Origin: Patescibacteria group bacterium
GTDB lineage: Bacteria > Patescibacteriota > CPR2 > UBA1875 > CAIMLA01
Direction: 5' to 3'
Assembly: GCA_041738615.1 (NCBI GenBank)
Contig: JBGSPL010000003.1
Span: 114,352-178,351 of the forward strand
DNA length: 64,000 bases
Shown: positions 1-64,000 of the stretch, in pieces
How positions within the stretch are numbered: position 1 is the stretch's first letter
Layout of the letters: every line of letters begins with the position of its first letter
Translations under genes and position numbers: made by a program
Notes under the pieces: generated by a model
Told to the model about the DNA's origin: nothing
What the model saw: only the letters and a program-made list of their open reading frames with translations
Database searches by the model: none

Positions 1-102
1 CAAAACAAACGAAAACACCCCGTCGAGTGCAATCTGGATGTTTTGCTCCCTTTTCTTTTCTGGCCAAAAATGAGGAATCTTATCTATCACCAAATGGGAC
101 AT
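1..102 (-). CDS. Hypothetical protein, N-terminal fragment (gene continues beyond window start)
   Basis: ATG at 102 on minus strand, open to window edge (MSHLVIDKIPHFWPEKKREQ...); not in ORF track because truncated. Confidence 0.3.
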   Translation of the reverse strand, partial: MSHLVIDKIPHFWPEKKREQNIQIALDGVFSFVL

Positions 103-185
103 GACGCCTACTATAAAAGCCAAAAATGGGTTTGGAATAAACCGTCCAATTGCGGCACCTACAGATGTGTGGGTTACGCCCGTCA

Positions 186-938
186 CTAGAGCTGCTCCAT
201 AATACTTTCGGGAATGTCGTAATTGGAGTAAACAGTAGTTACGTCCTCAATGTCCTCGATGGCATCGATAAGCCTCAGGATTTTCCTTGCCGTTTCAACA
301 TCGGTAACTTTTGCTTCATTTTTTGGCTTATAGACAATCTCATCGTCAGAAATAATGATTTTTGAGCTTGCGAGAGCCTCTTTCACTTTCTGAAAATTTA
401 CTACTTTTGTATAAATTATGTATTCATTATCTGTCTCTTCGAAGTCATCAGCGCCAGATTCCAGGATAGCCATCTCAATTTCATCGGCAGATAGTATCTG
501 TCCCTCCCGAGGAACGACTATCTCACCTTTCTTCTCAAATTGGAATGCAACAGAGCCCGTTTCGGCCATATTACCACCTAGCTTCGAGAATACCGCGCGA
601 ACCTCTGGACCTGTACGATTTCTGTTATCTGTAAGCGCCTCGATAAGAACCGCCACACCTGCTTGAGCATAACCCTCATATAGTAACTCCTCCGGTGCAG
701 CTCCCCCAAGCTCTCCTGTCCCCTTTTTGATCGCACGTTCGATGTTTACCGAAGGCATATTTACCATCTTCGCCTTATCTATGGCGAGTCTTAGAGAAAA
801 GTTTGTCTTCGGATCACCGCCACCCTGCTTCGCGGCGATGGTAATGTTTGCAGCCGCCTTGGTAAACTCTTTGCCTTTCTTGGCATCTGTAGCTGCTTTC
901 TTGTGTTTGATACTAGCCCACTTACTGTGTCCGCTCAT
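186..938 (-). CDS. yebC: YebC/PmpR family DNA-binding transcriptional regulator
   Basis: 250 aa; MSGHSKWASIKHKK... N-terminus and overall YebC family pattern. Confidence 0.9.
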   Translation of the reverse strand: MSGHSKWASIKHKKAATDAKKGKEFTKAAANITIAAKQGGGDPKTNFSLRLAIDKAKMVNMPSVNIERAIKKGTGELGGAAPEELLYEGYAQAGVAVLIEALTDNRNRTGPEVRAVFSKLGGNMAETGSVAFQFEKKGEIVVPREGQILSADEIEMAILESGADDFEETDNEYIIYTKVVNFQKVKEALASSKIIISDDEIVYKPKNEAKVTDVETARKILRLIDAIEDIEDVTTVYSNYDIPESIMEQL

Positions 939-1063
939 TTAGGCTCCTCTCTATCTCGTCAATGGTGTTCGTTACAACCAGATTATACTCTTTTTGTGCC
1001 TAGAATTGAAGGCGGCGCTTACCCCATGGGGTAAGCGCCGACCAGACAGAGAGAAATGAGTGA

Positions 1064-1348
1064 TTAGAGCCCGCGAGCTTGTTTGCGTCCCTCGCAGTGT
1101 TCATGCGGCGCCAGGTAGACGCCGTCGGCCTGTCTGCGAAAGTGAAGGAGAACCCCACAATCTGGGCACGGGGCCGTCTGTGGGACAGTATCCTGGCACT
1201 GGCACCCCATAATCATTCTTACGGTATTTTTGGCACGAGGATGAGCAAGCGCCCCGTTCCCCTTAAAACATGCTTCCAGTACGACCGGTGTCTGACACTT
1301 CGTGCATGCTATATCAATGGCATTACTCGGTGTGCTGACGTCACCCAT
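1064..1348 (-). CDS. Island A Cys-rich hypothetical protein (94 aa from MGDVST)
   Basis: GC-rich ORF; AAGGAG RBS 7 nt upstream of ATG at 1348; CxxC...CPDC...HEHC pattern suggests metal binding. Confidence 0.45.
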   Translation of the reverse strand: MGDVSTPSNAIDIACTKCQTPVVLEACFKGNGALAHPRAKNTVRMIMGCQCQDTVPQTAPCPDCGVLLHFRRQADGVYLAPHEHCEGRKQARGL

Positions 1349-1440
1349 CTCTAGCTCCTTCGGTTGTGGTACTCGACAATTCATCTGTCGCGAATGTTCT
1401 TGGTCGGGCTGGCAAGGGATCGACCTTACCAGCCCGGAAT

Positions 1441-1466
1441 AAAAAAACCTCGCCGGAAAGCGAGGT
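1441..1466 (-). terminator. Rho-independent terminator (CCTCGCTTTCCGGCGAGG + T7 on minus strand)
   Basis: Perfect 6-bp stem hairpin followed by TTTTTTT on minus strand, downstream of island A gene 1711..1929. Confidence 0.6.
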
Positions 1467-1710
1467 GATCTTCTACATTGTGCTAAAACAACTAAAACTC
1501 CGCTTTCCTGCTCGTGGTAGTAAAGAAAAAAGGGAACGGGCGAAATGTATTTGTTGTTTGCATGTGAAATATCTTAGCCAACTTGAGCTTAAATGTCAAT
1601 AAAGCGAACGGCGCACCGTCCAAGCCTGCCCTGTAGGGCACTTATCAACCTCAACGTATGTTCATACGTATCTCGATTGGCTTGGTCTGGTGCGCTCGTG
1701 TTCGCGAGAG

Positions 1711-1929
1711 CTACATAGCAGGTACGGGCTTCACTTCCACCCGGAGCCCTTCTTTCGTGGGACGGCCTTCCAGGATGTTGCGCCTGACGTACAAGGCGTT
1801 CAGGTTCTCCCTGATCCGAGCCGCTTTCCTTGAGCGCTCCGGAAGACCCTCGAGCTTACCTTCGAGGCACTTGATTTCCTCGCATACCTCAGCGAGTTCC
1901 GCCATATTGGCGTCCGTACCATTCGGCAT
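1711..1929 (-). CDS. Island A hypothetical protein (72 aa from MPNGTD)
   Basis: GC-rich ORF; RBS GAGGGGAGG 5 nt upstream of ATG at 1929; coiled-coil-like composition. Confidence 0.45.
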   Translation of the reverse strand: MPNGTDANMAELAEVCEEIKCLEGKLEGLPERSRKAARIRENLNALYVRRNILEGRPTKEGLRVEVKPVPAM

Positions 1930-1940
1930 GGTTCCTCCCC

Positions 1941-2141
1941 TCATGCTGGGACGTTTGGTCCCGAGCACCTCGTTGTGATCCAAACACCTGCCTGCTGATC
2001 CGCGACTACCTGAAGCTTGCCCCCTAACTCAGAAGTGTAAGCTGTATAGCCCATCTTACGACAGGCCGCTACGGCCTTCTCCAGATCTTCGCGGCTCACC
2101 CCTTCTGGCGCCGGCATTGTCGTCGGCTCACTACTCGCCAT
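1941..2141 (-). CDS. Island A hypothetical protein (66 aa)
   Basis: GC-rich ORF; RBS AGAGGGGGGG 3 nt before ATG; stop 12 nt before next gene start, operon-like. Confidence 0.45.
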   Translation of the reverse strand: MASSEPTTMPAPEGVSREDLEKAVAACRKMGYTAYTSELGGKLQVVADQQAGVWITTRCSGPNVPA

Positions 2142-2206
2142 ACCCCCCCTCTTTCTCTCGCGGTTTCTGTATGTACCCGGGCGAGGTCCACCCGCATTAA
2201 CCTCAG

Positions 2207-2277
2207 CGGGGACGGCAGGATTCGAACCTGCACTCTACGGATGTTATCCGCTTGCCTACCAATATGGCCGCATCCCC
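2207..2277 (-). tRNA. tRNA gene, 71 nt, best-fit anticodon AAC (Val) - atypical
   Basis: Minus-strand GGGGATG...GGTTCGAATCC...CGTCCCC: 7-bp acceptor, T-arm GCAGG/TTCGAAT/CCTGC, D-loop with GG, anticodon loop AUAACAU with U33 and A37. A34 is unusual for bacteria; isotype needs tRNAscan. Confidence 0.6.
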
Positions 2278-2285
2278 ATAGAATC

Positions 2286-2309
2286 AAAAAACCTCACCGC
2301 TTGGTGAGG
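2286..2309 (-). terminator. Rho-independent terminator (CCTCACCAAGCGGTGAGG + TTTTTT on minus)
   Basis: 7-bp perfect stem followed by T6 on minus strand, just upstream (5') of the tRNA. Confidence 0.55.
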
Positions 2310-2476
2310 CCTACACGTGATTAGATGCTCCTACTCTTCTACCCGGACCTCATCAACCACAACCTCACCATAGCTACGGAGAATAGCTAGGACCACTACG
2401 AGGACGAGAATAAATGTGGTTGTTACGATTAACATGGCTATATGGTAGTAAATTTCCGCTCAGCCGTCAATAGAAA

Positions 2477-3349
2477 TTATTTAACTTTCTTTACTTCGTT
2501 TTGCCCTATCTCGAAGCTAACCGTCCCTTCTTGATCGGTCCGAAAGACCTGTATACCAGAAAGCGCAGCTAGCGCCTTTGTAGTTGGATGGCCAAACTTG
2601 TTATCCTTCCCGACCTCTATCACCGCAAACTTTGAATTCACTGCCTTTAGAAAATCAACACTTACCGAATCCTTGCTCCCGTGATGTGGGACTTTATAGA
2701 GTGAGCTGCGTATCTCTTGTCCAGACGCTAACAGCTGGCCCTGAGCCTCAGCTTCGAGGTCTCCCATAAAGAGGGCCGACTCACCCCCATAGCTCAGCTT
2801 AGTCACGACCGAGCTGTTGTTGATGTTGTCCATACTCGTTCCGGAAACTTCACTCAAAGGGAAAAGGAAACTGATCCCAACACCCGCTCCCAGGTCTAGC
2901 TTATCCCCTGCCTTTACGGCCTTCGTGCTCACATTCTTTGATTTCAGCAAACTCAAAAACTCCAAATACTCATCCGTAGAATAAGTAACTCCGCTAATAT
3001 ACGCCGTCTTGACCTGGTATTTCTTCAGTACCGAGACGAGTCCTGCCACGTGGTCTGCATGAGGATGGGTAAGGACTATTGCGTCAATCCTGCGACTATA
3101 GAAAGGAATGAACTTATCAAGCTCAACAAGAACACTGTCATCGGGACCGCCATCTATAAGCACATTCTGATGGCTCGGAGTCTGGATAAGCTCGGCGTCA
3201 CCCTGTCCCACAGATAAGAAATGTACAAATAGCCCGTTTTCGGTAGGTTTTACATCCGCTGACCAAACCGCAAAGACTAGCAAGGTCAATATAGCCAAAG
3301 CAAGAGTGTTACCAAGTATCTTTCTGATGTATTGCCATATGGCTCTCAT
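2477..3349 (-). CDS. ComEC-related metallo-beta-lactamase fold protein with N-terminal TM anchor
   Basis: 290 aa; HPHADHVAG..., GDLEA..., PHHGS MBL motifs as in ComEC/Rec2 C-terminal domain. Confidence 0.75.
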   Translation of the reverse strand: MRAIWQYIRKILGNTLALAILTLLVFAVWSADVKPTENGLFVHFLSVGQGDAELIQTPSHQNVLIDGGPDDSVLVELDKFIPFYSRRIDAIVLTHPHADHVAGLVSVLKKYQVKTAYISGVTYSTDEYLEFLSLLKSKNVSTKAVKAGDKLDLGAGVGISFLFPLSEVSGTSMDNINNSSVVTKLSYGGESALFMGDLEAEAQGQLLASGQEIRSSLYKVPHHGSKDSVSVDFLKAVNSKFAVIEVGKDNKFGHPTTKALAALSGIQVFRTDQEGTVSFEIGQNEVKKVK

Positions 3350-3506
3350 AACACAATTATATTACTTATCTTAAACCTTTACAGGTATACACTTTTTTGT
3401 TAATATACTTCACATGCAAACCGCAACGAACAACATGAAGAAATGCTGGAAGAAGGCTCGCCTCACGGAGAGTGTGCTTTAGGTTTGTAGATTTACTTTA
3501 CCTATC

Positions 3507-3534
3507 AGCTCTCCGCTAAGGAGAGCTTTTTTTA
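3507..3534 (+). terminator. Orphan plus-oriented hairpin+T7 (AGCTCTCCgctaaGGAGAGCT TTTTTTT)
   Basis: Perfect 8-bp stem + T7; no plus-strand gene immediately upstream. Confidence 0.35.
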
Positions 3535-3619
3535 TGGAAATTTCGGGGGGAATCCTGAAGTATCCACCAATACAAGATGGGCTGAGAAGCTCGCGTACCA
3601 CGAAAACGAGGAGGCACTG

Positions 3620-3820
3620 ATGAGCGCGAATACTCCGGGCGACATGCCAAGGAAGAGCCAGATCCGTGTAGGTTTTGGGAACGTGGAAACGACAGGGGGA
3701 CACATCGGAAGCACCGTCGTCCATCACTCCACCCAGAACACCGACGCCGAACTCGAGCGAATCCCGTCTATCGAACCGAAGAGTCCAAGCCTCGGGGCCT
3801 TGTTCCCCGAAGTCGACTGA
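3620..3820 (+). CDS. Island B hypothetical protein (66 aa)
   Basis: GC-rich; RBS GAGGAGGCACTG-ATG. Confidence 0.4.
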   Translation: MSANTPGDMPRKSQIRVGFGNVETTGGHIGSTVVHHSTQNTDAELERIPSIEPKSPSLGALFPEVD

Positions 3821-3829
3821 GGAGGCACC

Positions 3830-4084
3830 ATGAGTACGGACGGAAGAGATTGGACCCTAGTGCCTGGGTTGCCACTTTGCGTAAATCCAGTAGGACTCCA
3901 GGTAGCTCGTATGTCTGCGGGCTTTACTCAGGAGTCGCTCGTTGGGCCGTGCCCGCTCAGGGGATCTATCCTGATCTACGGCCAGAGTTGCCGTTGTGGC
4001 GTCGCTGACGTCATTGGATGCGGCTACCTTGTTCACCAGGCAGAACCCGCCCTGGCCTCCATCCCGCTCGCCCCTAATCTCTAG
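3830..4084 (+). CDS. Island B hypothetical protein (84 aa)
   Basis: GC-rich; RBS GAGGAGGCACC-ATG nearly identical to the upstream gene's RBS; stop lies in terminator hairpin. Confidence 0.4.
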   Translation: MSTDGRDWTLVPGLPLCVNPVGLQVARMSAGFTQESLVGPCPLRGSILIYGQSCRCGVADVIGCGYLVHQAEPALASIPLAPNL

Positions 4085-4105
4085 GGGCGGGCGGGCGCCC
4101 TTTTT
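4070..4105 (+). terminator. Double-hairpin Rho-independent terminator of island B (GCCCCTAatctcTAGGGGC + GGGCGGGCGCCC TTTTT)
   Basis: Two GC-rich stems followed by T5; the palindromic CTAG supplies stop codons on both strands. Confidence 0.65.
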
Positions 4106-5523
4106 CCAAAAAACAACCAGATGTCCAATATGAAGATATACGCAAGGAGAATCCACCACGGGTTCTCTATTTTGTATGCCGCGCTCGCCCAGCCCACGCT
4201 TCCGGACCACGTGATAACAGCGTTTATAAAGTGCAATATATAAAAGGTGGGCACTGCCAGAAATGTCCCCAGCGGTTGCCAAAGTATCCCCACTATTCCC
4301 ATCGCAAATGTCATTGCCATAGCCAGCGGGACTAGCGCCAAGATTACAACATTTGTTAGTGGCGCTATCACCGATACAATACCAAAGTAGTAGGAAAGGA
4401 GCGGCAATGTAGCGATCTGAGCCCCGAGGGTCTCGGAAAAAAGTGCCACATAACCTCCGCCAGCTCTTTCGAATAGGTTTTCTATTGTCGGTCCTATGTA
4501 CACGATACCTGCGAATGCAACAAAAGAGAGTTGGAAACCGACATCAAAGAGCGGCAGAAATGGATTAAACACAGCCATCATTGTCGCTGAAAACAAAATC
4601 GAGATAAAATTATCACTTTCCCGCCCGAGGTATGATGCGAGTAATGGTAAAGAACCCATGAGCGCCGCGCGCACCAAACTTGGTGCGCCACCAGTCATTA
4701 AAACAAAAATTAGAATCAAGGAAACAGGGAGTATCAGCTTCATCCGACGTGACATTTTGTTTCTAATCAGCAAAAAAGCCCCCATCAGGATAGTGATGTT
4801 ATAACCCGAGAGCGCAATAATGTGCGTGGTTCCGCTCACTTGCAGTGCCCTGACCATCTCAGGGCTCACGAGCGCCTTTTCTCCCATGATTATTCCGCTC
4901 CCCAAGCCAGCCTCGGCTGAGGGCAAGAGTCGTGAGATTGATTCGTTTAGCGCCTGCCGAAATGAGAGAAGAATGCCCCTGGCACCAACAAACACGCCTT
5001 CGCTCTGACCCGAACTCTCATATTTGGAGACAGACACCTCTCCAAGGAGTCCGTTGCTAATCATTCGCCATCGTGTCTCTTCTTTGTAGCCGGTGATTTT
5101 GGTCTCCAGCTCCAGCAATTCGCCATACTTCGGGGCTGTTCCGCTGTTTATATAACCTGTAAGTTTCGAGCCCACAAGGTCAGATTCTCCTGACACGACG
5201 ACCAAACGTACCTTATCACCATGAAGTGCCTTCTGGGGCAAATCATCTACTCGCGCCGTGAAGTGAAGATTATTACCGGAATACATGGAGTTAAGTTCGA
5301 TCAACCTAGAAGCAACGGCCTGGAAATGCCAAAGGGAAAGTAAGAACAGCCCTAAGCCGAATATTGTTCCAAATAAATACGGTTTCTTCAAAAATAGAAA
5401 AGACAATGCGATTAAGGTTCCCGCCAACGCGAGGTAGCCAGCAAGATAAATAGGTAGCACGAAACCCGCGAAACATCCCGCCAGATAGCAAAATAGCCAA
5501 ATTAGCAGTACTTTTGCCTTCAT
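4081..5523 (-). CDS. comEC: ComEC/Rec2 family competence protein, N-terminal DUF4131 + competence (membrane channel) domains, no MBL domain
   Basis: 480 aa, many TM segments, ...HIIALSGYNITIL... competence-domain pattern; C-terminal codons (RAPARP*) run into the island B terminator hairpin. Confidence 0.8.
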   Translation of the reverse strand: MKAKVLLIWLFCYLAGCFAGFVLPIYLAGYLALAGTLIALSFLFLKKPYLFGTIFGLGLFLLSLWHFQAVASRLIELNSMYSGNNLHFTARVDDLPQKALHGDKVRLVVVSGESDLVGSKLTGYINSGTAPKYGELLELETKITGYKEETRWRMISNGLLGEVSVSKYESSGQSEGVFVGARGILLSFRQALNESISRLLPSAEAGLGSGIIMGEKALVSPEMVRALQVSGTTHIIALSGYNITILMGAFLLIRNKMSRRMKLILPVSLILIFVLMTGGAPSLVRAALMGSLPLLASYLGRESDNFISILFSATMMAVFNPFLPLFDVGFQLSFVAFAGIVYIGPTIENLFERAGGGYVALFSETLGAQIATLPLLSYYFGIVSVIAPLTNVVILALVPLAMAMTFAMGIVGILWQPLGTFLAVPTFYILHFINAVITWSGSVGWASAAYKIENPWWILLAYIFILDIWLFFGKRAPARP

Positions 5524-5536
5524 AAGGGTATTTTAC

Positions 5537-5565
5537 TTGAAAAATATTCATTCTCATAATATAAT
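5537..5565 (+). promoter_or_regulatory. sigma70-like promoter TTGAAA-N17-TATAAT driving island C
   Basis: -35 TTGAAA 5537-5542, 17-nt spacer, -10 TATAAT 5560-5565. Confidence 0.5.
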
Positions 5566-5629
5566 TCCCGAGACGGAGGGCACGAGTAATCGTGTCCTCA
5601 AATCGTAGTTCCCGACCAAGGGAGGTCGC

Positions 5630-6236
5630 TGTGAGCAAAACAACCGCAGCCCAAGAGGACACTCGCATTACCCCCGAAAAGCACGTCTACTTCGACGACT
5701 GGAACAAGACCAGCCTTCGCCTCGGCAAGCTCGCCCGAGTCCTTGGCTGGGGCAGCCCGACGAAGGGTGATGGTGCTTTCAGCTCCGGCCAGGCAATCCA
5801 ATTTCAGCGGGTCACGGTCATCCTGCCGAGCGACGGTTCCAAGCCGTTCTACCTCGGCAACATCGAGATGGATGGACCGGCCGTCAAGGTCAACACTCTC
5901 TTGGCAAAGGGGTTGATCGACCAGCAGACGGCAGACGCTATCAATGCCGAGGTCGAGCTCGCGAAGGCAGCACGCATCACACGTCGCAAGCAGACCGAGA
6001 AGGCAAGGGAGAACTTCTCCTCGGCAGAGGGCAGGCTCCGTCAAGCACTGGCAGAGGTCGATCAGGCGGATCGCTTGGTTCACAAGCTTTCACGTGACCG
6101 GAAGAAGCCCATCACTGAAGTCGACGTCGCGCGCAAGGCCTACTTCAAAGCACAGGACAAAGAGAAGCGTGCGCGGCGCCATCGCGACAGGCTCTCTGAG
6201 CTGCGCATGGTAGGTCGAATTTCTCTGCCCCTCTAG
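5630..6236 (+). CDS. Island C hypothetical protein (~202 aa from GTG)
   Basis: GC-rich; RBS AAGGGAGG 5618-5625 then GTG 5630; basic/coiled-coil C-terminus; leader contains 8-bp stem GNRA-tetraloop hairpin (5578-5597). Confidence 0.5.
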
Positions 6237-6257
6237 CCCATGCCCCGTTGGGGCAAC

Positions 6258-6316
6258 GTGAAACCCTTGGTGTAACGACCAAGATCTCCGTTGCACCAAC
6301 GGGGTTTCACTTTATT
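6258..6316 (+). terminator. Long hairpin terminator of island C (GTGAAACCC...GGGGTTTCAC + TTTATT)
   Basis: ~22-bp imperfect stem then T-rich tract. Confidence 0.6.
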
Positions 6317-6321
6317 AGCAA

Positions 6322-6345
6322 AATAACCCCACGAGTGGGGTTATT
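6322..6345. terminator. Bidirectional hairpin AATAACCCCACGAGTGGGGTTATT between convergent genes
   Basis: Perfect stem flanked by A/T runs on both sides. Confidence 0.5.
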
Positions 6346-6359
6346 TATAAGAGTCCAAA

Positions 6360-6818
6360 CTAAACTGTAAATATTTTGAATACTGAGAATAAAACAGAGA
6401 GTAAGGTTACCACAACTATGCCGACTAGAAACATAGCACCGATAGTCTTCCAACCTAGATTATTGTAACCCTTGGCTAAATCTGGTAGCGTTTTTCGAAG
6501 ACTGTAGTAATACACAGCCTGTCCGATCAACGGATTTAGGGTCATGATTGCGACTGCCTTTGCATTAGCTACTTCTGTTCTAGCTATCTCGGGGTTTTTC
6601 TTAATCTTGTCTACATCCATGAGTGCTAGTACAAAACCAATACCTACAAGTACCCAACTAGCTGCTGGTATAAAACTATTTACTAGGTTCGCAACGACTA
6701 CAATACCCGCGATTATAAATAAATACTTCCATTTAAAAACTTTGAGCGTAATTTTTTCAGTTGAAGCTACTGGTGCCACCGGTGCCACTTCTGGTTTACC
6801 CATTTCTACGTCTGTCAT
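6360..6818 (-). CDS. Hypothetical membrane protein
   Basis: 152 aa, 3-4 hydrophobic helices. Confidence 0.5.
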   Translation of the reverse strand: MTDVEMGKPEVAPVAPVASTEKITLKVFKWKYLFIIAGIVVVANLVNSFIPAASWVLVGIGFVLALMDVDKIKKNPEIARTEVANAKAVAIMTLNPLIGQAVYYYSLRKTLPDLAKGYNNLGWKTIGAMFLVGIVVVTLLSVLFSVFKIFTV

Positions 6819-6841
6819 CTTTCTCCTTTATTTATCCGTTA

Positions 6842-7480
6842 CTAATTATATCTAAACCCAAAGTTCCAAACAACTATTCCTATAAAGATTAAAATTATGA
6901 TAAACATGAACAAACCAACTTTCCATCTAATTGGTTTGTTTTCATTCTGATGACTTACCATTACTAGCTGATTACCATTTAAGAACTTCTGCAAAGTATC
7001 GCCGACGGATATTTGCTTATTGGCAGAAAGAACATTCAAAATTGTATTTCGTAGTGTTTTCTCCTTTAGAAAGATAAAGTCGGCTTGATCTACTAAATAT
7101 TTCATCCCATCATCCATGGTAATCTCTAGATAACGCAGCGGTATTAGCGTAAGCAAGAAAAGCAGATTATCAAATACAAAGACATCGTTGTTAAATACGC
7201 TCAGAAAGTTCATGGATTTAATCTCTGAAATATTTATAGTATTTGCTCCTATCGGACCACCAAGTTCTAGACTGTTACCCTTAAGCGCAAAGGTATACCT
7301 TCTCAAAGAATACGACACTACAAATATACCCATGATTCCCAAGAAAATCAGTCCAAAGTGAGGAATCAATTCGGTTAATTGTTGAGAGAATAATTGCTTA
7401 GCAGTCCAATTTAGTAGATAAAAGACAAATAATAGTCGAATAAATACTATTTCGAGACTTAAAACTTTTCTTTTTTGCAT
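6842..7480 (-). CDS. Hypothetical membrane protein
   Basis: 212 aa, hydrophobic N- and C-terminal segments, very AT-rich. Confidence 0.5.
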   Translation of the reverse strand: MQKRKVLSLEIVFIRLLFVFYLLNWTAKQLFSQQLTELIPHFGLIFLGIMGIFVVSYSLRRYTFALKGNSLELGGPIGANTINISEIKSMNFLSVFNNDVFVFDNLLFLLTLIPLRYLEITMDDGMKYLVDQADFIFLKEKTLRNTILNVLSANKQISVGDTLQKFLNGNQLVMVSHQNENKPIRWKVGLFMFIIILIFIGIVVWNFGFRYN

Positions 7481-7536
7481 AGGAATAATATATAATAATT
7501 ATGCAATTGAGTAAATACTAAGAACAAAGAAATAGG

Positions 7537-8343
7537 GTGCGACTTATGGATACTCCAGAAAATATAGAAAGCAAGATACCAACATCAGTAGAGAAAAAGA
7601 ATTTTCTTGATACCTTAAGGCAGCACAAATTGGCTACGGCATTGGTATCAATTTTTTCCTTGTTGCTTCTTATATTCTTATTGGCAATTAACACAAAAGA
7701 TCAGGCAAGCGCCAACGCCAAAGAGGAATTAGCAAAATACTTAAATGATAAATACAAAGAAAGTTTTGATACAATTGACTACATTACTTATAGCAACGAA
7801 GGTAGCGCAGACTCTTGGGAAAAGATACTTGTAGTAAACCCAGCTAACGACAAATCTGTAGTTTTTGATGCTACGAAAACTTCTGAAGGAATTACTGACA
7901 GCTATCGATTATCAAGATGGTCAAAAGAACTAACAGGTAGACTGCGGGCTCAGGTAGAAGGCCTATTTAATTCAGAGACAGTTGTAAAAATATACCCAAC
8001 GGCAGATCGCACCTCCAGCCTACCGAAGGATTTTTCGTTTTATGATAACAACGTTACCACCGTTTATTTAGTAGGTGTAAAAACTTTAGGCTCAATAAAT
8101 TTTAGCGACTATCGTGAGTCAGTGTTTAAGCTCTATCAGCTTGCACGAAGTAACGGTGGGCAATTCGATATCAGTGTCCAGTTTGTTAGCTCCCTAGACA
8201 ACTTGACAAATGATGTTGAATATCGTAACGTGAATAGCCGCTACAATCGGTCTACTAATGGCGTAAACGCTCGTATAAATGTTGGTTCGCTTGAGAATAT
8301 AACAACGGCTAAAGATCTAGACAAGTATTTCGTTTCAAACTAA
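7537..8343 (+). CDS. Hypothetical membrane-anchored/secreted protein
   Basis: 268 aa, single N-terminal TM then hydrophilic Ser/Asn-rich domain. Confidence 0.55.
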   Translation: MRLMDTPENIESKIPTSVEKKNFLDTLRQHKLATALVSIFSLLLLIFLLAINTKDQASANAKEELAKYLNDKYKESFDTIDYITYSNEGSADSWEKILVVNPANDKSVVFDATKTSEGITDSYRLSRWSKELTGRLRAQVEGLFNSETVVKIYPTADRTSSLPKDFSFYDNNVTTVYLVGVKTLGSINFSDYRESVFKLYQLARSNGGQFDISVQFVSSLDNLTNDVEYRNVNSRYNRSTNGVNARINVGSLENITTAKDLDKYFVSN

Positions 8344-8411
8344 AGAAATGATTTCTTACTGATATCAAAGAATCCCCCATTTCTGGGGGATTCTCTTAAA
8401 TAGATGTACTA

Positions 8412-8687
8412 TTAGTTTTCGCGATGTTTAGCGAAACAATCACGGCAATATACTGGACGATCTGACTTTGGCTCGAAAGGAACCGTAGTAGTCTGACCAC
8501 AGTCTGCGCAAACTACCTCGAAGCTCTTTCGGTCCATTTTGGCCTCTTTGAACTTGCGACGGCAATCAGCACAACGCTTAGGCTCGTTTTCGAAACCTTT
8601 CTCAGCATAGAACTCCTGTTCACGCGCTGTAAAAGCGAAATCTGAACCACAATCTACACATGAGAGTGTTTTGTCTTCATAACTCAT
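8412..8687 (-). CDS. Zinc-ribbon domain protein (two CxxC...CxxC pairs)
   Basis: 91 aa; CVDCG...CADCR and CADCG...CRDC. Confidence 0.6.
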   Translation of the reverse strand: MSYEDKTLSCVDCGSDFAFTAREQEFYAEKGFENEPKRCADCRRKFKEAKMDRKSFEVVCADCGQTTTVPFEPKSDRPVYCRDCFAKHREN

Positions 8688-8835
8688 TTAGTCGATATCT
8701 CCTTTCAAAAGATTCTCCATCCGGAGTGGGGCTCGACTTAGTGCAGATTGGGACTGGCCTTTTTCTGTTCCTAAATTTCGGACCATCCATACTATACCAT
8801 AAGATGGGGAAAAAAGATACAAGATTATTATTAAT

Positions 8836-9423
8836 CTACTTCTTGATCAGCTGTATCCCCTGCTTTCTAAAGATTAATAGAAAGAGCGTCCCGCAAATCA
8901 AGAATATATATATTGGAAAAGCCGCTACCGTAAATGACCATGTCTTTATGGTTAGTAAAGTGATGGCTGCGCTGACAGCCCCAAAAAAGAACACGTTATA
9001 GCTCTCCGTTTCAGGAAATTTATAGGCCTTGATGAGAATAGGTACACCAGCAAGTAAGTCGGCTAAGATACTCAAAATGATTGCAACATAACCAGTTTTT
9101 GTCAGGAACCAAAGCACTAAAGCAAGCAAGGAAAGGGCACCGCAGGCAATATCAAGCTTTGAGATTTTCCAATAAGCCTTCGGGTCATGGAAGGAAACCA
9201 GAAAAACTACAGCTGGCCCAAAACCAACCATGAAGGTCATGAGCGAACGAAGACCAACGCCGCCGCTAATCTGGGCTGAAAAGGCGATTAACGGAGCTAG
9301 AGCCCAAAGGAAGAAAGTGACCCGGTTCGGCTGGGTCTTACCTCGAAAAGTATCTATAGCATAGCTGCTGCTTCCAACGAGATTTAATAGTGCCCCAAGT
9401 AAAACAAAATTTTCATTTAACAT
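8836..9423 (-). CDS. Hypothetical polytopic membrane protein
   Basis: 195 aa, ~6 TM segments. Confidence 0.5.
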   Translation of the reverse strand: MLNENFVLLGALLNLVGSSSYAIDTFRGKTQPNRVTFFLWALAPLIAFSAQISGGVGLRSLMTFMVGFGPAVVFLVSFHDPKAYWKISKLDIACGALSLLALVLWFLTKTGYVAIILSILADLLAGVPILIKAYKFPETESYNVFFFGAVSAAITLLTIKTWSFTVAAFPIYIFLICGTLFLLIFRKQGIQLIKK

Positions 9424-9468
9424 ACGTTTCTCCTTCCTATAAAATATACGCTAAATCCTATACAAAAA

Positions 9469-9506
9469 CAAAAATGAGGCATCCAACAAGTTGGAAACCT
9501 CATTTT
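9469..9506 (-). terminator. Hairpin AAAAATGAGGcatccaacaagttggaaaCCTCATTTTT following tRNA-fMet
   Basis: 10-bp stem flanked by A5/T5; reverse complement copy at 10319-10358. Confidence 0.55.
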
Positions 9507-9581
9507 TGGTAGCGGGGGTAGGATTCGAACCCACGACCTTCGGGTTATGAGCCCGACGAGCTGCCACTGCTCCACCCCGCG
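9507..9581 (-). tRNA. Initiator tRNA-fMet (CAT)
   Basis: CGCGGGGTGGAGCAG...TCGGGCTCATAACCCGA (three G:C pairs in anticodon stem)...GGTTCGAATCC...ACCA; closely resembles canonical bacterial initiator tRNA. Confidence 0.85.
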
Positions 9582-9632
9582 TTATTAACAAACATAATTT
9601 TAGCAGTATTTGTGCTTAAAGTCAAGGCTGGA

Positions 9633-10028
9633 CTAGCCCTTAAAGAAGAACTTCAACCATTTCTCGGGACCAGAAAGCTTGTCATAAGGATCTTTTTCAG
9701 CCACTTTCTTGGTATCTTCTGGCAAGATAACTATCACCTTTTCACCTGGTTTCTGCAAACCCAGACGTTCTCTTGCTATCCGTTCCTGATAAGACGAGCT
9801 CTGGTAGTAGATGATCTTCTCAGAGAGGTCCTTATTTGCAAGCCTCATGGTCTCAATTTCGTTTTTGAGGCCATTGATCTCTTGTCTCACCTGATAGCTC
9901 TGGTAAAGGGTCTTCCCGACAACAAACAGTAAGTAAAGAATGGAGACGACTATAACGATGCGAATGAGGAAGTTATCTTTGTTCATATCTACATTATAGC
10001 AAGCAAGTATCTCGTTGACTATAAGCAC
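9633..10028 (-). CDS. FtsB/DivIC-like septum formation initiator (single TM + coiled coil); start uncertain (GTG 10028 or ATG 9986)
   Basis: TM helix then coiled coil QEINGLKNEIETMRLANKDLSEKIIYYQ... Confidence 0.5.
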   Translation of the reverse strand: MLIVNEILACYNVDMNKDNFLIRIVIVVSILYLLFVVGKTLYQSYQVRQEINGLKNEIETMRLANKDLSEKIIYYQSSSYQERIARERLGLQKPGEKVIVILPEDTKKVAEKDPYDKLSGPEKWLKFFFKG

Positions 10029-10139
10029 GATTTTCGGTATAATACCTATGTTTCAAAGTTTTCTCGACACGTTTAAGATTACCAGAAACGGCAACGGGCC
10101 GCTAAGTTTTAGCGGCTAAAAAAATCCCATATTTCATCG

Positions 10140-10215
10140 GGGCCTGTAGCTCAGTTGGTAGAGCAATTGCCTTTTAAGCAACTGGTCGCGCGTTCGAGTC
10201 GCGCCGGGCCCACCA
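10140..10215 (+). tRNA. tRNA-Lys (TTT)
   Basis: GGGCCTGTAGCTCAGTTGGTAGAGC...anticodon loop CTTTTAA...GTTCGAGTC...CCA. Confidence 0.85.
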
Positions 10216-10243
10216 GATATTTATTCCGATTCGTTCATGACGT

Positions 10244-10318
10244 GGCTGCGTAGCTCAGGGGTAGAGCAGCAGACTCATAAGCTGTTGGTCGGTGGTTCAA
10301 ATCCACCCGCAGCCACCA
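10244..10318 (+). tRNA. tRNA-Met (CAT), elongator-type
   Basis: GGCTGCGTAGCTCAGGGGTAGAGC...anticodon loop CTCATAA...GGTTCAAATCC...CCA. Confidence 0.85.
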
Positions 10319-10358
10319 AAAATGAGGTTTCCAACTTGTTGGATGCCTCATTTTTGTT
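10319..10358 (+). terminator. Hairpin terminator after tRNA-Met; inverted copy of the 9469-9506 element
   Basis: AAAAATGAGGtttccaacttgttggatgCCTCATTTTT. Confidence 0.55.
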
Positions 10359-10367
10359 TAGAAAATG

Positions 10368-10862
10368 TTATCTCCGAAACTTATTCCAAAGAGTGATTGT
10401 AGTCAGCATCACGATTGGCGCGAGAAGCCAGAGTAGCTGATAGTTTGAAACCTGTATCGCCAGCGAACTGTCGCTAAAAAGTAATGCCTTCTCTTCATCG
10501 CCCATCAGTGTAAACACACTCGATAAGAGCAAACCGGCAGCCAAAACACCGTAAATGGCTGTTTGTATCGATTTTGAACCGCCATCGTTGCCACCGCTCA
10601 GCTCTTTGTTCATCATTAGAACAAAAAGGACAGTGACAAAAACAAAAACCTTGGCGCCAAACATTGTGAGGTTGAATGAATGGGAAATATCGGTAATTTT
10701 AGTCAAATACTGATAAGCGTAGCTACCCACATGGCTAGATACAGTGAGGGCAACATAGGAGTTTATGATAATGCTGAGCACTCGACTCCGCCCTAGGAGG
10801 AAGCCATAAACGCCCATTATTACGAATGTGAGGACTATGAAAAGATCCCAAGATAGGGTCAT
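10368..10862 (-). CDS. CvpA-like small membrane protein
   Basis: 164 aa, 4 TM, Gly-rich loop. Confidence 0.4.
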   Translation of the reverse strand: MTLSWDLFIVLTFVIMGVYGFLLGRSRVLSIIINSYVALTVSSHVGSYAYQYLTKITDISHSFNLTMFGAKVFVFVTVLFVLMMNKELSGGNDGGSKSIQTAIYGVLAAGLLLSSVFTLMGDEEKALLFSDSSLAIQVSNYQLLWLLAPIVMLTTITLWNKFRR

Positions 10863-10963
10863 AGTGTTCCTTATGTTAGCACTTCACCTAGTATAGCGCC
10901 TGACTGTATCTGTGGTCAAATATGCAAAGGGACGAGCGCCCGATGCATTTACTTTGCATCGGA

Positions 10964-11683
10964 CTACTCGTCCATGTATCCCTTCTTGGGGATTGTCGCC
11001 TCGTCATAGGGCATCCACCGATTGCCACCATGTGACTTCGCGAAGTACATCGCTCCATCGGCTGCCATTATGAGGCCCTCGACAGTGCTTACGCCCGGCT
11101 GACCGAGGCAGGAAATTCCGATTGAGGCGGTAATCGGGATTTTATGGTCAGCAAACGCCATTTCCACGAGAATCCGATACCTCTCAGCAGCCTTCTTTGC
11201 CGTCTCCATATCCGTGCCCAGAAGTACGATTACAAACTCATCGCCTCCCAGACGCGTCACGGTTTCTTCTGTACGAGAAGACCCCCGCAGGAAACTGGCC
11301 ACTTCCTTGAGGTAAACGTCCCCGCCTTGATGTCCTAGGGTGTCATTGACCTCCTTGAAATGGTCTATATCGACGAACAAGACCGAGAGCCTCTCCTTGG
11401 ACCTGTTCGCTCGAGAGACTTCCTTTTCGAGAAGCGTTTCGAGCCCGACACGGTTCGTGAGTCTAGTCAACGGATCTAGATGGAGCTCCAGCTCTAGATA
11501 GGCAACTTGTCCCTCACTGCACTGCAGCTTCTGAGAAAGACGCACCAACGCCACTGCCAGGATAGCCACGAAGGCCGCCAAGACAGTGATACCCACAAGT
11601 AGCACTTGCTCCAACATTGTCTTCAGCCTCCCTCCGGCTGTACTTGTCCCGTTTTTCGGGAACACAGACATATTGCAACACAA
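10964..11683 (-). CDS. GGDEF-domain diguanylate cyclase with N-terminal TM/coiled coil
   Basis: RLGGDEFVIV (GGDEF motif), LFVDIDHFKEVND. Confidence 0.8.
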   Translation of the reverse strand: MCCNMSVFPKNGTSTAGGRLKTMLEQVLLVGITVLAAFVAILAVALVRLSQKLQCSEGQVAYLELELHLDPLTRLTNRVGLETLLEKEVSRANRSKERLSVLFVDIDHFKEVNDTLGHQGGDVYLKEVASFLRGSSRTEETVTRLGGDEFVIVLLGTDMETAKKAAERYRILVEMAFADHKIPITASIGISCLGQPGVSTVEGLIMAADGAMYFAKSHGGNRWMPYDEATIPKKGYMDE

Positions 11684-11726
11684 AGAGTCTCTATCCCTGA
11701 AAACATATTAATATACCACAATATGG

Positions 11727-12296
11727 CTAACTTGTCGAGATGAATACCTGCTCGGCTGCGGCCGAGAAGTCCATATCCGTTGTATCGATAATTACTTTAT
11801 TAAAAGAGGTTTTATGGAAAAAGTCTTGGAACCACTGCTGCTGGTCCACATAATATTTTATGATTTCGTCTCGGTTTGTGCCCTTTTTCCACACAAACTC
11901 TGCCCAGGAAGCGTCACGGTGTTTCAACGATTCAAAAATACGGGCTTCGATGCGCTCAGTTTGCACCTCGAGCATCACAAAGGTAGGATTCAGTGCGCTC
12001 AGAGCCTCCCGCACCATATCAAATTCCTTCTCTTCGCATTCGGTCCGAAATATGTGAGAAAAATATAATCTGTCAAAAAGCACGACGTCAGGATTCTCAG
12101 TGACCGCCCTATCCACAACATCCAGGCACCGCGACACATTCGCATCTACCGACCAATTCTCGATTATCGGCATCAGAGTTTGGTTTTCATCGATAACAAG
12201 TACGGACTTACCGAGAGCCCGATATTTTTCGGCCAATAACCTTGTGATTGTCGTCTTGCCACTTGTGGCTATGCCTTCAAAAATGATAACTTTCAT
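11727..12296 (-). CDS. P-loop NTPase/kinase family protein
   Basis: 189 aa; Walker A GIATSGKTT at N-terminus. Confidence 0.55.
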   Translation of the reverse strand: MKVIIFEGIATSGKTTITRLLAEKYRALGKSVLVIDENQTLMPIIENWSVDANVSRCLDVVDRAVTENPDVVLFDRLYFSHIFRTECEEKEFDMVREALSALNPTFVMLEVQTERIEARIFESLKHRDASWAEFVWKKGTNRDEIIKYYVDQQQWFQDFFHKTSFNKVIIDTTDMDFSAAAEQVFISTS

Positions 12297-12354
12297 AGTG
12301 ACTGATTATAGCACAAAAAAGGCCTTGCTTTCGCAAGGCCCACATAAATTATGT

Positions 12355-12627
12355 CTAATTAGATAATTTGAGATCTTCTGGTACTGCTCGCTGCGCAATC
12401 GAAATGGAAAGGAACTCGGAAAGAATTCCACGAAGTCTGTTGGTCTCTTCACTATTCCTCGCTATCTCATCGGTCGATATATTTGCGAATAGTTTATCTA
12501 GTTTCAACATGTCACCCTTAAGCTTTGCTTCTTTGGCCTCTAGGCTCACCTCTGATGATTCTTGTTGTATTGGCAAGGAGCCATCCCAAGATTCTGGGGC
12601 TCTCTCTGTTCTCATACCCTCTGTCAT
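12355..12627 (-). CDS. Hypothetical protein
   Basis: 90 aa acidic coiled-coil-like ORF. Confidence 0.4.
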   Translation of the reverse strand: MTEGMRTERAPESWDGSLPIQQESSEVSLEAKEAKLKGDMLKLDKLFANISTDEIARNSEETNRLRGILSEFLSISIAQRAVPEDLKLSN

Positions 12628-12887
12628 TTCACTTCTCCACTCAGTACGTCATTTACGCTATCTAGGGTCTTTTTATCTAAATACCTAGTAATCTCTACGT
12701 TGCATTCGCTCACTAGCTTCGCCAAGGCATCTATGTCATTACCAACTACCTGCGCAAGCTTCTTGGCATCATTAATGATCTCTTCTGCTACCTCTGGGTA
12801 CTCGTGCTCCAGGGTGCGAATGATTTTGTACAAATTATCGAATGGCATCACGTTCGTATCGGTCATATTTCCTCTTTCTGGGTACAT
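12624..12887 (-). CDS. Hypothetical protein
   Basis: 87 aa; 4-nt overlap with downstream ORF. Confidence 0.45.
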   Translation of the reverse strand: MYPERGNMTDTNVMPFDNLYKIIRTLEHEYPEVAEEIINDAKKLAQVVGNDIDALAKLVSECNVEITRYLDKKTLDSVNDVLSGEVK

Positions 12888-12913
12888 TATATACCAAGCT
12901 ATAAATATCGTAA

Positions 12914-12983
12914 AACGCGAAAGGACCGGAGTCCCAGCTCGCGTTGCACCGAAGTGCTAGCGAACCGGAACCCGGTCCTCGTT
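12914..12983 (-). repeat. 70-nt structured repeat element copy 1 (terminator-like, 3' of island D gene D1); identical to 13754-13823
   Basis: 100% identical 70 nt; on minus strand forms GGACCGG...CCGGTCC outer stem with inner GCAC-UUCG-GUGC hairpin, followed by TTTCGCGTTTTA. Confidence 0.8.
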
Positions 12984-13025
12984 GTGCTTTTACCCTTGCG
13001 GGTCAGGCTGCACGCCTGTGTGGAG

Positions 13026-13568
13026 CTAGAAGCTCTTGAGCTTCTTCTGGAGATCTTTGATTGCGTTGAGGGTCTCCGTGTCCTCGCCCTCGTTGTCGCC
13101 GATGTTCTCGGCGCTGACAACGTACTTGGCCAAACGGTTGATACGTGTCTCGATGGCTTTGCGGGGAAGGTCCCGCCCTTCGACCATGTCGTAGAGCATC
13201 GGGATGACGTTGTCACCGAGATTGCCGTACGCGTAGCCTTGGGCATCCTTGCCCGTGAGACGATCTTCGTAATCCTTCATGGCGTCGTCGAAGTTCACGA
13301 GCAATTGCTTCGGGTTGGCTACCAAGTTCAACTGGTAGAGCTGGTCGTCCTGCTTGACGATCTCCTCCTGGAGAGCGTCGGCGCGCTCGGACTGGGCGTC
13401 GAGTTGCTCCTGAACGGACTTGTACTCGGCCTGGAGCTTCGCGAGTTCCTTACCCTGCTGGATAGCGACCTGGGCCGTCGTCTCGCTCTTGGCCTGCATC
13501 TTGAAAGCAGTGCCGAAGGCGAGTACGAGCAATGCACAGACAACTATCAACGCAAAGATCTTCCTCAT
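13026..13568 (-). CDS. Island D gene D1: secreted coiled-coil hypothetical protein (180 aa from MRKIF)
   Basis: GC-rich; signal peptide MRKIFALIVVCALLVLAFG; RBS GAGAGGGGA 7 nt before ATG. Confidence 0.5.
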   Translation of the reverse strand: MRKIFALIVVCALLVLAFGTAFKMQAKSETTAQVAIQQGKELAKLQAEYKSVQEQLDAQSERADALQEEIVKQDDQLYQLNLVANPKQLLVNFDDAMKDYEDRLTGKDAQGYAYGNLGDNVIPMLYDMVEGRDLPRKAIETRINRLAKYVVSAENIGDNEGEDTETLNAIKDLQKKLKSF

Positions 13569-13709
13569 TTGAGATCCCCTCTCATCGAGCCCCATCGGGG
13601 CCTATTCCACTTGTTTTCGCCGGCGGCGACAGCTGATCACGATGTTCGTGAGCAATTGTCGCCGTGGCGATAGATTCAAGGTGCAATTCTTGATTTCTCA
13701 AGACAGACT

Positions 13710-13737
13710 ATATTAACATACTTGTTTGTTTTGTCAA
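13710..13737 (-). promoter_or_regulatory. sigma70-like promoter TTGACA-N16-TAATAT for D1
   Basis: Perfect -35 hexamer on minus strand in AT-rich linker. Confidence 0.5.
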
Positions 13738-13753
13738 GTGTTTTCTACGCTAT

Positions 13754-13823
13754 AACGCGAAAGGACCGGAGTCCCAGCTCGCGTTGCACCGAAGTGCTAG
13801 CGAACCGGAACCCGGTCCTCGTT
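13754..13823 (-). repeat. 70-nt structured repeat element copy 2 (3' of island D gene D2)
   Basis: Identical to 12914-12983; about 25 nt downstream of D2 stop. Confidence 0.8.
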
Positions 13824-13846
13824 TGTGGTCGCACTCTTGCGACCTG

Positions 13847-14155
13847 CTACCCCCGCTGGAAACCCTGGAAGACGTCCTGAAGCGGACCAGGCACGTTCTG
13901 CAACGAACCGCCTGCGCGGCAGAACTTGGCAGCGTAGTTCGTGACGGTCTCGACGTCGTTGACGTCGCAATCCAGAGGAACACTGCCGATGGTGTCAAGG
14001 TTGCGCTCGAGCTGCTCAAAGGCAACATTCACCGGAATTCCGCCGTGCGGGACGTACTGGAAGCCGTTCTCGGTCATGATCTTGAAGACCGCGCCCATAA
14101 GGGCAAGAACCTTCAACTCATGACGTTCCGTGCCAACCTGCTGATCGCGTGCCAT
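13847..14155 (-). CDS. Island D gene D2 hypothetical protein (102 aa from MARDQQ)
   Basis: GC-rich; AAGGAG RBS 7 nt before ATG 14155. Confidence 0.45.
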   Translation of the reverse strand: MARDQQVGTERHELKVLALMGAVFKIMTENGFQYVPHGGIPVNVAFEQLERNLDTIGSVPLDCDVNDVETVTNYAAKFCRAGGSLQNVPGPLQDVFQGFQRG

Positions 14156-14171
14156 TGTTCGCTCCTTCGTG

Positions 14172-14489
14172 TTAGAGTGTCGCCTCGAGGGCGGCGCGTA
14201 CCTGATAGAGCTTCTTCTGGTTGCGCTGGCCGATCGGGCTGTGCGGGTCGATAACGAAAACCGACTTGACCACCTTGACGATCGGGCTGTCCGCTGAACC
14301 GGCATGGACCTTGGCCGTGAACTTCACGACTTCGGACTTGGCCGGTGCGGCCACGACATCAGGCAACTTCGGGAGATGACCCCGGTTGCTGCCCTTGACG
14401 ATCGGCGCCTTGGTGGCACCTCTGCGAGGCGTGTTGCCACGACGTTCGCGAGCACGCTTGACCTTCTTGGACTCGGTAGGCTTTCCCAC
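14172..14489 (-). CDS. Island D gene D3: small basic hypothetical protein (105 aa, GTG start)
   Basis: Lys/Arg-rich N-terminus; RBS GAGGGGAG 6 nt before GTG. Confidence 0.45.
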   Translation of the reverse strand: MGKPTESKKVKRARERRGNTPRRGATKAPIVKGSNRGHLPKLPDVVAAPAKSEVVKFTAKVHAGSADSPIVKVVKSVFVIDPHSPIGQRNQKKLYQVRAALEATL

Positions 14490-14530
14490 GGTAGCTCCCC
14501 TCGTCTTGTCCCTCAGGGACAGCTGACGTA

Positions 14531-14908
14531 CTAGGACGTCTCGTCGATATAGCGAGCGAGCGTCCAGGTGATGGACAGCTCATCGTGCGCCCCATTGTTC
14601 GTGACCTGCTCAACCTTACCGATCTTCCAACCGGCGTTGAGTGAGAACAGGACCGCGAGCTCCTCGTCAGCACGAAGCAAACGACGAACCTCCTGGACGG
14701 TCTTTCCCGAGAGACCCTCACCGGTATTGATCGTAATCGACCGGTAGTAGGGATCTATAATGCTGGTTGCCTGATAGGGGCGCTGATAGCACTCCTTCAT
14801 CCCACAACCAACAGCGACCGCCAGCGCGACGGCTACCCGATCTTTAACGCCGATGTAAATTTCGTCGACGTCACTAACCACGCTTGCAAGCTCGTCCTTA
14901 TCCAACAT
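14531..14908 (-). CDS. Island D gene D4 hypothetical protein (125 aa from MLDKDEL)
   Basis: RBS GAAAGGAAAC; start placed downstream of leader palindrome; ORF track start (14971) lies inside the palindrome. Confidence 0.45.
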   Translation of the reverse strand: MLDKDELASVVSDVDEIYIGVKDRVAVALAVAVGCGMKECYQRPYQATSIIDPYYRSITINTGEGLSGKTVQEVRRLLRADEELAVLFSLNAGWKIGKVEQVTNNGAHDELSITWTLARYIDETS

Positions 14909-14937
14909 GTCTTGTTTCCTTTCGGAATAGTATGGGC

Positions 14938-14989
14938 ATTGTTTACTGCAAACTATAGACACTATGGTCAACAGTTTGCAGTAAACAAT
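14938..14989. promoter_or_regulatory. Perfect 17-bp inverted repeat ATTGTTTACTGCAAACT-N18-AGTTTGCAGTAAACAAT in D4 leader (operator or RNA hairpin)
   Basis: Each arm is itself a near-palindrome (GTTTAC-T-GCAAAC); lies between promoter at 15025-15053 and the RBS. Confidence 0.6.
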
Positions 14990-15024
14990 AAGTAAAGTTA
15001 CATTTCGCTCTCACGAAACGTTAT

Positions 15025-15053
15025 ATTCTAGCATTTATATCATGTTTTGTCAA
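15025..15053 (-). promoter_or_regulatory. sigma70-like promoter TTGACA-N17-TAGAAT for D4-D3-D2 operon
   Basis: Consensus -35, 17-nt spacer, 5/6 -10, AT-rich linker inside GC-rich island. Confidence 0.55.
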
Positions 15054-15132
15054 TACTACATATGCATAGCGGGCAAGCCCGAATGCATGTGGTATGCAAA
15101 CGGACTCGCCCGCGCGGCTAGTAGCTGGACTG

Positions 15133-15702
15133 CTAGTAGTATTCCTTGGCGGCGTCGTTGAAGCCATCCGCCTCGAGACTGTTGATCATCTGATCGTAGT
15201 CCTTGGTGGCGCTGGGCCAGATATCGGACTTCTTGTACCCCGCCTTCTTGAGGACCTTGAGGACCTTGACGAGCTTGTCGTACTTGCGCCACGCCGCTCG
15301 CCCCTCGATGTTTCCAGGGTACCAGTTCATGAAGCGCGCCACGACTGCCCTCCACCGCCACTCGGGGTGCTCCTTGCGTCCCTCGACGATTCGGATGGTC
15401 GCGTCGAGCGCCATCAGGTAGTGCTCGTCCTCGATGGTGACCTCCCCGCCGTTGGCTTCGCTCCACGCCATGTGGTCGAGAAACTGGCTGATCGGCTCCC
15501 CGGGATACCTGCCGTGAGGTTCAGGCATCGGAGGCGGTTCCTCGGAATCTGCTGCTGCCTGAGCGGCATCTACCGCACTCGTTGCTTCAGGCAAGAAACG
15601 TTGAGTGCGATCAATACTCTTGTTGCACGAACGGATGTAGATGGCGACACCCCCAAGCAAAACCAGTACCAAGATGACGACATGAACCGTACGCAACCGC
15701 AT
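15133..15702 (-). CDS. Island D gene D5: membrane-anchored hypothetical protein (189 aa)
   Basis: N-terminal TM; RBS CAGAGGGGTAGG 6 nt before ATG. Confidence 0.5.
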   Translation of the reverse strand: MRLRTVHVVILVLVLLGGVAIYIRSCNKSIDRTQRFLPEATSAVDAAQAAADSEEPPPMPEPHGRYPGEPISQFLDHMAWSEANGGEVTIEDEHYLMALDATIRIVEGRKEHPEWRWRAVVARFMNWYPGNIEGRAAWRKYDKLVKVLKVLKKAGYKKSDIWPSATKDYDQMINSLEADGFNDAAKEYY

Positions 15703-15742
15703 GAGTTACCTACCCCTCTGAGCCGCAGCTCGGTCAAAATTG

Positions 15743-15796
15743 ATTTTCCTCAACACCCAAGGGACGATGAGTCGCCCACTGCGTGCTGAGGAAAAT
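15743..15796 (-). promoter_or_regulatory. Imperfect inverted repeat (TTTTCCTCAAC...GCTGAGGAAAA) in D5 5' leader
   Basis: 11-bp arms with 1 mismatch, 33-nt spacer. Confidence 0.35.
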
Positions 15797-15823
15797 AGGT
15801 ACAAAACATACGTTTAACGTGTG

Positions 15824-15852
15824 ATTATAGGCCTATTTTAGACATTTTTCAA
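15824..15852 (-). promoter_or_regulatory. sigma70-like promoter TTGAAA-N17-TATAAT for D5
   Basis: On minus strand at the island D / dnaJ boundary. Confidence 0.5.
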
Positions 15853-16079
15853 GAGTATTCAATAGAAATACCCTCCCTCCGCGACCTGCAAAATACGACG
15901 CGTAAGGTTCCTCCTTGATTTAGTGATTTCTAGCATTTAACGTTAAGGACTTTAGTAAGCATGACTAGTCGTTGCGAAGGTCCTCAGACCGCCGCATTTA
16001 GAATGTCTTTTTGGATACTTTTGTGACAATGGACAAAAGTATCACGAGCGCCTTACTTTAGTAGGGGCGAAAAAGTATT

Positions 16080-17219
16080 TTAGAACCAGCCTTTTTCGGA
16101 GGCAAACTCCTCGAGAAGTTTCTTTTGCTTGCCCGAAAGCTTCGTCGGAGTTCTCACGATGATAGTAACCAAGTGGTCACCACGCTGCCTACCGTTTATA
16201 TGCGGAACGCCACGCTCTGTAAGCTTAAACACCTTACCGCTCTGCGTCCCTGAAGGAATCTTTAGGGTGACCTTTCCATCGATAGTTTCTACTTCGACAG
16301 TAGTCCCGAGTGCAGCCTCTGGAAATGAAATCTCGGATTCGCTCTCGATGTTATACCCATTACGTTCAAATCGCTTGTCTGCAGCGACCCTCACAATAAG
16401 GTACAGATCCCCTGCAGGAATCCCATACTCTCCCGCTTCTCCCTTGCCTGTGACTCTGATGGTCTGCCCGTTATCTACACCTGCAGGAATTTTCACCTTT
16501 ATCGTTACTTGTTCCTTTAGCCTGCCCTCGCCATGACACTTAGTACACTTTTTCTCTGGAACCTTCCCCTTACCATGGCACTCGGAACAAATAGCGGCCT
16601 GGGCAAAAGTGCCGAATATCGTATGCTGTTCGGTCTGGACCTGACCCTTGCCGTTGCAGGTGGGACAAGTCTTGGTTCCACTACCCGGTTCTGCTCCATC
16701 ACCATGACATCTATCACAACTGTTCATCTTCAGTAAGGTAAAATCCTTCTCGACTCCAAAGACTGCCTCTGTGAAAGAAATTCGCATTTCTGCCTGAATA
16801 TCAGCTCCTTTGCGCGTACGAGAGGAACGTCCACCGCCACCACCGCCAAAGAAGGTCTCGAAGATATCACCAAAACCACTCAGGTCATCCATATTGACGT
16901 TGAATCCGCCTCCGTTAAAACCGCCGCCATACTGCTGATAACCTGCACCAGCACCGGAAGGTCCGTTGCCTGCGCCAAAGGGACCAGAGTGGCCGAATTG
17001 ATCGTACTGCTTACGCTTTTGGGCATCAGAAAGAATCTGGTAGGCTTCGTTCGCCTCCTTGAACTTTTCTTCATCCTCTTTGCTGCCACCCTTGTCCGGA
17101 TGGTACTTCATCGCTGACTTGCGATAAGCCTTTTTGATTTCATCATCGGTCGCTGTTTTGCTGACGCCCAGGATTTCGTAGTAATCACTTTTTCCGGCCA
17201 ATTTATCCTCTTTCGTCAT
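16080..17219 (-). CDS. dnaJ: Molecular chaperone DnaJ
   Basis: J-domain with HPD, Gly/Phe-rich region, four CxxCxGxG zinc motifs. Confidence 0.95.
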
Positions 17220-17425
17220 TCCAGCCTAGGCTGAAATCTATTCCTAATGGTTTAATGCTCTGGTTCCCAGCCTTCGCTGGGATGACGCGGTGAAAGGGGC
17301 TTGCTTATCTAGTCGGCACGGGGGTAAAACCCCGTGCCTCAAGATGGACAAATAGTTTGTTCAATGGTGCCTGATTTACTCCAAAGTAGCAAGAATTTTC
17401 GGCAAATATTTTGTACAATATCCGC

Positions 17426-19321
17426 TTATTTTGTCTCTTCTTCGTCGACTACTTCGCCTTCTACTGGCTCATCAGATTTGGCGTCTTCTGCCTTTTCATC
17501 ACCCGCTGCGGCTTCTCCTTCTGGTTGGCTATACATCGCTGCGCCCACCTTTTGGATAGCTTCAGAGAGTTCATCGTAGGCTTTCTGCATGGCTTCTTTG
17601 TCCTCACCATCTTTCAGCTTCTTGAGCTCCTCGACCTTGTCTTCTACGGCTTTTTTATCATCGGTATTTGCCTTGTCCCCTGCATCCTTGAGGGTCTTCT
17701 CTGCAGTATAGACTAGGGCGTCAGACATGTTCTTTAGATCTACTAGCTCTTTGCGCTTCTTGTCTTCCTCGGCATGAGCCTCAGCATCTTTCTGCATCTT
17801 CTCGATCTCTTCATCAGTAAGACCAGATGAGGCTGTGATGGTAATCTTCTGCTCCTTGCCCGTAGCTTTGTCGGTAGCAGTAACGTGCACGATACCGTTG
17901 GCATCGATGTCGAACTTCACTTCTACCTGTGGGATGCCACGAGGTGCTGGTGGGATGCCATCTAGGATGAACCTGCCCAGAGACTTGTTGTCTGCAGCAA
18001 ACTCACGTTCACCCTGCAGGACACTAATCTCTACAGATGTTTGGTTGTCAGCGGCTGTTGAGAACACCTGTGACGCATTTGTCGGGATAGTTGTATTCTT
18101 CTCGATAAGCTTTGTGAACACGCCACCTAGAGTCTCGATACCGAGTGAAAGTGGGGTCACGTCGAGTAGTAGTACGTCTTTGACTTCGCCACCCAGCACT
18201 CCACCCTGGATAGCAGCACCGATAGCCACTACCTCGTCTGGATTTACGCCCTTTAGAGGCTCCTTGCCAAAGAATTCCTTTACGGCAGCCTGTACGGCTG
18301 GCATGCGCGTCATTCCACCGACGAGGATAACCTCGTTAATGTCTGTTTTCTTAACTCCTGCATCTTTCAGCGCAGCTTCACATGGTTTCAGAGTCTTTTT
18401 GATAAGCTCCCCTACAATGTCCTCTAGCTTGGCGCGGTTCATTTTGATATTCAGGTGTTTTGGGCCGCTTGCGTCGGCTGTAATGAAGGGGATATTAATT
18501 TCGCTCTCGCTTTTGCTAGAAAGCTCGATCTTTGCATTCTCTGCAGCTTCCTTTAGTCTCTGCAGTGCAGCTGTGTCGGCCTTCAGGTCGATGCCCTGCT
18601 CTTTTTTGAATTCATCTGCAAGATAGTCGATGATCTTCTGGTCGAAGTCGTCACCACCTAGGTGAGTATCACCGTTGGTAGACTTCACCTCGAAGACACC
18701 GTCACCAAGCTCCAGGATAGAAACGTCGAAAGTACCACCACCAAGATCGTAAACCACGACTTTCTCTTCCTTTTTCTTGTCGAGCCCATAGGCTAGTGCT
18801 GCTGCTGTAGGCTCATTGATAATACGTTTTACATCGAGCCCGGCGATCTTACCCGCATCTTTAGTAGCCTGGCGTTGAGCATCGTTAAAGTAAGCTGGGA
18901 CAGTAATAACTGCCTCGGTTACTGGCTCGCCCAGATACGCTTCGGCATCAGCTTTTAGTTTACCAAGAACCATAGCCGAGATCTCTGCTGGGCTGTACTC
19001 TTTCTCGCCCATTTTGATCTTCACTCCGGCGCCGCTCTTTACAATCTTGAAAGGCATTAGCTCGATGTCTTTCTTTACTTCTGCGTCGTCAAAAGCGCGT
19101 CCGATTAGACGCTTTGCCGAGAATATCGTATTCTCGTAGTTGATCACTGCCTGTCGCTTGGCTACTTGCCCAGCGAGACGCTCTCCGGCTTTACTTTCAG
19201 CAACGATCGATGGTGTAGTGCGATTACCTTCGGCATTCGCAATCACCTTCGGTTCGGCACCTTCCATCACGGCCATTGCCGAATTGGTGGTACCCAGGTC
19301 GATTCCGATAATCTTTCCCAT
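17426..19321 (-). CDS. dnaK: Molecular chaperone DnaK (Hsp70)
   Basis: 631 aa; [20 protein letters not shown]-like acidic tail. Confidence 0.97.
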
Positions 19322-19344
19322 TTTGTTCTCCTTTGGTTAACTAA

Positions 19345-19818
19345 TTACTTTAATTTATTTACTATTACCTTGGCTGGTCGAATGAGCTTGCCATTTAGCA
19401 AGTAGCCTGGGGCTTCCTCACTCGTTATTGTGCCATCACTCAGTGTCTTGTCAGCAGCTTCCCCTAGAGCTTCATGCTGATTCGGGTCAAACTGGGAACC
19501 TACAGTTTCTATACGGGACAGACCGTTTGCCAGCAGCACCTGTTCTAGCTGTTTTTCGATGGCTTTTACTCCGATTACCCACGAATTGCTCTCAATCTCT
19601 GCCGGTACATGCTTGGCGGCCAGCGCAAAGTTGTCCATCACTGGCAAGACCTGCTCTACGATGTCACTTGTTGCATATTTCACGAAGTTTGACCTATCTT
19701 CCTCGTTACGACGCCTATAATTCACGAAGTCAGCTTGGGTGCGCTGCAGTAAATCGCGAAGTTCGGCGTACTCTGTTTGCAACTTATCCCCCTGGGCGTT
19801 TTTATCTTTTTTTGGCAT
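19345..19818 (-). CDS. grpE: Nucleotide exchange factor GrpE
   Basis: 157 aa, coiled-coil N-terminus, position between hrcA and dnaK. Confidence 0.9.
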   Translation of the reverse strand: MPKKDKNAQGDKLQTEYAELRDLLQRTQADFVNYRRRNEEDRSNFVKYATSDIVEQVLPVMDNFALAAKHVPAEIESNSWVIGVKAIEKQLEQVLLANGLSRIETVGSQFDPNQHEALGEAADKTLSDGTITSEEAPGYLLNGKLIRPAKVIVNKLK

Positions 19819-20555
19819 TATTTTGCCTCCTCAAAATTACTGTTTTCATCTTGCTGCCAACTTTCCAGCATCTGCTTAATCTCTTCCACTACTGCAATCA
19901 CCTTCTCGTAGTCCATTCTTGTCGGCCCCAGAACCGCTAGTCTTCCTATGGTATTGTACGGAGTCTCAAACCCTGTAACTACGAGGGAGCAGCCGGCAGC
20001 TGCGCTGAATGGCGACTCACTACCGATAAATACGATTGGATTTACAACTTTCGGAATTTCCGATACCAGCTCATGCATCCTATCCAGTATCTCTGCCGCA
20101 CGAACTGCGTTTTCTGAATCCTGAAACTCGGGCTGTGAAAAGAGATTTGCAAGCCCGTGAGAGTAGATAAGCCCAGAAACACCGACAATTCCGACATTTC
20201 CCGTGCTGTCTGCCAGCGTTTTGGCCGCCAGATCTATCAGCTTTTCATAACGCATGTGCTGCTCGAGCATCTGGTGTTTGATTTCTCGTTCGTCTTGTTT
20301 GGTGAGAGCTCTAGTCTCCGCTACCATCAAGTTTACAAAGTACCGATACCCTTTATCTGTTGGCACCCTGCCAGCCGAGGTGTGAGGCTGTGATATATAA
20401 CCAAGTCTCTCGAGCTCAGCCATCTCGCCACGAATCGTGGCTGGAGAAAAGGGAAAATCAAACTTTTTACCAAGACTCAGCGAGCCAACAGGCTCAGCTG
20501 TTTCTACATAATCGCGAATTATAGCGTCTAGTATTGCCTCGGTTCTTGCGTTCAC
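19818..20555 (-). CDS. hrcA: Heat-inducible transcription repressor HrcA
   Basis: 245 aa; winged-helix N-terminus; CIRCE elements upstream; operon position. Confidence 0.9.
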   Translation of the reverse strand: MNARTEAILDAIIRDYVETAEPVGSLSLGKKFDFPFSPATIRGEMAELERLGYISQPHTSAGRVPTDKGYRYFVNLMVAETRALTKQDEREIKHQMLEQHMRYEKLIDLAAKTLADSTGNVGIVGVSGLIYSHGLANLFSQPEFQDSENAVRAAEILDRMHELVSEIPKVVNPIVFIGSESPFSAAAGCSLVVTGFETPYNTIGRLAVLGPTRMDYEKVIAVVEEIKQMLESWQQDENSNFEEAK

Positions 20556-20631
20556 TCATTCTCCCCTTGCAGGTAATCCAGCACGATTCCCCGAAGGGAA
20601 TCTGTGCTGGGCCCACAATACAGTGATTTGT

Positions 20632-20692
20632 CTGGCACTCTTTTATCTCGAGTGCTAAGTAGATATTAGCACTCCTCGTTGCCGAGTGTCAA
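20632..20692 (-). promoter_or_regulatory. Two tandem CIRCE operators (TGGCACTC-N9-GAGTGCTAA and TTAGCACTC-N9-GAGTGTCAA) upstream of hrcA operon
   Basis: Match to CIRCE consensus TTAGCACTC-N9-GAGTGCTAA. Confidence 0.85.
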
Positions 20693-20745
20693 GAGTTTTT
20701 TGAATAAAAAAGAGGCCCTACCAGACCCCTTTGCAAGTGCGTATT

Positions 20746-21369
20746 CTAGTCGCGCCAGCCCCTTCTCTGAAAGAAATTGGCAGCTCTGTTCATGGTCCTG
20801 CGTAGGAAATTACCCTGTACCTCATCAGCCTGGCTATGATACTTCTTTGTGGCTAGCTCTTCCCTGTCCATCCCAGATGCATATGTAGAAAGTGCCTCCG
20901 CCGCCGCTCTAGTAGCTCCTGCTGCACTTCCCTCAGCATTCACACTATCTATCCGATTATTTATAGTAGCCGTTTCGTTTGCTGATCTTGCGCCTGGAAG
21001 CAATGCTTCCTGACGAGCTATCTCCTCCTGACCCTCGCTGGTGTCGGAAAGTTTCGGAAATGCTTCAGACTTAATTGCACCTAGCTTGGCTCGAAGTGCC
21101 AGCTTAGCTTCTTCATCTTCTGCGCCATTTAGATCCAGTTCTAGCTTAGTAATATCGGCTTGATCCTTCTCAGCAACCAACGATGCCACACCACTGTCAT
21201 TAATCGCGGATTCGCCCTGTTCTGGGTCGCCAACAGCTTCCTCTGCCGCTTTTGCAATTTGTCTTGACTTTGCCTCGATAGAACGTACCTTGGTATTCTC
21301 GTCAAAAGTTAAAGATCCAGGCTCAACGCCAGCTATCTTTTCAGGTTTTGCTTCTAGGCTTTCTCCCAT
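20746..21369 (-). CDS. Hypothetical acidic Ala/Glu-rich protein
   Basis: 207 aa, low complexity. Confidence 0.5.
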   Translation of the reverse strand: MGESLEAKPEKIAGVEPGSLTFDENTKVRSIEAKSRQIAKAAEEAVGDPEQGESAINDSGVASLVAEKDQADITKLELDLNGAEDEEAKLALRAKLGAIKSEAFPKLSDTSEGQEEIARQEALLPGARSANETATINNRIDSVNAEGSAAGATRAAAEALSTYASGMDREELATKKYHSQADEVQGNFLRRTMNRAANFFQRRGWRD

Positions 21370-21472
21370 AACGAACCTTTCTTTTAGTATCTCTTCTGGG
21401 TCAATAGTATCACATTATTTATCAGGTAACCCCAATTTGTGCTAAAATGTTTAGGTAAGCGAAGGAGGGTGC

Positions 21473-21856
21473 ATGGAGGCCCAAAAACCAAAGGTTGTGG
21501 TCATCGAGAGTGATGAGAACCAGAGATACCTTTATGATATTGCTCTTGAATTTCAGAAGCTCAATGTACTCACAGCGGCTACTATTCAGGAGGGACTCGA
21601 GAAAGTACGAGAGATTCAACCTGATCTTATCCTCGTAGATGAAGTTGTTACTGATTTTCACAACTTCAATCTGATAGAAGAGCTCGAGAAGGTAGTACCA
21701 GATAAGCTGCCTGTAATCATTGTGACCAACTTGCGCGATGAAGATACCCGAGAGCTCGAGAAAAACAAAATTCACCAGGCATTTGACTACCTCGTTGATG
21801 GACAAAATACGGTCGGAAACGTAATTCGCAGCACCAGGAAAGCTATCAACCTATGA
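21473..21856 (+). CDS. Receiver-domain-like protein (single domain, divergent)
   Basis: RBS GAAGGAGGG; acidic pocket ESDE, LILVDE, conserved T and K positions. Confidence 0.6.
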   Translation: MEAQKPKVVVIESDENQRYLYDIALEFQKLNVLTAATIQEGLEKVREIQPDLILVDEVVTDFHNFNLIEELEKVVPDKLPVIIVTNLRDEDTRELEKNKIHQAFDYLVDGQNTVGNVIRSTRKAINL

Positions 21857-22227
21857 GTGAGCCAAAGATTGTCATTGTTGATAACAACAGGGATGTCTGC
21901 CGAATATACGAGGATACCCTAAATTCTGCTGGATACAGTGCAATCTCTGTTTGCGACGAAGAGAAGGCGCTTGCAGAAATTGCAAAGGAATTGCCAGAGC
22001 TTGTACTGCTAGACATACTGATGCCTAAGATTAGTGGTCTACACATCTTAGACATGATATGCAAAGATCGCAAAACCTGCAGCGTGAATGTAATCATTCT
22101 CACCGAAGTAGCTGATTCCAATATAAGACAGAAGGCCATGGACCACGGGGCAAAAGACTATATCATCAAGTCTGAAACAAACATGAAAGAGCTGCTAAAA
22201 CGAATCGACAAGGTTATTTCTAGATGA
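21853..22227 (+). CDS. CheY-like single-domain response regulator
   Basis: VDNN...LVLLDILMPKISGL...ILTEV...AKDYIIKS. Confidence 0.85.
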   Translation: MSEPKIVIVDNNRDVCRIYEDTLNSAGYSAISVCDEEKALAEIAKELPELVLLDILMPKISGLHILDMICKDRKTCSVNVIILTEVADSNIRQKAMDHGAKDYIIKSETNMKELLKRIDKVISR

Positions 22228-23207
22228 GTCTATCCATCAACAAAAAGGACTTTGGCCACTTTCTCCTTGGTATCATCGAGAGCTGGCCTACTTATGGTCC
22301 CATGGAGGACGAAGACGGTGCAAAGTCTAGATTTCGTTTTGCCAGACTCCGCACAGTCAAAGATTATGCTCTTCACTATGGTCCCACTATCATCCCACCC
22401 AAGAAATACCTCTTCCCGGCTAGGGAGGACGTCTTCCGATTCGAAAAAGGCGAGATACTCCCGCCCACAAACAAAGACTTCGTCGTCTTTGGGGTCAACA
22501 AACGAGATGGGGAGGGGCTTTTTTATTTGGACCAAATCTATCGCTATCCAGTAGAAGACACCTTCTATACCGACCGTCGCAAACACATGAAACTAGTAAT
22601 TGTTGATTCGTTACCGCCTTCTAACAACGTAGATTGCGACCTCTACCTACAGATTGTGGGCGACAAAAAGTTTGCCGCCTTCCCTTTCACCGACTTTGGA
22701 GAATCGCTAATAAGTGGCAATAAAGATTTTGGTCATGCAGGGGAAATTGGCGAGATATCAGTTCGACATATGCCCGATGAAGTCATACACCACCCTCGCC
22801 TCGCAGAGATTATAGAGGACTCTAGGGAGAGCAAGATTTGGGACAAGCTCAGTGAAATCTGTTTCAATTGCGGCATTTGCAGCTATACCTGCCCACTTTG
22901 CTACTGCTACAACGAAGGTGATCGCATCGACCTGCGCGGGAATGTGGAGAATGACGTAAAGGGCGGCCGGGAACGCACCTGGGACTCCTGCATGTTGCCC
23001 GACTTTGCGGCTATTTCCTTCAAGGATTTTCGTCCGAAACACAGGGATCGCATCTACAATTGGTATTATCACAAATTTGTACGCATGCCCAGGGAGCAAG
23101 GTTTTGTCGGCTGTGTGGATTGTGGTCGCTGCATCACCTACTGCCCAGCCAGAATAAACTACCGAAAAGTATTGGAAAGTCTGATAAAAAATGACAAACG
23201 AAAATAA
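22224..23207 (+). CDS. hydB: [NiFe]-hydrogenase group 3b Fe-S (beta) subunit, 4Fe-4S dicluster
   Basis: CGICSYTCPLC and CVDCGRCITYCP ferredoxin motifs; operon context. Confidence 0.7.
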   Translation: MSLSINKKDFGHFLLGIIESWPTYGPMEDEDGAKSRFRFARLRTVKDYALHYGPTIIPPKKYLFPAREDVFRFEKGEILPPTNKDFVVFGVNKRDGEGLFYLDQIYRYPVEDTFYTDRRKHMKLVIVDSLPPSNNVDCDLYLQIVGDKKFAAFPFTDFGESLISGNKDFGHAGEIGEISVRHMPDEVIHHPRLAEIIEDSRESKIWDKLSEICFNCGICSYTCPLCYCYNEGDRIDLRGNVENDVKGGRERTWDSCMLPDFAAISFKDFRPKHRDRIYNWYYHKFVRMPREQGFVGCVDCGRCITYCPARINYRKVLESLIKNDKRK

Positions 23208-24012
23208 TTACAAAAAGATCAAAGTCATCTCGGTTCGTGGGCTAAACCCCAGAGTTCGTGCCATTCGTTTTGGCTTCGTAGAAAAACAGGACGCCAAAGA
23301 TTTTACGTTTGCCCCGGGGAGCTTCATCATGGTCGCGGTACCTGGATTCGGTGAGTCGCCCCTGACGGTCACCACTTCTCCGAGCCAGCTGCCTGAGTTC
23401 GAGATAGCAGTGAGGACGAACGGTAACAATACTATGGCCCTAAACAGACTCGACGTTGGTGACACCGCCTACGTCCGGGGACCTCTGGGTAACGCCATCG
23501 ATTTACAAGCTGTTTACGGTCGTGAGCTCATCTTGATTGGTGGGGGCATCGGACTAGCGCCGCTTCGTTCCTTTATCCACTTCTTATCCGAGAACCCGCA
23601 AACTGTATCCAAACTGACTATCATACACGGTGCAAAGACACCGCAAGACCTGATCTTTAAGGACGAGCTTGCCAAGTGGAAAAAATTTGCCGATGTACAC
23701 GTCGTAGTCGATATTGGGGATGAAGATTGGGACGGAGAAACAGGCAATATAGTCAAATCCTTAGACAAAATCACTATTGGCAAAAAGGCTAGTGTCATCG
23801 TTTGCGGTCCCCCCGCCATGTACCTGCCCATAGTCAAATCAATTCAGAAAAAAGACGTCGCCAAGGAACAAATTTCTTTGATGTTTGAGCGAAAACTTCA
23901 CTGTGGTATTGGCAAATGCCAGCACTGTACCTGCGGCGGCAAGTACGTATGCCTGGACGGCCCGACCTTTAAATACAGCGAGATAGAAAATAACTGGGAA
24001 GCTTTTGTATAA
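23191..24012 (+). CDS. hydG: Hydrogenase gamma subunit, PyrK-like FAD/NAD-binding oxidoreductase with C-terminal 2Fe-2S
   Basis: Ferredoxin-NADP reductase-like fold, C-terminal CGIGKCQHCTCGGKYVCLDGP. Confidence 0.7.
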   Translation: MTNENNYKKIKVISVRGLNPRVRAIRFGFVEKQDAKDFTFAPGSFIMVAVPGFGESPLTVTTSPSQLPEFEIAVRTNGNNTMALNRLDVGDTAYVRGPLGNAIDLQAVYGRELILIGGGIGLAPLRSFIHFLSENPQTVSKLTIIHGAKTPQDLIFKDELAKWKKFADVHVVVDIGDEDWDGETGNIVKSLDKITIGKKASVIVCGPPAMYLPIVKSIQKKDVAKEQISLMFERKLHCGIGKCQHCTCGGKYVCLDGPTFKYSEIENNWEAFV

Positions 24013-24796
24013 AATGAAATCCTCAGAAACAAAAATTACAAAGAAAATGCAGATTGCCATTTTCGACATGACAGACTGCGAGGGCTGTGAGCTGGAGTTT
24101 ATCAACCTGCGAGAAAAGCTAGCTACACTTGCCGACCAAGCCGATTTTGCAAACTGGAGACTCGCGAGCGACAACAGTAATCCTGGTCCTTTTGACGTCA
24201 CCTTTGTCGAGGGTACACCCATCACAGAGGAAGATATCGCGATTCTGAAGCAGGCACGCTCAGTTTCTAGGTTTATCGTTTCTCTTGGAAGCTGTGCCGA
24301 TCTTGGAGGGGTCCAGAGTCTCGTGGGAAGCAAAGGCTGGAAAAAGGGTGTGCCGCTGGTTTACGGTGAGAAATACAAGACGACGAGCAAGGCACCGAAA
24401 CCACTCTCTTACTATATCAATGTCGACTACCGTTTGCCTGGTTGCCCCATAAACGGTAATGAACTCGAGGCTTTTTTGGGAGCTCTCCTAGTACGCAAAC
24501 ATCCCGCCGAGAAACGCTTCCCTGTGTGTCTAGAGTGTAAAGCACGAGAAAACGTCTGTTTACTGCTCGAGGGCCAGCCTTGTTTAGGTCCTGTGACCAA
24601 GGGTGGTTGCGAGGCTGCCTGCCCTAGTAGAGGCCTACGTTGCTGGGGTTGTTTCGGCGCCCTGCGAGGCGGGAACCAGAAAGCTCTCAAGAAGATGCTC
24701 GACATTAAGCACGGTAAGGATAGAACCGAACAGGTTTTTGGTGCTTTCATGACCCACCAAGATGAATTTAAAGAAATGTATCCAAAGGAAAAATAA
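24005..24796 (+). CDS. hydD: [NiFe]-hydrogenase small (delta) subunit
   Basis: MQIAIFDMTDCEGCE N-terminal Cys motif, CPINGNELE, additional Cys clusters. Confidence 0.8.
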   Translation: MYKMKSSETKITKKMQIAIFDMTDCEGCELEFINLREKLATLADQADFANWRLASDNSNPGPFDVTFVEGTPITEEDIAILKQARSVSRFIVSLGSCADLGGVQSLVGSKGWKKGVPLVYGEKYKTTSKAPKPLSYYINVDYRLPGCPINGNELEAFLGALLVRKHPAEKRFPVCLECKARENVCLLLEGQPCLGPVTKGGCEAACPSRGLRCWGCFGALRGGNQKALKKMLDIKHGKDRTEQVFGAFMTHQDEFKEMYPKEK

Positions 24797-26055
24797 TGCA
24801 AGAATCTGTACTAAACCACTACATCTGCAAAATCGAGGGCCACGGGGACTTGAAACTAAACTACAAGTCTGGCAAGGCAACTCTGAATATCGACGAAGGT
24901 GAACGCCTCTTCGAGCAGCTTGTTTTGGGCCGTCCCTACGACGATGCGCCATTTATCACCGCTCGTATCTGCGGGGTCTGCCCTACAGCGCACGTGCTCG
25001 TTGCCATCCAGGCGATCGAGGATGCCTTCGGTGTCACCGTGAATGAAAGAATTATGAGCCTACGCCGCGCGCTTCAAGCTGGGCAGATTATCCAATCCCA
25101 TGCTCTGCACCTCTTTTTCTTGGCTGCGCCCGACTACCTAGACGTAGTAAATGCCATCGAGCTACACCACACTAGACCAGAACTCTACAAAACAGCTGTA
25201 GCCATGAAGAAGCTCGGCGACAAATTAGTGGAAGTAATTGGCGGGAGGGCCATCCATCCGGTAGCGCCTGCTGTTGGCGGATTCTTGAGCGTACCTGGTA
25301 ACGACGTGCTAAAAGAAATGATCGGCGAACTGCGTGCTGCGATCCCTATGGCGCTCGCAACCGTGGAGCTTTTTGCGAGTTTCGAATATCCTAACCTCAA
25401 GAGAAAGACCGAATATCTGGCCACTCAGCAGGACGGGAAGCTCACATACCTAGACGGTAACAGCATAGTCTCGAACTCGAAGTTTAGGGGCACGATCGAA
25501 AACTATGGCTATGCCTTCACTGAAGAGGTGAGATCTGGTTCCAACTCTAAGTACGGCACGCGTGATGGTCACGGATTTATGGTTGGCGCGCTCGCTCGAC
25601 TTTCCCTAGACCAGGAAAGCCTCCATCCCAAGGCGCTATATGCACTTCGCAGCATATGGGGGCAGAAACTCCCCTCCTACAATAGTTTTCATAATAATGT
25701 GGCCCAGGCGATAGAGATCGTCCATCTCATCGAGGAGTCTATTGCACAGCTCGAATCCGCCATCGCAAACTCCAAGGAGCTTGCTAGAGTGCCTTTCACG
25801 GTTCGGGAAGGCTGTGGCGTTGGCGCTATAGAGGCTCCTCGCGGTACCCTCTATCACTCGGTAAAAACAGATAAAAATGGCATCATCACCGACTACGACA
25901 TCGTCACTCCTACAGTCCAGAGTCTTGTAAACCTAGAGGAAGATGCCGATGAGATGATGAAAAAGTACGGCAAACTACCAGAGAAAGAGCTGTATAGACA
26001 AATCGAAATGCTCATCCGAGCGTACGACCCCTGCATCACCTGTTCGGTACACTAA
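24796..26055 (+). CDS. hydA: [NiFe]-hydrogenase large (alpha) subunit
   Basis: N-terminal RICGVCPTAH and C-terminal DPCITCSVH Ni-binding motifs. Confidence 0.85.
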   Translation: MQESVLNHYICKIEGHGDLKLNYKSGKATLNIDEGERLFEQLVLGRPYDDAPFITARICGVCPTAHVLVAIQAIEDAFGVTVNERIMSLRRALQAGQIIQSHALHLFFLAAPDYLDVVNAIELHHTRPELYKTAVAMKKLGDKLVEVIGGRAIHPVAPAVGGFLSVPGNDVLKEMIGELRAAIPMALATVELFASFEYPNLKRKTEYLATQQDGKLTYLDGNSIVSNSKFRGTIENYGYAFTEEVRSGSNSKYGTRDGHGFMVGALARLSLDQESLHPKALYALRSIWGQKLPSYNSFHNNVAQAIEIVHLIEESIAQLESAIANSKELARVPFTVREGCGVGAIEAPRGTLYHSVKTDKNGIITDYDIVTPTVQSLVNLEEDADEMMKKYGKLPEKELYRQIEMLIRAYDPCITCSVH

Positions 26056-26063
26056 ACGGCCAA

Positions 26064-26091
26064 GGCCGGCGCTCCATGCGGAGCGCCGGCC
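26064..26091. terminator. GC-rich perfect hairpin GGCCGGCGCTCC-ATGC-GGAGCGCCGGCC between convergent hydA and island E gene
   Basis: 12-bp perfect stem; overlaps stop of 26091..26702. Confidence 0.55.
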
Positions 26092-26702
26092 TATAGTCCC
26101 AGTGCCTCTTTTGCCTTCTCGGTCCCGTGCCTCAGCCGTGGGGCCTGGAAGTAGTCGATAACGTCGATTCCCGCCATCTTGTTGGGCAACCCAGCAGAGA
26201 GCTGATTGCCGAGAATCTGAGCACTCATTCCGCCGTCTTCTACCCAAATCAGGGCTGCCAGGTGGGCGTACGGCGTCCCGACTTGCTTCCCGTAAGGAAC
26301 CAGTCCGCGAAGCTCCACGTTTGCGTCGCCGTTATCGTAGTAGTACTTACCGCCGACCATCGAGAGCGGTACCAGCGTGTGTGCGAACGCCTGCACCTGT
26401 CTTGGAAGCTCGGCACCAATCGTTGTTTCGATGGTGTCGAATTTGCCAGTATGCCCCGTCCCCGAGAAATGAAGCAGCAATGAACGCTGGTCTATCTTCC
26501 CCGAGGTTTGCCGTGCCGTCGCCGCGAGATCCATGAGACCATCGAGACTTGTAGCCAGCACACCGAAGGCTTCGAAGAAATCGTCCGACTTGTCACGGTC
26601 TAGCAGCTCTACGGCCTTCATCATGGGACCGTACGCGCCGCCGCAGCTAGCCAGAAGTTCTCTAGCGAGACCCTTGTCGTTAGGGTTCATTTCCAGGTTC
26701 AT
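26091..26702 (-). CDS. Island E GC-rich hypothetical protein (203 aa) appended to hypC operon
   Basis: High GC; RBS AGGAGG 7 nt before ATG, start 12 nt after hypC stop. Confidence 0.5.
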   Translation of the reverse strand: MNLEMNPNDKGLARELLASCGGAYGPMMKAVELLDRDKSDDFFEAFGVLATSLDGLMDLAATARQTSGKIDQRSLLLHFSGTGHTGKFDTIETTIGAELPRQVQAFAHTLVPLSMVGGKYYYDNGDANVELRGLVPYGKQVGTPYAHLAALIWVEDGGMSAQILGNQLSAGLPNKMAGIDVIDYFQAPRLRHGTEKAKEALGL

Positions 26703-26713
26703 GTGCTCACCTC

Positions 26714-26932
26714 CTAGTGACTACTGTGGGCCTGGGAAATCAATTGTAGTATTTCTTCTGCATCTTTACTAGGGATTCGGCTCACAGCAAGCTCGCCGTG
26801 GGCGAGAATCCAGTCCCCGACCTGAGGATCATCTATCAGAGAAAGCTCTACTTTATACTCTTTGCCGCCGTGTACGACGTATCCGTAATCCCCTTCGACC
26901 CGAGTCATTTTCATTGGTGTTGCGAGACACAT
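26714..26932 (-). CDS. hypC: Hydrogenase maturation factor HypC/HupF
   Basis: 72 aa; N-terminal MCLATP (MC(L/I)A(I/V)P) motif. Confidence 0.8.
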   Translation of the reverse strand: MCLATPMKMTRVEGDYGYVVHGGKEYKVELSLIDDPQVGDWILAHGELAVSRIPSKDAEEILQLISQAHSSH

Positions 26933-27279
26933 TACTTACCCACTTTCGTCAGCCACTCAAAGTGGACTTTATCATCATCAAAAACTTCTTTTACTTCATA
27001 CAAACCGCGTGTCCAGGTACTACCGTTTAGCTGAAAGTGGGTCGCCTCGAGAATCACTATGCTGGCGAGAGGACGCGAGAGCACCTCATTACCCTTCGTT
27101 TCCAAAAGAGCAATTTCACCTTGTAGCCAGTAGTTTCGCTGATCCTTCTTCAGGAAATCGTAGGTCTTCCCAGCCTCGAGTATCTCGGGCAGGCACTCCT
27201 CGAGTTTCCTATCTCCCTTCTCGTAATCGGAGTGGTTCCGAAGGGCTAGGTCTGGATTAAATTCTACCTTTATTCCCAT
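26932..27279 (-). CDS. Hypothetical protein
   Basis: 115 aa, stop/start abuts hypC. Confidence 0.45.
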   Translation of the reverse strand: MGIKVEFNPDLALRNHSDYEKGDRKLEECLPEILEAGKTYDFLKKDQRNYWLQGEIALLETKGNEVLSRPLASIVILEATHFQLNGSTWTRGLYEVKEVFDDDKVHFEWLTKVGK

Positions 27280-27293
27280 ATCAACTCCCTCCT

Positions 27294-27710
27294 TTAGGCA
27301 ACTGCCCTGTTTTGCTGCACGGCTATGTACTGTTTTGCCTTTTCCGCATCAATAGCGAAGCCCAGGGTTCTGCCGTCTTCGGATATTCTATAAACTGTAG
27401 TAGGACGAACTACGCGAAGACCAGGGTCCCCGCCATATACAGGCATCGCCACCTTTATTGCAGTTTGTTCAGTGGTTTCAATGGTGCCTCCGAAATATAA
27501 CAACTCATTTCCGGCGACAAGCAGCGTATTCTCCGGGTCCATCTCCATAAGATGTTGTACTTCCAGTGGATTAGGCATCTCGCCTACCCCGCTTACTACA
27601 TGATAATCCGTGGCACCCTGCTCTGGCGACGCTTGGTTTGCCTGGTACCCCGCCCATTCGTTTCGAGATTGTTCTGGCATTTCTGGTTGTGGGCTATATC
27701 CTTCTAACAT
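27294..27710 (-). CDS. Hypothetical protein
   Basis: 138 aa. Confidence 0.45.
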   Translation of the reverse strand: MLEGYSPQPEMPEQSRNEWAGYQANQASPEQGATDYHVVSGVGEMPNPLEVQHLMEMDPENTLLVAGNELLYFGGTIETTEQTAIKVAMPVYGGDPGLRVVRPTTVYRISEDGRTLGFAIDAEKAKQYIAVQQNRAVA

Positions 27711-27740
27711 ACTCTGATTTTACCATAAAACTGACAATTC

Positions 27741-28097
27741 TTAGTGAAACATCACATAGCCCACAAAGACTGCGCCGCTAGTGACTGCACTGATAGAGTT
27801 TACGATTGCCAGCGGCTTGTCCTTATAGAAGAAGCCATAAACGGCCCAACAGATGGAGACCATGGAGTACCCCGCCCAAGTAATCGGCGAAATCCCAGCT
27901 ACCGCCTTGGTCGTGAAGATATGAAATATTTGGACGCTCGTCATTACTGGACCAAAGGTGCCGATAGTAGCCATCGCCCTGTCTATTTTCTTTACCGAGT
28001 TCTTGTTTTGTCTATGCTTCTCAAAATATTTGTCGTGTACCGCAGTCATCATTTTTCTTAGCCTAGTCAAAACTTTTCTCCTCGTTGGCACACGCAA
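27741..28097 (-). CDS. Small membrane protein (3 TM)
   Basis: 118 aa, basic N-terminus then three hydrophobic helices. Confidence 0.45.
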   Translation of the reverse strand: MRVPTRRKVLTRLRKMMTAVHDKYFEKHRQNKNSVKKIDRAMATIGTFGPVMTSVQIFHIFTTKAVAGISPITWAGYSMVSICWAVYGFFYKDKPLAIVNSISAVTSGAVFVGYVMFH

Positions 28098-28212
28098 AAA
28101 TATGCGTCTGCCCTGTTATAAAATAAAGTAATTATTGCTCGACTAACCCAACACGACTCCTGCCGAACGCTTTTCGTAGACTATTTTAGCATTTCTACGT
28201 AGAGGTATCAAT

Positions 28213-28776
28213 CTAAAGTTTCTGCAGGGCTTCCTGAATCCCGATGTAACCGACTTCTGCGTCCCTGATGCACTCAGGAAAGGTCAATATAGCTTTTTTC
28301 TGATCAAATTTGTGGAGAACATATTTCTTAGCCTCCTCCTTGCTATAACCTCGCGAGAGCAAGTCGTCGTAATACACGCTTAATTTATCCCATGTGATAA
28401 ATTTGTAGCATTCGGCATTCTTCATAACTTCTGCTACCAAGCTATTTGGTTTCCCTGATTTGTGGTGGTCTCGAATCGCTTCCAAAATAGTCATTTGTTG
28501 CTCTTCTGGACAGCCCCAACTATCCAAATACTTTTCGGCCATGATGGCGCTGAGATCAGGGTGGTTCTTTTGGATTTCGCCTCCAACCTGCTTATCGAAA
28601 CAAATATGTGCTAAATAAAGTGCGGCCAGCACTGTTTCGGTATCCACCCCATATTTTTCCGACAGCTCCTCTCCTTTCGCGGTAGCCGTCTCTGTGAGCT
28701 CCCAAACAGGTGCCCCATTTTCTACTGTCATTTGACGCATGAGCTCTCGGGATTTCTTTACTAGGTTCGTCATACT
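28213..28776 (-). CDS. Hypothetical alpha-helical protein (start probably MTNLVKK)
   Basis: Longer ORF (to 28830) would overlap upstream gene by 55 nt. Confidence 0.45.
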   Translation of the reverse strand, partial: SMTNLVKKSRELMRQMTVENGAPVWELTETATAKGEELSEKYGVDTETVLAALYLAHICFDKQVGGEIQKNHPDLSAIMAEKYLDSWGCPEEQQMTILEAIRDHHKSGKPNSLVAEVMKNAECYKFITWDKLSVYYDDLLSRGYSKEEAKKYVLHKFDQKKAILTFPECIRDAEVGYIGIQEALQKL

Positions 28777-29242
28777 AGTAACCTTTCGGTGGTTTAGTTT
28801 TCTTGTCCGGTTTCTGTAGATCCAAGGCATCTAGCTGCCGCATTATTTCAGCGACCTCTAGCGCTACCGTTTGCGAGTGCAAACCACGAGCTTCAAGTAT
28901 ATTGTTTACTTCCTCTAGGGTTTTGTCGAAATTGTTCTTATTCTTCTGATTTATGTCTTTCCAAGCGATGTTTGCTAGCGCCTCGGCCGTCTCTTCGTGA
29001 TGCGGCACGATGCCCTTTGCAAAGAGAAATGATATTGCTGGGTAACCCAAGTACCCTGCAAAGAATGAGGCATTATCATTGGCATATATCTGCATAGTCT
29101 CTGGATTGTAACTAATGGTGTAGAATTTGCCGCGCGAAGAAGAATAGAGCTTCGCAGCGTCCCCTTCTATCTCTAGACGTCCATCGCCGATAGCACCAAG
29201 GGCTTCGTATATTTTTATTACTGGAGGCATTGGCCATTTCAT
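28775..29242 (-). CDS. Hypothetical protein
   Basis: 155 aa. Confidence 0.45.
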   Translation of the reverse strand: MKWPMPPVIKIYEALGAIGDGRLEIEGDAAKLYSSSRGKFYTISYNPETMQIYANDNASFFAGYLGYPAISFLFAKGIVPHHEETAEALANIAWKDINQKNKNNFDKTLEEVNNILEARGLHSQTVALEVAEIMRQLDALDLQKPDKKTKPPKGY

Positions 29243-29323
29243 AACCCTATTATACCGTATTATTTGCTTTGGGCGTCACTCAGCTTGCTTTACCCGCCTT
29301 CCTACTCATGGTATAAATAAGTT

Positions 29324-30370
29324 ATGAATGCAAAAAGCTTTATCAAATATCTGGGGATTATCACAATCTACGTACTGATTATGGCAGCCATCTTCAAGGC
29401 AGCCAACGTGCTCGGGATGATTGGCGCAGCAGTGCTCGTTACAATCGTGCTAGATCCCATCGTCGGCAGTATCCAAAAAGGTATGCCTAGAAAATCCCGA
29501 GGTCTTGCCATCCTTATTACATTACTCATGCTTGCTGCTGTTCTTGGGGTTTTTGGCTATATTCTCTTCATCCCTCTCGGTTCGGAGCTGTCAAAGCTAG
29601 TGACTGCCATTTCCAATCATCTAGCAAAGAATCAGGCGTCTGACATTGAGTTTCTAAAATCAAACCTAAACATTACCGATATTCAGAATATGCTGGTCGC
29701 AAATGCGCAAAAGATTCTAACTACTTCGATAGATATCACTGTAACCGTTGTGGGCAACATAGGTTCACTGATTCTGACCTTAATCACAATCATTACTATG
29801 TCTTTCTTTATGCTGATAGATACCCAGAAGATCCTCGGATACGGGAGCCATTTGCTACCGGGAAAATATCAAAAAGTTTACCGTCGATTGACTGGTGAGC
29901 TATACGGAATCACTACAAAGTACTTTGGCGGTGTATTGATAACCTCTATGATTGCGGGTCTATCTGCCTTTATCCCGCTCTTCTTTGTACACGCAGAGTA
30001 TCTCATCTCTCTAGCGTTTATCGTAGCCATCATGGACATGGTACCACTAATCGGCGCTACCATCGGGGCTGTAATTGTAATATTGGTGCTGGTGCTTACG
30101 GGGAATCCTATCGGTGCCCTCATCATGGGCGCGTACTTTCTCGCCTACCAACAGGTCGAGAATAACATCGTGATCCCTTTTGTTCAGAAGAATAACGTCA
30201 AACTATCACCTCTGGCAATATTGATTGCTCTGCTACTCGGGATATCACTTGGTGGCTTAGTGGGTGCGCTACTTGCTATCCCTGGCGCTGCGTTCATCAA
30301 GGTTGTCTTTATCGCACTACAAGAAGAGGGCCTGATCTACAAGGCGCCCGAGGACTCAGAAACTTCCTAG
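29324..30370 (+). CDS. AI-2E family transporter (PerM/YhhT-like)
   Basis: 348 aa, 8 TM, characteristic loop YQQVENNIVIPFVQ. Confidence 0.8.
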   Translation: MNAKSFIKYLGIITIYVLIMAAIFKAANVLGMIGAAVLVTIVLDPIVGSIQKGMPRKSRGLAILITLLMLAAVLGVFGYILFIPLGSELSKLVTAISNHLAKNQASDIEFLKSNLNITDIQNMLVANAQKILTTSIDITVTVVGNIGSLILTLITIITMSFFMLIDTQKILGYGSHLLPGKYQKVYRRLTGELYGITTKYFGGVLITSMIAGLSAFIPLFFVHAEYLISLAFIVAIMDMVPLIGATIGAVIVILVLVLTGNPIGALIMGAYFLAYQQVENNIVIPFVQKNNVKLSPLAILIALLLGISLGGLVGALLAIPGAAFIKVVFIALQEEGLIYKAPEDSETS

Positions 30371-30406
30371 CTACTATAGGGGTTCGGTGTATTCTAGAAC
30401 TAAATT

Positions 30407-30787
30407 CTAACGATATAAACACTCATACGGTGCTTCCCAGCTGGGAGGCGCACCGACTGGAGGCGTACAAACGTCCGTATTTATGTCATTCTTCACTGGT
30501 ACTTCATCGGCATCTACGGAGCAAACCCAACCGTTTCCAGACCCTGGCATAGAGGCCTGCCCATTATCTTGCTTTCGGGTTGGGACCAATCCTTCGCAGC
30601 ACTTTTTCTTGTCACAATCAACACAAGAGCCCCCTAGCTCCTCACCCTCCAATAGGCACTTAGTGCTTACCTTATTGTTACGCCAAGTTGTAGTTCCAAC
30701 ATAAACTAGTACCCCGGCTAGGACAACGACGACGAGTATAGATAAATATATTATGTCTTTTTTGTTCATACAGATACTATAGCACAA
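30407..30787 (-). CDS. Small secreted Cys-rich protein
   Basis: 126 aa, signal anchor, 12 Cys. Confidence 0.5.
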   Translation of the reverse strand: MCYSICMNKKDIIYLSILVVVVLAGVLVYVGTTTWRNNKVSTKCLLEGEELGGSCVDCDKKKCCEGLVPTRKQDNGQASMPGSGNGWVCSVDADEVPVKNDINTDVCTPPVGAPPSWEAPYECLYR

Positions 30788-31005
30788 ACAAAAATAATGC
30801 CTACAAAAAGCATTATCTTATATTTTGGTGGGCCTGGTATCAAATAATTTACACCTTATCTTAGAAGAGACTAGCCGCTGGCGAACCATTCTTAGTATTG
30901 AGTATGAGAGATATAAGCTTGAAAGGAGTTACGCTCCCTTGTGTTAGTTGCACTAGTGATTACTAGTAATTCTCCACGTAGGGTCGGCGTAGAAAAAGTA
31001 AAACT

Positions 31006-31428
31006 ATGTCATTAGCAGATAGGTTCCACCCAACAAAATATGATGAGAGGTACATACACTTTGCTTTATGCGTGAGTAGTATGGACACTGTCGCTGCTGC
31101 CCTTGATGAACTATACAACAAAGGCTATTCGCCTGGTAACAAGATTGGGAGAGTTAAAAATGAAACCGAGGCTGAACATCTACTTGAGATACTCAATACC
31201 CCCGGAGCGCTTACCTGTGTCCTAAACGTAAAGGGACTAGAAGCACAGTGGCCAAGATTTGAGTACATTAAGTCCAACCTAACAGGCTATATTTACTACT
31301 TTTTATGTAGTGACTGTGGCAAGAGAGTAAAGTTTCTCTACCACACTAACTCGAGTTATGGGTATAAGTGCAGAGACTGTCAGAGGCTTCGATATCCTCC
31401 AAACAAGAAGTACCTATATAACCTATAG
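31006..31428 (+). CDS. Hypothetical protein with C-terminal zinc ribbon
   Basis: CSDCGKRV...CRDCQRL. Confidence 0.45.
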   Translation: MSLADRFHPTKYDERYIHFALCVSSMDTVAAALDELYNKGYSPGNKIGRVKNETEAEHLLEILNTPGALTCVLNVKGLEAQWPRFEYIKSNLTGYIYYFLCSDCGKRVKFLYHTNSSYGYKCRDCQRLRYPPNKKYLYNL

Positions 31429-31677
31429 GTCCTCGAGCATCACTGACAGATCAACCTTCATCGCTTTTGACATTCTCCACACAGTATAAACACTCGGCGA
31501 GTACCTTCCCGTTTCTATGTGTCCAATGTAGGCGCTGTCATACCCAGCAGCTTCTGCTAACTTTTCCTGAGTAAAGCCATTCGCCTTTCGAACTTCCTTA
31601 ATTCTTAAGCCTATCTTCTTAGCGAAGTCTTTCTTCTGCTTGGCCTTTTCTAAAATATCTAAATCTCTAAACTCCAT
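31423..31677 (-). CDS. XRE-family helix-turn-helix transcriptional regulator
   Basis: 84 aa; FTQEKLAEAAGYDSAYIGHIETGRYSPSVYTVWRMSKAMKV. Confidence 0.8.
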   Translation of the reverse strand: MEFRDLDILEKAKQKKDFAKKIGLRIKEVRKANGFTQEKLAEAAGYDSAYIGHIETGRYSPSVYTVWRMSKAMKVDLSVMLEDL

Positions 31678-31743
31678 AACAAGATTATCGGTGTATTCGT
31701 AGATAATTCTTATGGCGTAGACATAGACTTTTCACATAATAAG

Positions 31744-32124
31744 TTGTATATTTTGCCTATGAGTAAAACAAAGTACTACAGTTACGTTTTTGTGGGGATA
31801 CTGTTAGGCGCTATGGCGGGACTACTCTTCACGTTCGTTAAGGTGAACTACTTTGAGAAAACAAAAAGCGGAATGTTTGCTGTACACAAAGAGTGTGTCC
31901 AGTGGAATGAAGCCTGTATCGACGCGTGCGAAGACTCTCGCGACGACGTTCGGGGCGGTAGCTGTAGTAGTTGCTGCATATTAGAAGATGACGTTGTAGA
32001 AACCCTTGGAGACCGACTTTCTTCAGAAGCAAAACTATACGGCCTTGTCTTTGCTTTTGGCCCTGGCTTACTTGTGGGGCTTGGACTAGCAGAAGATAAG
32101 AGAAAAAGGATAGAAAATGTTTAA
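31744..32124 (+). CDS. Hypothetical small membrane protein
   Basis: 126 aa. Confidence 0.4.
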   Translation: MYILPMSKTKYYSYVFVGILLGAMAGLLFTFVKVNYFEKTKSGMFAVHKECVQWNEACIDACEDSRDDVRGGSCSSCCILEDDVVETLGDRLSSEAKLYGLVFAFGPGLLVGLGLAEDKRKRIENV

Positions 32125-32302
32125 ACAAATGGATCGCTCAAGAAAGTTTGAGTTGTTTATAGGTATTCCTATAGGAGTTACCCTTATCAACATACTTAAA
32201 CCTGGTGCCCTAATAGCAATGGGGATATTTCTATTGTTCTTCTTTGGTGCCGGCCTTATTGGAGCCATAACAGACAAGGACCAGGATGAAAAAGCCAAAT
32301 AA
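32117..32302 (+). CDS. Hypothetical small membrane protein
   Basis: 61 aa, overlapping start/stop with neighbours. Confidence 0.35.
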   Translation: MFKQMDRSRKFELFIGIPIGVTLINILKPGALIAMGIFLLFFFGAGLIGAITDKDQDEKAK

Positions 32303-32525
32303 ACAAGCGCTAGATGATCTCTACGAGTTTGGGCTTGATTTGTTCAGTAACGAACCAACAACTAAACCGTACAATATTGACTACAAGCCAGGTTACGGAC
32401 CAAATGGGAGCGCTCTTCAAAGACTCTTGCATCGCTGCTTAATGGGTCTTATAGTTATCGCTTTTCTGGCGGTTCCTGTTATTACCTTGCTGGGTATTTG
32501 GGCGCTACTGACGAGGTTACTTTAA
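32286..32525 (+). CDS. Hypothetical small membrane protein
   Basis: 79 aa. Confidence 0.35.
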   Translation: MKKPNKQALDDLYEFGLDLFSNEPTTKPYNIDYKPGYGPNGSALQRLLHRCLMGLIVIAFLAVPVITLLGIWALLTRLL

Positions 32526-32562
32526 TTTGCTTATGGCTTGTCAAAGGGATTAAAATATAGCT

Positions 32563-32889
32563 ATGACAAAAATGTTAGAAGAACTATCTAAAGACTTCGT
32601 GCCGAAAACGCCCCTAGGGCATATTTGGAATATAATTCTTAGTTTTTTTGCCCTAAGTATTCACCTTTCGATAGCTGTATTCGTTATGAAAGCCTTCGCA
32701 CAGAGAGTTTATATGACCGACCTGGATAGTCTTTACCTCGTCTGGTTTTGGCTGCCCTGGGTGGCCTTTGCTGTGTGGGTACCGATTGGGATAAAATTGA
32801 AGAAAATCAAACACCCAGTTTTAACCTCATTCGCAGTAGTTATTTGGTTAATTGCATGGTTCGGTGGACTAGTTTCGGCGGTACAGTAG
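32563..32889 (+). CDS. Hypothetical small membrane protein
   Basis: 108 aa, 3 TM. Confidence 0.4.
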   Translation: MTKMLEELSKDFVPKTPLGHIWNIILSFFALSIHLSIAVFVMKAFAQRVYMTDLDSLYLVWFWLPWVAFAVWVPIGIKLKKIKHPVLTSFAVVIWLIAWFGGLVSAVQ

Positions 32890-32939
32890 AGGTGAATGAC
32901 CACTAGTCATAGTGGAAAGAAATTGTTTTCTCTGTTATA

Positions 32940-33959
32940 ATGACGAATATGAAGGAAGTTAATGTGGCCAAAGAAAAAATAACTGACCTAATAAAAGAAC
33001 TCGAAGTTGAAAGAAAATCAAAAGTTATCGTCTTTATTACGGGCGATAAACAGCCAAACGAACAGTTTGGAACTCAGGTCCACCCTGAGCAGTTGGTTTT
33101 CTTCCGCAAAACTCTTGAAGATATGGGTTCGACTGATAAGATATCACTTGTTTTAGACACTAGGGGTGGAGCTCTTGAAATGCCTTGGCCACTAGTAAAC
33201 CTAATAAGAGAATACTGTAAACGATATGAAGTTATCATTCTAGAAAAGGCACTAAGTGCCGGAACGCTAATCGCTTTAGGCGCCGATAAGATCGTTATGC
33301 AGCCATTCTCACACTTAAGCCCAGTTGACCCTGCTACTTTTATTCCCAATGGCAACCCTAATGTTCTAGAAAAGCTTGAGATAGAAGACATTATAGGTTT
33401 CATCGACTTCGCAAAAGAAAAGGTTGGCATAGCCGAACAGGCAGCTCTTTCAGACGTTATGAAGGAACTAACTAAGCAGATTAAACCGACACTCTTAGGC
33501 TCGGTTAACAGAACATACGCCCTCATAAGAAAGCTTGCTAGACAGCTACTGTCCCTGCACGGAAGCAAACTCACCGAGAAACAAGTCAATGAGATTACAG
33601 AGCACCTGACCCAGAAGCTTTACTCCCACAGTTACCTGATTAACAGGAAAGAGGCAAAAGAGATTATAGGCTTCGGTAATATTATTGAGAAATCTACTGG
33701 AAAGACACGTGAAATATCAACAAAGATAATGGACTACTACAGAGACCTGATGGATGTTGATAAAGAGTTTAACCCACCGGCTTTACTTGCAGACAAAGAG
33801 ACTGTTGACTACTCGGTCGTAGCAGCTGTGGTCCAAAGTTCAGCAAAGAAGTTCTCGTTTACAAACAAACTTAGACTTACCAAAATATCCGACCCTTCAG
33901 GAAGACTAAATATTAACTTAGAAGTCATCGAGAGAAAATGGTTAGAGGAAAAAGAATAG
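32940..33959 (+). CDS. SDH-family (ClpP/crotonase-fold, S49-like) serine protease
   Basis: 339 aa; VFITGDKQ...LVLDTRGGALEM...SAGTLIALGADKIVMQPFSHLSPVDP. Confidence 0.6.
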   Translation: MTNMKEVNVAKEKITDLIKELEVERKSKVIVFITGDKQPNEQFGTQVHPEQLVFFRKTLEDMGSTDKISLVLDTRGGALEMPWPLVNLIREYCKRYEVIILEKALSAGTLIALGADKIVMQPFSHLSPVDPATFIPNGNPNVLEKLEIEDIIGFIDFAKEKVGIAEQAALSDVMKELTKQIKPTLLGSVNRTYALIRKLARQLLSLHGSKLTEKQVNEITEHLTQKLYSHSYLINRKEAKEIIGFGNIIEKSTGKTREISTKIMDYYRDLMDVDKEFNPPALLADKETVDYSVVAAVVQSSAKKFSFTNKLRLTKISDPSGRLNINLEVIERKWLEEKE

Positions 33960-34186
33960 GAGTAACTATGTTTAGTACTTGTAACACTGTGTGCGCGTCT
34001 AATAATAAAGTCCTTACTTTCAGAAGTTCGACTGCAAATGGTAAAGTCGAAACACATTATAATGTTATTGAGCCTTATATTATAAGCAAAACTAATATCG
34101 TCAATAATCAATCGGCCACCGAAGAGATGGACAATGATTTTGATGTGAAGATTAACAAACAATTTTTTCAAACAAAGAATATTTAG
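33938..34186 (+). CDS. Hypothetical protein
   Basis: 82 aa, overlaps protease stop. Confidence 0.3.
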   Translation: MVRGKRIGVTMFSTCNTVCASNNKVLTFRSSTANGKVETHYNVIEPYIISKTNIVNNQSATEEMDNDFDVKINKQFFQTKNI

Positions 34187-34189
34187 TAA

Positions 34190-34693
34190 ATGTACATTCC
34201 TAGCAGAGAAATTGATAAAACCATATTTTATCAAGGGGATGTTATAAAGAACTTCCCCTTTTTTGTTTTGTCTGAGCTTGAAGAAAAAGTAGCTGCCATA
34301 AAAGAAGCTGGCGAGGGTACAATTGAAATTAAATCGAAGCTAGTTGACGTTATGATACTTTCTCAAACCTGCGATATCCAACGCCGAGACCAAGTCATCG
34401 TAGCTCCAATAGCTTCAATGGCATCTGGGGTAGAGAGCGGTGAATTGAAAGCAAACATACTGGATAATATCCGTGGGCGAAAAATCAACTTCCTATTTTA
34501 CCTCCCTGAAAGCCCTGATCTTATCCCAGAGTCTTACTGTAATCTTCAGCTCATCTACTATGTTTCTCCTGCGTTACTAAATAGTTTTGCAGACAATAAA
34601 GCAGTTACGCTAAGCGATTGGGGAAGACACCACCTTAGCTGGGCCCTCAGTAATTACTTTGGACGCCCAATAATTAGCAAGGTAAGGGACTAG
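34190..34693 (+). CDS. Hypothetical protein
   Basis: 167 aa. Confidence 0.45.
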   Translation: MYIPSREIDKTIFYQGDVIKNFPFFVLSELEEKVAAIKEAGEGTIEIKSKLVDVMILSQTCDIQRRDQVIVAPIASMASGVESGELKANILDNIRGRKINFLFYLPESPDLIPESYCNLQLIYYVSPALLNSFADNKAVTLSDWGRHHLSWALSNYFGRPIISKVRD

Positions 34694-35049
34694 TCTTTTG
34701 ACTTTAGTGGGGATGGTTTGATATAATATAGCTACAATTTGATTTTCGAAATGAGGTGTCCTGCGTGATCGCGTGGGCATTTTTTAATTTCGAGAGGCGT
34801 TGTGTGGGTCAAGGGCTAAACAAAACTGATTATGAGACACTTGAGAATGAGCAGGCGGAGGCCTGGGCCAGTCTGCTCTATTCTATGTTCCGCAAGAAGA
34901 AACAACGTGAAGCTTTGCAAAGCCCTGGAGGTAATAATATAATGGTATTGGACACAAATAACGACGAAGCAAGAAGGCAGTGATGGCAGTCTCTTATTCC
35001 TTGTCGTTAAGGAGTGTCCAGAGGCTGCCATCTTTGTTAGGAGTATTCT

Positions 35050-36635
<1,586 letters not shown>

Positions 36636-36678
36636 TAGACCGGTAGATTGTAGCAAATACAGGCTCAGATTTCAAGGT

Positions 36679-38451
36679 ATGTGCTATAATATAGTTATGA
36701 ATACTGTATCTAACTGTATTGTGTGCCACAAGGTACTCTCGGGTAAACAACGGTCATTCTGTTCGGTTGAGTGCAAAAATAACCATCATCTTAGCTACCC
36801 GGCACTAAAAAAACGCGCCACCGAGAGAAAGGTAATCCTACTCAATCAATTTGGCAACAGTTGTAAGCACTGCGGTTACTCTAAAAGCATCGACTGTCTC
36901 TCCTTTTACGATACCCGGGGGCAGAGTCTGCATATGGACACAACTATCCTCGCAAACTCTAGCCTGATAAAGCTGCAAAAAAAGGCCAAAAACGCGCAAG
37001 TCCTCTGCCGCAACTGTGCCGAGGAAACGCATAATGCCAGTGCAGACCCCCGGTTTGTGCAGCTGCGTGAGCTTACGCCAAAGGGCAGCAATATTGACCT
37101 TGCCAAAGTCTTGGGGTCCAAGCTGGGCAACCTAGGCATCCGCAGAGATGCAAAGATTGTCCTAGGTGTCTCTGGAGGAGTAGACTCCATAGTGCTGCTT
37201 TACCTCTTAACAAAGCTTGCACCCAAGAACAAGATAATTGTAGCTCACGTAAACCACAGTTTTCGTGAAGACTCAGATAATGATGAGCAGTTTGTCCGTT
37301 CCCTGGCCAAACAGTATGGTCTTACTTACGCATCTACGAAGCTAGAACCGCTCGACAACCATTCTAATATTCCTAAGAATATATCTGAGAGCAAATCAAA
37401 GAATCTCGAAGAGTATTTTCGAGATGAGAGGCGGAAATTTCTGCTAGATACCGTCAAGAAATACCGTGCAGACTACCTGGCCCTTGCCCACAACGCAGAT
37501 GATCAAGTAGAAACGGTACTTATGAATCTGGTGCGTGGGAGCGGTCCCTCTGGGCTTTCAGGAATGAAAGAGAAGGACGCCAAGTTGATTCGACCGCTTT
37601 TATCAATTTCTAAATCTGACATTACAAGTTTTGCGAAAACAAACCGGCTCGAATGGCACGAAGACGTCACCAATACAGACACAAACTATAGTCGAAATTA
37701 CATCCGCCATCAGCTACTCCCGCTTCTAGAGCGACTAAACACAGAATATCTCGCCAACATCGTTCGCTCTGCTAAGATTCAAGAAGAAACTTTCGCATAC
37801 CTAAAAGAGCGAGCCAGCTGGCTAGTGGAGCAGCTACAAAACAATGCAGCCGTTTCTAGGCAAGTCCCGCAGCCAATCCTCTACGAAGCGCTCGCCCAGA
37901 TGTACGAGAACGTCAAAGGTGACCGAAAGGAGCTCTCGCTTGCCCACCTGGAAGCAATTCGCGAGCTCGCACAAAATATAGAGGGTACCAAAACGATAGA
38001 TTTACCAGGAGACATTACGGCTCGGCGACGCTACAATCACCTTGATTTTGTGCTCAAAATGAGAGATAATAAAGCACAGATTCAGGCCCCTCTGGAGCTT
38101 CGTGAAGGGCACTTCAAATTCGGAAATTACCACGTGGTAGTTAGACGAGCGACACCGAAAGATACCGAGAATACAGAAACCGTGCTTCTTCCCGACCTCT
38201 CTGGGTATCTGATCCGCACGGTTCTGCCTGGAGACAGAATCGCAAAAAGGGGTCTCACTGGTCACAAAAAGCTGCAAGACCTGTTCGTAGATGCTAAAAT
38301 AGATAGGCAAATACGCTCACGGATACCATTACTGACCGGGCCCGAAAACGAGGTCCTGTGGGTTCCCGGGCTCGCAGCCTCTAGGAACCTAGACACGAAA
38401 CAAGCAAAATATAGCATAACCATAAGCGAGGCAAGTCATGAAAACCGTTAA
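36679..38451 (+). CDS. tilS: tRNA(Ile)-lysidine synthetase TilS with ~150-aa N-terminal zinc-ribbon extension
   Basis: PP-loop VLGVSGGVDS; substrate-binding C-terminal domain; four N-terminal CxxC pairs. Confidence 0.85.
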   Translation: MCYNIVMNTVSNCIVCHKVLSGKQRSFCSVECKNNHHLSYPALKKRATERKVILLNQFGNSCKHCGYSKSIDCLSFYDTRGQSLHMDTTILANSSLIKLQKKAKNAQVLCRNCAEETHNASADPRFVQLRELTPKGSNIDLAKVLGSKLGNLGIRRDAKIVLGVSGGVDSIVLLYLLTKLAPKNKIIVAHVNHSFREDSDNDEQFVRSLAKQYGLTYASTKLEPLDNHSNIPKNISESKSKNLEEYFRDERRKFLLDTVKKYRADYLALAHNADDQVETVLMNLVRGSGPSGLSGMKEKDAKLIRPLLSISKSDITSFAKTNRLEWHEDVTNTDTNYSRNYIRHQLLPLLERLNTEYLANIVRSAKIQEETFAYLKERASWLVEQLQNNAAVSRQVPQPILYEALAQMYENVKGDRKELSLAHLEAIRELAQNIEGTKTIDLPGDITARRRYNHLDFVLKMRDNKAQIQAPLELREGHFKFGNYHVVVRRATPKDTENTETVLLPDLSGYLIRTVLPGDRIAKRGLTGHKKLQDLFVDAKIDRQIRSRIPLLTGPENEVLWVPGLAASRNLDTKQAKYSITISEASHENR

Positions 38452-40258
38452 GAAGAATAAATACACAACCGTTATCGCCGTTGTGGTTGCATTACTCGTC
38501 CTCGCCGGTGTCTACACCTATCTTGGGCAAGGCACCACGCCAAAAGCAGTGAGTATTAGTGACCTAGCGGGCGAAGTCAAAGATGGTAAGGTTAGCAGCA
38601 TCGCTGTAGAGGGTACAAATGTTTTTATTACCCTCAAAGATCAAACGAAGCAGTCGTCGCAGATAGGTACTAACGAGCAAATTACCACAACCCTTAAAGA
38701 TCTAGGGGCTGACCCAAGCAAAGTAAACCTAGATATCAAGGCAAGTAGCGACAACTCTATTTGGATTACCCTACTTACTAGCGTCGTGCCGTTTATCCTG
38801 ATTATTGGATTCTTCTATTTTATGTTGAAGCAGGCCCAGGGAGGCAACAATCAGGCGATGTCCTTCGGTAAATCTGGAGCTAGACTCGCAGACAACAAGA
38901 AGGACAAGATAACCTTTGCAGACGTGGCCGGTGCCGCAGAAGCCAAACAAGAACTGCTAGAAATTGTTGATTTCCTGAAGCATCCAAAGAAATTTCTCGC
39001 TCTTGGTGCGAAGATACCAAAGGGAGTACTGCTCTTCGGTCAGCCTGGTACCGGTAAAACCCTGATGGCACGCGCCGTTGCGGGTGAGGCAGGAGTACCG
39101 TTCTTCTCTATCTCTGGTTCTGAGTTCGTAGAAATGTTTGTCGGTGTTGGTGCTTCTCGTGTCCGCGATCTTTTCGCAAAGGCCAAAAAGAACGCGCCAT
39201 GTATCATCTTCATTGACGAGATAGACGCCGTCGGTCGCCAACGTGGTACTGGTATGGGAGGCTCACACGACGAGCGTGAACAAACCCTAAACCAGATCCT
39301 TACCGAAATGGACGGCTTCGAACAAGATACCAACGTAATCGTTATGGCCGCTACCAACCGTCCCGATGTTCTAGACCCTGCCCTGCAGCGCCCGGGTCGT
39401 TTTGACCGTAAAGTAATCCTGGACATGCCTGATATCCAAGACCGCGAAGCTATTCTACTCGTGCATGCCAAGAATAAGCCTCTCGCAAAGAACGTGGACC
39501 TGAAGGTTATTGCGCGCCAAACTCCTGGTTTCTCTGGTGCCGACCTGCAAAACATTCTAAACGAAGCTGCTATCCTTGCGGCTCGCGAAAACAAAAAAGA
39601 GATCTTTGCTATCGATGTAGAGCACGCCGTGGAGAAGGTCTACCTGGGGCCAGAACGCAAGGGTGCTGGGATGAACGAGAAGGAAAAGAAGATCACCGCT
39701 TACCATGAGGCTGGACACGCTGTCGTGGGACACCTACTTGCTGGCACTGACCCAATCCACAAAATCTCCATAGTTTCCCGAGGTATGGCTCTGGGAGTTA
39801 CTTGGTCACTACCCGAGGAAGACAAGAAACTATCTAGCAAGTCCGAGCTAGAGGACGATATTGCTATGATGCTCGGCGGTCGCGCTGCAGAGAAAATCTT
39901 TTTCTCCGACGTAACGACTGGCGCTAGTAACGACATGGAACGCGCAACCAAACTGGCTCGTGAGATGGTGACTCGTTACGGCATGAGCGACATCCTGGGA
40001 AATCGTGTTTATGGACGCAAGAATGAAATGGTCTTTTTGGGACGCGAACTTGGCGAACACGACAAAGACTACTCGGAGAAAGTGGCCGCTCTTATCGACA
40101 GCGAGGTAGACAAGTTTGTCGAGGATGGCTACAAGAAGGCTACCGAGACCATAACGAAGAACAAGAAGAAACTAGAAACCGTCGCTGCCGAGCTGATCGA
40201 GAAAGAAACATTGGATGCAGACGACTTCAAAAAAATCATGGATAAGACCAAAGCCTAA
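38438..40258 (+). CDS. ftsH: ATP-dependent zinc metalloprotease FtsH
   Basis: Walker [18 protein letters not shown] zinc site. Confidence 0.95.
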
Positions 40259-41874
40259 TGAATCGAGTCAAGAAATTTTGGTATGACATCAGCAACAAGA
40301 AGCTGACTATCGGAAACGCAGCCCTTATTCTTGGTGGCACTGGTCTTCTCTCCAACATCCTCGGCCTCTGGCGCGAGCGCGTAATTGCGGGAACTTTCGG
40401 CGCCTCACATATGACTGACGCTTTCTATGCTTCCTTCCGCTTACCCGACATGATCTTCAACCTTCTGATACTCGGGGCGCTATCTAGCGCTTTTATCCCT
40501 GTATTTGTAGAGAAGATCACTGAGAAGAAGAAGGCAGAGGCCAACGAGCTGGCGAGCTCCTTCATAAACTTCATCACCCTTTCGGCTGGTATCTTTGCGG
40601 TAATTATATTTATCTTAGCTCCAAAGCTAGTACCTTTCCTTTTACCTGGATTCTTTAACCGTCCAGAAGCCAATATCGACATCTACAACGTAACAGTGAA
40701 CCTTACCCGTATGATGATGATCTCACCAATTCTATTTTCGATTTCTGGAGTTTTCGGCGGGATTTTAAATTCCTACAAGCGCTTTGTTGCCTACTCTATG
40801 GCACCGCTAATCTACAATCTATCAATTATCTTGGCTGCGATGTTTCTGGCCCCTCGATTCCAGACTCCAGTATATGCTCTCGCCATCGGCGTAATTATCG
40901 GCGCCCTGCTCCACGCTCTTATCCAGCTACCGTCTGTGTTATCTACTGGTTTTCGCTGGAAGCCAACCCTAAACTTCAAGGAAGGGCAGATCGGTCGCAT
41001 CATCAAGCTGATGCTCCCCCGTACTATCACTATCGGCGTAGGGCAAATCAATCTCTTTGTTGATACTATCGTGGCTTCGTTCTTTGTTGGGGGTATCACG
41101 GTACTGAACTTTGCGAACGACATTCAGACTGCGCCAACGGTTATCTTCGGCATCGCAATAGCAACTGCGATCTTCCCGGTGCTTTCTGAGGCAAAGACCA
41201 AGAACAACATGAAAGAATTCATGAAAAATTTCTCTTGGAGCGCGCGCCGCATCCTCTACTTTACAATCCCAGCGACTGTCGGCCTGATTGTGCTTCGTGC
41301 TCAGGTAGTCCGTCTGGTCTTTGGTGTCGGTAACTTTAGTTGGGACAACACCTACTGGACCACCAAGGCGCTTCTTTTCTTTGCTATTGGCCTGGTAGCT
41401 CAGGGCCTTATACCACTACTACTAAAGGCCTTCTATGCCATGCAGGATACTAAGACTCCGCTCTATATCAGTCTCTCGGTAATGGCAATAAATGCGATTC
41501 TTTCGGTTGCCTTGCCTTTTGTATCTCCACTCGGCCTAGGGGTTGCCGGTATCGCCCTAGCCTTTTCTATCGCCGGAATCGTGAATGTTATCGCCCTCTT
41601 TATCGCACTACACAACAAGGTCGGTGCACTTGACCCTGATCACAAAATATTTGAATCAACCGCCCGACTGATAGTAGCCTCCCTACTAATGGGTATTGTC
41701 GTCCACTACTCGCTTTACCTCTTTGATCCGCTCGTAAACACTCTTAGTGTAGTCGGCCTATTTGTCCAGACTATGGGCGCTATCAGTTTTGGAGTTGCTA
41801 CTTACTTCTTTTTCAGTTGGGTGTTTAAGTGCGAAGAAACAAAATTTGTTCTCGATAAACTACGTAGGCACTAA
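40258..41874 (+). CDS. murJ: Lipid II flippase MurJ
   Basis: 538 aa, 14 TM MviN/MurJ pattern. Confidence 0.9.
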   Translation: MNRVKKFWYDISNKKLTIGNAALILGGTGLLSNILGLWRERVIAGTFGASHMTDAFYASFRLPDMIFNLLILGALSSAFIPVFVEKITEKKKAEANELASSFINFITLSAGIFAVIIFILAPKLVPFLLPGFFNRPEANIDIYNVTVNLTRMMMISPILFSISGVFGGILNSYKRFVAYSMAPLIYNLSIILAAMFLAPRFQTPVYALAIGVIIGALLHALIQLPSVLSTGFRWKPTLNFKEGQIGRIIKLMLPRTITIGVGQINLFVDTIVASFFVGGITVLNFANDIQTAPTVIFGIAIATAIFPVLSEAKTKNNMKEFMKNFSWSARRILYFTIPATVGLIVLRAQVVRLVFGVGNFSWDNTYWTTKALLFFAIGLVAQGLIPLLLKAFYAMQDTKTPLYISLSVMAINAILSVALPFVSPLGLGVAGIALAFSIAGIVNVIALFIALHNKVGALDPDHKIFESTARLIVASLLMGIVVHYSLYLFDPLVNTLSVVGLFVQTMGAISFGVATYFFFSWVFKCEETKFVLDKLRRH

Positions 41875-43655
41875 TGGATCAGAGTAAAATACGTAATTTC
41901 TGCATTATTGCCCATATTGATCATGGTAAATCGACCCTCTCGGATCGCTTTCTTGAAGTCACAGGCACTATTGATAAGCGCGATATGCATGCCCAGCTTC
42001 TCGATACCATGGAACTCGAGCAGGAACGCGGTATCACCATCAAGCTGCAACCGGCAAGAATGGAATACCAGGGGCACATTCTGAACCTTATCGATACTCC
42101 CGGGCACGTGGATTTTACCTATGAAGTTTCCCGTTCACTCGCAGCCGTAGAGGGTGCCATCCTTGTTGTCGATGCCTCACAGGGAATCGAAGCGCAAACA
42201 CTCTCCAATATTTATCTAGCCCTCGAGCACAACCTCGAGATTATACCTGTACTGAATAAAATTGACCTACCCCATGCCGAACCTGAAAAGGTAGCGCAGG
42301 AGATTATCGACCTCCTCGGTGTGAAACGCGAGGAGATCATCCTGGCTTCCGGTAAAACTGGCGAGGGTGTGGCTGCCATTCTAGAACGCGTCATAGAGAA
42401 AGTTCCAGCACCCAAGGGAGACACGAAGAAACCTTTTCGCGCCCTAATCTTTGACTCGTTCTACGATACCTACAAAGGCGTCGTTGCCTACGTTCGCGTC
42501 ATTGACGGCGCCCTACCAAAGGGCCAAAAGCTCCATATGCTCGGCAGCAAATCTGGTGCCGAAAGCATCGAGATTGGCTACATTACGCCCAAATTTGTCC
42601 CAGAGAATCAGGTTAAGACTGGTGAGATCGGCTACATCGTCACTGGTCTACGCGACGTTTCGGGAGCACCTGTCGGTGATACCGTCACGCTTGCGAGCGA
42701 CAAGGAAGTCGAAATGTTACCAGGATACAAGAAGGTAAAGCCCTTCGTTTTTGCAGGTATCTACACCACCGAGGGAGATGATTATCCCCTACTTCGTGAG
42801 GCACTCGGCAAGCTGAGTCTCTCCGACTCCTCTCTGGCTTATGAACCAGAGGTTTCCAGCGCTCTCGGTTTCGGTTTCCGCTGCGGATTTCTCGGCCTGT
42901 TACATATGGACATCGTGAAGGAAAGGCTCGAACGCGAATTCAACCTGGACCTGCTGGTCACCATACCCTCTGTCGCCTACGAGATTGTCAAAACCAACAA
43001 GGAAGTTACCATTATAAACAGCCCGGCCGAGCTGCCCAACATCATGCACATTCAAGAAATACGTGAGCCATGGGTAAGGGTAGATATCGTAACGCCGAGT
43101 GATTACATCGGCGTCGTCATGGAGCTCATTACCAATAGACGCGGCATCTTCAAGACCATCGATTACCTCGAGGAGACTAGAGTGATCGTAAAATGCGAGA
43201 TGCCCCTCTCCCAGATAGTTACCGACTTCTTCGACGTACTGAAGAGCATCTCCTCTGGGTATGCCAGTATGAGCTATGAATTTATCGAATACCGCGCCGG
43301 GGATCTGGTGAAGGTAGACATCTACATTGCCGAGATAGTCGTCGATACACTTTCACTACTCGTTCACCGTAGTGAAGCTCAGACGGTAGGCAAACAAGTC
43401 GTCGAAAAGCTAAAGTCGCTAATTCCAAAACAACTCTTCAAGGTAGCCTTGCAGGCTGCGATTGGCGGTAAGATAATTGCTCGGGAGGACATCTCCGCGA
43501 TGCGCAAGGACGTCACAGCCAAACTTTATGGTGGCGATGTAACTCGTAAGAATAAGCTGCTGAACAAACAAAAAGAAGGCAAAAAAAGGATGAAAAAATT
43601 CGGGAAGGTCGAAATTCCCTCTGGTGTCTTCATGGAACTACTAAAAAAGGACTGA
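41874..43655 (+). CDS. lepA: Elongation factor 4 (LepA)
   Basis: IRNFCIIAHIDHGKSTL, LIDTPGHVDF, LepA C-terminal domain. Confidence 0.95.
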   Translation: MDQSKIRNFCIIAHIDHGKSTLSDRFLEVTGTIDKRDMHAQLLDTMELEQERGITIKLQPARMEYQGHILNLIDTPGHVDFTYEVSRSLAAVEGAILVVDASQGIEAQTLSNIYLALEHNLEIIPVLNKIDLPHAEPEKVAQEIIDLLGVKREEIILASGKTGEGVAAILERVIEKVPAPKGDTKKPFRALIFDSFYDTYKGVVAYVRVIDGALPKGQKLHMLGSKSGAESIEIGYITPKFVPENQVKTGEIGYIVTGLRDVSGAPVGDTVTLASDKEVEMLPGYKKVKPFVFAGIYTTEGDDYPLLREALGKLSLSDSSLAYEPEVSSALGFGFRCGFLGLLHMDIVKERLEREFNLDLLVTIPSVAYEIVKTNKEVTIINSPAELPNIMHIQEIREPWVRVDIVTPSDYIGVVMELITNRRGIFKTIDYLEETRVIVKCEMPLSQIVTDFFDVLKSISSGYASMSYEFIEYRAGDLVKVDIYIAEIVVDTLSLLVHRSEAQTVGKQVVEKLKSLIPKQLFKVALQAAIGGKIIAREDISAMRKDVTAKLYGGDVTRKNKLLNKQKEGKKRMKKFGKVEIPSGVFMELLKKD

Positions 43656-43684
43656 TTTCTCATGTCCTTTGTGCCGAGTACTAT

Positions 43685-44089
43685 TTAGTTTAGCCCGTGA
43701 TCGTGGAAGCAGTCGGCATAGGCCTTGTCTACTGTGATTATATGGTTGGTGAGCCAGCTCTTCATGAAGTCCATGACCTTCATCGCATATTCGTCTTCTT
43801 GCCCAACATAATTCTGCTGAAAATCTGCCACTGTGTCACGGAACTTTTGGTGAACTCCCTTGTGTGAAGCCGAGTCGGGATAGTCAAACTTGTCAAAGTA
43901 TTTCTCTTCGGTTGCAAAGTGGTAGTTCGCATAGGCCGCAAGCTGGTCTAAAATATCGCCAAGGATAATTTCTTCGCTCCCTACCTCTACCGTGTCGTAT
44001 AAATCGTTGATAAGTAAGACGAACTTTTTATGTTGCTCGTCTATCTCGGCGACTTCTACTTCATAATCTGGTAACCAATTGATGTACAT
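43685..44089 (-). CDS. Hemerythrin-like metal-binding protein
   Basis: 134 aa; H/E/D ligand spacing (IDEQHK..., HF..E, H..F, H.D). Confidence 0.7.
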   Translation of the reverse strand: MYINWLPDYEVEVAEIDEQHKKFVLLINDLYDTVEVGSEEIILGDILDQLAAYANYHFATEEKYFDKFDYPDSASHKGVHQKFRDTVADFQQNYVGQEDEYAMKVMDFMKSWLTNHIITVDKAYADCFHDHGLN

Positions 44090-44276
44090 AAATACATTTT
44101 ACAATATTTTCTACCACTAGCGCTAGTTAATATGAATAATATTGTTGAACAAATGCCGACCTCAAGCTATAATTACTGCGAAGCTATGTGCTTGGTCCCT
44201 TTACAGATCATTCGCACGGAGGGGCTGAGTACGAAAACCTATACGAATTTTCGAATCCAACTTGTTGGGAATTTTT

Positions 44277-44331
44277 TATATACCCTACCCTGCTTTTTCT
44301 GATATTCATAAAGGGAAGGGTAGGGTATATA
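44277..44331. promoter_or_regulatory. Perfect 15-bp inverted repeat TATATACCCTACCCT-N25-AGGGTAGGGTATATA upstream of island F gene F1
   Basis: Exact reverse complements; AT-rich junction at left edge of GC-rich island. Confidence 0.55.
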
Positions 44332-44437
44332 AGCGACAAGCCGAGGAGGCGAGACGGAGTTGAGAGGTGTACCGTTCTTTTATCAAGACTTGGTTTCGCC
44401 AGCCGGCGAACAGGGTCCCGGAAAGGGGGCGAAAGGT

Positions 44438-46615
44438 ATGTTCTGCGAATCCGCTGACAGTATCACGGTCGGGAAGCGTTCCTTCAGCTTGAGCTACAAG
44501 ACGAACCAAGGGATCATTGCTCTTCTGGAAGGCGCCGAAGGTCCGATGTCTCCGGGAGACAAGAAGAAAGCATACGACTTCATGGATCAGCGGCGCCAGG
44601 AACTCCTTACGCGCCTCGATGACCTCTTCTCAGAAGAGGCTTTCATGAAACTCCAAACGGAGGCTATGAGGCTTCTGCTCACCAATCCCAGCTACAAGGA
44701 GGAAAAGGCAGTAATCTGCCAGATTCTCGGCAACGAGCTCTGGACGATCTACGGCTCATTCGTCAACGGCCGCTACCCAACCCAGATACTCCAAGGACAC
44801 GACGACTCCATCGGCAAACTGGCCAAGGAAACGGAGCATCACAAGCTCGAGATGGTCTACAACCTTCTGGAGCTATGCTACGTGGTGGTCCTGCACATTG
44901 CCGGTATGCACCTGAAGACCGAAGGTGTCATGAGTGAGTGCCACTGTTGGCCTACGCTTCCTCTGAACACCTGGGTTGCAGGGGAGGTCAAAAGCCGTTG
45001 CAATGGTGTGAAGTCACTCCTGGCAAAACGTCGCTATGACCCCAAGGGTTTCCAGTCGGAGCACATTCCTAAGAGCAGCTCCAATGGAACTCGTGGACAC
45101 AAGCGCGCTGCACTTCCGCCTGCAGAGCTCCCCTACGAAGATGGGGATGACGACAGCGATGTTGTCGGCTCGCAAGAAGAAACACTCGACGGCCTCGAAC
45201 TTGAAACCGACTTTGAAGGTCATGACGACGCCGACGATGTATCACCAGCAGAACCCGAGACCGTACACGAACCTGCTGTGGTAGCGAATGTCGAGAAACC
45301 ATATCAGCTAGGTTTCGAGACGGTTCCGCAGGAGTTTCGTGACCACTTTCTGGAAGTACTGAAGTGCACCGATGGTGTCGATGGAGAGCATCCGCTCTCT
45401 ATACACCGCAAGCAGCTGAGCGAGGCGGCGCGGTCTCACCTCCCCGAAATGGGAGTAGCAGGGCTCGTGGTGCCAAACCGCACTGCTGCGCCTGAACCGT
45501 TCCGCCTGTGGTTCACTCTTGCTCCGGAGTACGAAGATCTCATTACAGAGGCTCAATCTGGATCTCTAGACCCATCCATCGAAGCCAAGGAGGCACCGAC
45601 CATGGGTAAGCGGCAACGTCCAGTGCTAGAAGTACTGGCACTGATTCCCGACGACCTGAAGACGTCCGTCGAGGACTGCCTTCGTTGCATCAAGCGACAC
45701 GAGGCTCCCTACAACATCGTGAAGGGGGACCTTGCGGAGAAGACGTTCGGAGACATTCCCAAGCTCCTTGAGCTGGGAATTCTCCGCGGGGCGGGGCAGC
45801 ACAGCCTCTCTTCCCCCTTCACCGCGCTCGTGAAGCCGTACCAAGGAGGACACCTCAAGGGCATGGTCTATACCGGGCCTGCGCAGGAGTCGTCCCCGGC
45901 ACCTGAACCGCCCAGTGTTCCCTCTGCAACGAGCGGCCCCGACGCGAAGTTCCGTCCCGGTGGCAGACGGCCACCGCAGCTGGGCATCGATTCCGTTCCC
46001 GAAACAGCTCGCGAGCTGTTTGTACGGATCATAAAGGTCGCAGAATCTCCGGACGCTATCGTCACCGGACAGCGGCGAACAGGCCTCTTCCACAAGACCG
46101 ATCTTCGGAACGCCGACGCAGCAAGGCTTGTCGAGCTTCTCGACCTAGGACTGCTGCGCTACACCCAGTCCAGCTACCAGTGGCACGTCAAGTCCGAGTA
46201 CTTCGACTTGATCCGCGAAGCCCAGCAGGGCAAGCTGGACTACATCCTCGAGGGCTCTCCGGCAGAACCGACTGGCGCACCCTCGCCCCCGAATCAGGGG
46301 TCCGAGCCCACACCGCCGGTCCCGACACCACCGGCAGGAGCGGGGATCGGGGGCAACCTGGTTCCCTGCACATCTCTTCCTGAATTCGGAGGACTCCAGT
46401 TCGGACTCACACCTGAACTGGTGCTGGTTCTCATAGGACTCAGTGACGTCCAGTTCAATGAGGAGGGCCAGCTCGTGGTCATCTCCAACAACGTCACGGA
46501 CGAGGTTGGCTGGAACGACGAGCTCGTGAGTGAGCTTCTCGCCACCGGTGCGCTACGCTGCACTGATGCGGCTCTTTGCTTCGGGCTCGTCATCGACGCC
46601 AAACTCACCCTCTAG
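44438..46615 (+). CDS. Island F gene F1: large acidic hypothetical protein with three ~85-aa internal repeats (start uncertain: TTG 44360 or ATG 44438)
   Basis: GC-rich; RBS AAAGGGGGCGAAAGGT-ATG; repeats (T/S)VP(Q/E)xxR(D/E)xF...EY(E/F)DLI(T/R)EAQ(S/Q)G(S/K)LD. Confidence 0.5.
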   Translation: MFCESADSITVGKRSFSLSYKTNQGIIALLEGAEGPMSPGDKKKAYDFMDQRRQELLTRLDDLFSEEAFMKLQTEAMRLLLTNPSYKEEKAVICQILGNELWTIYGSFVNGRYPTQILQGHDDSIGKLAKETEHHKLEMVYNLLELCYVVVLHIAGMHLKTEGVMSECHCWPTLPLNTWVAGEVKSRCNGVKSLLAKRRYDPKGFQSEHIPKSSSNGTRGHKRAALPPAELPYEDGDDDSDVVGSQEETLDGLELETDFEGHDDADDVSPAEPETVHEPAVVANVEKPYQLGFETVPQEFRDHFLEVLKCTDGVDGEHPLSIHRKQLSEAARSHLPEMGVAGLVVPNRTAAPEPFRLWFTLAPEYEDLITEAQSGSLDPSIEAKEAPTMGKRQRPVLEVLALIPDDLKTSVEDCLRCIKRHEAPYNIVKGDLAEKTFGDIPKLLELGILRGAGQHSLSSPFTALVKPYQGGHLKGMVYTGPAQESSPAPEPPSVPSATSGPDAKFRPGGRRPPQLGIDSVPETARELFVRIIKVAESPDAIVTGQRRTGLFHKTDLRNADAARLVELLDLGLLRYTQSSYQWHVKSEYFDLIREAQQGKLDYILEGSPAEPTGAPSPPNQGSEPTPPVPTPPAGAGIGGNLVPCTSLPEFGGLQFGLTPELVLVLIGLSDVQFNEEGQLVVISNNVTDEVGWNDELVSELLATGALRCTDAALCFGLVIDAKLTL

Positions 46616-46633
46616 CGCCACAGGCGCTAGAAC

Positions 46634-46690
46634 CAAGGGGCTACCTGCACAGCACTCGAGAGAGTGGCTGCCTGCTGGTAGCCCTCTTTC
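46634..46690 (+). terminator. Long-hairpin terminator copy 1 (GGGGCTACC...GGTAGCCC CTCTTTC) after F1
   Basis: ~85% identical to 47312-47367. Confidence 0.6.
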
Positions 46691-46700
46691 TTTACCTATA

Positions 46701-46736
46701 TATAGCCTTTACACGAAGGCTATATTGTGGTACAAT
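46701..46736 (+). promoter_or_regulatory. Promoter TTTACA-N17-TACAAT for F2 with overlapping 9-bp inverted repeat TATAGCCTT-N6-AAGGCTATA
   Basis: IR 46701-46724 overlaps -35 (46708-46713); -10 at 46731-46736. Confidence 0.5.
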
Positions 46737-46782
46737 ACTGCACGAAACTATGTACCTGTCAGCAACCGACCAAGGGGGATCC

Positions 46783-47304
46783 GTGAATTGCACGTTGCAA
46801 GTCGCCACCATCGTACTTCTTGCGATGCTCGAGGCAGACAAGCTGCCTATCGAGATGATTCCTGACGAGTTTGAGTACGAGATTTACCTGATTGCGCGTG
46901 AGCACGCTCTTACAACCCAGAACTACGAGTTCGCTCTCCATCTCTCCGAGAGTAGAGAGCGTTCACGCTGGATCAAGGAAACCAACGGAGACCGACTGAT
47001 AGTGATATGGGAAGCTCTCGGTTGGGTCGAGGTCGGATTCCATAGTCCGTTCTGGTCCGGCAAGAAGCGCTATGTCCTCCCGCGCCAATACCGCTCCTAC
47101 CCACCATGCGAAAAGCGTGAAATGGACGAAGCGGAGTTGGATCAAGCGCTAGAACAGGCCCGTGAGAGCCTGTCCAAGGGCTATCGCATCACGTTCTCGA
47201 GAGGCTGCTCGCGCGAAACAGCCTGGCGTTTGTTCGAAGCCGGGTTGGTATCCTGCAACCCGCCGAGACAGCCCAACATGGTTCTCGCACCTGAATGCCG
47301 CTAG
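46783..47304 (+). CDS. Island F gene F2 hypothetical protein (~173 aa from GTG 46783; alternative ATG 46753)
   Basis: RBS CAAGGGGGATCC-GTG; upstream promoter; ORF open from 46576 but that region holds F1's terminator. Confidence 0.4.
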   Translation: MNCTLQVATIVLLAMLEADKLPIEMIPDEFEYEIYLIAREHALTTQNYEFALHLSESRERSRWIKETNGDRLIVIWEALGWVEVGFHSPFWSGKKRYVLPRQYRSYPPCEKREMDEAELDQALEQARESLSKGYRITFSRGCSRETAWRLFEAGLVSCNPPRQPNMVLAPECR

Positions 47305-47311
47305 GCGGCAA

Positions 47312-47367
47312 CAAGGGGCTACCCGCACAGACTCGAAGAGAGGCTGCCTGCTGGTAGCCCCTCTTTC
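47312..47367. terminator. Long-hairpin terminator copy 2 after F2 (shared with convergent VanW gene)
   Basis: Divergent copy of 46634-46690. Confidence 0.6.
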
Positions 47368-47379
47368 GTATCTACTTAA

Positions 47380-49098
47380 TTAGTGCGGATATTTATCGGG
47401 ACTGTCATACTTGCTTGTAAACTTATCGTTGTCCGTGAGTTTACCTGCTGCATCTAAGATATGTCGGTAAAAGGTGGCTGTGAATGATTTCGGTCCGCGC
47501 GCCTCCTGCTCCGTAATGCTCGAGGTAACCTGTTCGACCGTATCAACCTGACCAGTCGCATCGGCATTACCCGAGAAAGAAACCTTACCTGGCTTCTTGG
47601 TGCCATAAAAGTCAAAGTAAACCATATTCCCCACTACGCTAGTCTGTATCAGAATATAATGGCCAGTATCGTTTTTGAACCGGAGGTCTGGAGTCGGTAG
47701 ATAAATCGTGGCATCCACGCCGTACGGTTTGTAATACACAATCGGATAGGCATGATTGTGCCTCTCTAGTATCGGCAGTCCTGCATTTAGCGCCGCACGA
47801 AAGGCAGTTGATGATACCTGGCAAAGTCCGCCTCCGTACTCTGGCACTGTTTTATCGGCAAGGATTACGAGCTCTGGCAAGTACCCAGTACTTGCCTCTA
47901 CTGGCCCTAGGATACTATTGAAGGAAACATCTTCGTCCGGCTTTATGAGGACGCCGTTGAACTTACTAGCCCCCGTCTTGTAATTGTGCTGCCGATTTAC
48001 AGGCGAGCCACTGGCATCAGTCCAACCACGAGAAATTTGCTCGGTAAGACCCAGTTCAGCCATATTTGCCTCACTTACGCTCGGGTTCTTCGCAGAGAGA
48101 GCAAGCTTTACGGCGTGAGTATCCTTTACTGCAGACTGAATGTCATTGATTAGCCTCGTAGTATCGAGCTCTTGCCCCACCACAGAGGGACTCTTTACCA
48201 CCATCTTGCCGTCTACATTGTCTAGAACCACGTTCGCTGCTGCCCTGTTTACCTTCGCAGCGACATCCTTCGCATAAGTGTAGACCATATTCTGATCTAG
48301 ATAGTAGTAGCCATCATCCTCGCGGGGCAATAATGTCGGTAGTTCTACCATTGTAGTTGCGGCTACAGGAGTGATTTTGAGCCATTTACGAAGGTTTTCG
48401 GTGCCAATCTGCTCCTCTTTACCCCCAGACACACTCACTGGGCGCTGCAATGCCTGCTGTACGCTCACTACGAGTGCTGAGGCATCGTTTGCGGTCAACA
48501 TCGGTGAGATAGGGGCAATACGAAGGTTGATAGTGCTAGCGAGCCTAGATAGGCCCTCACGGAGGGCTACACGACTCTCGGGAAGTAACAACCGCTGCCC
48601 GCTCTTCTCTGGAGCGATAATCCCATTTTCCAAGTTTGTAATCTTAGCATCTTCGGGGGCAATAGCTAGCGCATCATATCTCTCGAGAAGCGTATTGCTC
48701 ATGCCTTCGTCATTGTACGTAAGGTCCGCATTGTGACTCATACCGAGGTACTTGGAAAGCCCAAAGTACCCTCTTTCTTCGCGTGCAAGCGCCTCAACTA
48801 GGGTTTCTTCTACCTTCAGCTCCTTCACAAAGCTAGAAACAGATTTATCCTGGCCAGAAACACTAACCTCGACTGCCGAATACTGCTTCCAGCGCTGCTC
48901 GAGCAGTGTCTTCGCGTCTGCCTCGGTCTTGCCCGATACAACGACCCCTGAAATCTCGCTACCTAGTGCAAAACGGTGCTCAAAAACGATTGGTTGTAGT
49001 ATCACGAGCACCAGGTAAGCCCCAAAGGTAATACCAAAAGCGGCCACGACCCTAGGAAGTAGCCGAGATTTATCCACTTTACTAGTACCCCCTACCAT
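47380..49098 (-). CDS. VanW/YoaR family protein with N-terminal TM
   Basis: 572 aa; VanW motif PEYGGGLCQVSSTAFRAALNAG. Confidence 0.8.
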   Translation of the reverse strand: MVGGTSKVDKSRLLPRVVAAFGITFGAYLVLVILQPIVFEHRFALGSEISGVVVSGKTEADAKTLLEQRWKQYSAVEVSVSGQDKSVSSFVKELKVEETLVEALAREERGYFGLSKYLGMSHNADLTYNDEGMSNTLLERYDALAIAPEDAKITNLENGIIAPEKSGQRLLLPESRVALREGLSRLASTINLRIAPISPMLTANDASALVVSVQQALQRPVSVSGGKEEQIGTENLRKWLKITPVAATTMVELPTLLPREDDGYYYLDQNMVYTYAKDVAAKVNRAAANVVLDNVDGKMVVKSPSVVGQELDTTRLINDIQSAVKDTHAVKLALSAKNPSVSEANMAELGLTEQISRGWTDASGSPVNRQHNYKTGASKFNGVLIKPDEDVSFNSILGPVEASTGYLPELVILADKTVPEYGGGLCQVSSTAFRAALNAGLPILERHNHAYPIVYYKPYGVDATIYLPTPDLRFKNDTGHYILIQTSVVGNMVYFDFYGTKKPGKVSFSGNADATGQVDTVEQVTSSITEQEARGPKSFTATFYRHILDAAGKLTDNDKFTSKYDSPDKYPH

Positions 49099-49319
49099 TA
49101 GTCCCTCGCTAGTAACTCGTTGATTACCGTCTTTGCTAGCGCTTCTCTATCCTTGCGAGCATCCTCGTCTCTTTTGGCTACCAGCACTAAAACATCGCCC
49201 TCTTTACTGTGCTCAGGAAGCTTCTCCTTGGGCCAGAGTATTTGCTCTCCATGATGGGTAAGTACGGCGTAATCCCCCTCGAAGCGGTCTATAGTAGTTT
49301 TAAGTTCGTTAATAGTCAT
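49098..49319 (-). CDS. Small hypothetical protein (DUF3006-like), co-transcribed with VanW gene
   Basis: 73 aa, stop/start overlap. Confidence 0.45.
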   Translation of the reverse strand: MTINELKTTIDRFEGDYAVLTHHGEQILWPKEKLPEHSKEGDVLVLVAKRDEDARKDREALAKTVINELLARD

Positions 49320-49382
49320 GATTACATTCTATATCAACTAGTACTTAATTCCAAACGAAGCAATTAATTACAAAATGCAACG

Positions 49383-49411
49383 CGCCCCGGGTCCTGAAAC
49401 GGAACCGGGGC
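49383..49411 (-). terminator. Island G terminator CGCCCCGG...CCGGGGCG followed by T-rich on minus strand
   Basis: 8-bp GC stem, 14-nt loop. Confidence 0.55.
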
Positions 49412-49439
49412 GGTTGTGTTGCTTGTTGTGCGCGACCTA

Positions 49440-49562
49440 GATGTCGACGAGGGTGGCCCAATCGGTGGGCACCGCATCTACATCTGAGGGAGTAATGTCG
49501 ACCGACTCACTGTCGACAGTGACACTATCCTGTGGGCTCTTGTCATCGGCGGCCATGTGGTT
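49440..49562 (-). CDS. Island G micro-ORF (40 aa, acidic)
   Basis: Perfect AAGGAGG RBS 11 nt before ATG; downstream of G1 in same orientation; short, so tentative. Confidence 0.3.
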
Positions 49563-49586
49563 ACCTGCCTCCTTGGTGGAAAGTGG

Positions 49587-50045
49587 CTAAACCGTGACCA
49601 TCGCCGAGTCGGCCACAAGGACGTTCTGCCAGTGCGTAGCCGCGTACGGATCCGGGATGTTCTTCCGCTGCCAGAAGATGACGAAACGGATCTTGTCCAC
49701 GTCGATGCCGTTGGCGAGGAGATGCTTCTTGATCTCCTCAACCGCCTCGGGAAGCTTGGCCCAAGCTTCGGGCTCATCCATGGGACGAGCCCGGCACTCC
49801 TCGTGCGCGGCCAGCGAGATGACGCTGACGCCGAGGTGATTGACCGCAAAGGCAAGCCGCTCATGCAGAGCGAGACGCCTGTGCTCTGTGGCTCCGCCGA
49901 GGATAACCCCGATGGGACCAAACTCGTCACACGGGATGACCTGATCGGCGCCGAACCTGGTGACGAGTGCCATTCTCATTGCACCCAACGTGTCGCGCGG
50001 ATCGCTGCAAGCGATATTCGCGACAACCAACTTCTCTCCGGCCAT
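49587..50045 (-). CDS. Island G gene G1: GC-rich xenolog of neighbouring beta-carbonic-anhydrase-like (CxDxR...HxxC) protein, ~152 aa
   Basis: RBS GAGAGGGGAACGC-ATG; IACSDPRD...AAHEECRARP aligns with native CMDGR...AHQGCAKN in 50194..50619. Confidence 0.5.
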   Translation of the reverse strand: MAGEKLVVANIACSDPRDTLGAMRMALVTRFGADQVIPCDEFGPIGVILGGATEHRRLALHERLAFAVNHLGVSVISLAAHEECRARPMDEPEAWAKLPEAVEEIKKHLLANGIDVDKIRFVIFWQRKNIPDPYAATHWQNVLVADSAMVTV

Positions 50046-50109
50046 GCGTTCCCCTCTCGTCGAACTGACAATGTGCAACACAATTCCAGATTATACACTA
50101 TTTTTGCAA

Positions 50110-50134
50110 AAAGTCCAGCTTTTGGCTGGACTTT
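50110..50134 (-). terminator. Terminator AAAGTCCAGC-caaaa-GCTGGACTTTTT for native 50194..50619 gene; TATAAT follows on minus strand
   Basis: Perfect 10-bp stem + T5 on minus strand; putative G1 promoter TGGACT-N16-TATAAT overlaps. Confidence 0.55.
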
Positions 50135-50193
50135 AAGGCGTAAATTTGTAATGCAATGGATTCTGAAATTAGTTCAGAATGACGCTGAATATA

Positions 50194-50619
50194 TTAGGCT
50201 TCGATAAGCTTGTCGGCTATGTGGTGAATCTCCCAATCAAGATCTGTGTTCTTGGTAACCCAAAGACCGGTGATGCGGACACCCACTGGTAATCCCCATT
50301 TGGTAGCAAGAATCTCTACTGACTCTTTGAGCTCTGCAAGCTGCTCCTCGTCCGAGATTGGATTCTTGGCGCAACCCTGATGAGCGACGATGGCAACATT
50401 GCGAGAGTTGTGTCCATTGATGGAGATAAGAGTCTCTGCCTTGTAGTGCTCTACGATAGCGGCATCGCCTTTTACTATCATATTTGTAGGACCGGCTGGG
50501 TTTGGTGCATCCACAACGTCAAGCGCAAACTGTTCCTTCATCCACTTTGCCACTGGTTCCTGGGTACGGCCATCCATGCAGTTGAGCATGGTTCCGAATT
50601 TGGTATTTGTATCAGACAT
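50194..50619 (-). CDS. Native small Cys-Asp-Arg / His-x-x-Cys protein (beta-carbonic-anhydrase-like zinc ligand pattern)
   Basis: 141 aa; LNCMDGR and VAHQGCAKN motifs; homologous to island G gene. Confidence 0.45.
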   Translation of the reverse strand: MSDTNTKFGTMLNCMDGRTQEPVAKWMKEQFALDVVDAPNPAGPTNMIVKGDAAIVEHYKAETLISINGHNSRNVAIVAHQGCAKNPISDEEQLAELKESVEILATKWGLPVGVRITGLWVTKNTDLDWEIHHIADKLIEA

Positions 50620-50653
50620 AAAAATATCCTCCTAGATTACTTTAGTAGATTGT

Positions 50654-51108
50654 TTACTGCTTAAGATCGCTGATGTCTGCACCGCGGCGGCGCTTGATAC
50701 CAGAGTGCTTGGTGATAGAACGAAGCTGGGTAGTGATGCGTGCAAGCTCGGCTTCGGATGTTGCGATTAGAGCGTGATCGGTACCAGCGCTGGCTTTTGC
50801 CTCCTCGACACGTTTCTTGGCGGCCATAATCTCGACTTCATTGAGCTCGTGTAGATGCTCTGCGGCATCAGCGAGAATGAGAACCTCGATTCCATCCTTC
50901 ACATAGACAAAGCCACCATAGACCACTGCAACCTGCTCCTTACTCCCCTGCTTTACCAAAATGTCGCCGTTCACTACCTGGGAAATAAGCGGCTGATGGT
51001 GAGGCAGGATAGCAATCTGCCCAGTGTCTGTAGGCAAAACAACCTCATCGACCATATCGTCGAGGAGAGTTCGCTCTGGAGAGATAATTGTCAGATGGAT
51101 CTGTGCCA

Positions 51109-51109
<1 letters not shown>
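50654..51109 (-). CDS. atpC: F1 ATP synthase epsilon subunit
   Basis: Operon position; beta-sandwich + helical hairpin pattern. Confidence 0.85.
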
Positions 51110-53353
<2,244 letters not shown>

Positions 53354-53354
53354 C

Positions 53355-54863
53355 TTACGCTTCCTCTCTCTCCTGGCTTAGCTTCTCGAGATGCTTCTTG
53401 AGGCCCTTCTCTACAGCGTCTGTAAGGTCTAAATCTTTAGCGAAGGTCTTCTGAAAATCCTTATCCTTTGCAATTGCTGCCGAAAGTTCTGTCTCAAAGC
53501 TTTGGATTTCGCGGATAGCGACACCATCTAGGAAGCCATTGGTTGCTGCATATAGAATAGCAACCTGGTCGACTACTGGCCTTGGGAGGTACTGGTCCTG
53601 CTTTAAAACCTCTACTATACGCTTGCCACGCTCGATCTGCTTCTTGGTGTCCTCGTCGAGGTCAGATGCGAACTGTGAGAATGACTGAAGTTCACGATAC
53701 TGGGCCAGCTCCAGACGAAGTTTGCCGGCGACTTTCTTGATTGCCTTTACCTGGGCTGCTGATCCTACGCGAGAAACAGAGAGACCTACATTTAGCGCAG
53801 GACGGATGCCCTGATAGAACAGGTCCGACTCGAGGTAAATCTGTCCATCCGTAATGGAAATCACATTCGTTGGAATATAGGCAGATACGTCTCCAGCCTG
53901 AGTCTCGATGATAGGAAGTGCAGTAATAGAACCTCCACCGAACTTTTCGTCGCGTCTACAAGCACGCTCTAGTAGGCGTGAATGCAAATAGAAAACGTCC
54001 CCGGGGTAAGCTTCGCGTCCCGGTGGACGTCTCAGAAGCAGAGATATCTCGCGGTAAGCCCAAGCGTGCTTAGAAAGATCATCATAAACGATGAGGACAT
54101 CTTTGCCTTGATCCATAAAGTATTCTGCAATCGCAACACCTGAGTATGGAGAAATAAAGAGTGATGGTGCTGGATCAGAGGCCGAAGCGTTTACAATCAC
54201 AGTATTGGCCATGGCACCGTGTTCCTCGAGCTGAGAAACGATACGGGCTACCTTGGAATTCTTCTGACCAATCGCAACGTATACGCAGATTACACCTGTG
54301 TCCTTTTGATTGATAATCGCATCAAGAGCAATAGCTGTCTTACCAGTTTGGCGGTCACCGATGATAAGTTCGCGCTGTCCGCGTCCGACTGGAATAACGG
54401 CGTCGATAGCCTTGATTCCGGTCTGAAGTGGAACATTTACCGACTTACGTTCGATAACACCTGGGGCAATCTTTTCTACTGGGTAGCTCTTGGTAGTGCT
54501 CAGCTTGCCCTTGCCATCAATTGGGTTGCCCAGTGAGTCTACTACACGTCCAATGATGTCGTCTGAAACAGGAATTTCGAGTACTTTGCCAGTACAGCGA
54601 ACTTCATCGCCTTCCTTGATCGCAGTAGGATCACCCATGATAACGATACCTACGCTATCTTCCTCTAGGTTGAGGGCGATACCATAAATGCCGCCGGCAA
54701 ATTCGACCATCTCAAAAGACATTACTGCCTGAAGACCAGCTGCCTTGGCAACACCGTCTCCGACCGAAATGACCTTACCAATCTTGTACGAGCTAACCGA
54801 TGGCTTGTAATCCTTGAGTTGCTCTTCAATTTTTTGTATCAGGATTTCTCTATTACCGTCCAT
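53355..54863 (-). CDS. atpA: F1 ATP synthase alpha subunit
   Basis: GDRQTGKTA Walker A; 502 aa. Confidence 0.95.
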
Positions 54864-55261
54864 TATTTAGCTCCTGGCGTCAATTTAGTTTGTTTGATGT
54901 GCTCGGCAAGCTGCCCTACGCGACTGCGAAGTGTATTATCAATTACGGTCTCGCCGCGACGGATGATAACGCCTCCAAGCAAATCCTCGTTTATGAGGTA
55001 AGTAACCTGAATCTTGCTCTCAAATTTCTTTTCAAAAATAGTCTCAATAAGCGTTTTCTGAACCTTTGACAGCTCATTCGCGCTTGTCACCGTGACAAAA
55101 CTGTCACGAAACTCCCGTTCCAGCGACATCTTGCGAAGCAACATGTCGGCCTTCTGTGGAAATCTCTCGACAATCTTCTTTGCCAATCGTTCCACGGCAG
55201 CTGGATCTTCGTCCTCTGTCATAAGCTGCAGTATTTGAATGGCATCAAGAGTGACTGACAT
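54863..55261 (-). CDS. atpH: F1 ATP synthase delta subunit (short form)
   Basis: 132 aa, operon position. Confidence 0.75.
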
Positions 55262-55262
55262 A

Positions 55263-55766
55263 CTACTTCTTCTCTACAAAGCCCGCTAGAGCCTCGTTTA
55301 TCAGTGCGTCGTCGTATTTTTTGGTGTCATTCTTTAGAAGTGAAGTAAGCGAAGATTCGACAAGCTTGGCTACGTCGTCTTTGGCGCTCTCGATAATCTG
55401 CTCTCTCTCCTTTTGTCCAGTGATCTGGGCATCGGCAATGATTGTCTTTGCCTTGGTCTCTGCCTCGAAGGTAGCGTTCTTATCGATTTCTTTTGCCTCT
55501 ACTTTTGCAGCGTCAACAATCTTGTCAGCCTCTACTGTCGCTTTGGCGATAAGCTTCTCTTTGTGCTTTTCAATCTCTTCATACTCTTTCTCGATTGCGG
55601 CAGCCTTTTTTAGTGACTCATCGATCTTCTCAGTACGTGTGTCTAGCATTTTTACAATTGGTTTGTAAAGAAACTTCCAAAGGATCAAAAAAAGCAAAGC
55701 AAAATTCACGCCCTGGGCTATGAGCGCCTGTACGTCAATTCCTAGTTTTGTAAATGCTTCTCCCAT
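55263..55766 (-). CDS. atpF: Fo ATP synthase subunit b
   Basis: N-terminal TM then long charged helix. Confidence 0.85.
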   Translation of the reverse strand: MGEAFTKLGIDVQALIAQGVNFALLFLILWKFLYKPIVKMLDTRTEKIDESLKKAAAIEKEYEEIEKHKEKLIAKATVEADKIVDAAKVEAKEIDKNATFEAETKAKTIIADAQITGQKEREQIIESAKDDVAKLVESSLTSLLKNDTKKYDDALINEALAGFVEKK

Positions 55767-55789
55767 TGTGGTTTCCGCCTTTCAGAAGG

Positions 55790-56017
55790 TTAAACGAATT
55801 TGATGATAAGAGCGATAACAAGAGAATACACGGCGATAGCCTCTACGAAAGCACAAGTAAGAATCAGGCTTGGCTGAATCTTGTCAGCAGCTTCTGGGTT
55901 ACGACCCATTGCTTCTAGACCTTTACTTGCGATCATAGCGATACCCATAGCTGGTGCGATTGCTCCAAGGGCGATTGTTAGGGCTGGTGCGAGTGATTTT
56001 ACTACTTCTGGTTCCAT
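55790..56017 (-). CDS. atpE: Fo ATP synthase subunit c
   Basis: 75 aa two-helix hairpin with conserved carboxylate. Confidence 0.9.
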   Translation of the reverse strand: MEPEVVKSLAPALTIALGAIAPAMGIAMIASKGLEAMGRNPEAADKIQPSLILTCAFVEAIAVYSLVIALIIKFV

Positions 56018-56066
56018 TTTTTGGGACTCCTTTTATTAATTAATTTAACGTTACTAAATATAGGCT

Positions 56067-56810
56067 CTAATGAGCGTCATGTGATGTAGCCGCCATCGAA
56101 AAGAAAACGAGGGCAAGCATAGTGAACACGAGAGCTTGGATAAAACCGACAAAAAGCTCCAGAAAATAAAACGGTAATGGAATAATGTAAGGCGCTATAG
56201 CACCCAGCACAATCAGCAGAACTTCCCCTGCAAACACATTACCGAACAAGCGGAAAGCAAATGAGATAATACGAACCAGCTCGGAGGCGAGCTCAATAAG
56301 GCCAACGAAGAAATTGATTGGATTGCTGAAATTGAAGAATTTCTTACCGTATTTGAAAACGCCGATAGCACCAATCCCGAAAACCTGAGTCATAAACACC
56401 ACCACTATACCGAGCATAATTGTAGTATTTAGGTCCGCTGTACCGGCTCTTAGTAGTGGAACAAGAACAGTCTCGTGCTCTACTACCTCATGAAAACCGA
56501 CAGTCCCCACCCCTGGGAAAAGGCCAAACCAGTTGTTAAACATAATAAATATGAAGAATGTCGCAATTAGCGGGAAAACCTTGCGTGAGTACGCCTTGTC
56601 ATGAATAACACTATCAGTAAGGGCTACGAGTTTTTCGATGCCCATCTCTGCAATATTCTGTAAGCCCTTTGGGATCAAGTCCATCTTGCGGGTGGCAAAG
56701 AGAGAAACAATCCAGAGGATGATCAGGACGCATAGGGTTGCCAACATACTGTTAGTCAAATGAATCGGTCCGAGCTCAAGAACTGGATTTGCCGCAATAG
56801 AGATGTGCAT
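56067..56810 (-). CDS. atpB: Fo ATP synthase subunit a
   Basis: 247 aa, conserved Arg in penultimate helix region. Confidence 0.9.
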   Translation of the reverse strand: MHISIAANPVLELGPIHLTNSMLATLCVLIILWIVSLFATRKMDLIPKGLQNIAEMGIEKLVALTDSVIHDKAYSRKVFPLIATFFIFIMFNNWFGLFPGVGTVGFHEVVEHETVLVPLLRAGTADLNTTIMLGIVVVFMTQVFGIGAIGVFKYGKKFFNFSNPINFFVGLIELASELVRIISFAFRLFGNVFAGEVLLIVLGAIAPYIIPLPFYFLELFVGFIQALVFTMLALVFFSMAATSHDAH

Positions 56811-57047
56811 TTATTTGTCATCCTTTAGATTATCAATAGTCTGTTTGATACCGAGAACGGAAGTCACGAGAGAAAGAGCAATCCCTGAAAAAAGAAATAT
56901 GTGTCCGGTGTCAAACTGCTTGTCTAGCCAGATGCCACCGATAGTAAATGCTACCAGGGGGATGCTAATACGAAACCCTATTTCTAGTGAATATGCATAC
57001 AAATTGAAATTATTTTTTTCTTTGTCTGCCATACTTTCCTCATACAA
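56811..57047 (-). CDS. AtpZ/AtpI-like small membrane protein
   Basis: 78 aa two-TM protein immediately upstream of atpB. Confidence 0.6.
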   Translation of the reverse strand: MYEESMADKEKNNFNLYAYSLEIGFRISIPLVAFTIGGIWLDKQFDTGHIFLFSGIALSLVTSVLGIKQTIDNLKDDK

Positions 57048-57112
57048 AAATGCGTCATCGTTAGCACTGGTGGCGCACTTTGCGTGTATATTCTACAGTA
57101 GTTTACGCTTAT

Positions 57113-57343
57113 TTACAAGCTTTTGCGCTCGTTTTCGATCATTGCTTCTCGCGCAGTGACTAGTAGCCCCCAAACAGTGAGCGTTATAGCGAAAATAGCG
57201 AAGCTAATTTTGAAAAATCTGTTTAGGTGGAGGGTCCTGTCCAGGCTGTACCCGATCAGCTCTAACACCATCAGGGGCACAAAGATCCTCCAGGCCAGAT
57301 TCCTGTATGTTATAGGTAAATCGGTTTTTAGTACTTCTTTCAT
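57113..57343 (-). CDS. Small membrane protein (76 aa from MKEVLK)
   Basis: Listed 185-aa ORF continues antisense through tRNA-Asn and a GC-rich leader, so only the AT-rich 3' part is credible. Confidence 0.3.
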   Translation of the reverse strand: MKEVLKTDLPITYRNLAWRIFVPLMVLELIGYSLDRTLHLNRFFKISFAIFAITLTVWGLLVTAREAMIENERKSL

Positions 57344-57440
57344 TGCGCTAAATATTGTACCGCGTTTCTGGGTCTCACCGCAACATTTTTGTCTCACCCC
57401 TCCCCTGTCATCCCCGCGAATGCGGGGGCCCAATCTCACG

Positions 57441-57469
57441 TTGACCAATAACACATTTTTTGCTATAAT
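57441..57469 (+). promoter_or_regulatory. Consensus sigma70 promoter TTGACC-N17-TATAAT upstream of tRNA-Asn
   Basis: Exact 17-nt spacing; preceded by CCCCGC-GAAT-GCGGGG hairpin; ~125-nt structured leader. Confidence 0.6.
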
Positions 57470-57594
57470 TTCCGAGTTCCCCGCGGTATGGGGACCCCAA
57501 AATCCGCAGGATTTTAGGGGAAAAGGAACAAGCGCGAAAAGTTGTAGTCGAATAGCGATAGCTGTTCTCGGAAACTGCCAGCAGCTTGTGACGT

Positions 57595-57669
57595 TCCCGG
57601 GTAGCTCAGTGGTAGAGCAGTTGGCTGTTAACCAATTGGTCGTCGGTTCGAATCCGACCCCGGGAGCCA
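57595..57669 (+). tRNA. tRNA-Asn (GTT)
   Basis: TCCCGGGTAGCTCAGTGGTAGAGC...anticodon loop CTGTTAA...GGTTCGAATCC...GCCA. Confidence 0.85.
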
Positions 57670-57724
57670 AAATGAATTCAAAAAGAAGCCTCGCAAGAGA
57701 CTTCTTTTTTATTAGAGAATCGAA

Positions 57725-58849
57725 TTACACTTGTTGTGCCTTTAGATACCCGAATCCCATCTGTACGAGGGTTCCGAATACTGTCCAGCCAACAATGAGT
57801 CCAAAGATACCGCCGACGAAAGGAACCACTGAAACTAGAACATAAAGCACAACACCGAGAGCTGCGGTTTTCCAGTTCACTACAAGTCCTTCTTCCTTAC
57901 GGAGATACTTCCAGGCGTACGAGCCGACGAGCAATGCGGAGAGTGTGCCCGCTAGAGCAAACGCCACAAGGTAAGCTAGGAATACATACCAGAGCACTCC
58001 CCAACCAACAAAGGAGATCAACAGTAGCAGGAGGGCAAACGGTGTCACCACAATCGCTACAAACCCCATCCAGAAATTGCGGAGAGGCTTGACTGTTGCT
58101 GCCGCCAATACTTGGGCAGAAAACTTTGGTAAAAGCTTGATAAAGACAAGTAGAGCTATGAGGCCAGTGATAATACTGATGACTATACCGCCAGCCCTTT
58201 CACCTACGGTCTGTCCCGTAGAGTTCATGGTTGAAACCTTGGTGAACTCTGTTTTGCCAACCTTGGCTCCCGAGGCTACAACGGCCTCTTTGTCCGCGCT
58301 GTATTTGAGTTTGCCCCCTATTACTGCTGCAGTATCAACCTTGATGTCACCTGCATTGTACAGCTCGACGTCATTTGCAACTTTTCCAGATATCGTTACG
58401 GTGCCGCCACTACTGCTTTTGACTGAACCAGAGATGTTACCACGTAGATTCACGGTGCCGCCAAAAACAATTACATCACCTGCGATAACTGACTTGGTTC
58501 CCAGAGTGACATCACCACCAAAAACGACCAAGTCACCGCCCACGGTGCCATCGATTGTCACTGTTCCACCGGCAACGCGTACATTCTTACCAGTGCCCCC
58601 GAACAGGTTTAGGGTGCCACCAGCTGCCAAGATGCTGTCCTCAACATCTCCGTTTACGGTTACGGTTCCACCGGCAACGACCAGGTCCCCTAAGACATTG
58701 GCATCAACTGTTGGATTCTCTCCTGCTAGGTAGAGATTCTTTGTTTTTGTCTCCTTGGCTACCAACTCTGCAGACTGAAGGTCCGCGGCTAGCGAGAAAA
58801 CTGGGAAAACGACAACCAATGCCGCAAGCATCCATAAGAACTTTTTCAT
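57725..58849 (-). CDS. Secreted beta-helical repeat protein with C-terminal polytopic membrane domain
   Basis: Signal peptide; ~10 repeats of GGTVT..GDV..; 5-6 C-terminal TM helices. Confidence 0.5.
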   Translation of the reverse strand: MKKFLWMLAALVVVFPVFSLAADLQSAELVAKETKTKNLYLAGENPTVDANVLGDLVVAGGTVTVNGDVEDSILAAGGTLNLFGGTGKNVRVAGGTVTIDGTVGGDLVVFGGDVTLGTKSVIAGDVIVFGGTVNLRGNISGSVKSSSGGTVTISGKVANDVELYNAGDIKVDTAAVIGGKLKYSADKEAVVASGAKVGKTEFTKVSTMNSTGQTVGERAGGIVISIITGLIALLVFIKLLPKFSAQVLAAATVKPLRNFWMGFVAIVVTPFALLLLLISFVGWGVLWYVFLAYLVAFALAGTLSALLVGSYAWKYLRKEEGLVVNWKTAALGVVLYVLVSVVPFVGGIFGLIVGWTVFGTLVQMGFGYLKAQQV

Positions 58850-58938
58850 AATTCCCCTTACTTTAATCTAAGTACATTATAATACATTCGCATAGAGAAA
58901 ATAATATGTTTTATTCTCAGAATGGGATTATACGCTAT

Positions 58939-58964
58939 TGACCCCTTGTCCTCTTTGGTATAAT
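58939..58964 (+). promoter_or_regulatory. Promoter TTGACC-N14-TATAAT with extended -10 (TGG TATAAT) for island H
   Basis: -35 58939-58944, -10 58959-58964; spacer short (14) but TG at -15/-14. Confidence 0.45.
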
Positions 58965-59025
58965 ATATCCTGTTCGTTCTATCCAAGGAATCCTGCAAGG
59001 AATCCGAGAGGGGAAGGAAGGCACG

Positions 59026-59216
59026 TGAAGAACAGTCGAAGCCTGAGCCCAGAAGCTCGTGGTCGACAAGCGATACTGGGGCTTGTCGTCCTCACTATCG
59101 TTGTATCGCTACTGTTCGGCTACCTTGGTGCTACCGGCAAGATCAAGGCCAACTCGAACGGGAATAGCGTCAAGGCACGGCCTGGCGTGTCCGCCATCAC
59201 GACCGACACAAAGTAG
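59026..59216 (+). CDS. Island H gene H1: small membrane protein (63 aa, GTG start)
   Basis: RBS CGAGAGGGGAAGGAAGGCAC-GTG; single TM. Confidence 0.4.
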
Positions 59217-59226
59217 GGTGGTTCAA

Positions 59227-59661
59227 ATGGTAGAACAGCAGAACAATGGTGGCCGCTTCCGCTTCGTCCTGGGCACTCTAAGCTCAGGTGATAAGAGGGA
59301 GCCAGAAGCAGCGCTTCTGCAGCTACACTGGAAAAGGGTATCTTTCGAACCCTCGCCCGAGAAGAACGGTGTCGCAATCACCGAGAGCTGCTCCGCAGCA
59401 CTCCGGGCGATAAAGGTCTTCGCCGGCGAACAGCGGATGTGCACGTGCACTCCTGACGGTTACGAGTACCTCTTCTCCACCACTCTCTCCATCGAGACGG
59501 GTGGCGACGTGCCCGAAGGCCAGTTGGCAATCTTCTGGCCGAAACCTGGTGGCCACTGCGGACTCGTACGCGACGTCACCTTCTACACAATCGGTGACGT
59601 TCCGGACGAAAAGCTCGCGAGCATCATCGACATCATCGAGGCGCAGCTGCCTCACGACTAG
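59227..59661 (+). CDS. Island H gene H2: hypothetical protein (144 aa from MVEQQNN)
   Basis: GC-rich; listed ORF begins at 59059 but overlaps H1; ATG 59227 follows H1 stop by 10 nt. Confidence 0.45.
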   Translation: MVEQQNNGGRFRFVLGTLSSGDKREPEAALLQLHWKRVSFEPSPEKNGVAITESCSAALRAIKVFAGEQRMCTCTPDGYEYLFSTTLSIETGGDVPEGQLAIFWPKPGGHCGLVRDVTFYTIGDVPDEKLASIIDIIEAQLPHD

Positions 59662-59679
59662 CACACCTCGTGTGCACCT

Positions 59680-59751
59680 GCCCCGCCTGCATGACAACAA
59701 ACCGTTTGTTGCTCTTGCGAGCGGGGCGTTGTCATTTAAATATTATTTTTT
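59680..59751 (+). terminator. Compound hairpin terminator of island H followed by TTAAATATTATTTTTT
   Basis: CCCCGC...GCGGGG and ATGACAAC...GTTGTCAT stems then T6. Confidence 0.55.
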
Positions 59752-60036
59752 AGTTCTAAAAGCTTCTATAAACCCATCCGGTACCGGATCATCACCACCG
59801 TGATTCCATGGATTGCAGCGAATTATACGCCAACTACCCATAATGGTGCCGAGAATGACACCATGTTCCTCTATCGATCGCTTTGTATATTCTGAACATG
59901 TTGGCTTAAATCTACAGTATCCATGAGGAAAAAAACCTCGGAAAATACCATGATCAGGCGAGATTGTCTTCTGATACAGCGTTATCAGGCTTACAAACGG
60001 CCAACGAATAATCTTATTTAGAGTTTTCATCAGCAA
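59743..60036 (-). CDS. yidD: Membrane protein insertion efficiency factor YidD
   Basis: YCRFKPTCSEY motif; downstream of rnpA. Confidence 0.9.
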   Translation of the reverse strand: MLMKTLNKIIRWPFVSLITLYQKTISPDHGIFRGFFPHGYCRFKPTCSEYTKRSIEEHGVILGTIMGSWRIIRCNPWNHGGDDPVPDGFIEAFRTKK

Positions 60037-60370
60037 AAAGTCCCAATCGTTTAAACGAGCCTAGCAGGTCTTTCTCCAATGCCTTGTAATCAGCGCTCAT
60101 AGCTGGAGACTTGATAGAAATAATGATGCTCTGCCCACTCTTTAGCCGTGGATATGCCAGCCGAGCCGCCTCTCGCACCTTACGCTTCATAGCATTTCGA
60201 TCATGTGCCTTTTTCGCCGCCTTTTTGCTAGCAACGACACCAATCTTCGTAATCCCATATCTATTCGGTAAAACGTTTACACTAAGAAGCGCGGTCGCAT
60301 TATAACGACCGCGCCTGTATATAGTTTGAAAATCCTTGTTATCAGTAAGCCTGTGGGCTTTACTTAGCAT
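60014..60370 (-). CDS. rnpA: RNase P protein component
   Basis: 118 aa basic protein; rpmH-rnpA-yidD context. Confidence 0.9.
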
Positions 60371-60512
60371 ATGCTGTAGGAGTCAGCTTCTTGCGACCCT
60401 TGAGACGTCGTGCCTTTAGCACTTTACGACCAGCAGCTGTAGCCATACGCACGAGAAATCCGTGAGTCTTGCCGACATGTGCTTTCTTTGGTTGGAATGT
60501 TCTTTTACTCAT
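60360..60512 (-). CDS. rpmH: 50S ribosomal protein L34
   Basis: 50 aa [50 protein letters not shown]; absent from ORF track because <60 aa. Confidence 0.85.
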
Positions 60513-60582
60513 TTGAAACCTTGTAATATGTTATTTGGCGCTTTAACCTAGATATTCTAGCACAAATAGCCGACTTGGTCAA

Positions 60583-61509
60583 TTATTTAGAACTGCTTAG
60601 ATACTGCTCTATAGCGGGGACAATCTGTTTCTTTCGCGACAACACTCCTGGGCAGTCCAGAATAGAATCAGCGGTACTGCCACCAAATGCAGCCTCCACT
60701 AGGGCTTCCTCTTCCTCGCCAACTACCACGAAGTCACCTTTTTGCTCAAGGATGTCGATGACGGCAAAGAGGATGTAATCGAGTCCTTCGGCGTTCTTTT
60801 TAGCTTCAAGCGCTTCGAGGATCTCCTCCTTTCGCTCAAGCACTACGACCGGCAACACGGTTTCCCACACCCCAATACCGACTTTTTTATCCGCAATACT
60901 AAAGACTTTATAGTCTTTGCCGATAAGCTCCTCTGTCGACATCTCCGAAATGTCCGACTTTGCCGCAAACAGCTTGGTTGCCAGCTCGTCTACATCGACT
61001 GCTGCAATTTTCTCAAGAGTTGCTACTACTTCTCGGTCTCTATCGGTCGTTGTAGGCGAAGTAAGGTTGAGGGTGTCTGAGACTACCCCGGCAAGAAGCA
61101 ATCCGGCAATTTCTGCGCTCATTTCTACCTTATTTTTCTCATAACTACCGTAAACGATAGTAGAGGTTGACCCCACTGGACGCATAGTCACCGAGATTGG
61201 CCCCGAGGTGGATAGCCCTCCTAGCTTATGATGGTCAAAGATCCCAACAATTTCCTCTGTTTTCACATTTTCATGAATCTGGTCTCGTTCATTGTGGTCT
61301 ACGAGTACCACTTTCTTCTCGTCTGGTGAAATGAGTGCGGGTGACGTAAAGCCAAATTTACTCAAAGCGAGCAATGTCTCTTTGTTCAGGTCTCCAGCTA
61401 CAGCTGCTTCAAAGTCCTTACCCATGGTCTTCTTTAGCTCTGCCAGTGCAATAGCCGAAACTACCGAGTCGGTATCCGGGTTTTTGTGTCCTACAATATA
61501 GGTTTTCAT
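60583..61509 (-). CDS. ppaC: Manganese-dependent inorganic pyrophosphatase (family II, DHH-DHHA2)
   Basis: HKNPDTDS, DHN, DHH motifs; DHHA2 C-terminal domain. Confidence 0.85.
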   Translation of the reverse strand: MKTYIVGHKNPDTDSVVSAIALAELKKTMGKDFEAAVAGDLNKETLLALSKFGFTSPALISPDEKKVVLVDHNERDQIHENVKTEEIVGIFDHHKLGGLSTSGPISVTMRPVGSTSTIVYGSYEKNKVEMSAEIAGLLLAGVVSDTLNLTSPTTTDRDREVVATLEKIAAVDVDELATKLFAAKSDISEMSTEELIGKDYKVFSIADKKVGIGVWETVLPVVVLERKEEILEALEAKKNAEGLDYILFAVIDILEQKGDFVVVGEEEEALVEAAFGGSTADSILDCPGVLSRKKQIVPAIEQYLSSSK

Positions 61510-62264
61510 AGTTGTTCTCCGTTTCTTGCCTGATATATCTTCTCTACTTCGGCGAGCTGCTCAGGTGTATTTACTCCGAGAGTTTCTTTCGCATTACAGG
61601 CAGTAAGTACCCGAATCTTCCCGCCTTCTTTCTTTATTATACCAAGAACGTCGGTAAGATAGTATTCGCCTTGTGCATTTGCCGTCCCTACTTGGTGAAG
61701 TGCCTCAAATAGTTTCCCTGAATTGAAGGCATAGACACCCGTATTTACTTCATTAACACCCTTCTCCTCTGTAGTAGCATCTTTTTCTTCAACGATGCGG
61801 TTTAGGTTCCCATAGTCGTCGCGAATAATTCGCCCATAGGCGTATGGGTTCTCCAATACAGCAGTAAGGACAGTGACATCAGCACCTGTCTCCTGATGAT
61901 AGCTAATCAGTTTAGAAATAGTCCCCGGAGAAATCAGGGGTGCGTCTCCAGCAAGAACCACTACAGTGGCGTCTGGTTCCGAAATTAGACCTTCTGCCAT
62001 AAGCACAGCGTGGCCTGTGCCTTTCTGCTCTTTTTGCAGCGCATAGATGACATTGTGGTCTAGACTACTTTTGACGTGGTCAGCCTTGTGACCCACAACC
62101 AGTATATTGTTCTCGATTCCAGCCCGCTCAGCCGCCAAAATAACATGGCTCGCCATGGTCATGCCACCCACAGCATGAAGGACCTTCGGTAGGTCTGAAC
62201 CCATCCGAGTTCCCTTACCAGCTGCTAAGATGATTGAATATATTTTTTTCATGTTGTTCTCCAA
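61506..62264 (-). CDS. Sugar-1-phosphate nucleotidyltransferase (GlmU N-terminal domain-like)
   Basis: LAAGKGTRM glycosyltransferase-A-like pyrophosphorylase motif; lacks C-terminal acetyltransferase hexapeptide domain. Confidence 0.75.
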   Translation of the reverse strand: MENNMKKIYSIILAAGKGTRMGSDLPKVLHAVGGMTMASHVILAAERAGIENNILVVGHKADHVKSSLDHNVIYALQKEQKGTGHAVLMAEGLISEPDATVVVLAGDAPLISPGTISKLISYHQETGADVTVLTAVLENPYAYGRIIRDDYGNLNRIVEEKDATTEEKGVNEVNTGVYAFNSGKLFEALHQVGTANAQGEYYLTDVLGIIKKEGGKIRVLTACNAKETLGVNTPEQLAEVEKIYQARNGEQL

Positions 62265-62315
62265 ATAAAAATGGCCTTCCGGCCGCCTTATTCTAGCAAA
62301 GTGTGATAACCTTTT

Positions 62316-63359
62316 CTAGGATTTGGCCTTCTTTTTGATGTCAATCAGTCCGAGTCTCCATGCTATGGCAAAAAGAATCCCAGCAGTGATGGCAAAGGTA
62401 GTGACTGCCTGCGGATTCGTCATGTGCGTAGAGAGGATTGCGATAACACCAAGGATAATATTTACCCCGTAGATAATGAAAGCCGTCTGTTTGTGACTAA
62501 AGCCCTTGTGCATGATGCGGTGGTGGAGGTGGGCACTATCTGGCTCGAATGGACTCTTACCAGAAAGTAATCTGCGGACTATGGCAAATCCTGTATCAAA
62601 GATTGGAATCGCGAGGACTAGCATCGGTAGCAGCATCGAGAATGCAGCCGCAACCTTTACCATACCCATGATTGAGACCACCGCCAGTGAGTAACCCAAG
62701 AAATTCGAGCCAGCATCGCCCATGAACATTTTGCGGTTACAATTTTGGGAGAAATTGGTAGGCAAAAAGGCAAACGCAGCAGCTCCAATCGTGAATGCGA
62801 GTACCGCAGCGTCGTATCGTCCAGAGAGCAATGCTACCATGCCCAGTGTCCATGCCGAGATTCCAGAGACGCCGGCCGCTAGGCCGTCTAGTCCGTCCAG
62901 AAAGTTGATAGCATTGGCGACTCCTACGATCCAGATAAATGTAAACGGCAATGAGAGAAAGCCGAGATTGATCAGTCCTCCATCCGCAGGGTTACCAACA
63001 AACTCAATCCGTACTCCCGAGTAGATAACAATAAGGGCAGCTAGAATCTGGCCAAAAAACTTCGTGATGGGTGGCAAATCGAAGATATCATCGAGTAGGC
63101 CAATACCAGTAATAACTGTGCCCCCTAGCAAGAACCCAAGAACCTCTGGACTGGTGCGGTTAAAGAAGAGTATTGCAATCAGAAAACCAAAGAATATGGC
63201 AACGCCACCACTCTGAGGTACGGCAAAGCCATGCTGTTTACGTTCATTGGGGAGAGCCATCGCCCCAACCTTTTGGGAGAGACGACGGACAATCGGTAGT
63301 AGTATCATTGTTACTACCGCTGCAAATAAGGGTAATATAAATAGTTTTGGAGTAATCAT
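62316..63359 (-). CDS. Glycosyltransferase family 4 polyprenyl-phosphate sugar-1-phosphate transferase (MraY/WecA-like)
   Basis: 10-11 TM; DDxxD-like GLLDDIFDL and NAINFLDGLDGL motifs. Confidence 0.8.
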   Translation of the reverse strand: MITPKLFILPLFAAVVTMILLPIVRRLSQKVGAMALPNERKQHGFAVPQSGGVAIFFGFLIAILFFNRTSPEVLGFLLGGTVITGIGLLDDIFDLPPITKFFGQILAALIVIYSGVRIEFVGNPADGGLINLGFLSLPFTFIWIVGVANAINFLDGLDGLAAGVSGISAWTLGMVALLSGRYDAAVLAFTIGAAAFAFLPTNFSQNCNRKMFMGDAGSNFLGYSLAVVSIMGMVKVAAAFSMLLPMLVLAIPIFDTGFAIVRRLLSGKSPFEPDSAHLHHRIMHKGFSHKQTAFIIYGVNIILGVIAILSTHMTNPQAVTTFAITAGILFAIAWRLGLIDIKKKAKS

Positions 63360-63368
63360 CTTCGAGAG

Positions 63369-64000
63369 CTATCTTACCACATTATGGCCGAATTGGGCAT
63401 ATTTTTCGTATATATTCTCGATGGCTTCCCACATTTTTGCTGCAGTCAGGTGAAGCAGGGCGTATTGTTTTGCTTCTTTTGACTTCTTTTGCAAGACGCT
63501 CTTGTCGCCTATAGCTTCGTTCAGAGCCTTCGATAACGAAATCACAGAACCATTCTCAAAAAGAGTTCCTAGTTCACCGTTCTTCAAAAGAAGTTTATGG
63601 GCATCGCAATCGGATGCAACTACTGGCACCCCAAGGAGCATTGCCTCTTCTACGGCCATCGGCATGTTTTCTATTAGGGATGGCTGAATATATATGTCGG
63701 CAGCAGCAGTAATCCGGTATCCATCTTCAACATTTCCCAGGAATAGCAACCGTTCAAAAATCTTGAGCTTCTTAGCCAACGCCTTCATCTCTTCCAGGAG
63801 CGCGCCGTCTCCTGCTAGCAGCAGGACCGCTTCCTGGTCTTCTAGCTTAGCAAAAGCCCTCAGAAGCAATGCATGCCCCTTTTCCTCTGTGAATCTGCCC
63901 ACATAGCAGAGCGCTTTGGTCCCACCATCGACACTATACTGCTTACGGATACCTGTCTTGTCTACTTTTCCCAATTCCACACCATTCAGGATGGTAACAA
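63369..64000 (-). CDS. Glycosyltransferase family 1, C-terminal part (gene continues past window end)
   Basis: GT1 C-terminal Rossmann pattern EEKGHALLL..., E...PSLIENMPMAVEEAM. Confidence 0.7.
   Translation of the reverse strand, partial: VTILNGVELGKVDKTGIRKQYSVDGGTKALCYVGRFTEEKGHALLLRAFAKLEDQEAVLLLAGDGALLEEMKALAKKLKIFERLLFLGNVEDGYRITAAADIYIQPSLIENMPMAVEEAMLLGVPVVASDCDAHKLLLKNGELGTLFENGSVISLSKALNEAIGDKSVLQKKSKEAKQYALLHLTAAKMWEAIENIYEKYAQFGHNVVR

Follow-up and report, generated by a model that had tools for sequence, protein, structure and literature searches.

We read the GC-rich cluster of five minus-strand genes (D5, D4, D3, D2 and D1) in the window, that is, the whole 64-kb stretch of DNA analysed here, as three neighbouring transcription units, each complete in itself and made up of orphan genes, which would belong to one Saccharibacteria lineage and owe their composition to a force acting at the codon level rather than to recent import, an interpretation that we hold with somewhat more confidence than doubt. 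The original prediction of a single five-gene module holds for the clustering but not for its unity, as there are three transcription units with differing phylogenetic spread.

Gene content and distribution of the cluster

All five minus-strand ORFs were confirmed together with their spacing (41 nt between D4 and D3, and 16 nt between D3 and D2), and genes called independently on a Logan contig have identical products of 189, 125, 105 and 102 aa. The flanks are also as predicted, namely, dnaJ at one side, and an 87-aa gene of native GC and a 90-aa gene at the other.

D5, 15133..15702, minus strand: 189 aa; N-terminal hydrophobic anchor, invariant Cys26, variable linker and conserved all-helical domain (residues about 60-189).
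D4, 14531..14908, minus strand: 125 aa; acidic (pI 4.7), predicted cytoplasmic, fast evolving, 47% amino acid identity to its orthologue.
D3, 14172..14489, minus strand: 105 aa; GTG start, pI 11.1, 84% amino acid and about 88% nucleotide identity to its orthologue.
D2, 13847..14155, minus strand: 102 aa; acidic (pI 4.9), predicted cytoplasmic, 58% amino acid identity to its orthologue.
D1, 13026..13568, minus strand: 180 aa; anchor or signal at the N-terminus, coiled-coil stalk of one 54-residue helix, four-helix-bundle head.

The start assigned to D4 is an ATG with a ribosome-binding site, the longest ORF being a 146-aa form that begins with TTG. For the sister genome introduced below, NCBI annotates an antisense ORF in place of D2. 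Because each has an orthologue with dN/dS of 0.23-0.42, D1-D5 are, as judged by sequence comparison, real genes under purifying selection; their promoters are conserved, and the genes are therefore probably functional. As predicted, they have no recognisable domain: Pfam, PHROGs, PADLOC and NCBIfam yielded no domain hit at their curated thresholds, and a PDB sequence search gave no significant match. The remaining GC-rich ORFs of the window likewise lack domains, and several have consensus promoters. D1-D5 are not ordinary conserved housekeeping genes at host-typical GC, and on this point the finding stands.

A sister Saccharibacteria MAG (L002/L008) carries all five orthologues, in the same order and at the same site, with dnaJ on one side and the same small genes, kinase-like gene and GGDEF gene on the other. 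This synteny places the D genes at the site since at least the ancestor of both sister genomes. Beyond this pair the genes part company. D5 is found in three genomes (three matches among 5.8 billion cluster representatives), one of which, L003, has its homologue in the dnaJ-GGDEF interval amid other small ORFs and without D1-D4; D4 has two matches in the same set, itself and the sister orthologue; and D1 has three real relatives, of 72%, 41% and 32% identity, in an exhaustive phmmer search of 1.84 billion representatives, with homologues located after an unrelated Zn-ribbon ORF in L006 and beside EF-P in L007. Since D5 and D1 are found separately, in distant genomes and in other contexts, we distinguish three autonomous units, D5, D4-D3-D2 and D1, whose distributions are independent of each other.

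At 90% identity, each of the five proteins is a singleton among 15 billion proteins, whose sources include no GC-rich home genome or element, and no homologues of D5, D4 or D1 were found in the 5.8 and 1.84 billion sets beyond a few related metagenomic genomes of lower GC, which are Saccharibacteria wherever they could be assigned. Relatives were also absent from IMG/VR (D1-D5), from INPHARED and PLSDB (D2 and D3), and from BFVD (D1 model). The cluster contains no recombinase, integrase or transposase, nor does one lie beside it; no tRNA gene is adjacent and no phage genes are near, the closest recombinase being 20 kb away in a separate AT-rich element. Another GC-rich ORFan, of 64 aa, lies in the dnaJ-GGDEF interval in L003 and beside hydrogenase genes in the sister genome.

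Promoters, leaders and hairpins

Each of the three promoters originally proposed was found as written and is conserved in the sister genome, where the hexamers are retained and the spacers have diverged.

D5 promoter, 15824..15852, minus strand: TTGAAA-N17-TATAAT, 11/12 consensus match; TTGAAA-N16-TATAAT at the same place in the sister genome.
Junction hairpin after D5, 15059..15115, minus strand: 19-bp covarying stem and UAUGCAU tail (consensus UUUGCAU), abutting the operon promoter.
D4-D3-D2 operon promoter, 15025..15053, minus strand: TTGACA-N17-TAGAAT with TG extension; TTGACA-N17-TACAAT in the sister genome.
Operon 5' leader, 14938..15021, minus strand: 5'-terminal hairpin (15000-15021) and 23-nt-arm hairpin (14938-14989).
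73-nt hairpin, copy 2, 13751..13823, minus strand: directly 3' of the D2 stop.
D1 promoter, 13710..13737, minus strand: TTGACA-N16-TAATAT with TG extension; conserved in the sister genome.
D1 leader, 13569..13703, minus strand: about 135 nt; long stem-loop and a hairpin over the ribosome-binding site.
73-nt hairpin, copy 1, 12911..12983, minus strand: directly 3' of the D1 stop, abutting the promoter of the 87-aa gene.

These predicted sigma-70 promoters match 10-11 of 12 consensus positions, and the region contains 10 promoter-like sites, compared with 3.9 ± 2.2 in shuffles. A 46-nt block at the D5 promoter is 93% identical between the window and the sister genome, and L006 has a TTGACA box with promoter-like -10 candidates at the position aligned to the D1 promoter. 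The 87-aa gene has a promoter of its own (TTTACG-N17-TATAAT, 12914-12886), also conserved in the sister genome. As had been noted, the promoters sit in AT-rich linkers, with promoter and leader segments at 33-47% GC versus 56-62% for ORFs and terminators.

The 73-nt element, whose folding energy is -49.2 kcal/mol (z = -7.4), forms a direct repeat with copies 1 and 2 being 99-100% identical. Its four copies in the window and the sister genome are 97-100% identical against a background of about 60-75%, and the two substitutions among them are both structure-neutral. Among 185,579 species genomes it was found only in the sister genome, and it is absent from IMG/VR and JGI metagenomes. The junction hairpin, detected after D5 by covariance model R1 at 73 bits, shows compensatory changes in 9 of its 19 pairs across five copies; the family also occurs 3' of the Zn-ribbon ORF and a D1 homologue and, more weakly, of the GGDEF gene. 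The operon leader carries the strongest local inverted repeat of the window, the 23-nt-arm hairpin (91% complementary), whose stem is retained and whose loop has diverged in the sister genome; its single Rfam match is a sub-threshold, miRNA-like hairpin. The D1 leader, which has no match in Rfam, is conserved in the window, the sister genome and L006, even though protein identity to L006 is down to about 40%, with four compensatory pairs among the three sequences compared. The original prediction included neither the 73-nt repeat, the junction-hairpin family and the structured leaders, nor the low synonymous divergence of D3 described below.

Both hairpins resemble intrinsic terminators or 3' stabilising stem-loops in that a GC-rich stem directly follows the stop codon at the unit end, with U-rich sequence (UUUCGCGUUUU or UUUGCAU) behind it. 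However, at 21+4 bp and 19 bp the stems are longer than usual, the U-tracts contain interruptions, and conservation of the 73-nt element, at 97-100% where neutral sites are saturated, goes far beyond what a terminator needs. The arrangement also recalls integron cassette arrays and CALINs: the units are compact, head-to-tail and closed by structured imperfect palindromes, members of one hairpin family occur behind unrelated ORFs, and the 73-nt repeats flank D1. Unlike cassettes, every unit comes with a promoter and leader of its own; RYYYAAC/GTTRRRY core sites are missing from the hairpins, which lie on the transcribed strand and have a terminator-like U-rich tail; no IntI-type integrase was seen, and only 2-3 elements occur in the 64 kb.

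Predicted properties of the D proteins

D5 and D1 have N-terminal hydrophobic anchors, in agreement with their predicted export or anchoring. The D5 cysteine is invariant across homologues, where it aligns with LIGC/MIGC, while the lipobox in the window, IRSC, is atypical; from its sequence D5 is a probable lipoprotein with an all-helical ectodomain, and its structure model is of low confidence (pLDDT 63). In the AF2 model of D1 (pLDDT 75), a four-helix bundle accompanies a TM helix and a helix of 54 residues. Members of the D1 family use either a lipobox-like Cys or a TM helix as anchor, and the N-terminus in the window is atypical in having no Cys past the hydrophobic region. The fold search gave no specific match, and such fold matches as were found are generic helical bundles throughout. 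D1 resembles the Braun lipoprotein Lpp and the Rz i-spanins in that a lipid or TM anchor at the N-terminus precedes a long predicted coiled-coil helix, and it has weak profile matches to Rz-like spanins. It differs in lacking a significant sequence or fold match, in its extra conserved four-helix-bundle head and in having no o-spanin, holin or endolysin partners. The host, moreover, is a Saccharibacterium, and Saccharibacteria are usually viewed as having no outer membrane. We infer that D5 and D1 belong to the envelope or surface of an epibiotic cell, for example in contact with host or environment.

D3, the highly basic small protein foreseen originally, probably consists of a disordered, basic N-terminal tail and a conserved C-terminal half. 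Its most likely role is to bind nucleic acid, or else to form the conserved core of a small complex. Tight spacing, proteins of roughly 100 aa, and a very basic, conserved D3 between acidic, fast-evolving D4 and D2 are reminiscent of type II toxin-antitoxin operons. Against this likeness, the operon has three genes rather than two, matches no toxin-antitoxin or defence profile, and has its palindrome in the transcribed leader, with no palindromic operator over the promoter.

Codon composition and competing explanations

The D genes are compositional outliers, as originally claimed, with GC3 of 0.68-0.81 versus about 0.45-0.55 in native genes and A3 of 0.04-0.09 versus 0.15-0.38, A-ending codons being nearly absent. 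These are the most extreme values of the 64-kb window and their boundaries are sharp. GC1/2/3 are 0.62/0.38/0.76 in the D genes versus 0.58/0.38/0.52 in native ones, lysine content is 7.3% in both, and amino acid composition is native-like; the GC excess is purely synonymous, confined to third codon positions. The same bias is retained by homologues: A3 is 0.06-0.13 in the sister genome and 0.11-0.15 in distant homologues from lower-GC genomes, whose neighbours have 0.20-0.34. Synonymous differences in D4 and D2 amount to 1.00 and 0.97 of the fully randomised expectation, with the bias present in both genomes, and it has persisted through complete synonymous turnover of D2 and D4. Polarised synonymous changes in D5 and D1 (20 GC>AT and 9 AT>GC, by a parsimony biased in that direction) hint at slow decay rather than strict equilibrium.

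Divergence is uneven along the cluster. Synonymous differences number 12/88 in D3 versus 59/110 in D2 and D4 (Fisher p = 3e-9), and both dN and dS of D3 are about 4-7-fold below those of D2 and D4, at similar dN/dS. The block of low divergence starts and stops with the D3 ORF, the flanking DNA being about 58% identical, and D3 and the D5 and D1 cores have 2-4-fold fewer synonymous differences than their neighbours. Such low synonymous divergence is not accounted for by vertical descent alone combined with selection on the proteins.

One explanation, which we regard as unlikely, invokes mobile expression cassettes exchanged among Saccharibacteria, or with an unsampled GC-richer element, and shuffled at hairpin-promoter junctions. 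GC-rich codons would then be the pool's own, and the low-divergence blocks (D3, the D5 and D1 cores, and the hairpins) recent exchanges. This would accommodate the mosaic divergence, the junction hairpin shared by the unrelated ORFs named above, the identical repeats that bracket D1 and its promoter, the differing contexts of D5, D1 and the 64-aa ORFan, and the window's other domainless GC-rich ORFs, several with consensus promoters. However, no recombinase, integrase or transposase accompanies the cluster, the 73-nt hairpin was found, among 185,579 species genomes, in the sister genome only and is absent from IMG/VR and JGI metagenomes, no GC-rich source appears among 15 billion proteins, order and position are identical in both sister genomes, and the D3 block ends at the ORF, where flanks about 58% identical could not support homologous exchange. 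The cluster does share with flexible genomic islets its outlying composition between conserved anchors (dnaJ and the GGDEF gene), an interval whose content has changed in L003, and proteins without known domains, several predicted to be exported. Acquired genes are usually AT-richer than the recipient genome. Unlike such islets, the cluster is GC-richer than its genome, its excess is synonymous and survives saturation, it has no mobility genes or adjacent tRNA, and the sister species keeps its order and position.

Quite improbable, and already disfavoured, is an un-ameliorated island from a GC-rich donor, such as the epibiont's actinobacterial host. The outlying GC3 and A3 with their sharp boundaries, a codon usage such as genomes with about 58-60% GC have and opposite to the native high-expression four-fold choice, and the slight excess of GC>AT changes are what it would predict. 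Yet first and second positions and amino acids are native-like, so the GC-richness does not come from high-GC donor proteins; and the view of the island as a recent insertion did not survive the finding of the genes at the same place in the sister genome with D2 and D4 synonymous sites randomised and the bias retained. D5, D4 and D1 homologues are, moreover, confined to related lower-GC genomes in the 5.8 and 1.84 billion sets, distant homologues there show the bias too, and promoters and leaders are native-type and conserved. A shade less probable again is translational optimisation for very high expression, for example of abundant envelope proteins and of a basic protein associated with nucleoid or ribosome, with strong promoters and stabilising 5' and 3' hairpins making high-expression cassettes. 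The near-consensus promoters, 5' stem-loops and very stable 3' hairpins suit it, as does the two-fold codon preference (AAG, CAG, TTC, ATC, CGC/CGT), which agrees with our native high-expression reference of dnaK and the ATP synthase genes. In four-fold families, however, the D genes avoid the preferred CCA, ACT, GCT and TCT (CCA 0 vs 0.54, TCT 0 vs 0.28) and use CCG, ACG and GCG instead, giving 10 discordant against 15 concordant codons, and the reference genes have GC3 of only about 0.5 and A3 of 0.16-0.26. Lowest of all we place a prophage-derived relic, whether of a lysis, superinfection or defence cassette, or a toxin-antitoxin-like module, with D1 and D5 as spanin- or exclusion-like membrane proteins and D4-D3-D2 as a small toxin/antitoxin set. 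The acidic-basic-acidic operon with its conserved basic member and fast-evolving acidic ones, and weak D1 matches to Rz-like spanins (E = 0.002-0.02) and LysB among PHROGs, point that way; but these matches are all sub-significant and stem from the TM and coiled-coil region, PADLOC gave nothing of note, no relatives turned up in IMG/VR (D1-D5), INPHARED (D2, D3) or BFVD (D1 model), phage genes are absent nearby, with the recombinase 20 kb off in its AT-rich element, and synteny is stable in two species.

The three-unit reading that we favour would proceed as follows. Within a variable interval between dnaJ and the GGDEF gene, each unit would start with a near-consensus sigma-70 promoter, as in native genes, and an AT-rich structured leader, continue with one to three ORFs of GC3-rich, A3-poor codons, and end in a long GC-rich hairpin serving as terminator, which directly abuts the next promoter. 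D5 would supply a probable lipoprotein with an all-helical ectodomain; D4-D3-D2, three small cytoplasmic proteins, acidic, basic and acidic in turn, that are probably co-translated; and D1, a protein tethered at its N-terminus, with coiled-coil stalk and four-helix-bundle head. Leaders and hairpins may govern mRNA life and translation, and codon usage would be maintained by a gene-specific force at the codon level, not by recent import. The GC-rich D cluster thus represents real, conserved genes in a variable spot, and not a freshly imported island.

Genes and products of island D

All five minus-strand genes that the original prediction placed beside dnaJ, in the segment termed island D (~12.9-15.9 kb), are present as ORFs, and independent gene calling on a Logan contig of 4.1 kb reproduced the 189-, 125-, 105- and 102-aa products. 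This contig ends ~50 nt past the D2 stop, inside a copy of a 73-nt hairpin, as expected at a repeat. The genes are as follows.

15133-15702, minus strand: D5, 189 aa
14531-14908, minus strand: D4, 125 aa counted from the ATG with a ribosome-binding site
14172-14489, minus strand: D3, 105 aa, GTG start
13847-14155, minus strand: D2, 102 aa
13026-13568, minus strand: D1, 180 aa

The tight spacing claimed for the D4-D3-D2 operon was confirmed at 41 nt and 16 nt, and the three promoters quoted were found exactly, at 15852-15824, 15053-15025 and 13737-13710, with 10-11 of 12 consensus positions matched. Promoter-like sites number 10 in the region, compared with 3.9 +/- 2.2 in shuffles.

A 22-mer of the 73-nt repeat matched one of 185,579 species genomes, namely, an uncultured Candidatus Saccharibacteria MAG (CAZCRI010000005.1; loci L002 and L008), referred to here as the sister genome. 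Synteny extends over at least 16 kb, the shared order being hydrogenase genes, hrcA-grpE-dnaK-dnaJ, D5-D4-D3-D2-D1, 80-87-aa and 90-aa genes, a kinase-like gene, a GGDEF gene and divIC. Amino-acid identities to the sister orthologues are 0.63 for D5, 0.47 for D4, 0.84 for D3, 0.58 for D2 and 0.72 for D1. Because these orthologues show dN/dS values of 0.23-0.42, the D genes are, judging from sequence comparison, real and under purifying selection. All promoter hexamers are kept in the sister genome and the intervening spacers have diverged, which is the pattern that would be expected for working promoters. A segment of ~200 nt (15861-16079), located between the dnaJ stop codon and the promoter of D5, is absent from the sister genome, representing an indel at the cluster edge. 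Upstream of the GGDEF gene, an 85-nt block (11617-11701) is 90% identical to the sister genome versus ~60% around it; with its extended -10-like box, small hairpin (GUUCCCGAAAAACGGGAC) and ribosome-binding site, this block probably serves as promoter and leader for that gene.

The claim that none of the products has a recognisable domain also held, as no Pfam, PHROG, PADLOC or NCBIfam model reached its cut-off, no PDB sequence matched, and PDB profile searches with each of the five returned no sequence under E = 0.04. The highly basic small protein that had been foreseen is D3 (pI 11.1), whose N-terminal tail is of low complexity; D4 and D2 are acidic and fast evolving. D5 consists of a hydrophobic N-terminus, a variable linker and a conserved Trp-rich helical domain. 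Its invariant Cys, in the context IRSC in the window, aligns with candidate lipoboxes (consensus [LVI][ASTVI][GAS]C ending an N-terminal hydrophobic region) in L002 (LIGC) and in L003, a locus of a more distant genome (MIGC). In the D1 family the N-terminal anchor carries a lipobox-like Cys in two relatives, TTGC in L002 and NAGC in P0019 (the homologue at L006), and is a TM helix in another; window D1 and P0020 (the homologue at L007) have no Cys after the hydrophobic region. Beyond the anchor, D1 is modelled by AF2 (pLDDT 75) as a 54-residue helix followed by a four-helix bundle with the family motif GN(L/V)GD..(I/F)PML. This model had no specific match in PDB or BFVD, and fold searches with the D5 and D1 models returned only generic helical bundles and repeats. 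Assignment of D1 as an Rz-like i-spanin was rejected, since the best PHROG match (E = 0.002) covers only the TM plus coiled-coil region and is not significant, lysis genes are lacking in the vicinity and BFVD gave no fold match. We infer that D5 and D1 are membrane-tethered helical proteins with a cell-envelope or host-contact role in an epibiotic bacterium. They represent two new, predicted exported protein families, and family membership could be assigned to none of the five D proteins.

Hairpins and structured leaders

The following hairpins and leaders were identified in the intergenic segments of island D, together with their copies at other sites; positions are those of the window unless a locus is given.

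12911-12983 and 13751-13823: 73-nt perfect direct repeat, the copies immediately behind the D1 and D2 stops, respectively
15059-15115: junction hairpin after D5, different from the 73-nt hairpin, with a 19-bp covarying stem
15059-15115 and 10919-10977; L003 10633-10689 and 11646-11699; L006 396-453 and 1222-1274; L008 10591-10647: copies of the junction hairpin family
13703-13569, minus strand; L002 4063-4200; L006 499-634: D1 leader, ~135 nt, conserved in three genomes
14938-14989: operon leader inverted repeat with 23-nt arms, the strongest local inverted repeat in the window

As the 73-nt copies follow the D1 and D2 stops, the pair flanks D1 together with its promoter and leader. The repeat forms a 21+4-bp hairpin of -49.2 kcal/mol (z = -7.4), after which comes UUUCGCGUUUU. 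Across two genomes, its four copies are 97-100% identical and vary at two positions only, a bulged base and an A-U pair changed to G-U; the DNA around them is 60-75% identical between genomes, and neutral sites are otherwise saturated. Exact 22-23-mers of this hairpin found no match in IMG/VR or JGI metagenomes and, among 185,579 species genomes, matched the sister genome only; the hairpin is also absent from L003, L006 and L007. The element is therefore local, and not a genome-wide repeat.

The junction hairpin follows D5, the D5 homologues, an unrelated Zn-ribbon ORF and the D1 homologue of L006. Compensatory changes affect nine of its 19 pairs, its UUUGCAU tail is conserved, and 6-20 nt further downstream lies the next TTGACA box. 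With a covariance model of this hairpin, weaker copies were also detected behind the GGDEF gene in each of the three genomes. Regarding intrinsic-terminator features, the stems are stable and lie directly after stops, the U-tracts are interrupted (UUUCGCGUUUU, UUUGCAU), and a simple scan made no call. In the D1 leader, four compensatory pairs occur in a long stem, and the ribosome-binding site is covered by a hairpin. The leader is better conserved than its protein, which in L006 is only ~40% identical; it is possibly an undescribed cis-regulatory RNA. The operon leader hairpin has a conserved stem and a diverged loop. None of these hairpins and leaders matches an Rfam family, only tRNAs passing the gathering threshold in the window, and the single match at E < 1 between 12 and 16.5 kb is a sub-threshold, miRNA-like hairpin.

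Codon usage and synonymous divergence

The D genes have a GC3 of 0.68-0.81 and an A3 of 0.04-0.09, compared with 0.45-0.55 and 0.15-0.38, respectively, in native long ORFs, and the A3 values of the five genes are the most extreme among all long ORFs in the window. Pooled GC1/GC2/GC3 is 0.62/0.38/0.76 for the D genes versus 0.58/0.38/0.52 for 15 native genes. Amino-acid composition is near native, with Lys at 7.3% in both sets and K/(K+R) at 0.55 (D) versus 0.64 (native). Codons ending in A are almost absent (AAA 6%, CTA 0, CCA 0, ACA 6%), and so is TCT. The same bias is found in the relatives: GC3 is 0.76-0.79 in the sister D orthologues and 0.31-0.47 in the genes flanking them, A3 is 0.06-0.15 in these orthologues plus the distant D1 and D5 homologues versus 0.20-0.34 in their neighbours, and P0020 has a GC3 of 0.68 versus 0.36 in the adjoining EF-P gene.

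Since TTA and CTA codons are absent and TCA is rare, long ORFs run antisense to these genes, at 12804-13673, 13784-14254 and 15094-15789 on the plus strand, in the frame directly opposite D1, D2 and D5. We treated these as shadow ORFs rather than overlapping antisense genes; at D3, conservation is lower for the antisense than for the sense translation. In the sister genome, NCBI has annotated a 147-aa antisense ORF (L008 11429-11872) instead of the D2 orthologue.

Recent import from a GC-rich host, not yet ameliorated, would agree with a deviant GC3, but in D4 and D2 the fraction of identical-residue codons that differ between window and sister genome is 0.55 and 0.53, that is, 100% and 97% of the value for independent draws from D codon usage. 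By this measure the synonymous sites of both genes are fully randomised, with the bias nonetheless retained in both genomes. Given that the bias outlasts such randomisation and that no donor lineage is visible for D5, D4 and D1, recent transfer is disfavoured. Translational optimisation, or an exaggerated form of native translational selection, is likewise disfavoured by the opposite trend in four-fold codon families: CCA (0.54), ACT, GCT and TCT (0.28) are preferred in dnaK, grpE and the ATP synthase genes, and the D genes avoid them in favour of CCG, ACG and GCG. A regional mutational bias, or GC-biased conversion, is disfavoured by the AT-richness of the leaders, hairpin loops and promoter spacers within the island, where promoter and leader segments have 33-47% GC, like native intergenic DNA, and ORFs and putative terminators 56-62%. 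A slow decay of the bias is conceivable, as polarised synonymous changes in D5 and D1 comprise 20 GC>AT versus nine AT>GC, a count in which parsimony inflates the GC>AT direction because the sequence is GC-rich.

Synonymous divergence is also uneven along the cluster. Compared with the sister genome, D3 has 12 synonymous differences out of 88, versus 59 out of 110 in D2 and D4 together (p = 3e-9), and divergence is intermediate in the D5 core (~15300-15480) and the D1 core (~13160-13280); all three segments fall below the neighbouring D2 and D4, and below native flanks, by a factor of 2-4. For D3, dN and dS are both ~4-7 times below those of D2 and D4, with similar dN/dS, and the low-divergence block coincides with the ORF. 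Neither extra RNA structure nor a better-conserved alternative frame accounts for this block.

Other relatively GC-rich ORFs of the window, with GC3 of ~0.55-0.71, are located at 1064-1978, 3857-4282, 5592-6236, 26091-26702, 44360-47304, 49478-50207 and 59059-59661. Their A3 of 0.14-0.21 is milder than that of island D, and several near-consensus promoters accompany them (5537 and 44145 on the plus strand; 50117 and 1599 on the minus strand). Because these seven ORFs also have no Pfam domain, GC-richness may go with orphan status across this genome. Another GC-rich patch adjoins a tRNA-Val gene with anticodon AAC (A34), called by ARAGORN at 2206-2277 on the minus strand with a low Rfam tRNA score of 39.5 bits. 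Such an anticodon is unusual among bacteria for tRNA-Val.

Distribution, origin and meaning of the three units

All five D proteins are singletons at 90% identity among ~15 billion proteins, and the contig from which they come is 187,941 bp long. Among 5.8 bn cluster representatives, a D5 profile found three proteins only, namely, D5 itself, the sister orthologue and P0017 (the homologue at L003), and D4 found only itself and its sister orthologue. P0017 comes from a more distant genome (dnaJ and dnaK with 80% and 88% amino-acid identity, respectively), where it lies again between dnaJ and the GGDEF gene, amid other small ORFs and with no trace of D1-D4. An exhaustive phmmer search of 1.84 bn representatives with D1 gave three true relatives, namely, P0019 (41% identical; preceded by an unrelated Zn-ribbon ORF on a contig of 1.3 kb), P0020 (32% identical; 253 aa; adjoining EF-P) and the sister orthologue. 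IMG/VR contained no relative of any of the five proteins, a pattern scan of JGI metagenomes no relative of D1, and INPHARED phages and PLSDB plasmids no relative of D2 or D3. The ORF at 34190-34693 was rejected as a D4 paralogue: pairwise BLASTP gave E = 5e-6 with L002 D4 but nothing with window D4, and the hhalign probability was 1.9%.

Because D5 and D1 are found apart, in other contexts, island D consists of three autonomous units (D5; D4-D3-D2; D1) in an interval of lineage-variable content. Thus, the original prediction stands in its observations and in part of its reading: the cluster is real, but it is neither one module, its units having separate histories, nor a recent import. With respect to the marks of a horizontal island, composition is indeed deviant (GC3 0.68-0.81 and A3 0.04-0.09 versus ~0.5 and 0.15-0.38 in native ORFs). 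However, presence is not sporadic, as all five genes occupy the same site in the sister genome, and L003, the only genome that differs at the dnaJ-GGDEF site, still has D5 there. No integrase or transposase ORF occurs in 12.9-15.9 kb; the nearest tRNAs are at 10140-10318, and the 73-nt direct repeats bound D1 alone. Nor was a GC-rich donor found for D5, D4 and D1, whose relatives are confined to a handful of related, lower-GC metagenomic genomes.

The tRNA region includes two tRNA-Met genes in inverted orientation within a 115-nt inverted repeat (9466-9580 and 10245-10359; 78% complementary), each flanked by a hairpin with 19-nt arms (9469-9508 and 10317-10356); between them lie a divIC-like 131-aa ORF (9633-10028) and a tRNA-Lys (10140-10215). 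Among the window ORFs scanned, a single recombinase was found, a serine recombinase of 517 aa (35050-36603) whose ORF runs into another tRNA-Met (36560-36635). It belongs to an AT-rich stretch (~30400-36640) with an XRE-type regulator (31423-31677) and a ClpP/SDH-type protease (32940-33959), which is probably an integrated element.

Integron arrays resemble island D only in their head-to-tail units ending in palindromes. The attC cores R'' (RYYYAAC) and R' (GTTRRRY) are absent from both 73-nt copies and from the junction hairpins, the hairpin ends reading ACAACGAGG... and ...CGCGTT(A/T)TA. Integron cassettes are mostly promoterless under a common Pc, whereas here each unit has its own conserved sigma-70 promoter. 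There is no IntI tyrosine recombinase within the module, although a CALIN needs none.

A 64-aa GC-rich orphan ORF found in the dnaJ-GGDEF interval of L003 (8920-9114) has an 82% homologue beside NiFe-hydrogenase genes in the sister genome (L008 2-169); the window counterpart of this second site holds a different GC-rich orphan (26091-26702).

In the best-supported interpretation, island D is an accessory cluster restricted to one lineage, retained by vertical descent and made up of three independent transcription units. Each unit would comprise a promoter, a structured leader, GC3-rich ORFs and a putative hairpin terminator abutting the next promoter, two of them encoding predicted membrane-tethered helical proteins and the third a putative small cytoplasmic trio. 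The main rival holds that the units are members of a cassette pool exchanged among Saccharibacteria through hairpin junctions. Re-use of the junction element behind unrelated ORFs, the differing contexts of the units, the occurrence of the 64-aa ORFan in different hot spots and the mosaic divergence all speak for such exchange, but no recombinase accompanies the units, the 73-nt element is locus-specific, gene order is identical in the sister genomes and no external GC-rich reservoir was found. A phage or defence remnant is disfavoured, with no component of a known anti-phage defence or toxin-antitoxin system matched in PADLOC, Pfam or NCBIfam; the LmuB score of D1 (E = 0.035) is a coiled-coil match.

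A broader proposal, to which we give very little credence, is that these units exemplify a class of self-contained expression cassettes whose codon usage would be actively maintained against both mutational drift and the genome's own translational preferences, and which would be reshuffled through hairpin junctions without a dedicated integrase. Such cassettes would be built from a consensus promoter, a structured leader, GC3-rich, A3-poor ORFs and a covarying hairpin junction, with hot spots in the dnaJ-GGDEF interval and on the 3' side of the hydrogenase genes. In one extreme version, codon usage would be tuned to a high-GC (actinobacterial) host, as the products or genes would act in or on that host.

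Returning to the retained accessory cluster, island D is an orphan-gene islet, a known kind, and what is new, on a comparison base of two to four genomes, is its persistent codon usage plus its unusually conserved hairpin and leader elements. It is similar to flexible genomic islets but unusual in the sign of its composition, which is GC-richer, at synonymous sites only, and persistent. Our literature searches on Saccharibacteria or Patescibacteria with regard to codon usage or GC-rich islands found nothing relevant.

Little is known of most of the host-contact machinery of Saccharibacteria, which are reduced epibionts, and orphan surface proteins offer obvious candidates for it. The locus yields the D5 and D1 families and the conserved, small, basic D3, all clearly under selection, and the promoters, leaders and putative terminators of its units are defined. 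The synonymous anomaly and the RNA elements are concrete. The usual reading of recent horizontal transfer, not yet ameliorated, does not explain a bias that is confined to ORFs, has no amino-acid signal, persists and runs opposite to native high-expression preferences. Should this bias hold throughout the genomes of the clade, an unrecognised, gene-specific force acting on synonymous sites would be indicated, and the use of GC3 alone for calling foreign islands in CPR genomes would call for caution.

Follow-up and report, generated by a model that had tools for sequence, protein, structure and literature searches.

INTRODUCTION

The stems of intrinsic terminators usually measure 5 to 14 bp, and in high-GC Gram-positive bacteria, forms with long stems and a weak or interrupted U tract have been described, as have tandem-hairpin forms. 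The RNase III hairpins of phage T7 and the REP/BIME elements of enterobacteria are long intercistronic hairpins that span about two helical turns and define or protect the 3′ ends of mRNAs. Promoter-early stem-loops (PeSLs) have been described for T4-type phages (PMC2839356, PMC4122927).

Here, we analyzed a window of 64 kb from a Patescibacteria group bacterium (GCA_041738615.1, JBGSPL010000003.1:114352-178351; 64,000 nucleotides), in which a 70-nt element occurs twice on the minus strand, at positions 12914..12983 (copy 1) and 13754..13823 (copy 2). It is a lineage-specific terminator-like 3′ hairpin that is used twice and is notable for its conservation at the sequence level and for its bracketing layout. 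Like intrinsic terminators, the element is a G+C-rich hairpin of the coding strand that directly follows a stop codon and carries a U-rich tail at the foot of its stem; likewise, a small hairpin precedes it and the next promoter follows immediately, an arrangement that would insulate adjacent units. Unlike intrinsic terminators, it has a paired region of approximately 60 nt (21 bp, a loop, and 4 bp), its U tract is broken by CGCG, its sequence is conserved far past the needs of stem stability, and the same sequence is found twice, 840 nt apart. It shares with the T7 RNase III hairpins and REP/BIME elements the long hairpin of about two helical turns and the bulge or internal loop, but it forms no dispersed multicopy family, and its sequence is far more alike from copy to copy and from species to species than is the case in those families. 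As in PeSLs, a terminator stem-loop adjoins a σ70-type promoter, the motif lies on both sides of an ORFan in a plastic region, and homologous recombination could, with this layout, excise or insert a self-expressing cassette. In contrast to PeSLs, the element is located on a cellular chromosome, only the stem-loop is repeated while the promoters differ (TTTACG-17-TATAAT versus TTGACA-16-TAATAT), there are two copies instead of dozens, and the two genomes that carry it show no insertion or deletion difference. Integron attC sites resemble it as imperfect palindromes of similar length with a bulged base that lie in direct orientation 3′ of single-gene units, and the identity between the two copies ends near a GTT. 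It differs from attC in that the R″/R′ consensus is unmatched, no IntI was detected among the ORFs scanned, each cassette carries a promoter of its own, a diverged relative has the array unchanged, and the wobble pairs are those of an RNA fold and not of a single-stranded DNA fold.

RESULTS

A 70-nt element is present in two identical copies

A repeat search of the window confirmed the perfect element that the first-pass annotation had reported: 12914-12983 and 13754-13823 are identical over 70 nt and in direct orientation. The repeat family extends to 73 nt (12911-12983 and 13751-13823) with one mismatch (12913/13753), and in a self-BLAST of the window, similarity at 92% spanned 91 nt (13751-13841 versus 12911-13000). 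At a tolerance of up to 3 mismatches, the 56-nt hairpin core was matched twice in the window, while 0.00 matches were expected from 100 shuffles. Just one further non-tRNA repeat pair was returned by self-BLAST, and the 70-nt pair is the sole long non-tRNA direct repeat of such quality in the 64 kb. Copy 1 starts 42 nt past the TAG of the gene g5 (13026-13568) and copy 2 starts 23 nt past the TAG of g4 (13847-14155), so the distance of about 25 to 40 nt given earlier was roughly right. A Logan contig (L002) from the independent run SRR28170474 breaks off after exactly 30 nt (k-1) of copy 2, which is where a true repeat should interrupt a k=31 graph. Since both copies are, in addition, present in a second genome, the 70-nt repeat is no assembly artifact.

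The element separates transcription units of a GC3-rich ORFan island

The window is part of a Saccharibacteria chromosome and not of a phage. It encodes DnaK, DnaJ, TilS, FtsH, MurJ, LepA, subunits of ATP synthase, and ComEC, together with six dispersed tRNAs. A phage origin was rejected on account of these chromosomal genes and of the absence of any DNA match to 50,697 phage records; a tblastn search of two island proteins against phages likewise returned nothing.

The genes around the element (g1 to g7) are all located on the minus strand, directly downstream of hrcA-grpE-dnaK-dnaJ, and form four units. The first consists of g1 (15133-15702) and a long hairpin. The second comprises a promoter, g2 (14531-14908), g3 (14172-14489), and g4 (13847-14155) and ends with copy 2, and the third comprises a promoter and g5 (13026..13568) and ends with copy 1. 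In the fourth, a promoter is followed by g6 (12624-12866), g7 (12355-12627), and a canonical terminator (12320-12341), after which a kinase gene is found. The two copies together thus bracket one promoter-plus-ORFan unit, i.e., g5 and its promoter. The bracketed g5 (GC3, 0.81) encodes an ORFan protein of 180 amino acids that has a hydrophobic segment at its N terminus and also contains a coiled coil. The preceding unit ends with g4, which encodes a 102-amino-acid ORFan and was also called in the Logan contig; g4 and g5 show no similarity and hence are no paralogs. The first gene past copy 1, g6, encodes 80 amino acids (GC3, 0.52). None of the g1 to g7 proteins had a family in Pfam, PHROGs, NCBIfam, or PADLOC, and homologs of g3, g4, and g5 were found only in the source genome and in one metagenome-assembled genome (MAG). 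The basic protein g3 had no sequence match in the PDB. Its AlphaFold model (pLDDT, 57; pTM, 0.24) was too poor for use.

The GC3 of g1 to g5 ranges from 0.68 to 0.81 (0.75 to 0.79 in the relative described below), whereas core genes lie near 0.50 and g6 and g7 lie at 0.41 to 0.52. Therefore, g1 to g5 represent a compositionally foreign ORFan island, the downstream edge of which is copy 1. This island and the other GC3-rich genes of the window were probably acquired laterally.

A σ70-like promoter for g6 and g7 (TTTACG-17-TATAAT; 12886..12914, minus strand) was predicted with 10 of 12 matches. The tail of copy 1 (UUUCGCGUU) reaches into its -35 hexamer, and the last base of the copy is the first base of the promoter. 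The predicted σ70-like promoter of g5 (TTGACA-16-TAATAT, with a TG; 13710..13737, minus strand) starts 16 nt downstream of copy 2. Both promoters are kept in the relative. Upstream of the copies, no promoter-like site was predicted on the minus strand in 12984-13060 or 13824-13900. Small copy-specific hairpins of the minus strand are located between the stop codons and the element. A fold of 12888-13025 placed two of them between g5 and copy 1 (12992..13018; CAGGC-GUGCA-GCCUG and ACCC-GCAA-GGGU), and one lies between g4 and copy 2 (13827..13844; GGUCGCA-AGAG-UGCGACC). In the relative, the former pair shows a loop swap from GCAA to GAAA together with wobble-compatible substitutions, and the latter reads GGUCGCA-AGGC-UGCGGCC, with the loop AGAG exchanged for AGGC.

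The element is predicted to fold into a strand-specific RNA hairpin

The minus-strand (coding-strand) RNA of the element folds with -44.4 kcal/mol (z = -7.2), and 0 of 200 shuffles folded equally well. The long composite hairpin previously suggested for this strand, with a GGACCGG/CCGGUCC outer stem and a GCAC-UUCG-GUGC inner stem, was thereby reproduced. When folds of 70 nt were slid along the 64 kb, the two copies were the most stable ones on either strand. A G·U and an A-U pair form the foot of the stem and are followed by the 7-bp outer stem. Past a bulged U, the stem continues for 12 bp, of which three are G·U pairs; the tip consists of a UA/AAC internal loop and the UUCG-capped inner stem. 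The helix therefore comprises approximately 21 bp (2 + 7 + 12) with one bulged U, which agrees with the near-continuous double-stranded RNA of about 20 bp or more that characterizes RNase III substrates, and 4 more bp lie beyond the internal loop. The paired region of about 60 nt spans 12921-12980 in copy 1 and 13761-13820 in copy 2. In each of the four known copies, every one of the 25 pairs is a standard pair (100% of cells). The four non-Watson-Crick pairs are G·U on the coding strand, and the RNA of the plus strand reaches only -33.2 kcal/mol because these pairs turn into C-A mismatches there. As every non-Watson-Crick pair is a wobble of the coding strand, the strand-specific G·U pattern points to an RNA structure rather than to a DNA fold. 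The idea of a structured element tied to gene ends was thus borne out: the structure is strand specific and lies 3′ of stop codons on the coding strand.

The stem is followed by UUUCGCGUUUUA in copy 1 and by UUUCGCGUUAUA in copy 2, i.e., by the common tail UUUCGCGUU and then UUAC or AUAG, respectively. Within this tail, the U tract is broken by CGCG (UUUCGCGUUUU), which leaves 4 U in the first 8 nt. A consensus terminator scan of the window, in which at least 5 U among the 8 nt directly after the stem were required, called canonical terminators at other sites but neither copy (4/8 U). In both copies, a G+C-rich stem-loop closes a transcription unit on the transcribed strand, as is typical for terminators.

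Long composite hairpins form a local class of 3′ ends

To survey 3′ ends, 130 nt were folded after every gene end in the window. The 3′ hairpins fell into two classes, short ones with U runs and long composite ones with interrupted U tails. Short hairpins with runs of 5 to 7 U follow the genes at 12355, 20746, 33938, 43685, 50194, 57725, and 62316. The composite hairpins (45 to 62 nt, -34 to -48 kcal/mol) are located directly after stop codons at about eleven loci (gene coordinates 4081, 5592/6360, 10964, 13026, 13847, 15133, 24796/26091, 34756, 44360, 46771/47380, and 59059/59743). The description of the element as far longer than a simple terminator thus holds in general, but such a length is not unusual in this window. 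The tails of the composite class (UUUCACUUUAUU, CUUUGCAUAUUU, and UCUUUCUUUACC, as well as UUUGCAUUUUAU for the g1 hairpin in the relative) resemble that of the element. Long hairpins were found after 9 of 12 genes with a GC3 of at least 0.62 compared to 6 of 69 others (Fisher p = 3e-6), and 4 of the 6 at lower-GC3 genes are convergent and common to a GC3-rich gene. The element is the extreme member of this local class of 3′-end hairpins, which accompany probably acquired genes.

The further repeat pair detected by self-BLAST (46634-46690 and 47312-47367; 91% identical; the plus strand is the coding strand) is unrelated to the 70-nt element and brackets another ORFan (46771-47297), which is itself unrelated to its upstream neighbor. 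The architecture is the same: downstream of the stop codon lie a small GC hairpin and an ACAA-type spacer and then a long composite hairpin with a UCUUUC tail, and a promoter also follows the first copy of this pair. Since neither g4 and g5 nor the neighbors at the second pair show similarity, an origin of either pair by tandem gene duplication was rejected.

Both copies are conserved in a diverged relative

The sole related public genome found was a Candidatus Saccharibacteria MAG (CAZCRI010000005.1, loci L001 and L003). Its loci are collinear with the window over the hydrogenase genes, dnaKJ, and the island up to a GGDEF gene. Gene content and order are the same in both genomes, and the collinearity includes the stretch from dnaJ to the kinase gene; both carry g5, and no insertion or deletion polymorphism was observed at its site. 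Nucleotide identity amounts to approximately 75% in the island and to 82 to 85% in dnaK and dnaJ.

The relative has both copies at orthologous positions, recognized by their copy-specific flanks and tails. Each copy of the relative carries one private change, a bulged U replaced by A in one and an A-U pair replaced by G·U in the other; both changes are neutral for the structure. The elements of the two genomes therefore differ at 2 of 140 nt, while four-fold sites show a divergence of 0.53 (700 sites), which in a binomial test of neutrality corresponds to a P of about 5e-42. A sliding identity profile peaked at 0.97 to 1.00 on both elements, and no exact match between the genomes in the 15 kb that were compared is longer than those of the elements (70, 62, and 60 nt). 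None of the four copies deviates in the UUCG loop, the UA/AAC internal loop, or the tail. Variation across the four copies is so scarce that a covariation check found a single one-sided change in 25 pairs. The hairpin at the 3′ end of the GGDEF gene kept its shape in the relative with many compensatory changes, and the canonical terminator at 12320-12341 is missing there.

The contrast between 2 differences in 140 nt and a four-fold divergence of 53% argues for purifying selection that includes the unpaired bases. Because each ortholog has its own tail and a private change, the identity is due neither to recent copying nor to gene conversion after the two lineages had separated. The comparison thus indicates that both copies are old and under strong purifying selection. 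Of the two causes of the exact duplication suggested originally, recent copying or selection, the former is refuted and the latter is supported by the orthologous sites and the four-fold divergence.

Searches for further copies and known families

Further copies, which a covariance-model search of the genome and of metagenomes had been proposed to reveal, did not emerge in the sequences searched. With the model built here (R1), only the four known copies scored above 27 bits, and the next match in the window reached 22 bits compared to 105 to 109 bits for the element (108.6 bits for copy 1 and 105.7 bits for copy 2). An exact-pattern scan of 185,579 GTDB species genomes returned one locus, pattern scans returned 0 matches in viral contigs and, for the core pattern, 0 matches in JGI metagenomes, and blastn against plasmids and phages returned nothing. 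One metagenome match to the base pattern (L005) shares CCGGTCCTTTCGCGTT but lacks a hairpin fold (z = -1.5) and was treated as a chance match. No k-mer of the element is overrepresented.

At the gathering threshold of Rfam 15, only tRNAs passed in the window, and when Rfam was also read at E values of up to 10, nothing credible was obtained for the element. The COG3943 RNA was rejected: it matched copy 1 only, and neither copy 2 nor the relative, with 18 bits compared to a threshold of 71.8 bits (E = 0.35). CIRCE, the operator of HrcA (TTAGCACTC-N9-GAGTGCTAA), was rejected as well; with up to 3 mismatches, it matched only at 20632-20692, upstream of hrcA, and the spacing in CTAGCAC-UUCG-GUGCAA of the element is wrong for CIRCE. 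Beyond self-complementarity, no pairing of the element with the ultraconserved block of g5 or with other island RNA was found.

DISCUSSION

On balance, the element is probably a strong 3′-end hairpin that acts as terminator and stabilizer and is used by two adjacent transcription units. Among the roles considered in the first-pass annotation, one at the 3′ end, in RNA stability or processing, is the best supported. Termination and stabilization are its most likely functions, given the position, the strand specificity, the tail, and the local class of the element. As the 3′-end module of the g2-g3-g4 and g5 units, the coding-strand RNA would form the bulged 21-bp helix with a C(UUCG)G mini-hairpin beyond the internal loop, and UUUCGCGUU(U/A)U would come after this structure. 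RNA polymerase would terminate at the element, or the transcript would be trimmed back to the hairpin, which could then shield the 3′ end from exonucleases and insulate the promoter located 0 to 16 nt downstream. In factor-independent termination, the very strong hairpin may make up for the weak U tract. The order of hairpin, promoter, ORFan, and hairpin suggests by its layout that a cassette may have been integrated or assembled via recombination within a common terminator, as such a bracket would be left behind if a promoter-gene-terminator circle entered an identical resident terminator by Campbell-type recombination. Two features are unexplained by a generic terminator: the U tract is interrupted in a genome that has canonical terminators with 5 to 7 U (e.g., 12320-12341), and the element is conserved base by base, although a generic terminator does not need every base. 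Therefore, a sequence-specific role was kept as the main rival of the terminator or as an addition to it.

Such a role could be that of a site for a dedicated RNA-binding protein or for RNase III-type processing, and the factor involved would set the transcript stability or read-through of g2-g4 and g5 in parallel, which is compatible with termination. The near-absolute conservation of the loops, the internal loop, and the tail at saturated neutral divergence speaks for this reading, as do the free evolution of the adjoining small hairpins, the restriction of the structure to the coding strand, and the helix of approximately 21 bp with one bulge, which falls into the length class of RNase III substrates. 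We nevertheless consider it rather unlikely: a candidate binding protein was not found among the island proteins, which have no family matches and of which the g3 model is unusable (pLDDT, 57), no Rfam family was matched, and with two genomes compared, the constraint is not mappable to particular bases. A broader form of the idea, which we regard as unlikely, is that the hairpin constitutes a sequence-specifically recognized module that delimits laterally acquired, self-expressing ORFan cassettes of Saccharibacteria and would be a cellular counterpart of PeSLs. If this were true, expression, excision, or amplification of the bracketed gene would be controlled by a dedicated factor that binds RNA or DNA or by recombination between the copies, and both the frozen loops next to saturated synonymous sites and the second bracketed ORFan would be explained.

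It is quite unlikely that the element is a recombination module at cassette boundaries, by which the promoter-g5 unit is excised, inserted, or amplified through PeSL-like homologous recombination or which works as an attC-like site for a site-specific recombinase. The direct repeats enclose exactly one promoter-plus-ORFan unit, deletion between them would leave a functional g4-hairpin-promoter-g6 junction, the same layout is seen at a second locus, and both pairs bracket ORFans in DNA that is GC3-rich and probably acquired. PeSLs offer a precedent, as their terminator/promoter motifs flank ORFans and recombine into mini-circles (PMC2839356, PMC4122927), yet the part repeated here excludes the promoter. 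The two genomes have the same gene content and order without insertion or deletion polymorphism, and the copies are not homogenized, as is evident from the private changes in the relative and from copy-specific tails that are orthologous. There are two copies per 64 kb and one exact-pattern match in 185,579 species genomes, and the sole recombinase found, a serine recombinase, is encoded 22 kb away. The identity between the copies stops at ...CGCGTT, which invited a comparison with attC (RYYYAAC/GTTRRRY). The R″ candidates GCACAAC and CACAAAC would be combined with GTTTTAC or GTTATAG as R′, neither of which satisfies RRR, and the R-L spacers would measure 2 and 6 nt. No tyrosine recombinase was detected among the 39 window ORFs scanned against Pfam, and the downstream genes have predicted promoters; together with the unchanged gene content of the relative, these results speak against the attC-like cassette boundary proposed at the outset. 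That annotation had also raised the possibility of a small RNA gene. Two sibling copies of an independently transcribed small RNA would agree with the stable, conserved, strand-specific structure and its terminator-like end, but such genes are very improbable here: no promoter-like site was predicted upstream of either copy, be it in the gaps of 23 to 42 nt between stop codon and element or in the ends of the upstream genes, the upstream sequences of the two copies differ, nearly all bases are paired so that no single-stranded seed is left, and Rfam gave no match. Like REP/BIME and Correia repeats, the element is an imperfectly palindromic intergenic sequence that follows gene ends, and ComEC, which is encoded in the window, would fit a pair of DNA uptake sequences. 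However, the notion that a REP-, MITE-, or Correia-type selfish repeat or an uptake sequence reached two intergenic spacers by chance is hardly credible in view of two copies in 64 kb with a next covariance-model match of 22 bits, a single exact-pattern locus in the species genomes, the lack of matches in viral contigs, plasmids, phages, and (for the core pattern) JGI metagenomes, and the orthologous positions in the relative. Terminal inverted repeats with a target duplication are absent, and no k-mer enrichment points to uptake.

As a hairpin for termination and stabilization, the element represents ordinary biology in a poorly studied phylum and provides a concrete and testable example of the way in which Saccharibacteria close and insulate the transcription units of their compact genomes. 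The window contains two classes of 3′ hairpins, short ones with U runs at ordinary genes and long ones with interrupted tails at GC3-rich, probably acquired genes. The contrast in conservation and the repeated layout hint that terminators may move together with ORFan cassettes and contribute to their placement. If they do so, this would bear on how genes are gained in the reduced genomes of these epibionts.

Long composite hairpins at the ends of GC3-rich genes

The minus-strand genes g1 to g5 form an island (window 13026-15702; L003 8798-11470 in the relative, Candidatus Saccharibacteria MAG CAZCRI010000005.1) directly downstream of hrcA-grpE-dnaK-dnaJ. The G+C content at third codon positions (GC3) of this island was 0.68 to 0.81 compared to about 0.50 for core genes, and the composition fell back at g6, right after copy 1 of the 70-nt hairpin element (12914-12983). 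None of the five island genes had family matches, and homologue searches with g3, g4, and g5 retrieved nothing beyond the two genomes. Upstream of hrcA, two tandem CIRCE-like operators (20632-20692) with two mismatches each were present, as expected for a heat-shock operon. Two classes of hairpin occur side by side at the gene ends of the window: short ones with runs of five to seven U residues and composite ones of 45 to 62 nt whose U tails are interrupted. Hairpins of the long class were found 3′ of 9 of the 12 genes with a GC3 of at least 0.62 versus 6 of the 69 others (p = 3e-6; whole window).

The hairpin 3′ of g1 (window 15068-15112; L001 5539-5608) showed the same design as the element (stem, internal loop, and mini-hairpin) and was 93% conserved in the relative; the sole changes in its stem were a GA-to-AG swap, which exchanges a G·U and an A-U pair. 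A canonical terminator, GGGCCUUGC-GAAA-GCAAGGCC followed by U6, lies 3′ of g7 (12320-12341), and its counterpart was absent from the 46-nt spacer of the relative. Two tRNA-Met genes in inverted orientation (9466-9581 and 10244-10359) have identical palindromic terminators of 40 nt, CAAAAATGAGG...CCTCATTTTTG.

Long composite hairpins also occur as a second pair (46634-46690 and 47312-47367), which displayed 91% identity across 58 nt and is accompanied by small hairpins at 46613-46630 and 47296-47310. As at the element, the stop codon is followed by a small GC hairpin, then by an ACAA spacer, the long hairpin, and a U-rich tail. This pair brackets an unrelated ORFan (46771-47297, plus strand), which has its own promoter (TTTACA-17-TACAAT). 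Elsewhere in the window, a 57-nt palindrome, UAUAUACCCUACCCU...AGGGUAGGGUAUAUA (44276-44332), occupies the divergent spacer upstream of a 751-aa ORFan. A large serine recombinase of 517 aa (35050-36635) ends inside or beside a tRNA-Met gene (36560-36635, minus strand), and this site may mark the edge of an integrated element.

The base-pattern scan for the element also matched a metagenome contig (JGI contig Ga0315287_10771594, positions 169-234), which has the 16-nt foot and tail CCGGTCCTTTCGCGTT in common with the element; there, CCGGTCCTTTCGCGTT closes the G+C-rich 3′ region downstream of a gene encoding 242 aa. Because the interior of this match formed no hairpin, the likeness is probably due to chance.

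Structured leaders and nucleotide-level conservation in the island

The 5′ UTR of g5 (13569-13709, minus strand; about 135 nt) contains a long hairpin at 13609-13678 and a GGCCCC/GGGGCU hairpin immediately 5′ of the ribosome-binding site. It was 77 to 87% conserved in the relative and had no match in Rfam. The g2 leader (14938-14989) carries a 23-nt inverted repeat, ATTGTTTACTGCAAAC...GTTTGCAGTAAACAAT, downstream of a promoter at 15053-15025. This repeat, which resembles an operator or 5′ stabilizer, was kept in the relative (L003, about 9510-9570) with a longer spacer. The dnaJ-g1 spacer measured 377 nt in the window versus 164 nt in the relative, and about 180 nt of it (15880-16060) had no counterpart there. 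The hairpins of the g1 5′ UTR are long perfect stems in both genomes, yet their sequences differed completely.

Within g5, a block of 56 nt (13174-13229) was exactly as in the relative, while the rest of the gene was 73% identical. At a synonymous divergence of 53%, protein-level constraint alone does not account for a block of this length. A search for specific pairing between the block and the element found none. The g3 gene (14172-14489) encodes a very basic protein of 105 aa, whose structure model was unusable (pLDDT 57). Its amino acid identity to the relative (0.84) was lower than its nucleotide identity (0.88), 0.84 of its four-fold sites were identical compared to 0.47 genome-wide, and its differences were spread 12/9/17 over the codon positions. 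Together, these values suggest that the gene is constrained at the nucleotide level, has a second reading frame, or was recently exchanged.

Follow-up and report, generated by a model that had tools for sequence, protein, structure and literature searches.

In the leader of ompA, a hairpin at the 5' end is followed by a single-stranded spacer, a second hairpin and a single-stranded segment that carries the Shine-Dalgarno (SD) sequence. Hairpins that serve as RNase III processing sites, in leaders or between cistrons, are found in the R-sites of phage T7, the lambda N leader, the rnc and pnp leaders, and the early RNA of the B. subtilis phage SP82. Recognition by RNase III depends on the length of the helix and not on its sequence, the canonical substrate being a helix of two turns or more; sites of the T7 type usually also have an internal loop. 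To our knowledge, almost nothing has been described about how Saccharibacteria and other ultra-small episymbiotic bacteria regulate gene expression after transcription. Protective stem-loops in 5' untranslated regions form an established class that includes those of ompA, papA and aprE (references listed in PMC3997798). The 64,000-nt stretch of DNA analysed here, from a genome assigned to Saccharibacteria and referred to as the window, carries a leader that resembles these systems, upstream of an orphan gene for a 125-aa protein, D4 (14531-14908, minus strand). Like the leaders of ompA and papA in E. coli and aprE in B. subtilis, the predicted D4 leader has stable stem-loops before a free SD, and its layout matches that of ompA; it differs in that its main helix, with 23 almost uninterrupted pairs, far exceeds theirs in length, lies internally, and has no sequence similarity to the known stabilisers. 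It also recalls the RNase III hairpins: a strong promoter precedes it, a short gene follows, and its helix makes about two turns and ends in a small loop. It has a single U.U mismatch, in contrast to the internal loop of T7-type sites. From the sequence, we consider it moderately probable that the D4 element is a cis-acting hairpin of the 5' untranslated region, an mRNA processing or stability module of a known kind and not a DNA site.

The core of the element is a perfect 17-bp inverted repeat, ATTGTTTACTGCAAACT (14938-14954), 18 nt and AGTTTGCAGTAAACAAT (14973-14989), exactly as an earlier reading of the DNA made without database searches (the sequence-only reading) had given it. With spacers of up to 40 nt considered, this is the longest perfect inverted repeat in the window, and the longest found in each of 40 dinucleotide-preserving shuffles of the window spanned 9-14 bp. 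The inverted repeat is thus real and far beyond chance. Most of the 18-nt spacer is itself self-complementary, so that the true arms are 23 nt long (14938-14960 and 14967-14989, 91% complementary). Read as RNA from the minus strand, the hairpin extends over 14937-14990, where a U.G pair between the two end positions closes it, and consists of 23 pairs (21 Watson-Crick and 2 G.U) with one U.U mismatch and a 6-nt loop. On its own it folds at -29.8 kcal/mol (z = -9.0). Explicit stem counting, allowing at most one mismatch, ranked it as the longest hairpin on either strand of the window. It would form a near-continuous RNA duplex of about two turns, in the range of at least 20 bp that characterizes RNase III substrates.

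D4, its promoter and its leader all lie on the minus strand, with the hairpin on the coding (sense) strand. The predicted sigma-70-type promoter (15025-15053, minus strand) comprises a -35 hexamer TTGACA (15053-15048), a 17-nt spacer, an upstream TG (15033-15032) and a -10 hexamer TAGAAT (15030-15025). A consensus scan matched it at 11 of 12 positions in addition to the extended -10 TG, which bears out the promoter proposed in the sequence-only reading, and the equivalent sequence in the one other public genome with an orthologous D4 leader (L090) is TTGACA-17-TACAAT. From the promoter, the leader runs through a small stem-loop, 9 nt, the long hairpin, 17 nt, the SD and the ATG. The small stem-loop, ACGTTTCGTGAGAGCGAAATGT (15000-15021, minus strand), has 9 bp in the RNA fold, was also picked up by the stem-loop scan and would begin at about +1 of the predicted transcript; in L090 its stem is kept and its loop is variable. 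The long hairpin begins at about +28, 34 nt downstream of the -10 hexamer. It thus does not stand at the very 5' end, unlike the classical stabilisers. The SD and start codon, read from the sequence, occupy 14906-14921 on the minus strand (AAGGA, with the core AGGA at 14920-14917, and ATG at 14908-14906), and L090 has GGAGG-4-ATG at the aligned position. The repeat had been placed 30 nt upstream of the ribosome-binding site (RBS); the actual distance from its end to the SD core is 17 nt, and to the ATG 29 nt.

Folding of the leader in silico, a check that had been proposed beforehand, formed the long stem and left the SD unpaired with it; the entire leader folds at -44 kcal/mol (z = -6.6). Direct control of translation by occlusion of the RBS is unlikely because the SD lies 17 nt outside the helix, and RBS occlusion was rejected as an identity for the element. 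Of the two earlier suggestions, that of a very stable RNA stem controlling translation or stability is the favoured one, on account of the position in the predicted leader, the orthologue, the sister hairpins of neighbouring cassettes and a bias of 16 versus 2 in G.U pairing, all described below. An intrinsic terminator or attenuator was likewise rejected, given that the hairpin has the tail CCCAUACUAU, is not listed by the terminator scan and has no competing fold.

Under the cis-acting hairpin model, the repeat would be transcribed from the minus strand within an untranslated leader of about 110 nt, and the transcript would fold as a 23-pair hairpin of about -30 kcal/mol. RNase III could then cut the helix to generate a defined, protected 5' end; alternatively, the helix itself could be a barrier to decay that depends on the 5' end. 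By either route, the short orphan-gene mRNA would be insulated from its upstream context and would be longer-lived. Firing of the promoter, the fold in vivo and the effect on stability or processing are all what we infer. Within the cis-acting explanation, the choice of RNase III as the enzyme is tentative and somewhat doubtful; no signature motif of RNase III was found in the window, in L090 or in two related loci (L010 and L092), a negative that carries no information because the window is a minor part of its genome.

D4 is the first gene of a predicted operon, followed on the same strand by two more genes that were assigned from open reading frames (ORFs) and spacing: the first (14172-14489) encodes a 105-aa protein whose N-terminus is basic, and the second (13847-14155) a protein of 102 aa. 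Searches of about 5.8 billion and 1.8 billion proteins returned only D4 itself and one orthologue with 46-49% identity. D4 had no match in Pfam, PHROGs, PADLOC or NCBIfam, and its structure model was of low confidence (pLDDT 65.5) and gave no meaningful fold match with Foldseek. The operon is closed by a 73-nt repeat (13751-13823, minus strand), a hairpin of about 25 pairs with a UUCG loop followed by UUUCGCGUU, that is likely a terminator or 3' stabiliser. A second copy lies at 12911-12983; the two are 99% identical, fold at -48.7 and -49.2 kcal/mol, and are 96-100% conserved in L090. Each cassette mRNA would be framed by long hairpins comparable with RNase III hairpins, with the leader hairpin on its 5' side and the 73-nt hairpin on its 3' side. 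On the promoter side, a terminator-like stem-loop of 18 pairs after the upstream gene for a 189-aa protein (15069-15113, minus strand; 92% conserved in L090) separates that gene's cassette from the D4 promoter, and a structural equivalent with a U-tract is found in L092.

Comparative evidence for the D4 hairpin comes from L090, whose core genes are about 82% identical in nucleotide sequence to those of the window. At the aligned position, L090 has a hairpin (9514-9566) of 21 pairs that folds at -26.2 kcal/mol (z = -8.1). Between the two genomes, neither arm has a single change in its outer 13 bp, against an identity of about 85% over the remainder of the leader. The apex of the hairpin (the inner 25 columns) has diverged to 56% identity with pairing still kept: two pairs have changed in a compensatory manner (A-U to U-A and A-U to G-C), one G.U has become G-C, and the loop differs in length by 1 nt. 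These data show, at the level of sequence, that the hairpin is retained in its one orthologue. The comparative signal of this hairpin taken alone is weak, as 17 of the 25 aligned pairs are invariant, 5 are partly unpaired, only two sequences are compared, and 137 of 500 shuffles did as well, which is not significant. Two former pairs are broken in L090, where one mismatch is a C.A, equivalent to G.U on the antisense strand; the L090 hairpin folds better as antisense (-31.4 versus -26.2 kcal/mol).

Evidence for an RNA hairpin is stronger for the class to which the D4 hairpin appears to belong. Every cassette leader in the D4 island, and that of a second island in the window (island F), has a hairpin of 19-28 pairs, with sequences unrelated to each other; in all three cassette leaders of the D4 island, in both genomes, and in island F, arms of 18-27 nt occupy the same relative position. 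In the cassette of the 189-aa gene (15133-15702), the leader hairpin (15743-15796, minus strand; 23 pairs and a 4-nt loop) lies downstream of TTGAAA-17-TATAAT. Aligned with its counterpart in L090 (8715-8768), this hairpin has compensatory changes in 11 of 25 pairs, 96% of cells paired and two conserved G.U pairs, and none of 500 shuffles did as well. The third cassette, with its gene at 13026-13595, has a leader hairpin with 18-nt arms (13625-13663, minus strand), the L090 orthologue of which (10826-10871) has 23-nt arms and 4 G.U pairs. The sequence-only reading had noted an analogous 15-bp inverted repeat in island F, and this is indeed present (44276-44332, plus strand), with 27-nt arms at 85% by repeat analysis and folding and a perfect stretch of 16 bp, one more than claimed. 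It ends 27 nt before the start of a 751-aa orphan gene (44360-46615), behind a promoter at 44145-44173. A recurring order of promoter, long leader hairpin, ORF or ORFs with SD, and long 3' hairpin is thus seen in every cassette of the GC-rich variable island and in island F. Across seven hairpins, the positions that are not Watson-Crick on the sense strand comprise 16 G.U, 2 A.C and 8 other combinations, a bias with a one-sided binomial probability of about 7e-4 against strand neutrality by our own calculation, and the sense fold is better than the antisense fold in 5 of the 7. Covariation and a sense-strand G.U bias are thus features that the sequences show for the hairpin class. Length-based recognition by RNase III would explain why the hairpin sequences are unrelated from cassette to cassette.

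These comparisons also bear on the idea that the palindrome has no function of its own, having arisen by template switching or hairpin-templated repair and having been kept through close kinship. Consistent with this idea, the repeat is known from two genomes only, most of the hairpin is simply identical between them, and database searches returned no other relatives. Persistence through kinship alone does not, however, account for an apex that still pairs at 56% identity, for the equivalent hairpins that all cassette leaders carry, one of them with strong covariation, or for 17 perfect base pairs, more extreme than any other repeat in the window. A long perfect palindrome is as a rule unstable in the absence of selection. 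We regard a functionless origin as very unlikely.

The same repeat could instead act as DNA. In the sequence-only reading it was a possible double operator for a dimeric repressor that acts as a roadblock; in this model a dimeric or tetrameric repressor bound to the two arms would block the path of elongating RNA polymerase. The symmetry of the repeat is perfect, TTGTTTACTGCAA is 100% conserved in both arms of both genomes, and each arm in the window is an internal palindrome at 5 of 6 positions, with 33 bp, or about three helical turns, between the palindrome centres. The arms had accordingly been described as nearly palindromic, which is correct as a count but of little weight: 9-14% of random 17-mers do equally well, and the match falls to 4 of 6 in L090, where the inner half-sites have changed from GCAAAC to GCAACC and from GTTTGC to GATTGC. 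The start-to-start distance of the conserved 13-mers also changes, from 37 bp in the window to 38 bp in L090, and the region between them stays self-complementary through its substitutions, which the spacer of a protein-bound site has no need to do. The excess of G.U on the sense strand across the hairpin class again points to RNA.

Further copies of the site, expected from the sequence-only reading, were not forthcoming. Within the window, searches for GTTTACTGCAAAC with up to 3 mismatches and for TTGTTTACTGCAA with up to 2 returned the two arms and otherwise chance-level, mostly intragenic matches, and the repeat was absent from the 94 loci examined apart from the L090 orthologue. The 17-mer arm had eight single matches in viral contigs, with the partner arm present in none of the three inspected, and the two-arm pattern had no match in metagenome contigs. 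No DNA-binding domain was found among the neighbouring genes. The closest known operator in this region is CIRCE, the HrcA site of the adjacent hrcA-grpE-dnaK-dnaJ operon, which is likewise an inverted repeat near an operon start. CIRCE acts both as a DNA operator and in mRNA. Its consensus, TTAGCACTC-N9-GAGTGCTAA, has 9-bp arms and a 9-nt spacer; the D4 repeat, at double the length, has no sequence in common with it. Matches to the consensus, with up to 3 mismatches allowed, were confined to two sites, both at the hrcA promoter (20632-20658 and 20666-20692), and CIRCE was rejected as an identity for the repeat. Both CIRCE copies overlap that promoter, whereas the D4 repeat, farther downstream of its own, overlaps no promoter element. 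Given a palindrome that is at chance level and decaying, the lack of further copies in the sequences searched and of an adjacent DNA-binding gene, and the lack of promoter overlap, the double-operator and roadblock proposal is not supported, and we judge it unlikely, though the invariant outer 13 bp of each arm leave it some probability. A match to the ParB site was rejected as well, as parS (TGTTNCACGTGAAACA) was unmatched in the window with up to 3 mismatches.

One feature of the comparison with L090 fits less readily with a purely structural element. The apex varies while the outer 13 bp of each arm do not, which hints at sequence-specific recognition of the base of the helix. In a model that would account for this, the hairpin is the RNA binding site of a trans-acting factor that switches the operon by autoregulation or antitermination, in the manner of ribosomal-protein leaders, phage coat-protein operators or sites of the put or boxB type. 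The conserved, very basic 105-aa protein of the same operon is a candidate for the factor: its N-terminus is rich in lysine and arginine, and no protein of the island is better conserved, with 84% identity to the L090 copy. The two tandem stem-loops of the D4 leader would also suit such a model. However, no RNA-binding domain was detected in any protein of the island, the leader has no mutually exclusive alternative structure and no terminator after the hairpin, and the equally long hairpins of the other cassettes have unrelated sequences, which would call for a separate factor for each. A trans-acting switch is thus improbable, about as much so as an operator.

The island that contains D4 forms a cassette-like hot spot: related genomes differ in what it contains, and a further related locus (L011) lacks it. 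Its ORFs are hypervariable between conserved non-coding modules, and different loci of the window genome and L090 have in common a small element some 90 nt long. These features, together with hairpin sequences that differ from cassette to cassette as attC sites do, raise the question of a structural or recombination element acting at the DNA level, such as a cruciform or single-stranded fold, a cassette-exchange site of the integron attC kind, or what is left of a small palindromic mobile element. Integron attC sites are indeed similar in being structure-defined, sequence-variable hairpins tied to single cassettes in a variable array. The D4 hairpin nevertheless lacks the R''/R' core sites and the extrahelical-base pattern, its ends being GTTTAC and GTAAAC and not RYYYAAC and GTTRRRY; the neighbouring genes yielded neither an integrase nor a transposase; and the hairpins stand 5' of the ORFs, behind each promoter, and not at the 3' ends of cassettes. 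An attC identity was rejected on these grounds, as was a REP or MITE-type repeat, the element being single-copy in the window and in the loci examined apart from the orthologue, with no target duplication. The G.U bias is also strand-specific. Of the explanations considered, one at the level of DNA structure or recombination seems to us the least probable, and very unlikely.

Searches with known families and mobile-element collections gave little further guidance. With Rfam 15, only tRNAs reached the gathering threshold in the window; the best match on the D4 hairpin, a plant miRNA precursor, was below threshold (26.7 versus 67 bits, E = 0.16) and represents a generic hairpin match. The island DNA had no match in phage and plasmid collections. 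The 73-nt repeat core had no match in viral or metagenome contigs; the 105-aa protein had none in viral contigs, and its only close match was the L090 copy.

Taken on its own, the D4 hairpin supports a modest statement: the repeat is real, its best reading is as RNA rather than as an operator, and it belongs to a known class. A wider proposal would make it a module in a so far undescribed "RNA-insulated cassette array" of Saccharibacteria, which would comprise a hypervariable hot spot on the downstream side of dnaJ together with at least one more island of the same genome. Fast-evolving, GC-rich orphan genes would each be wrapped there in conserved RNA modules, namely their own promoter, a long leader hairpin that RNase III cleaves and a long hairpin on the 3' side, with hammerhead-type ribozymes as functional replacements of the leader hairpin in sister lineages. 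We put this forward as a rather unlikely but specific proposal. The conserved non-coding modules might also serve as homology anchors for the swapping of ORFs between strains. Unusually long leader hairpins, supported by covariation and framing orphan genes in a strain-variable island, offer a testable handle on post-transcriptional control. If they are processing or stability modules, this would explain robust expression of very short orphan mRNAs and could provide expression parts for organisms that are hard to engineer.

The part of this proposal that concerns ribozymes draws on related loci that share the hot spot, one of which (L010) came from a search with DnaJ, while the 189-aa protein additionally led to three others (L092-L094). 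D4 and its repeat are absent from all four. In the more distantly related L092, also a Saccharibacteria island, the cassette leaders carry motifs like type III hammerheads at the equivalent place, one at 8079-8136 (with an Rfam score of 28.6 bits, below the threshold of 48.5) and a repeat copy at 8701-8761. These resemble the D4 hairpin in lying in the same hot spot downstream of dnaJ, about 45-50 nt upstream of the start of a small ORF, and would leave the mRNA downstream with a 5' end generated by processing. They belong to a different RNA class, with the core CCGAUGAG...CGAAA, whereas the D4 element is a plain helix without a ribozyme core. Given these hammerhead-like self-cleaving motifs in the L092 leaders, processing of leader RNA seems to be a theme of the hot spot, in line with the cis-acting hairpin model for D4. 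L010 in turn has a 105-aa ORF (13309-13626) that shares 41% identity over 63 aa with the 105-aa gene of the window in a translated-DNA comparison.

On the minus strand, which is the sense strand of the D4 leader, a consensus scan predicts a promoter with TTGACA at 15053-15048, a 17-nt spacer and TAGAAT at 15030-15025, matching consensus at 11 of 12 positions and with TG preceding TAGAAT. A small 9-bp stem-loop (15021-15000, minus strand) begins at about the predicted +1, and nine nt past it lies the long hairpin (14990-14937, minus strand) formed by the inverted repeat. From there, 17 unpaired nt lead to the Shine-Dalgarno (SD) core AGGA (14920-14917), which falls outside the predicted helix; the ATG of D4, a 125-aa orphan gene, lies 8 nt beyond the core (14908). 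The sequence-only reading had placed the repeat 30 nt upstream of the ribosome binding site; in fact the SD is 17 nt away and the start codon 29 nt away. Its description of a perfect 17-bp inverted repeat with 18 nt between the arms is borne out by the sequence readout (ATTGTTTACTGCAAACT at 14938-14954 and AGTTTGCAGTAAACAAT at 14973-14989). The “spacer” is itself mostly self-complementary, and a repeat finder lengthens the arms to 23 nt (14938-14960 and 14967-14989, 91%) around a loop of 6 nt. Forty dinucleotide-preserving shuffles gave 9-14 bp, compared with 17 bp in the D4 repeat, which is the longest perfect inverted repeat in the window at spacers of up to 40 nt. With G.U pairs and one mismatch allowed, its 23-pair hairpin is also the longest in the window on either strand. 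Folding the leader in silico, as had been proposed, yielded a long stable stem: the sense-strand RNA is predicted to form 21 Watson-Crick and 2 G.U pairs with one U.U mismatch, at -29.8 kcal/mol (z = -9.0) for the hairpin alone and -44 kcal/mol (z = -6.6) for the entire leader. The tail of the hairpin is CCCAUACUAU and lacks a U-tract; a terminator scan does not report the hairpin, and it has no family match in Rfam.

The D4 leader is known from only two genomes, the second being GCA_964501135.1 (locus L090), where the orthologous inverted repeat (L090:9514-9566) folds at -26.2 kcal/mol (z = -8.1). In the alignment of the two, both arms keep their outer 13 bp (TTGTTTACTGCAA) unchanged, 11 of the inner 25 columns differ, and the loop is 1 nt longer in L090. 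With the two sequences counted in a common register, 17 of the 25 hairpin pairs are unvaried, two have changed on both sides with pairing kept (A-U to U-A and A-U to G-C), one shifts from G.U to G-C, and five are open in one or both sequences. Because 137 of 500 shuffles equal this pairing result, covariation between these two sequences is only suggestive.

The sister elements provide a stronger argument for an RNA reading than the D4 hairpin does. The neighbouring cassette, which carries a 189-aa gene, has a leader hairpin of 25 positions at 15743-15796 (minus strand), and the orthologous hairpin (L090:8715-8768) lies behind a 93%-identical promoter. The two are identical at only 24 of 54 positions and both pair almost fully. 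Compensatory changes account for 11 of the 25 pairs, two G.U pairs persist in both genomes, pairing covers 96% of cells, and none of 500 shuffles reached this level. By sequence comparison, this is clear covariation, and it argues for an unannotated RNA helix. Leader hairpins are also found in a third cassette (13625-13663, with 18-nt arms; L090:10826-10871, with 23-nt arms) and ahead of the 751-aa orphan gene of “island F”, another cassette island in the window (44276-44332, with 27-nt arms). A survey of the window found hairpins of at least 21 pairs confined to these cassette leaders. Across seven hairpins, the sense-strand positions that are not Watson-Crick comprise 16 G.U, 2 A.C and 8 others, a G.U excess for which our own binomial estimate is ~7e-4, with orthologous pairs not fully independent; the sense fold is more stable than the antisense fold in five of the seven. 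Symmetrical decay is what one would expect of a DNA palindrome, so the G.U asymmetry points to selection on the sense-strand RNA.

One observation still speaks for a DNA operator, or for a variant in which an RNA-binding protein recognizes the element: the outer 26 nucleotides do not vary at all, compared with ~85% identity across the leader. The proposal of an operator had drawn on arms that are themselves nearly palindromic (GTTTAC-T-GCAAAC). The internal palindrome is real at 5/6 positions, but 9-14% of random 17-mers do likewise, and mutation of the inner half-sites lowers it to 4/6 in L090. The intervening DNA keeps a self-complementarity that a protein-bound spacer would not need, and the conserved 13-mers start 37 bp apart in the window but 38 bp apart in L090; both points argue against an operator. 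So does the scarcity of further sites: copies of the arm or core do not exceed chance in the window, where near-matches are mostly intragenic, and none were found in the other fetched loci, viral contigs or JGI metagenome contigs. Genuine operators sit 5.7 kb from the D4 repeat, where two CIRCE elements (20632-20658 and 20666-20692), both two mismatches away from consensus, lie across the -35/-10 and the beginning of the hrcA-grpE-dnaK-dnaJ operon; the D4 repeat is unlike them in sequence and placement. By our own reading, the hrcA SD is closely preceded by a ~14-bp hairpin that has a UUCG loop (20578-20610).

We lean toward reading the D4 element as a 5' UTR RNA hairpin that, as predicted, would act in cis on mRNA processing or stability. 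The ompA 5' UTR begins with a hairpin, which a spacer separates from a second hairpin ahead of a single-stranded SD segment, and the layout of the D4 leader is similar; the D4 hairpin shows part of what characterizes 5'-UTR stabilisers. The D4-type helices are near-perfect and about two turns long, are unrelated in sequence from one cassette to the next and are matched by long 3' hairpins, as expected of RNase III substrates like those of phages T7 or SP82, and the D4 hairpin itself has the structure of one. By analogy, RNase III might cleave the leader helix in the T7 or SP82 manner, but its assignment as the specific enzyme is doubtful. Protective 5' UTRs are a documented class, judging by the references in PMC3997798. 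Considered as a CIRCE element, parS, an intrinsic terminator, attC or a repeated palindromic element, the D4 hairpin fails each test. We file it as a leader stem-loop, a known kind of element, outside any named family.

The cassettes occupy a variable hot spot bounded by a CvpA-like membrane gene and dnaJ (16080-17219, minus strand), whose product is 82% and 72% identical to those of Candidatus Saccharibacteria MAGs. The hot spot holds the same cassettes in L090, is empty in locus L011, and is filled by different cassettes in L010 and L092-L094. Each cassette has its own predicted near-consensus promoter and leader, carries between one and three small ORFs, and closes with a long hairpin; the encoded proteins are orphans. 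GC is ~0.56 in the stretch holding the D4 repeat, downstream of hrcA-grpE-dnaK-dnaJ, versus 0.45-0.50 around it; the coding parts of the island are GC-enriched relative to the genome. Phage and plasmid collections gave no match to the island DNA. Circumstantial support for the processing reading of leaders comes from L092, a related Saccharibacteria island, where a hammerhead type III-like motif occurs twice in cassette leaders (L092:8079-8136 and 8701-8761) and is also present in L093/L094. The motif has an intact CGAAA + CCGAUGAG core in which C replaces the usual U, and in our alignment the copies are four compensatory pairs apart, in two stems; its Rfam score is sub-threshold (28.6 bits against 48.5, E = 7e-4). 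On the analogy of these leaders, leader cleavage seems to recur as a solution at the same hot spot.

Core genes differ by ~18% between L090 and the window (~82% identical). The D4 protein is 46% identical and its coding DNA 40-70% identical per 40-nt window, and identity ranges over 80-100% in the modules for promoter, leader and terminator. Conservation is a mosaic across 12600-16080 and L090:8620-11900: identity is 80-100% in non-coding modules and in some of the ORFs, and it drops to 30-60% at the nucleotide level in D4, in a 102-aa gene and towards the N-termini of two 189-aa genes. The D4 protein matches only itself among ~5.8 billion proteins and has no match in Pfam, PHROGs, PADLOC or NCBIfam; its low-confidence structure model (pLDDT 65.5) gave no meaningful fold match. 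An exhaustive HMMER search found one orthologue, 49% identical. It also returned weak matches between the C-terminal 45 residues of D4 (74-118) and repeats in two giant proteins, both carrying Calx-beta domains: 25 repeats of the D4-like unit in the 4510-aa P0005, which also has cadherin and RTX domains, and 6 in the 2270-aa P0006. That hairpins, 3' repeats and ribozyme-like motifs define a Saccharibacteria-specific packaging of hypervariable orphan genes is a long shot.

Two successive cassettes end in a 73-nt direct repeat (12911-12983 and 13751-13823, minus sense; L090:10671-10742 and 11511-11582) that folds at -44 to -49 kcal/mol into a long hairpin of ~25 pairs, capped by a UUCG tetraloop and trailed by UUUCGCGUU. 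The repeat is 96-100% conserved between the window and L090, above any nearby coding sequence, and has no Rfam match; it probably serves as a terminator or 3' stabiliser. The “island F” cassette (44145-47360) has the same promoter-hairpin-ORF-terminator order as the D4 cassettes, with a predicted promoter at 44145-44173, the 751-aa orphan ORF, which has no family match, a terminator-like stem repeated at 46666-46683 and 47342-47359, and a second predicted promoter (46708-46736) overlapped by an inverted repeat (46693-46732). A ~90-nt element containing an 11-bp inverted repeat (GATACTTTTGT...ACAAAAGTATC) occurs at different loci in the two genomes with 79% identity, downstream of dnaJ in the window (15959-16044) and within an insertion of 350 nt that separates hydrogenase subunit genes in L090 (L090:503-589); a small mobile element and an sRNA gene are both conceivable. 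Two hairpins with 19-bp arms (9469-9508 and 10317-10356), reverse complements of each other (CAAAAATGAGG...CCTCATTTTTG), flank tRNA genes (10140-10315) and an ORF (9633-10028). They look like bidirectional terminators and are kept in L090 and L011.
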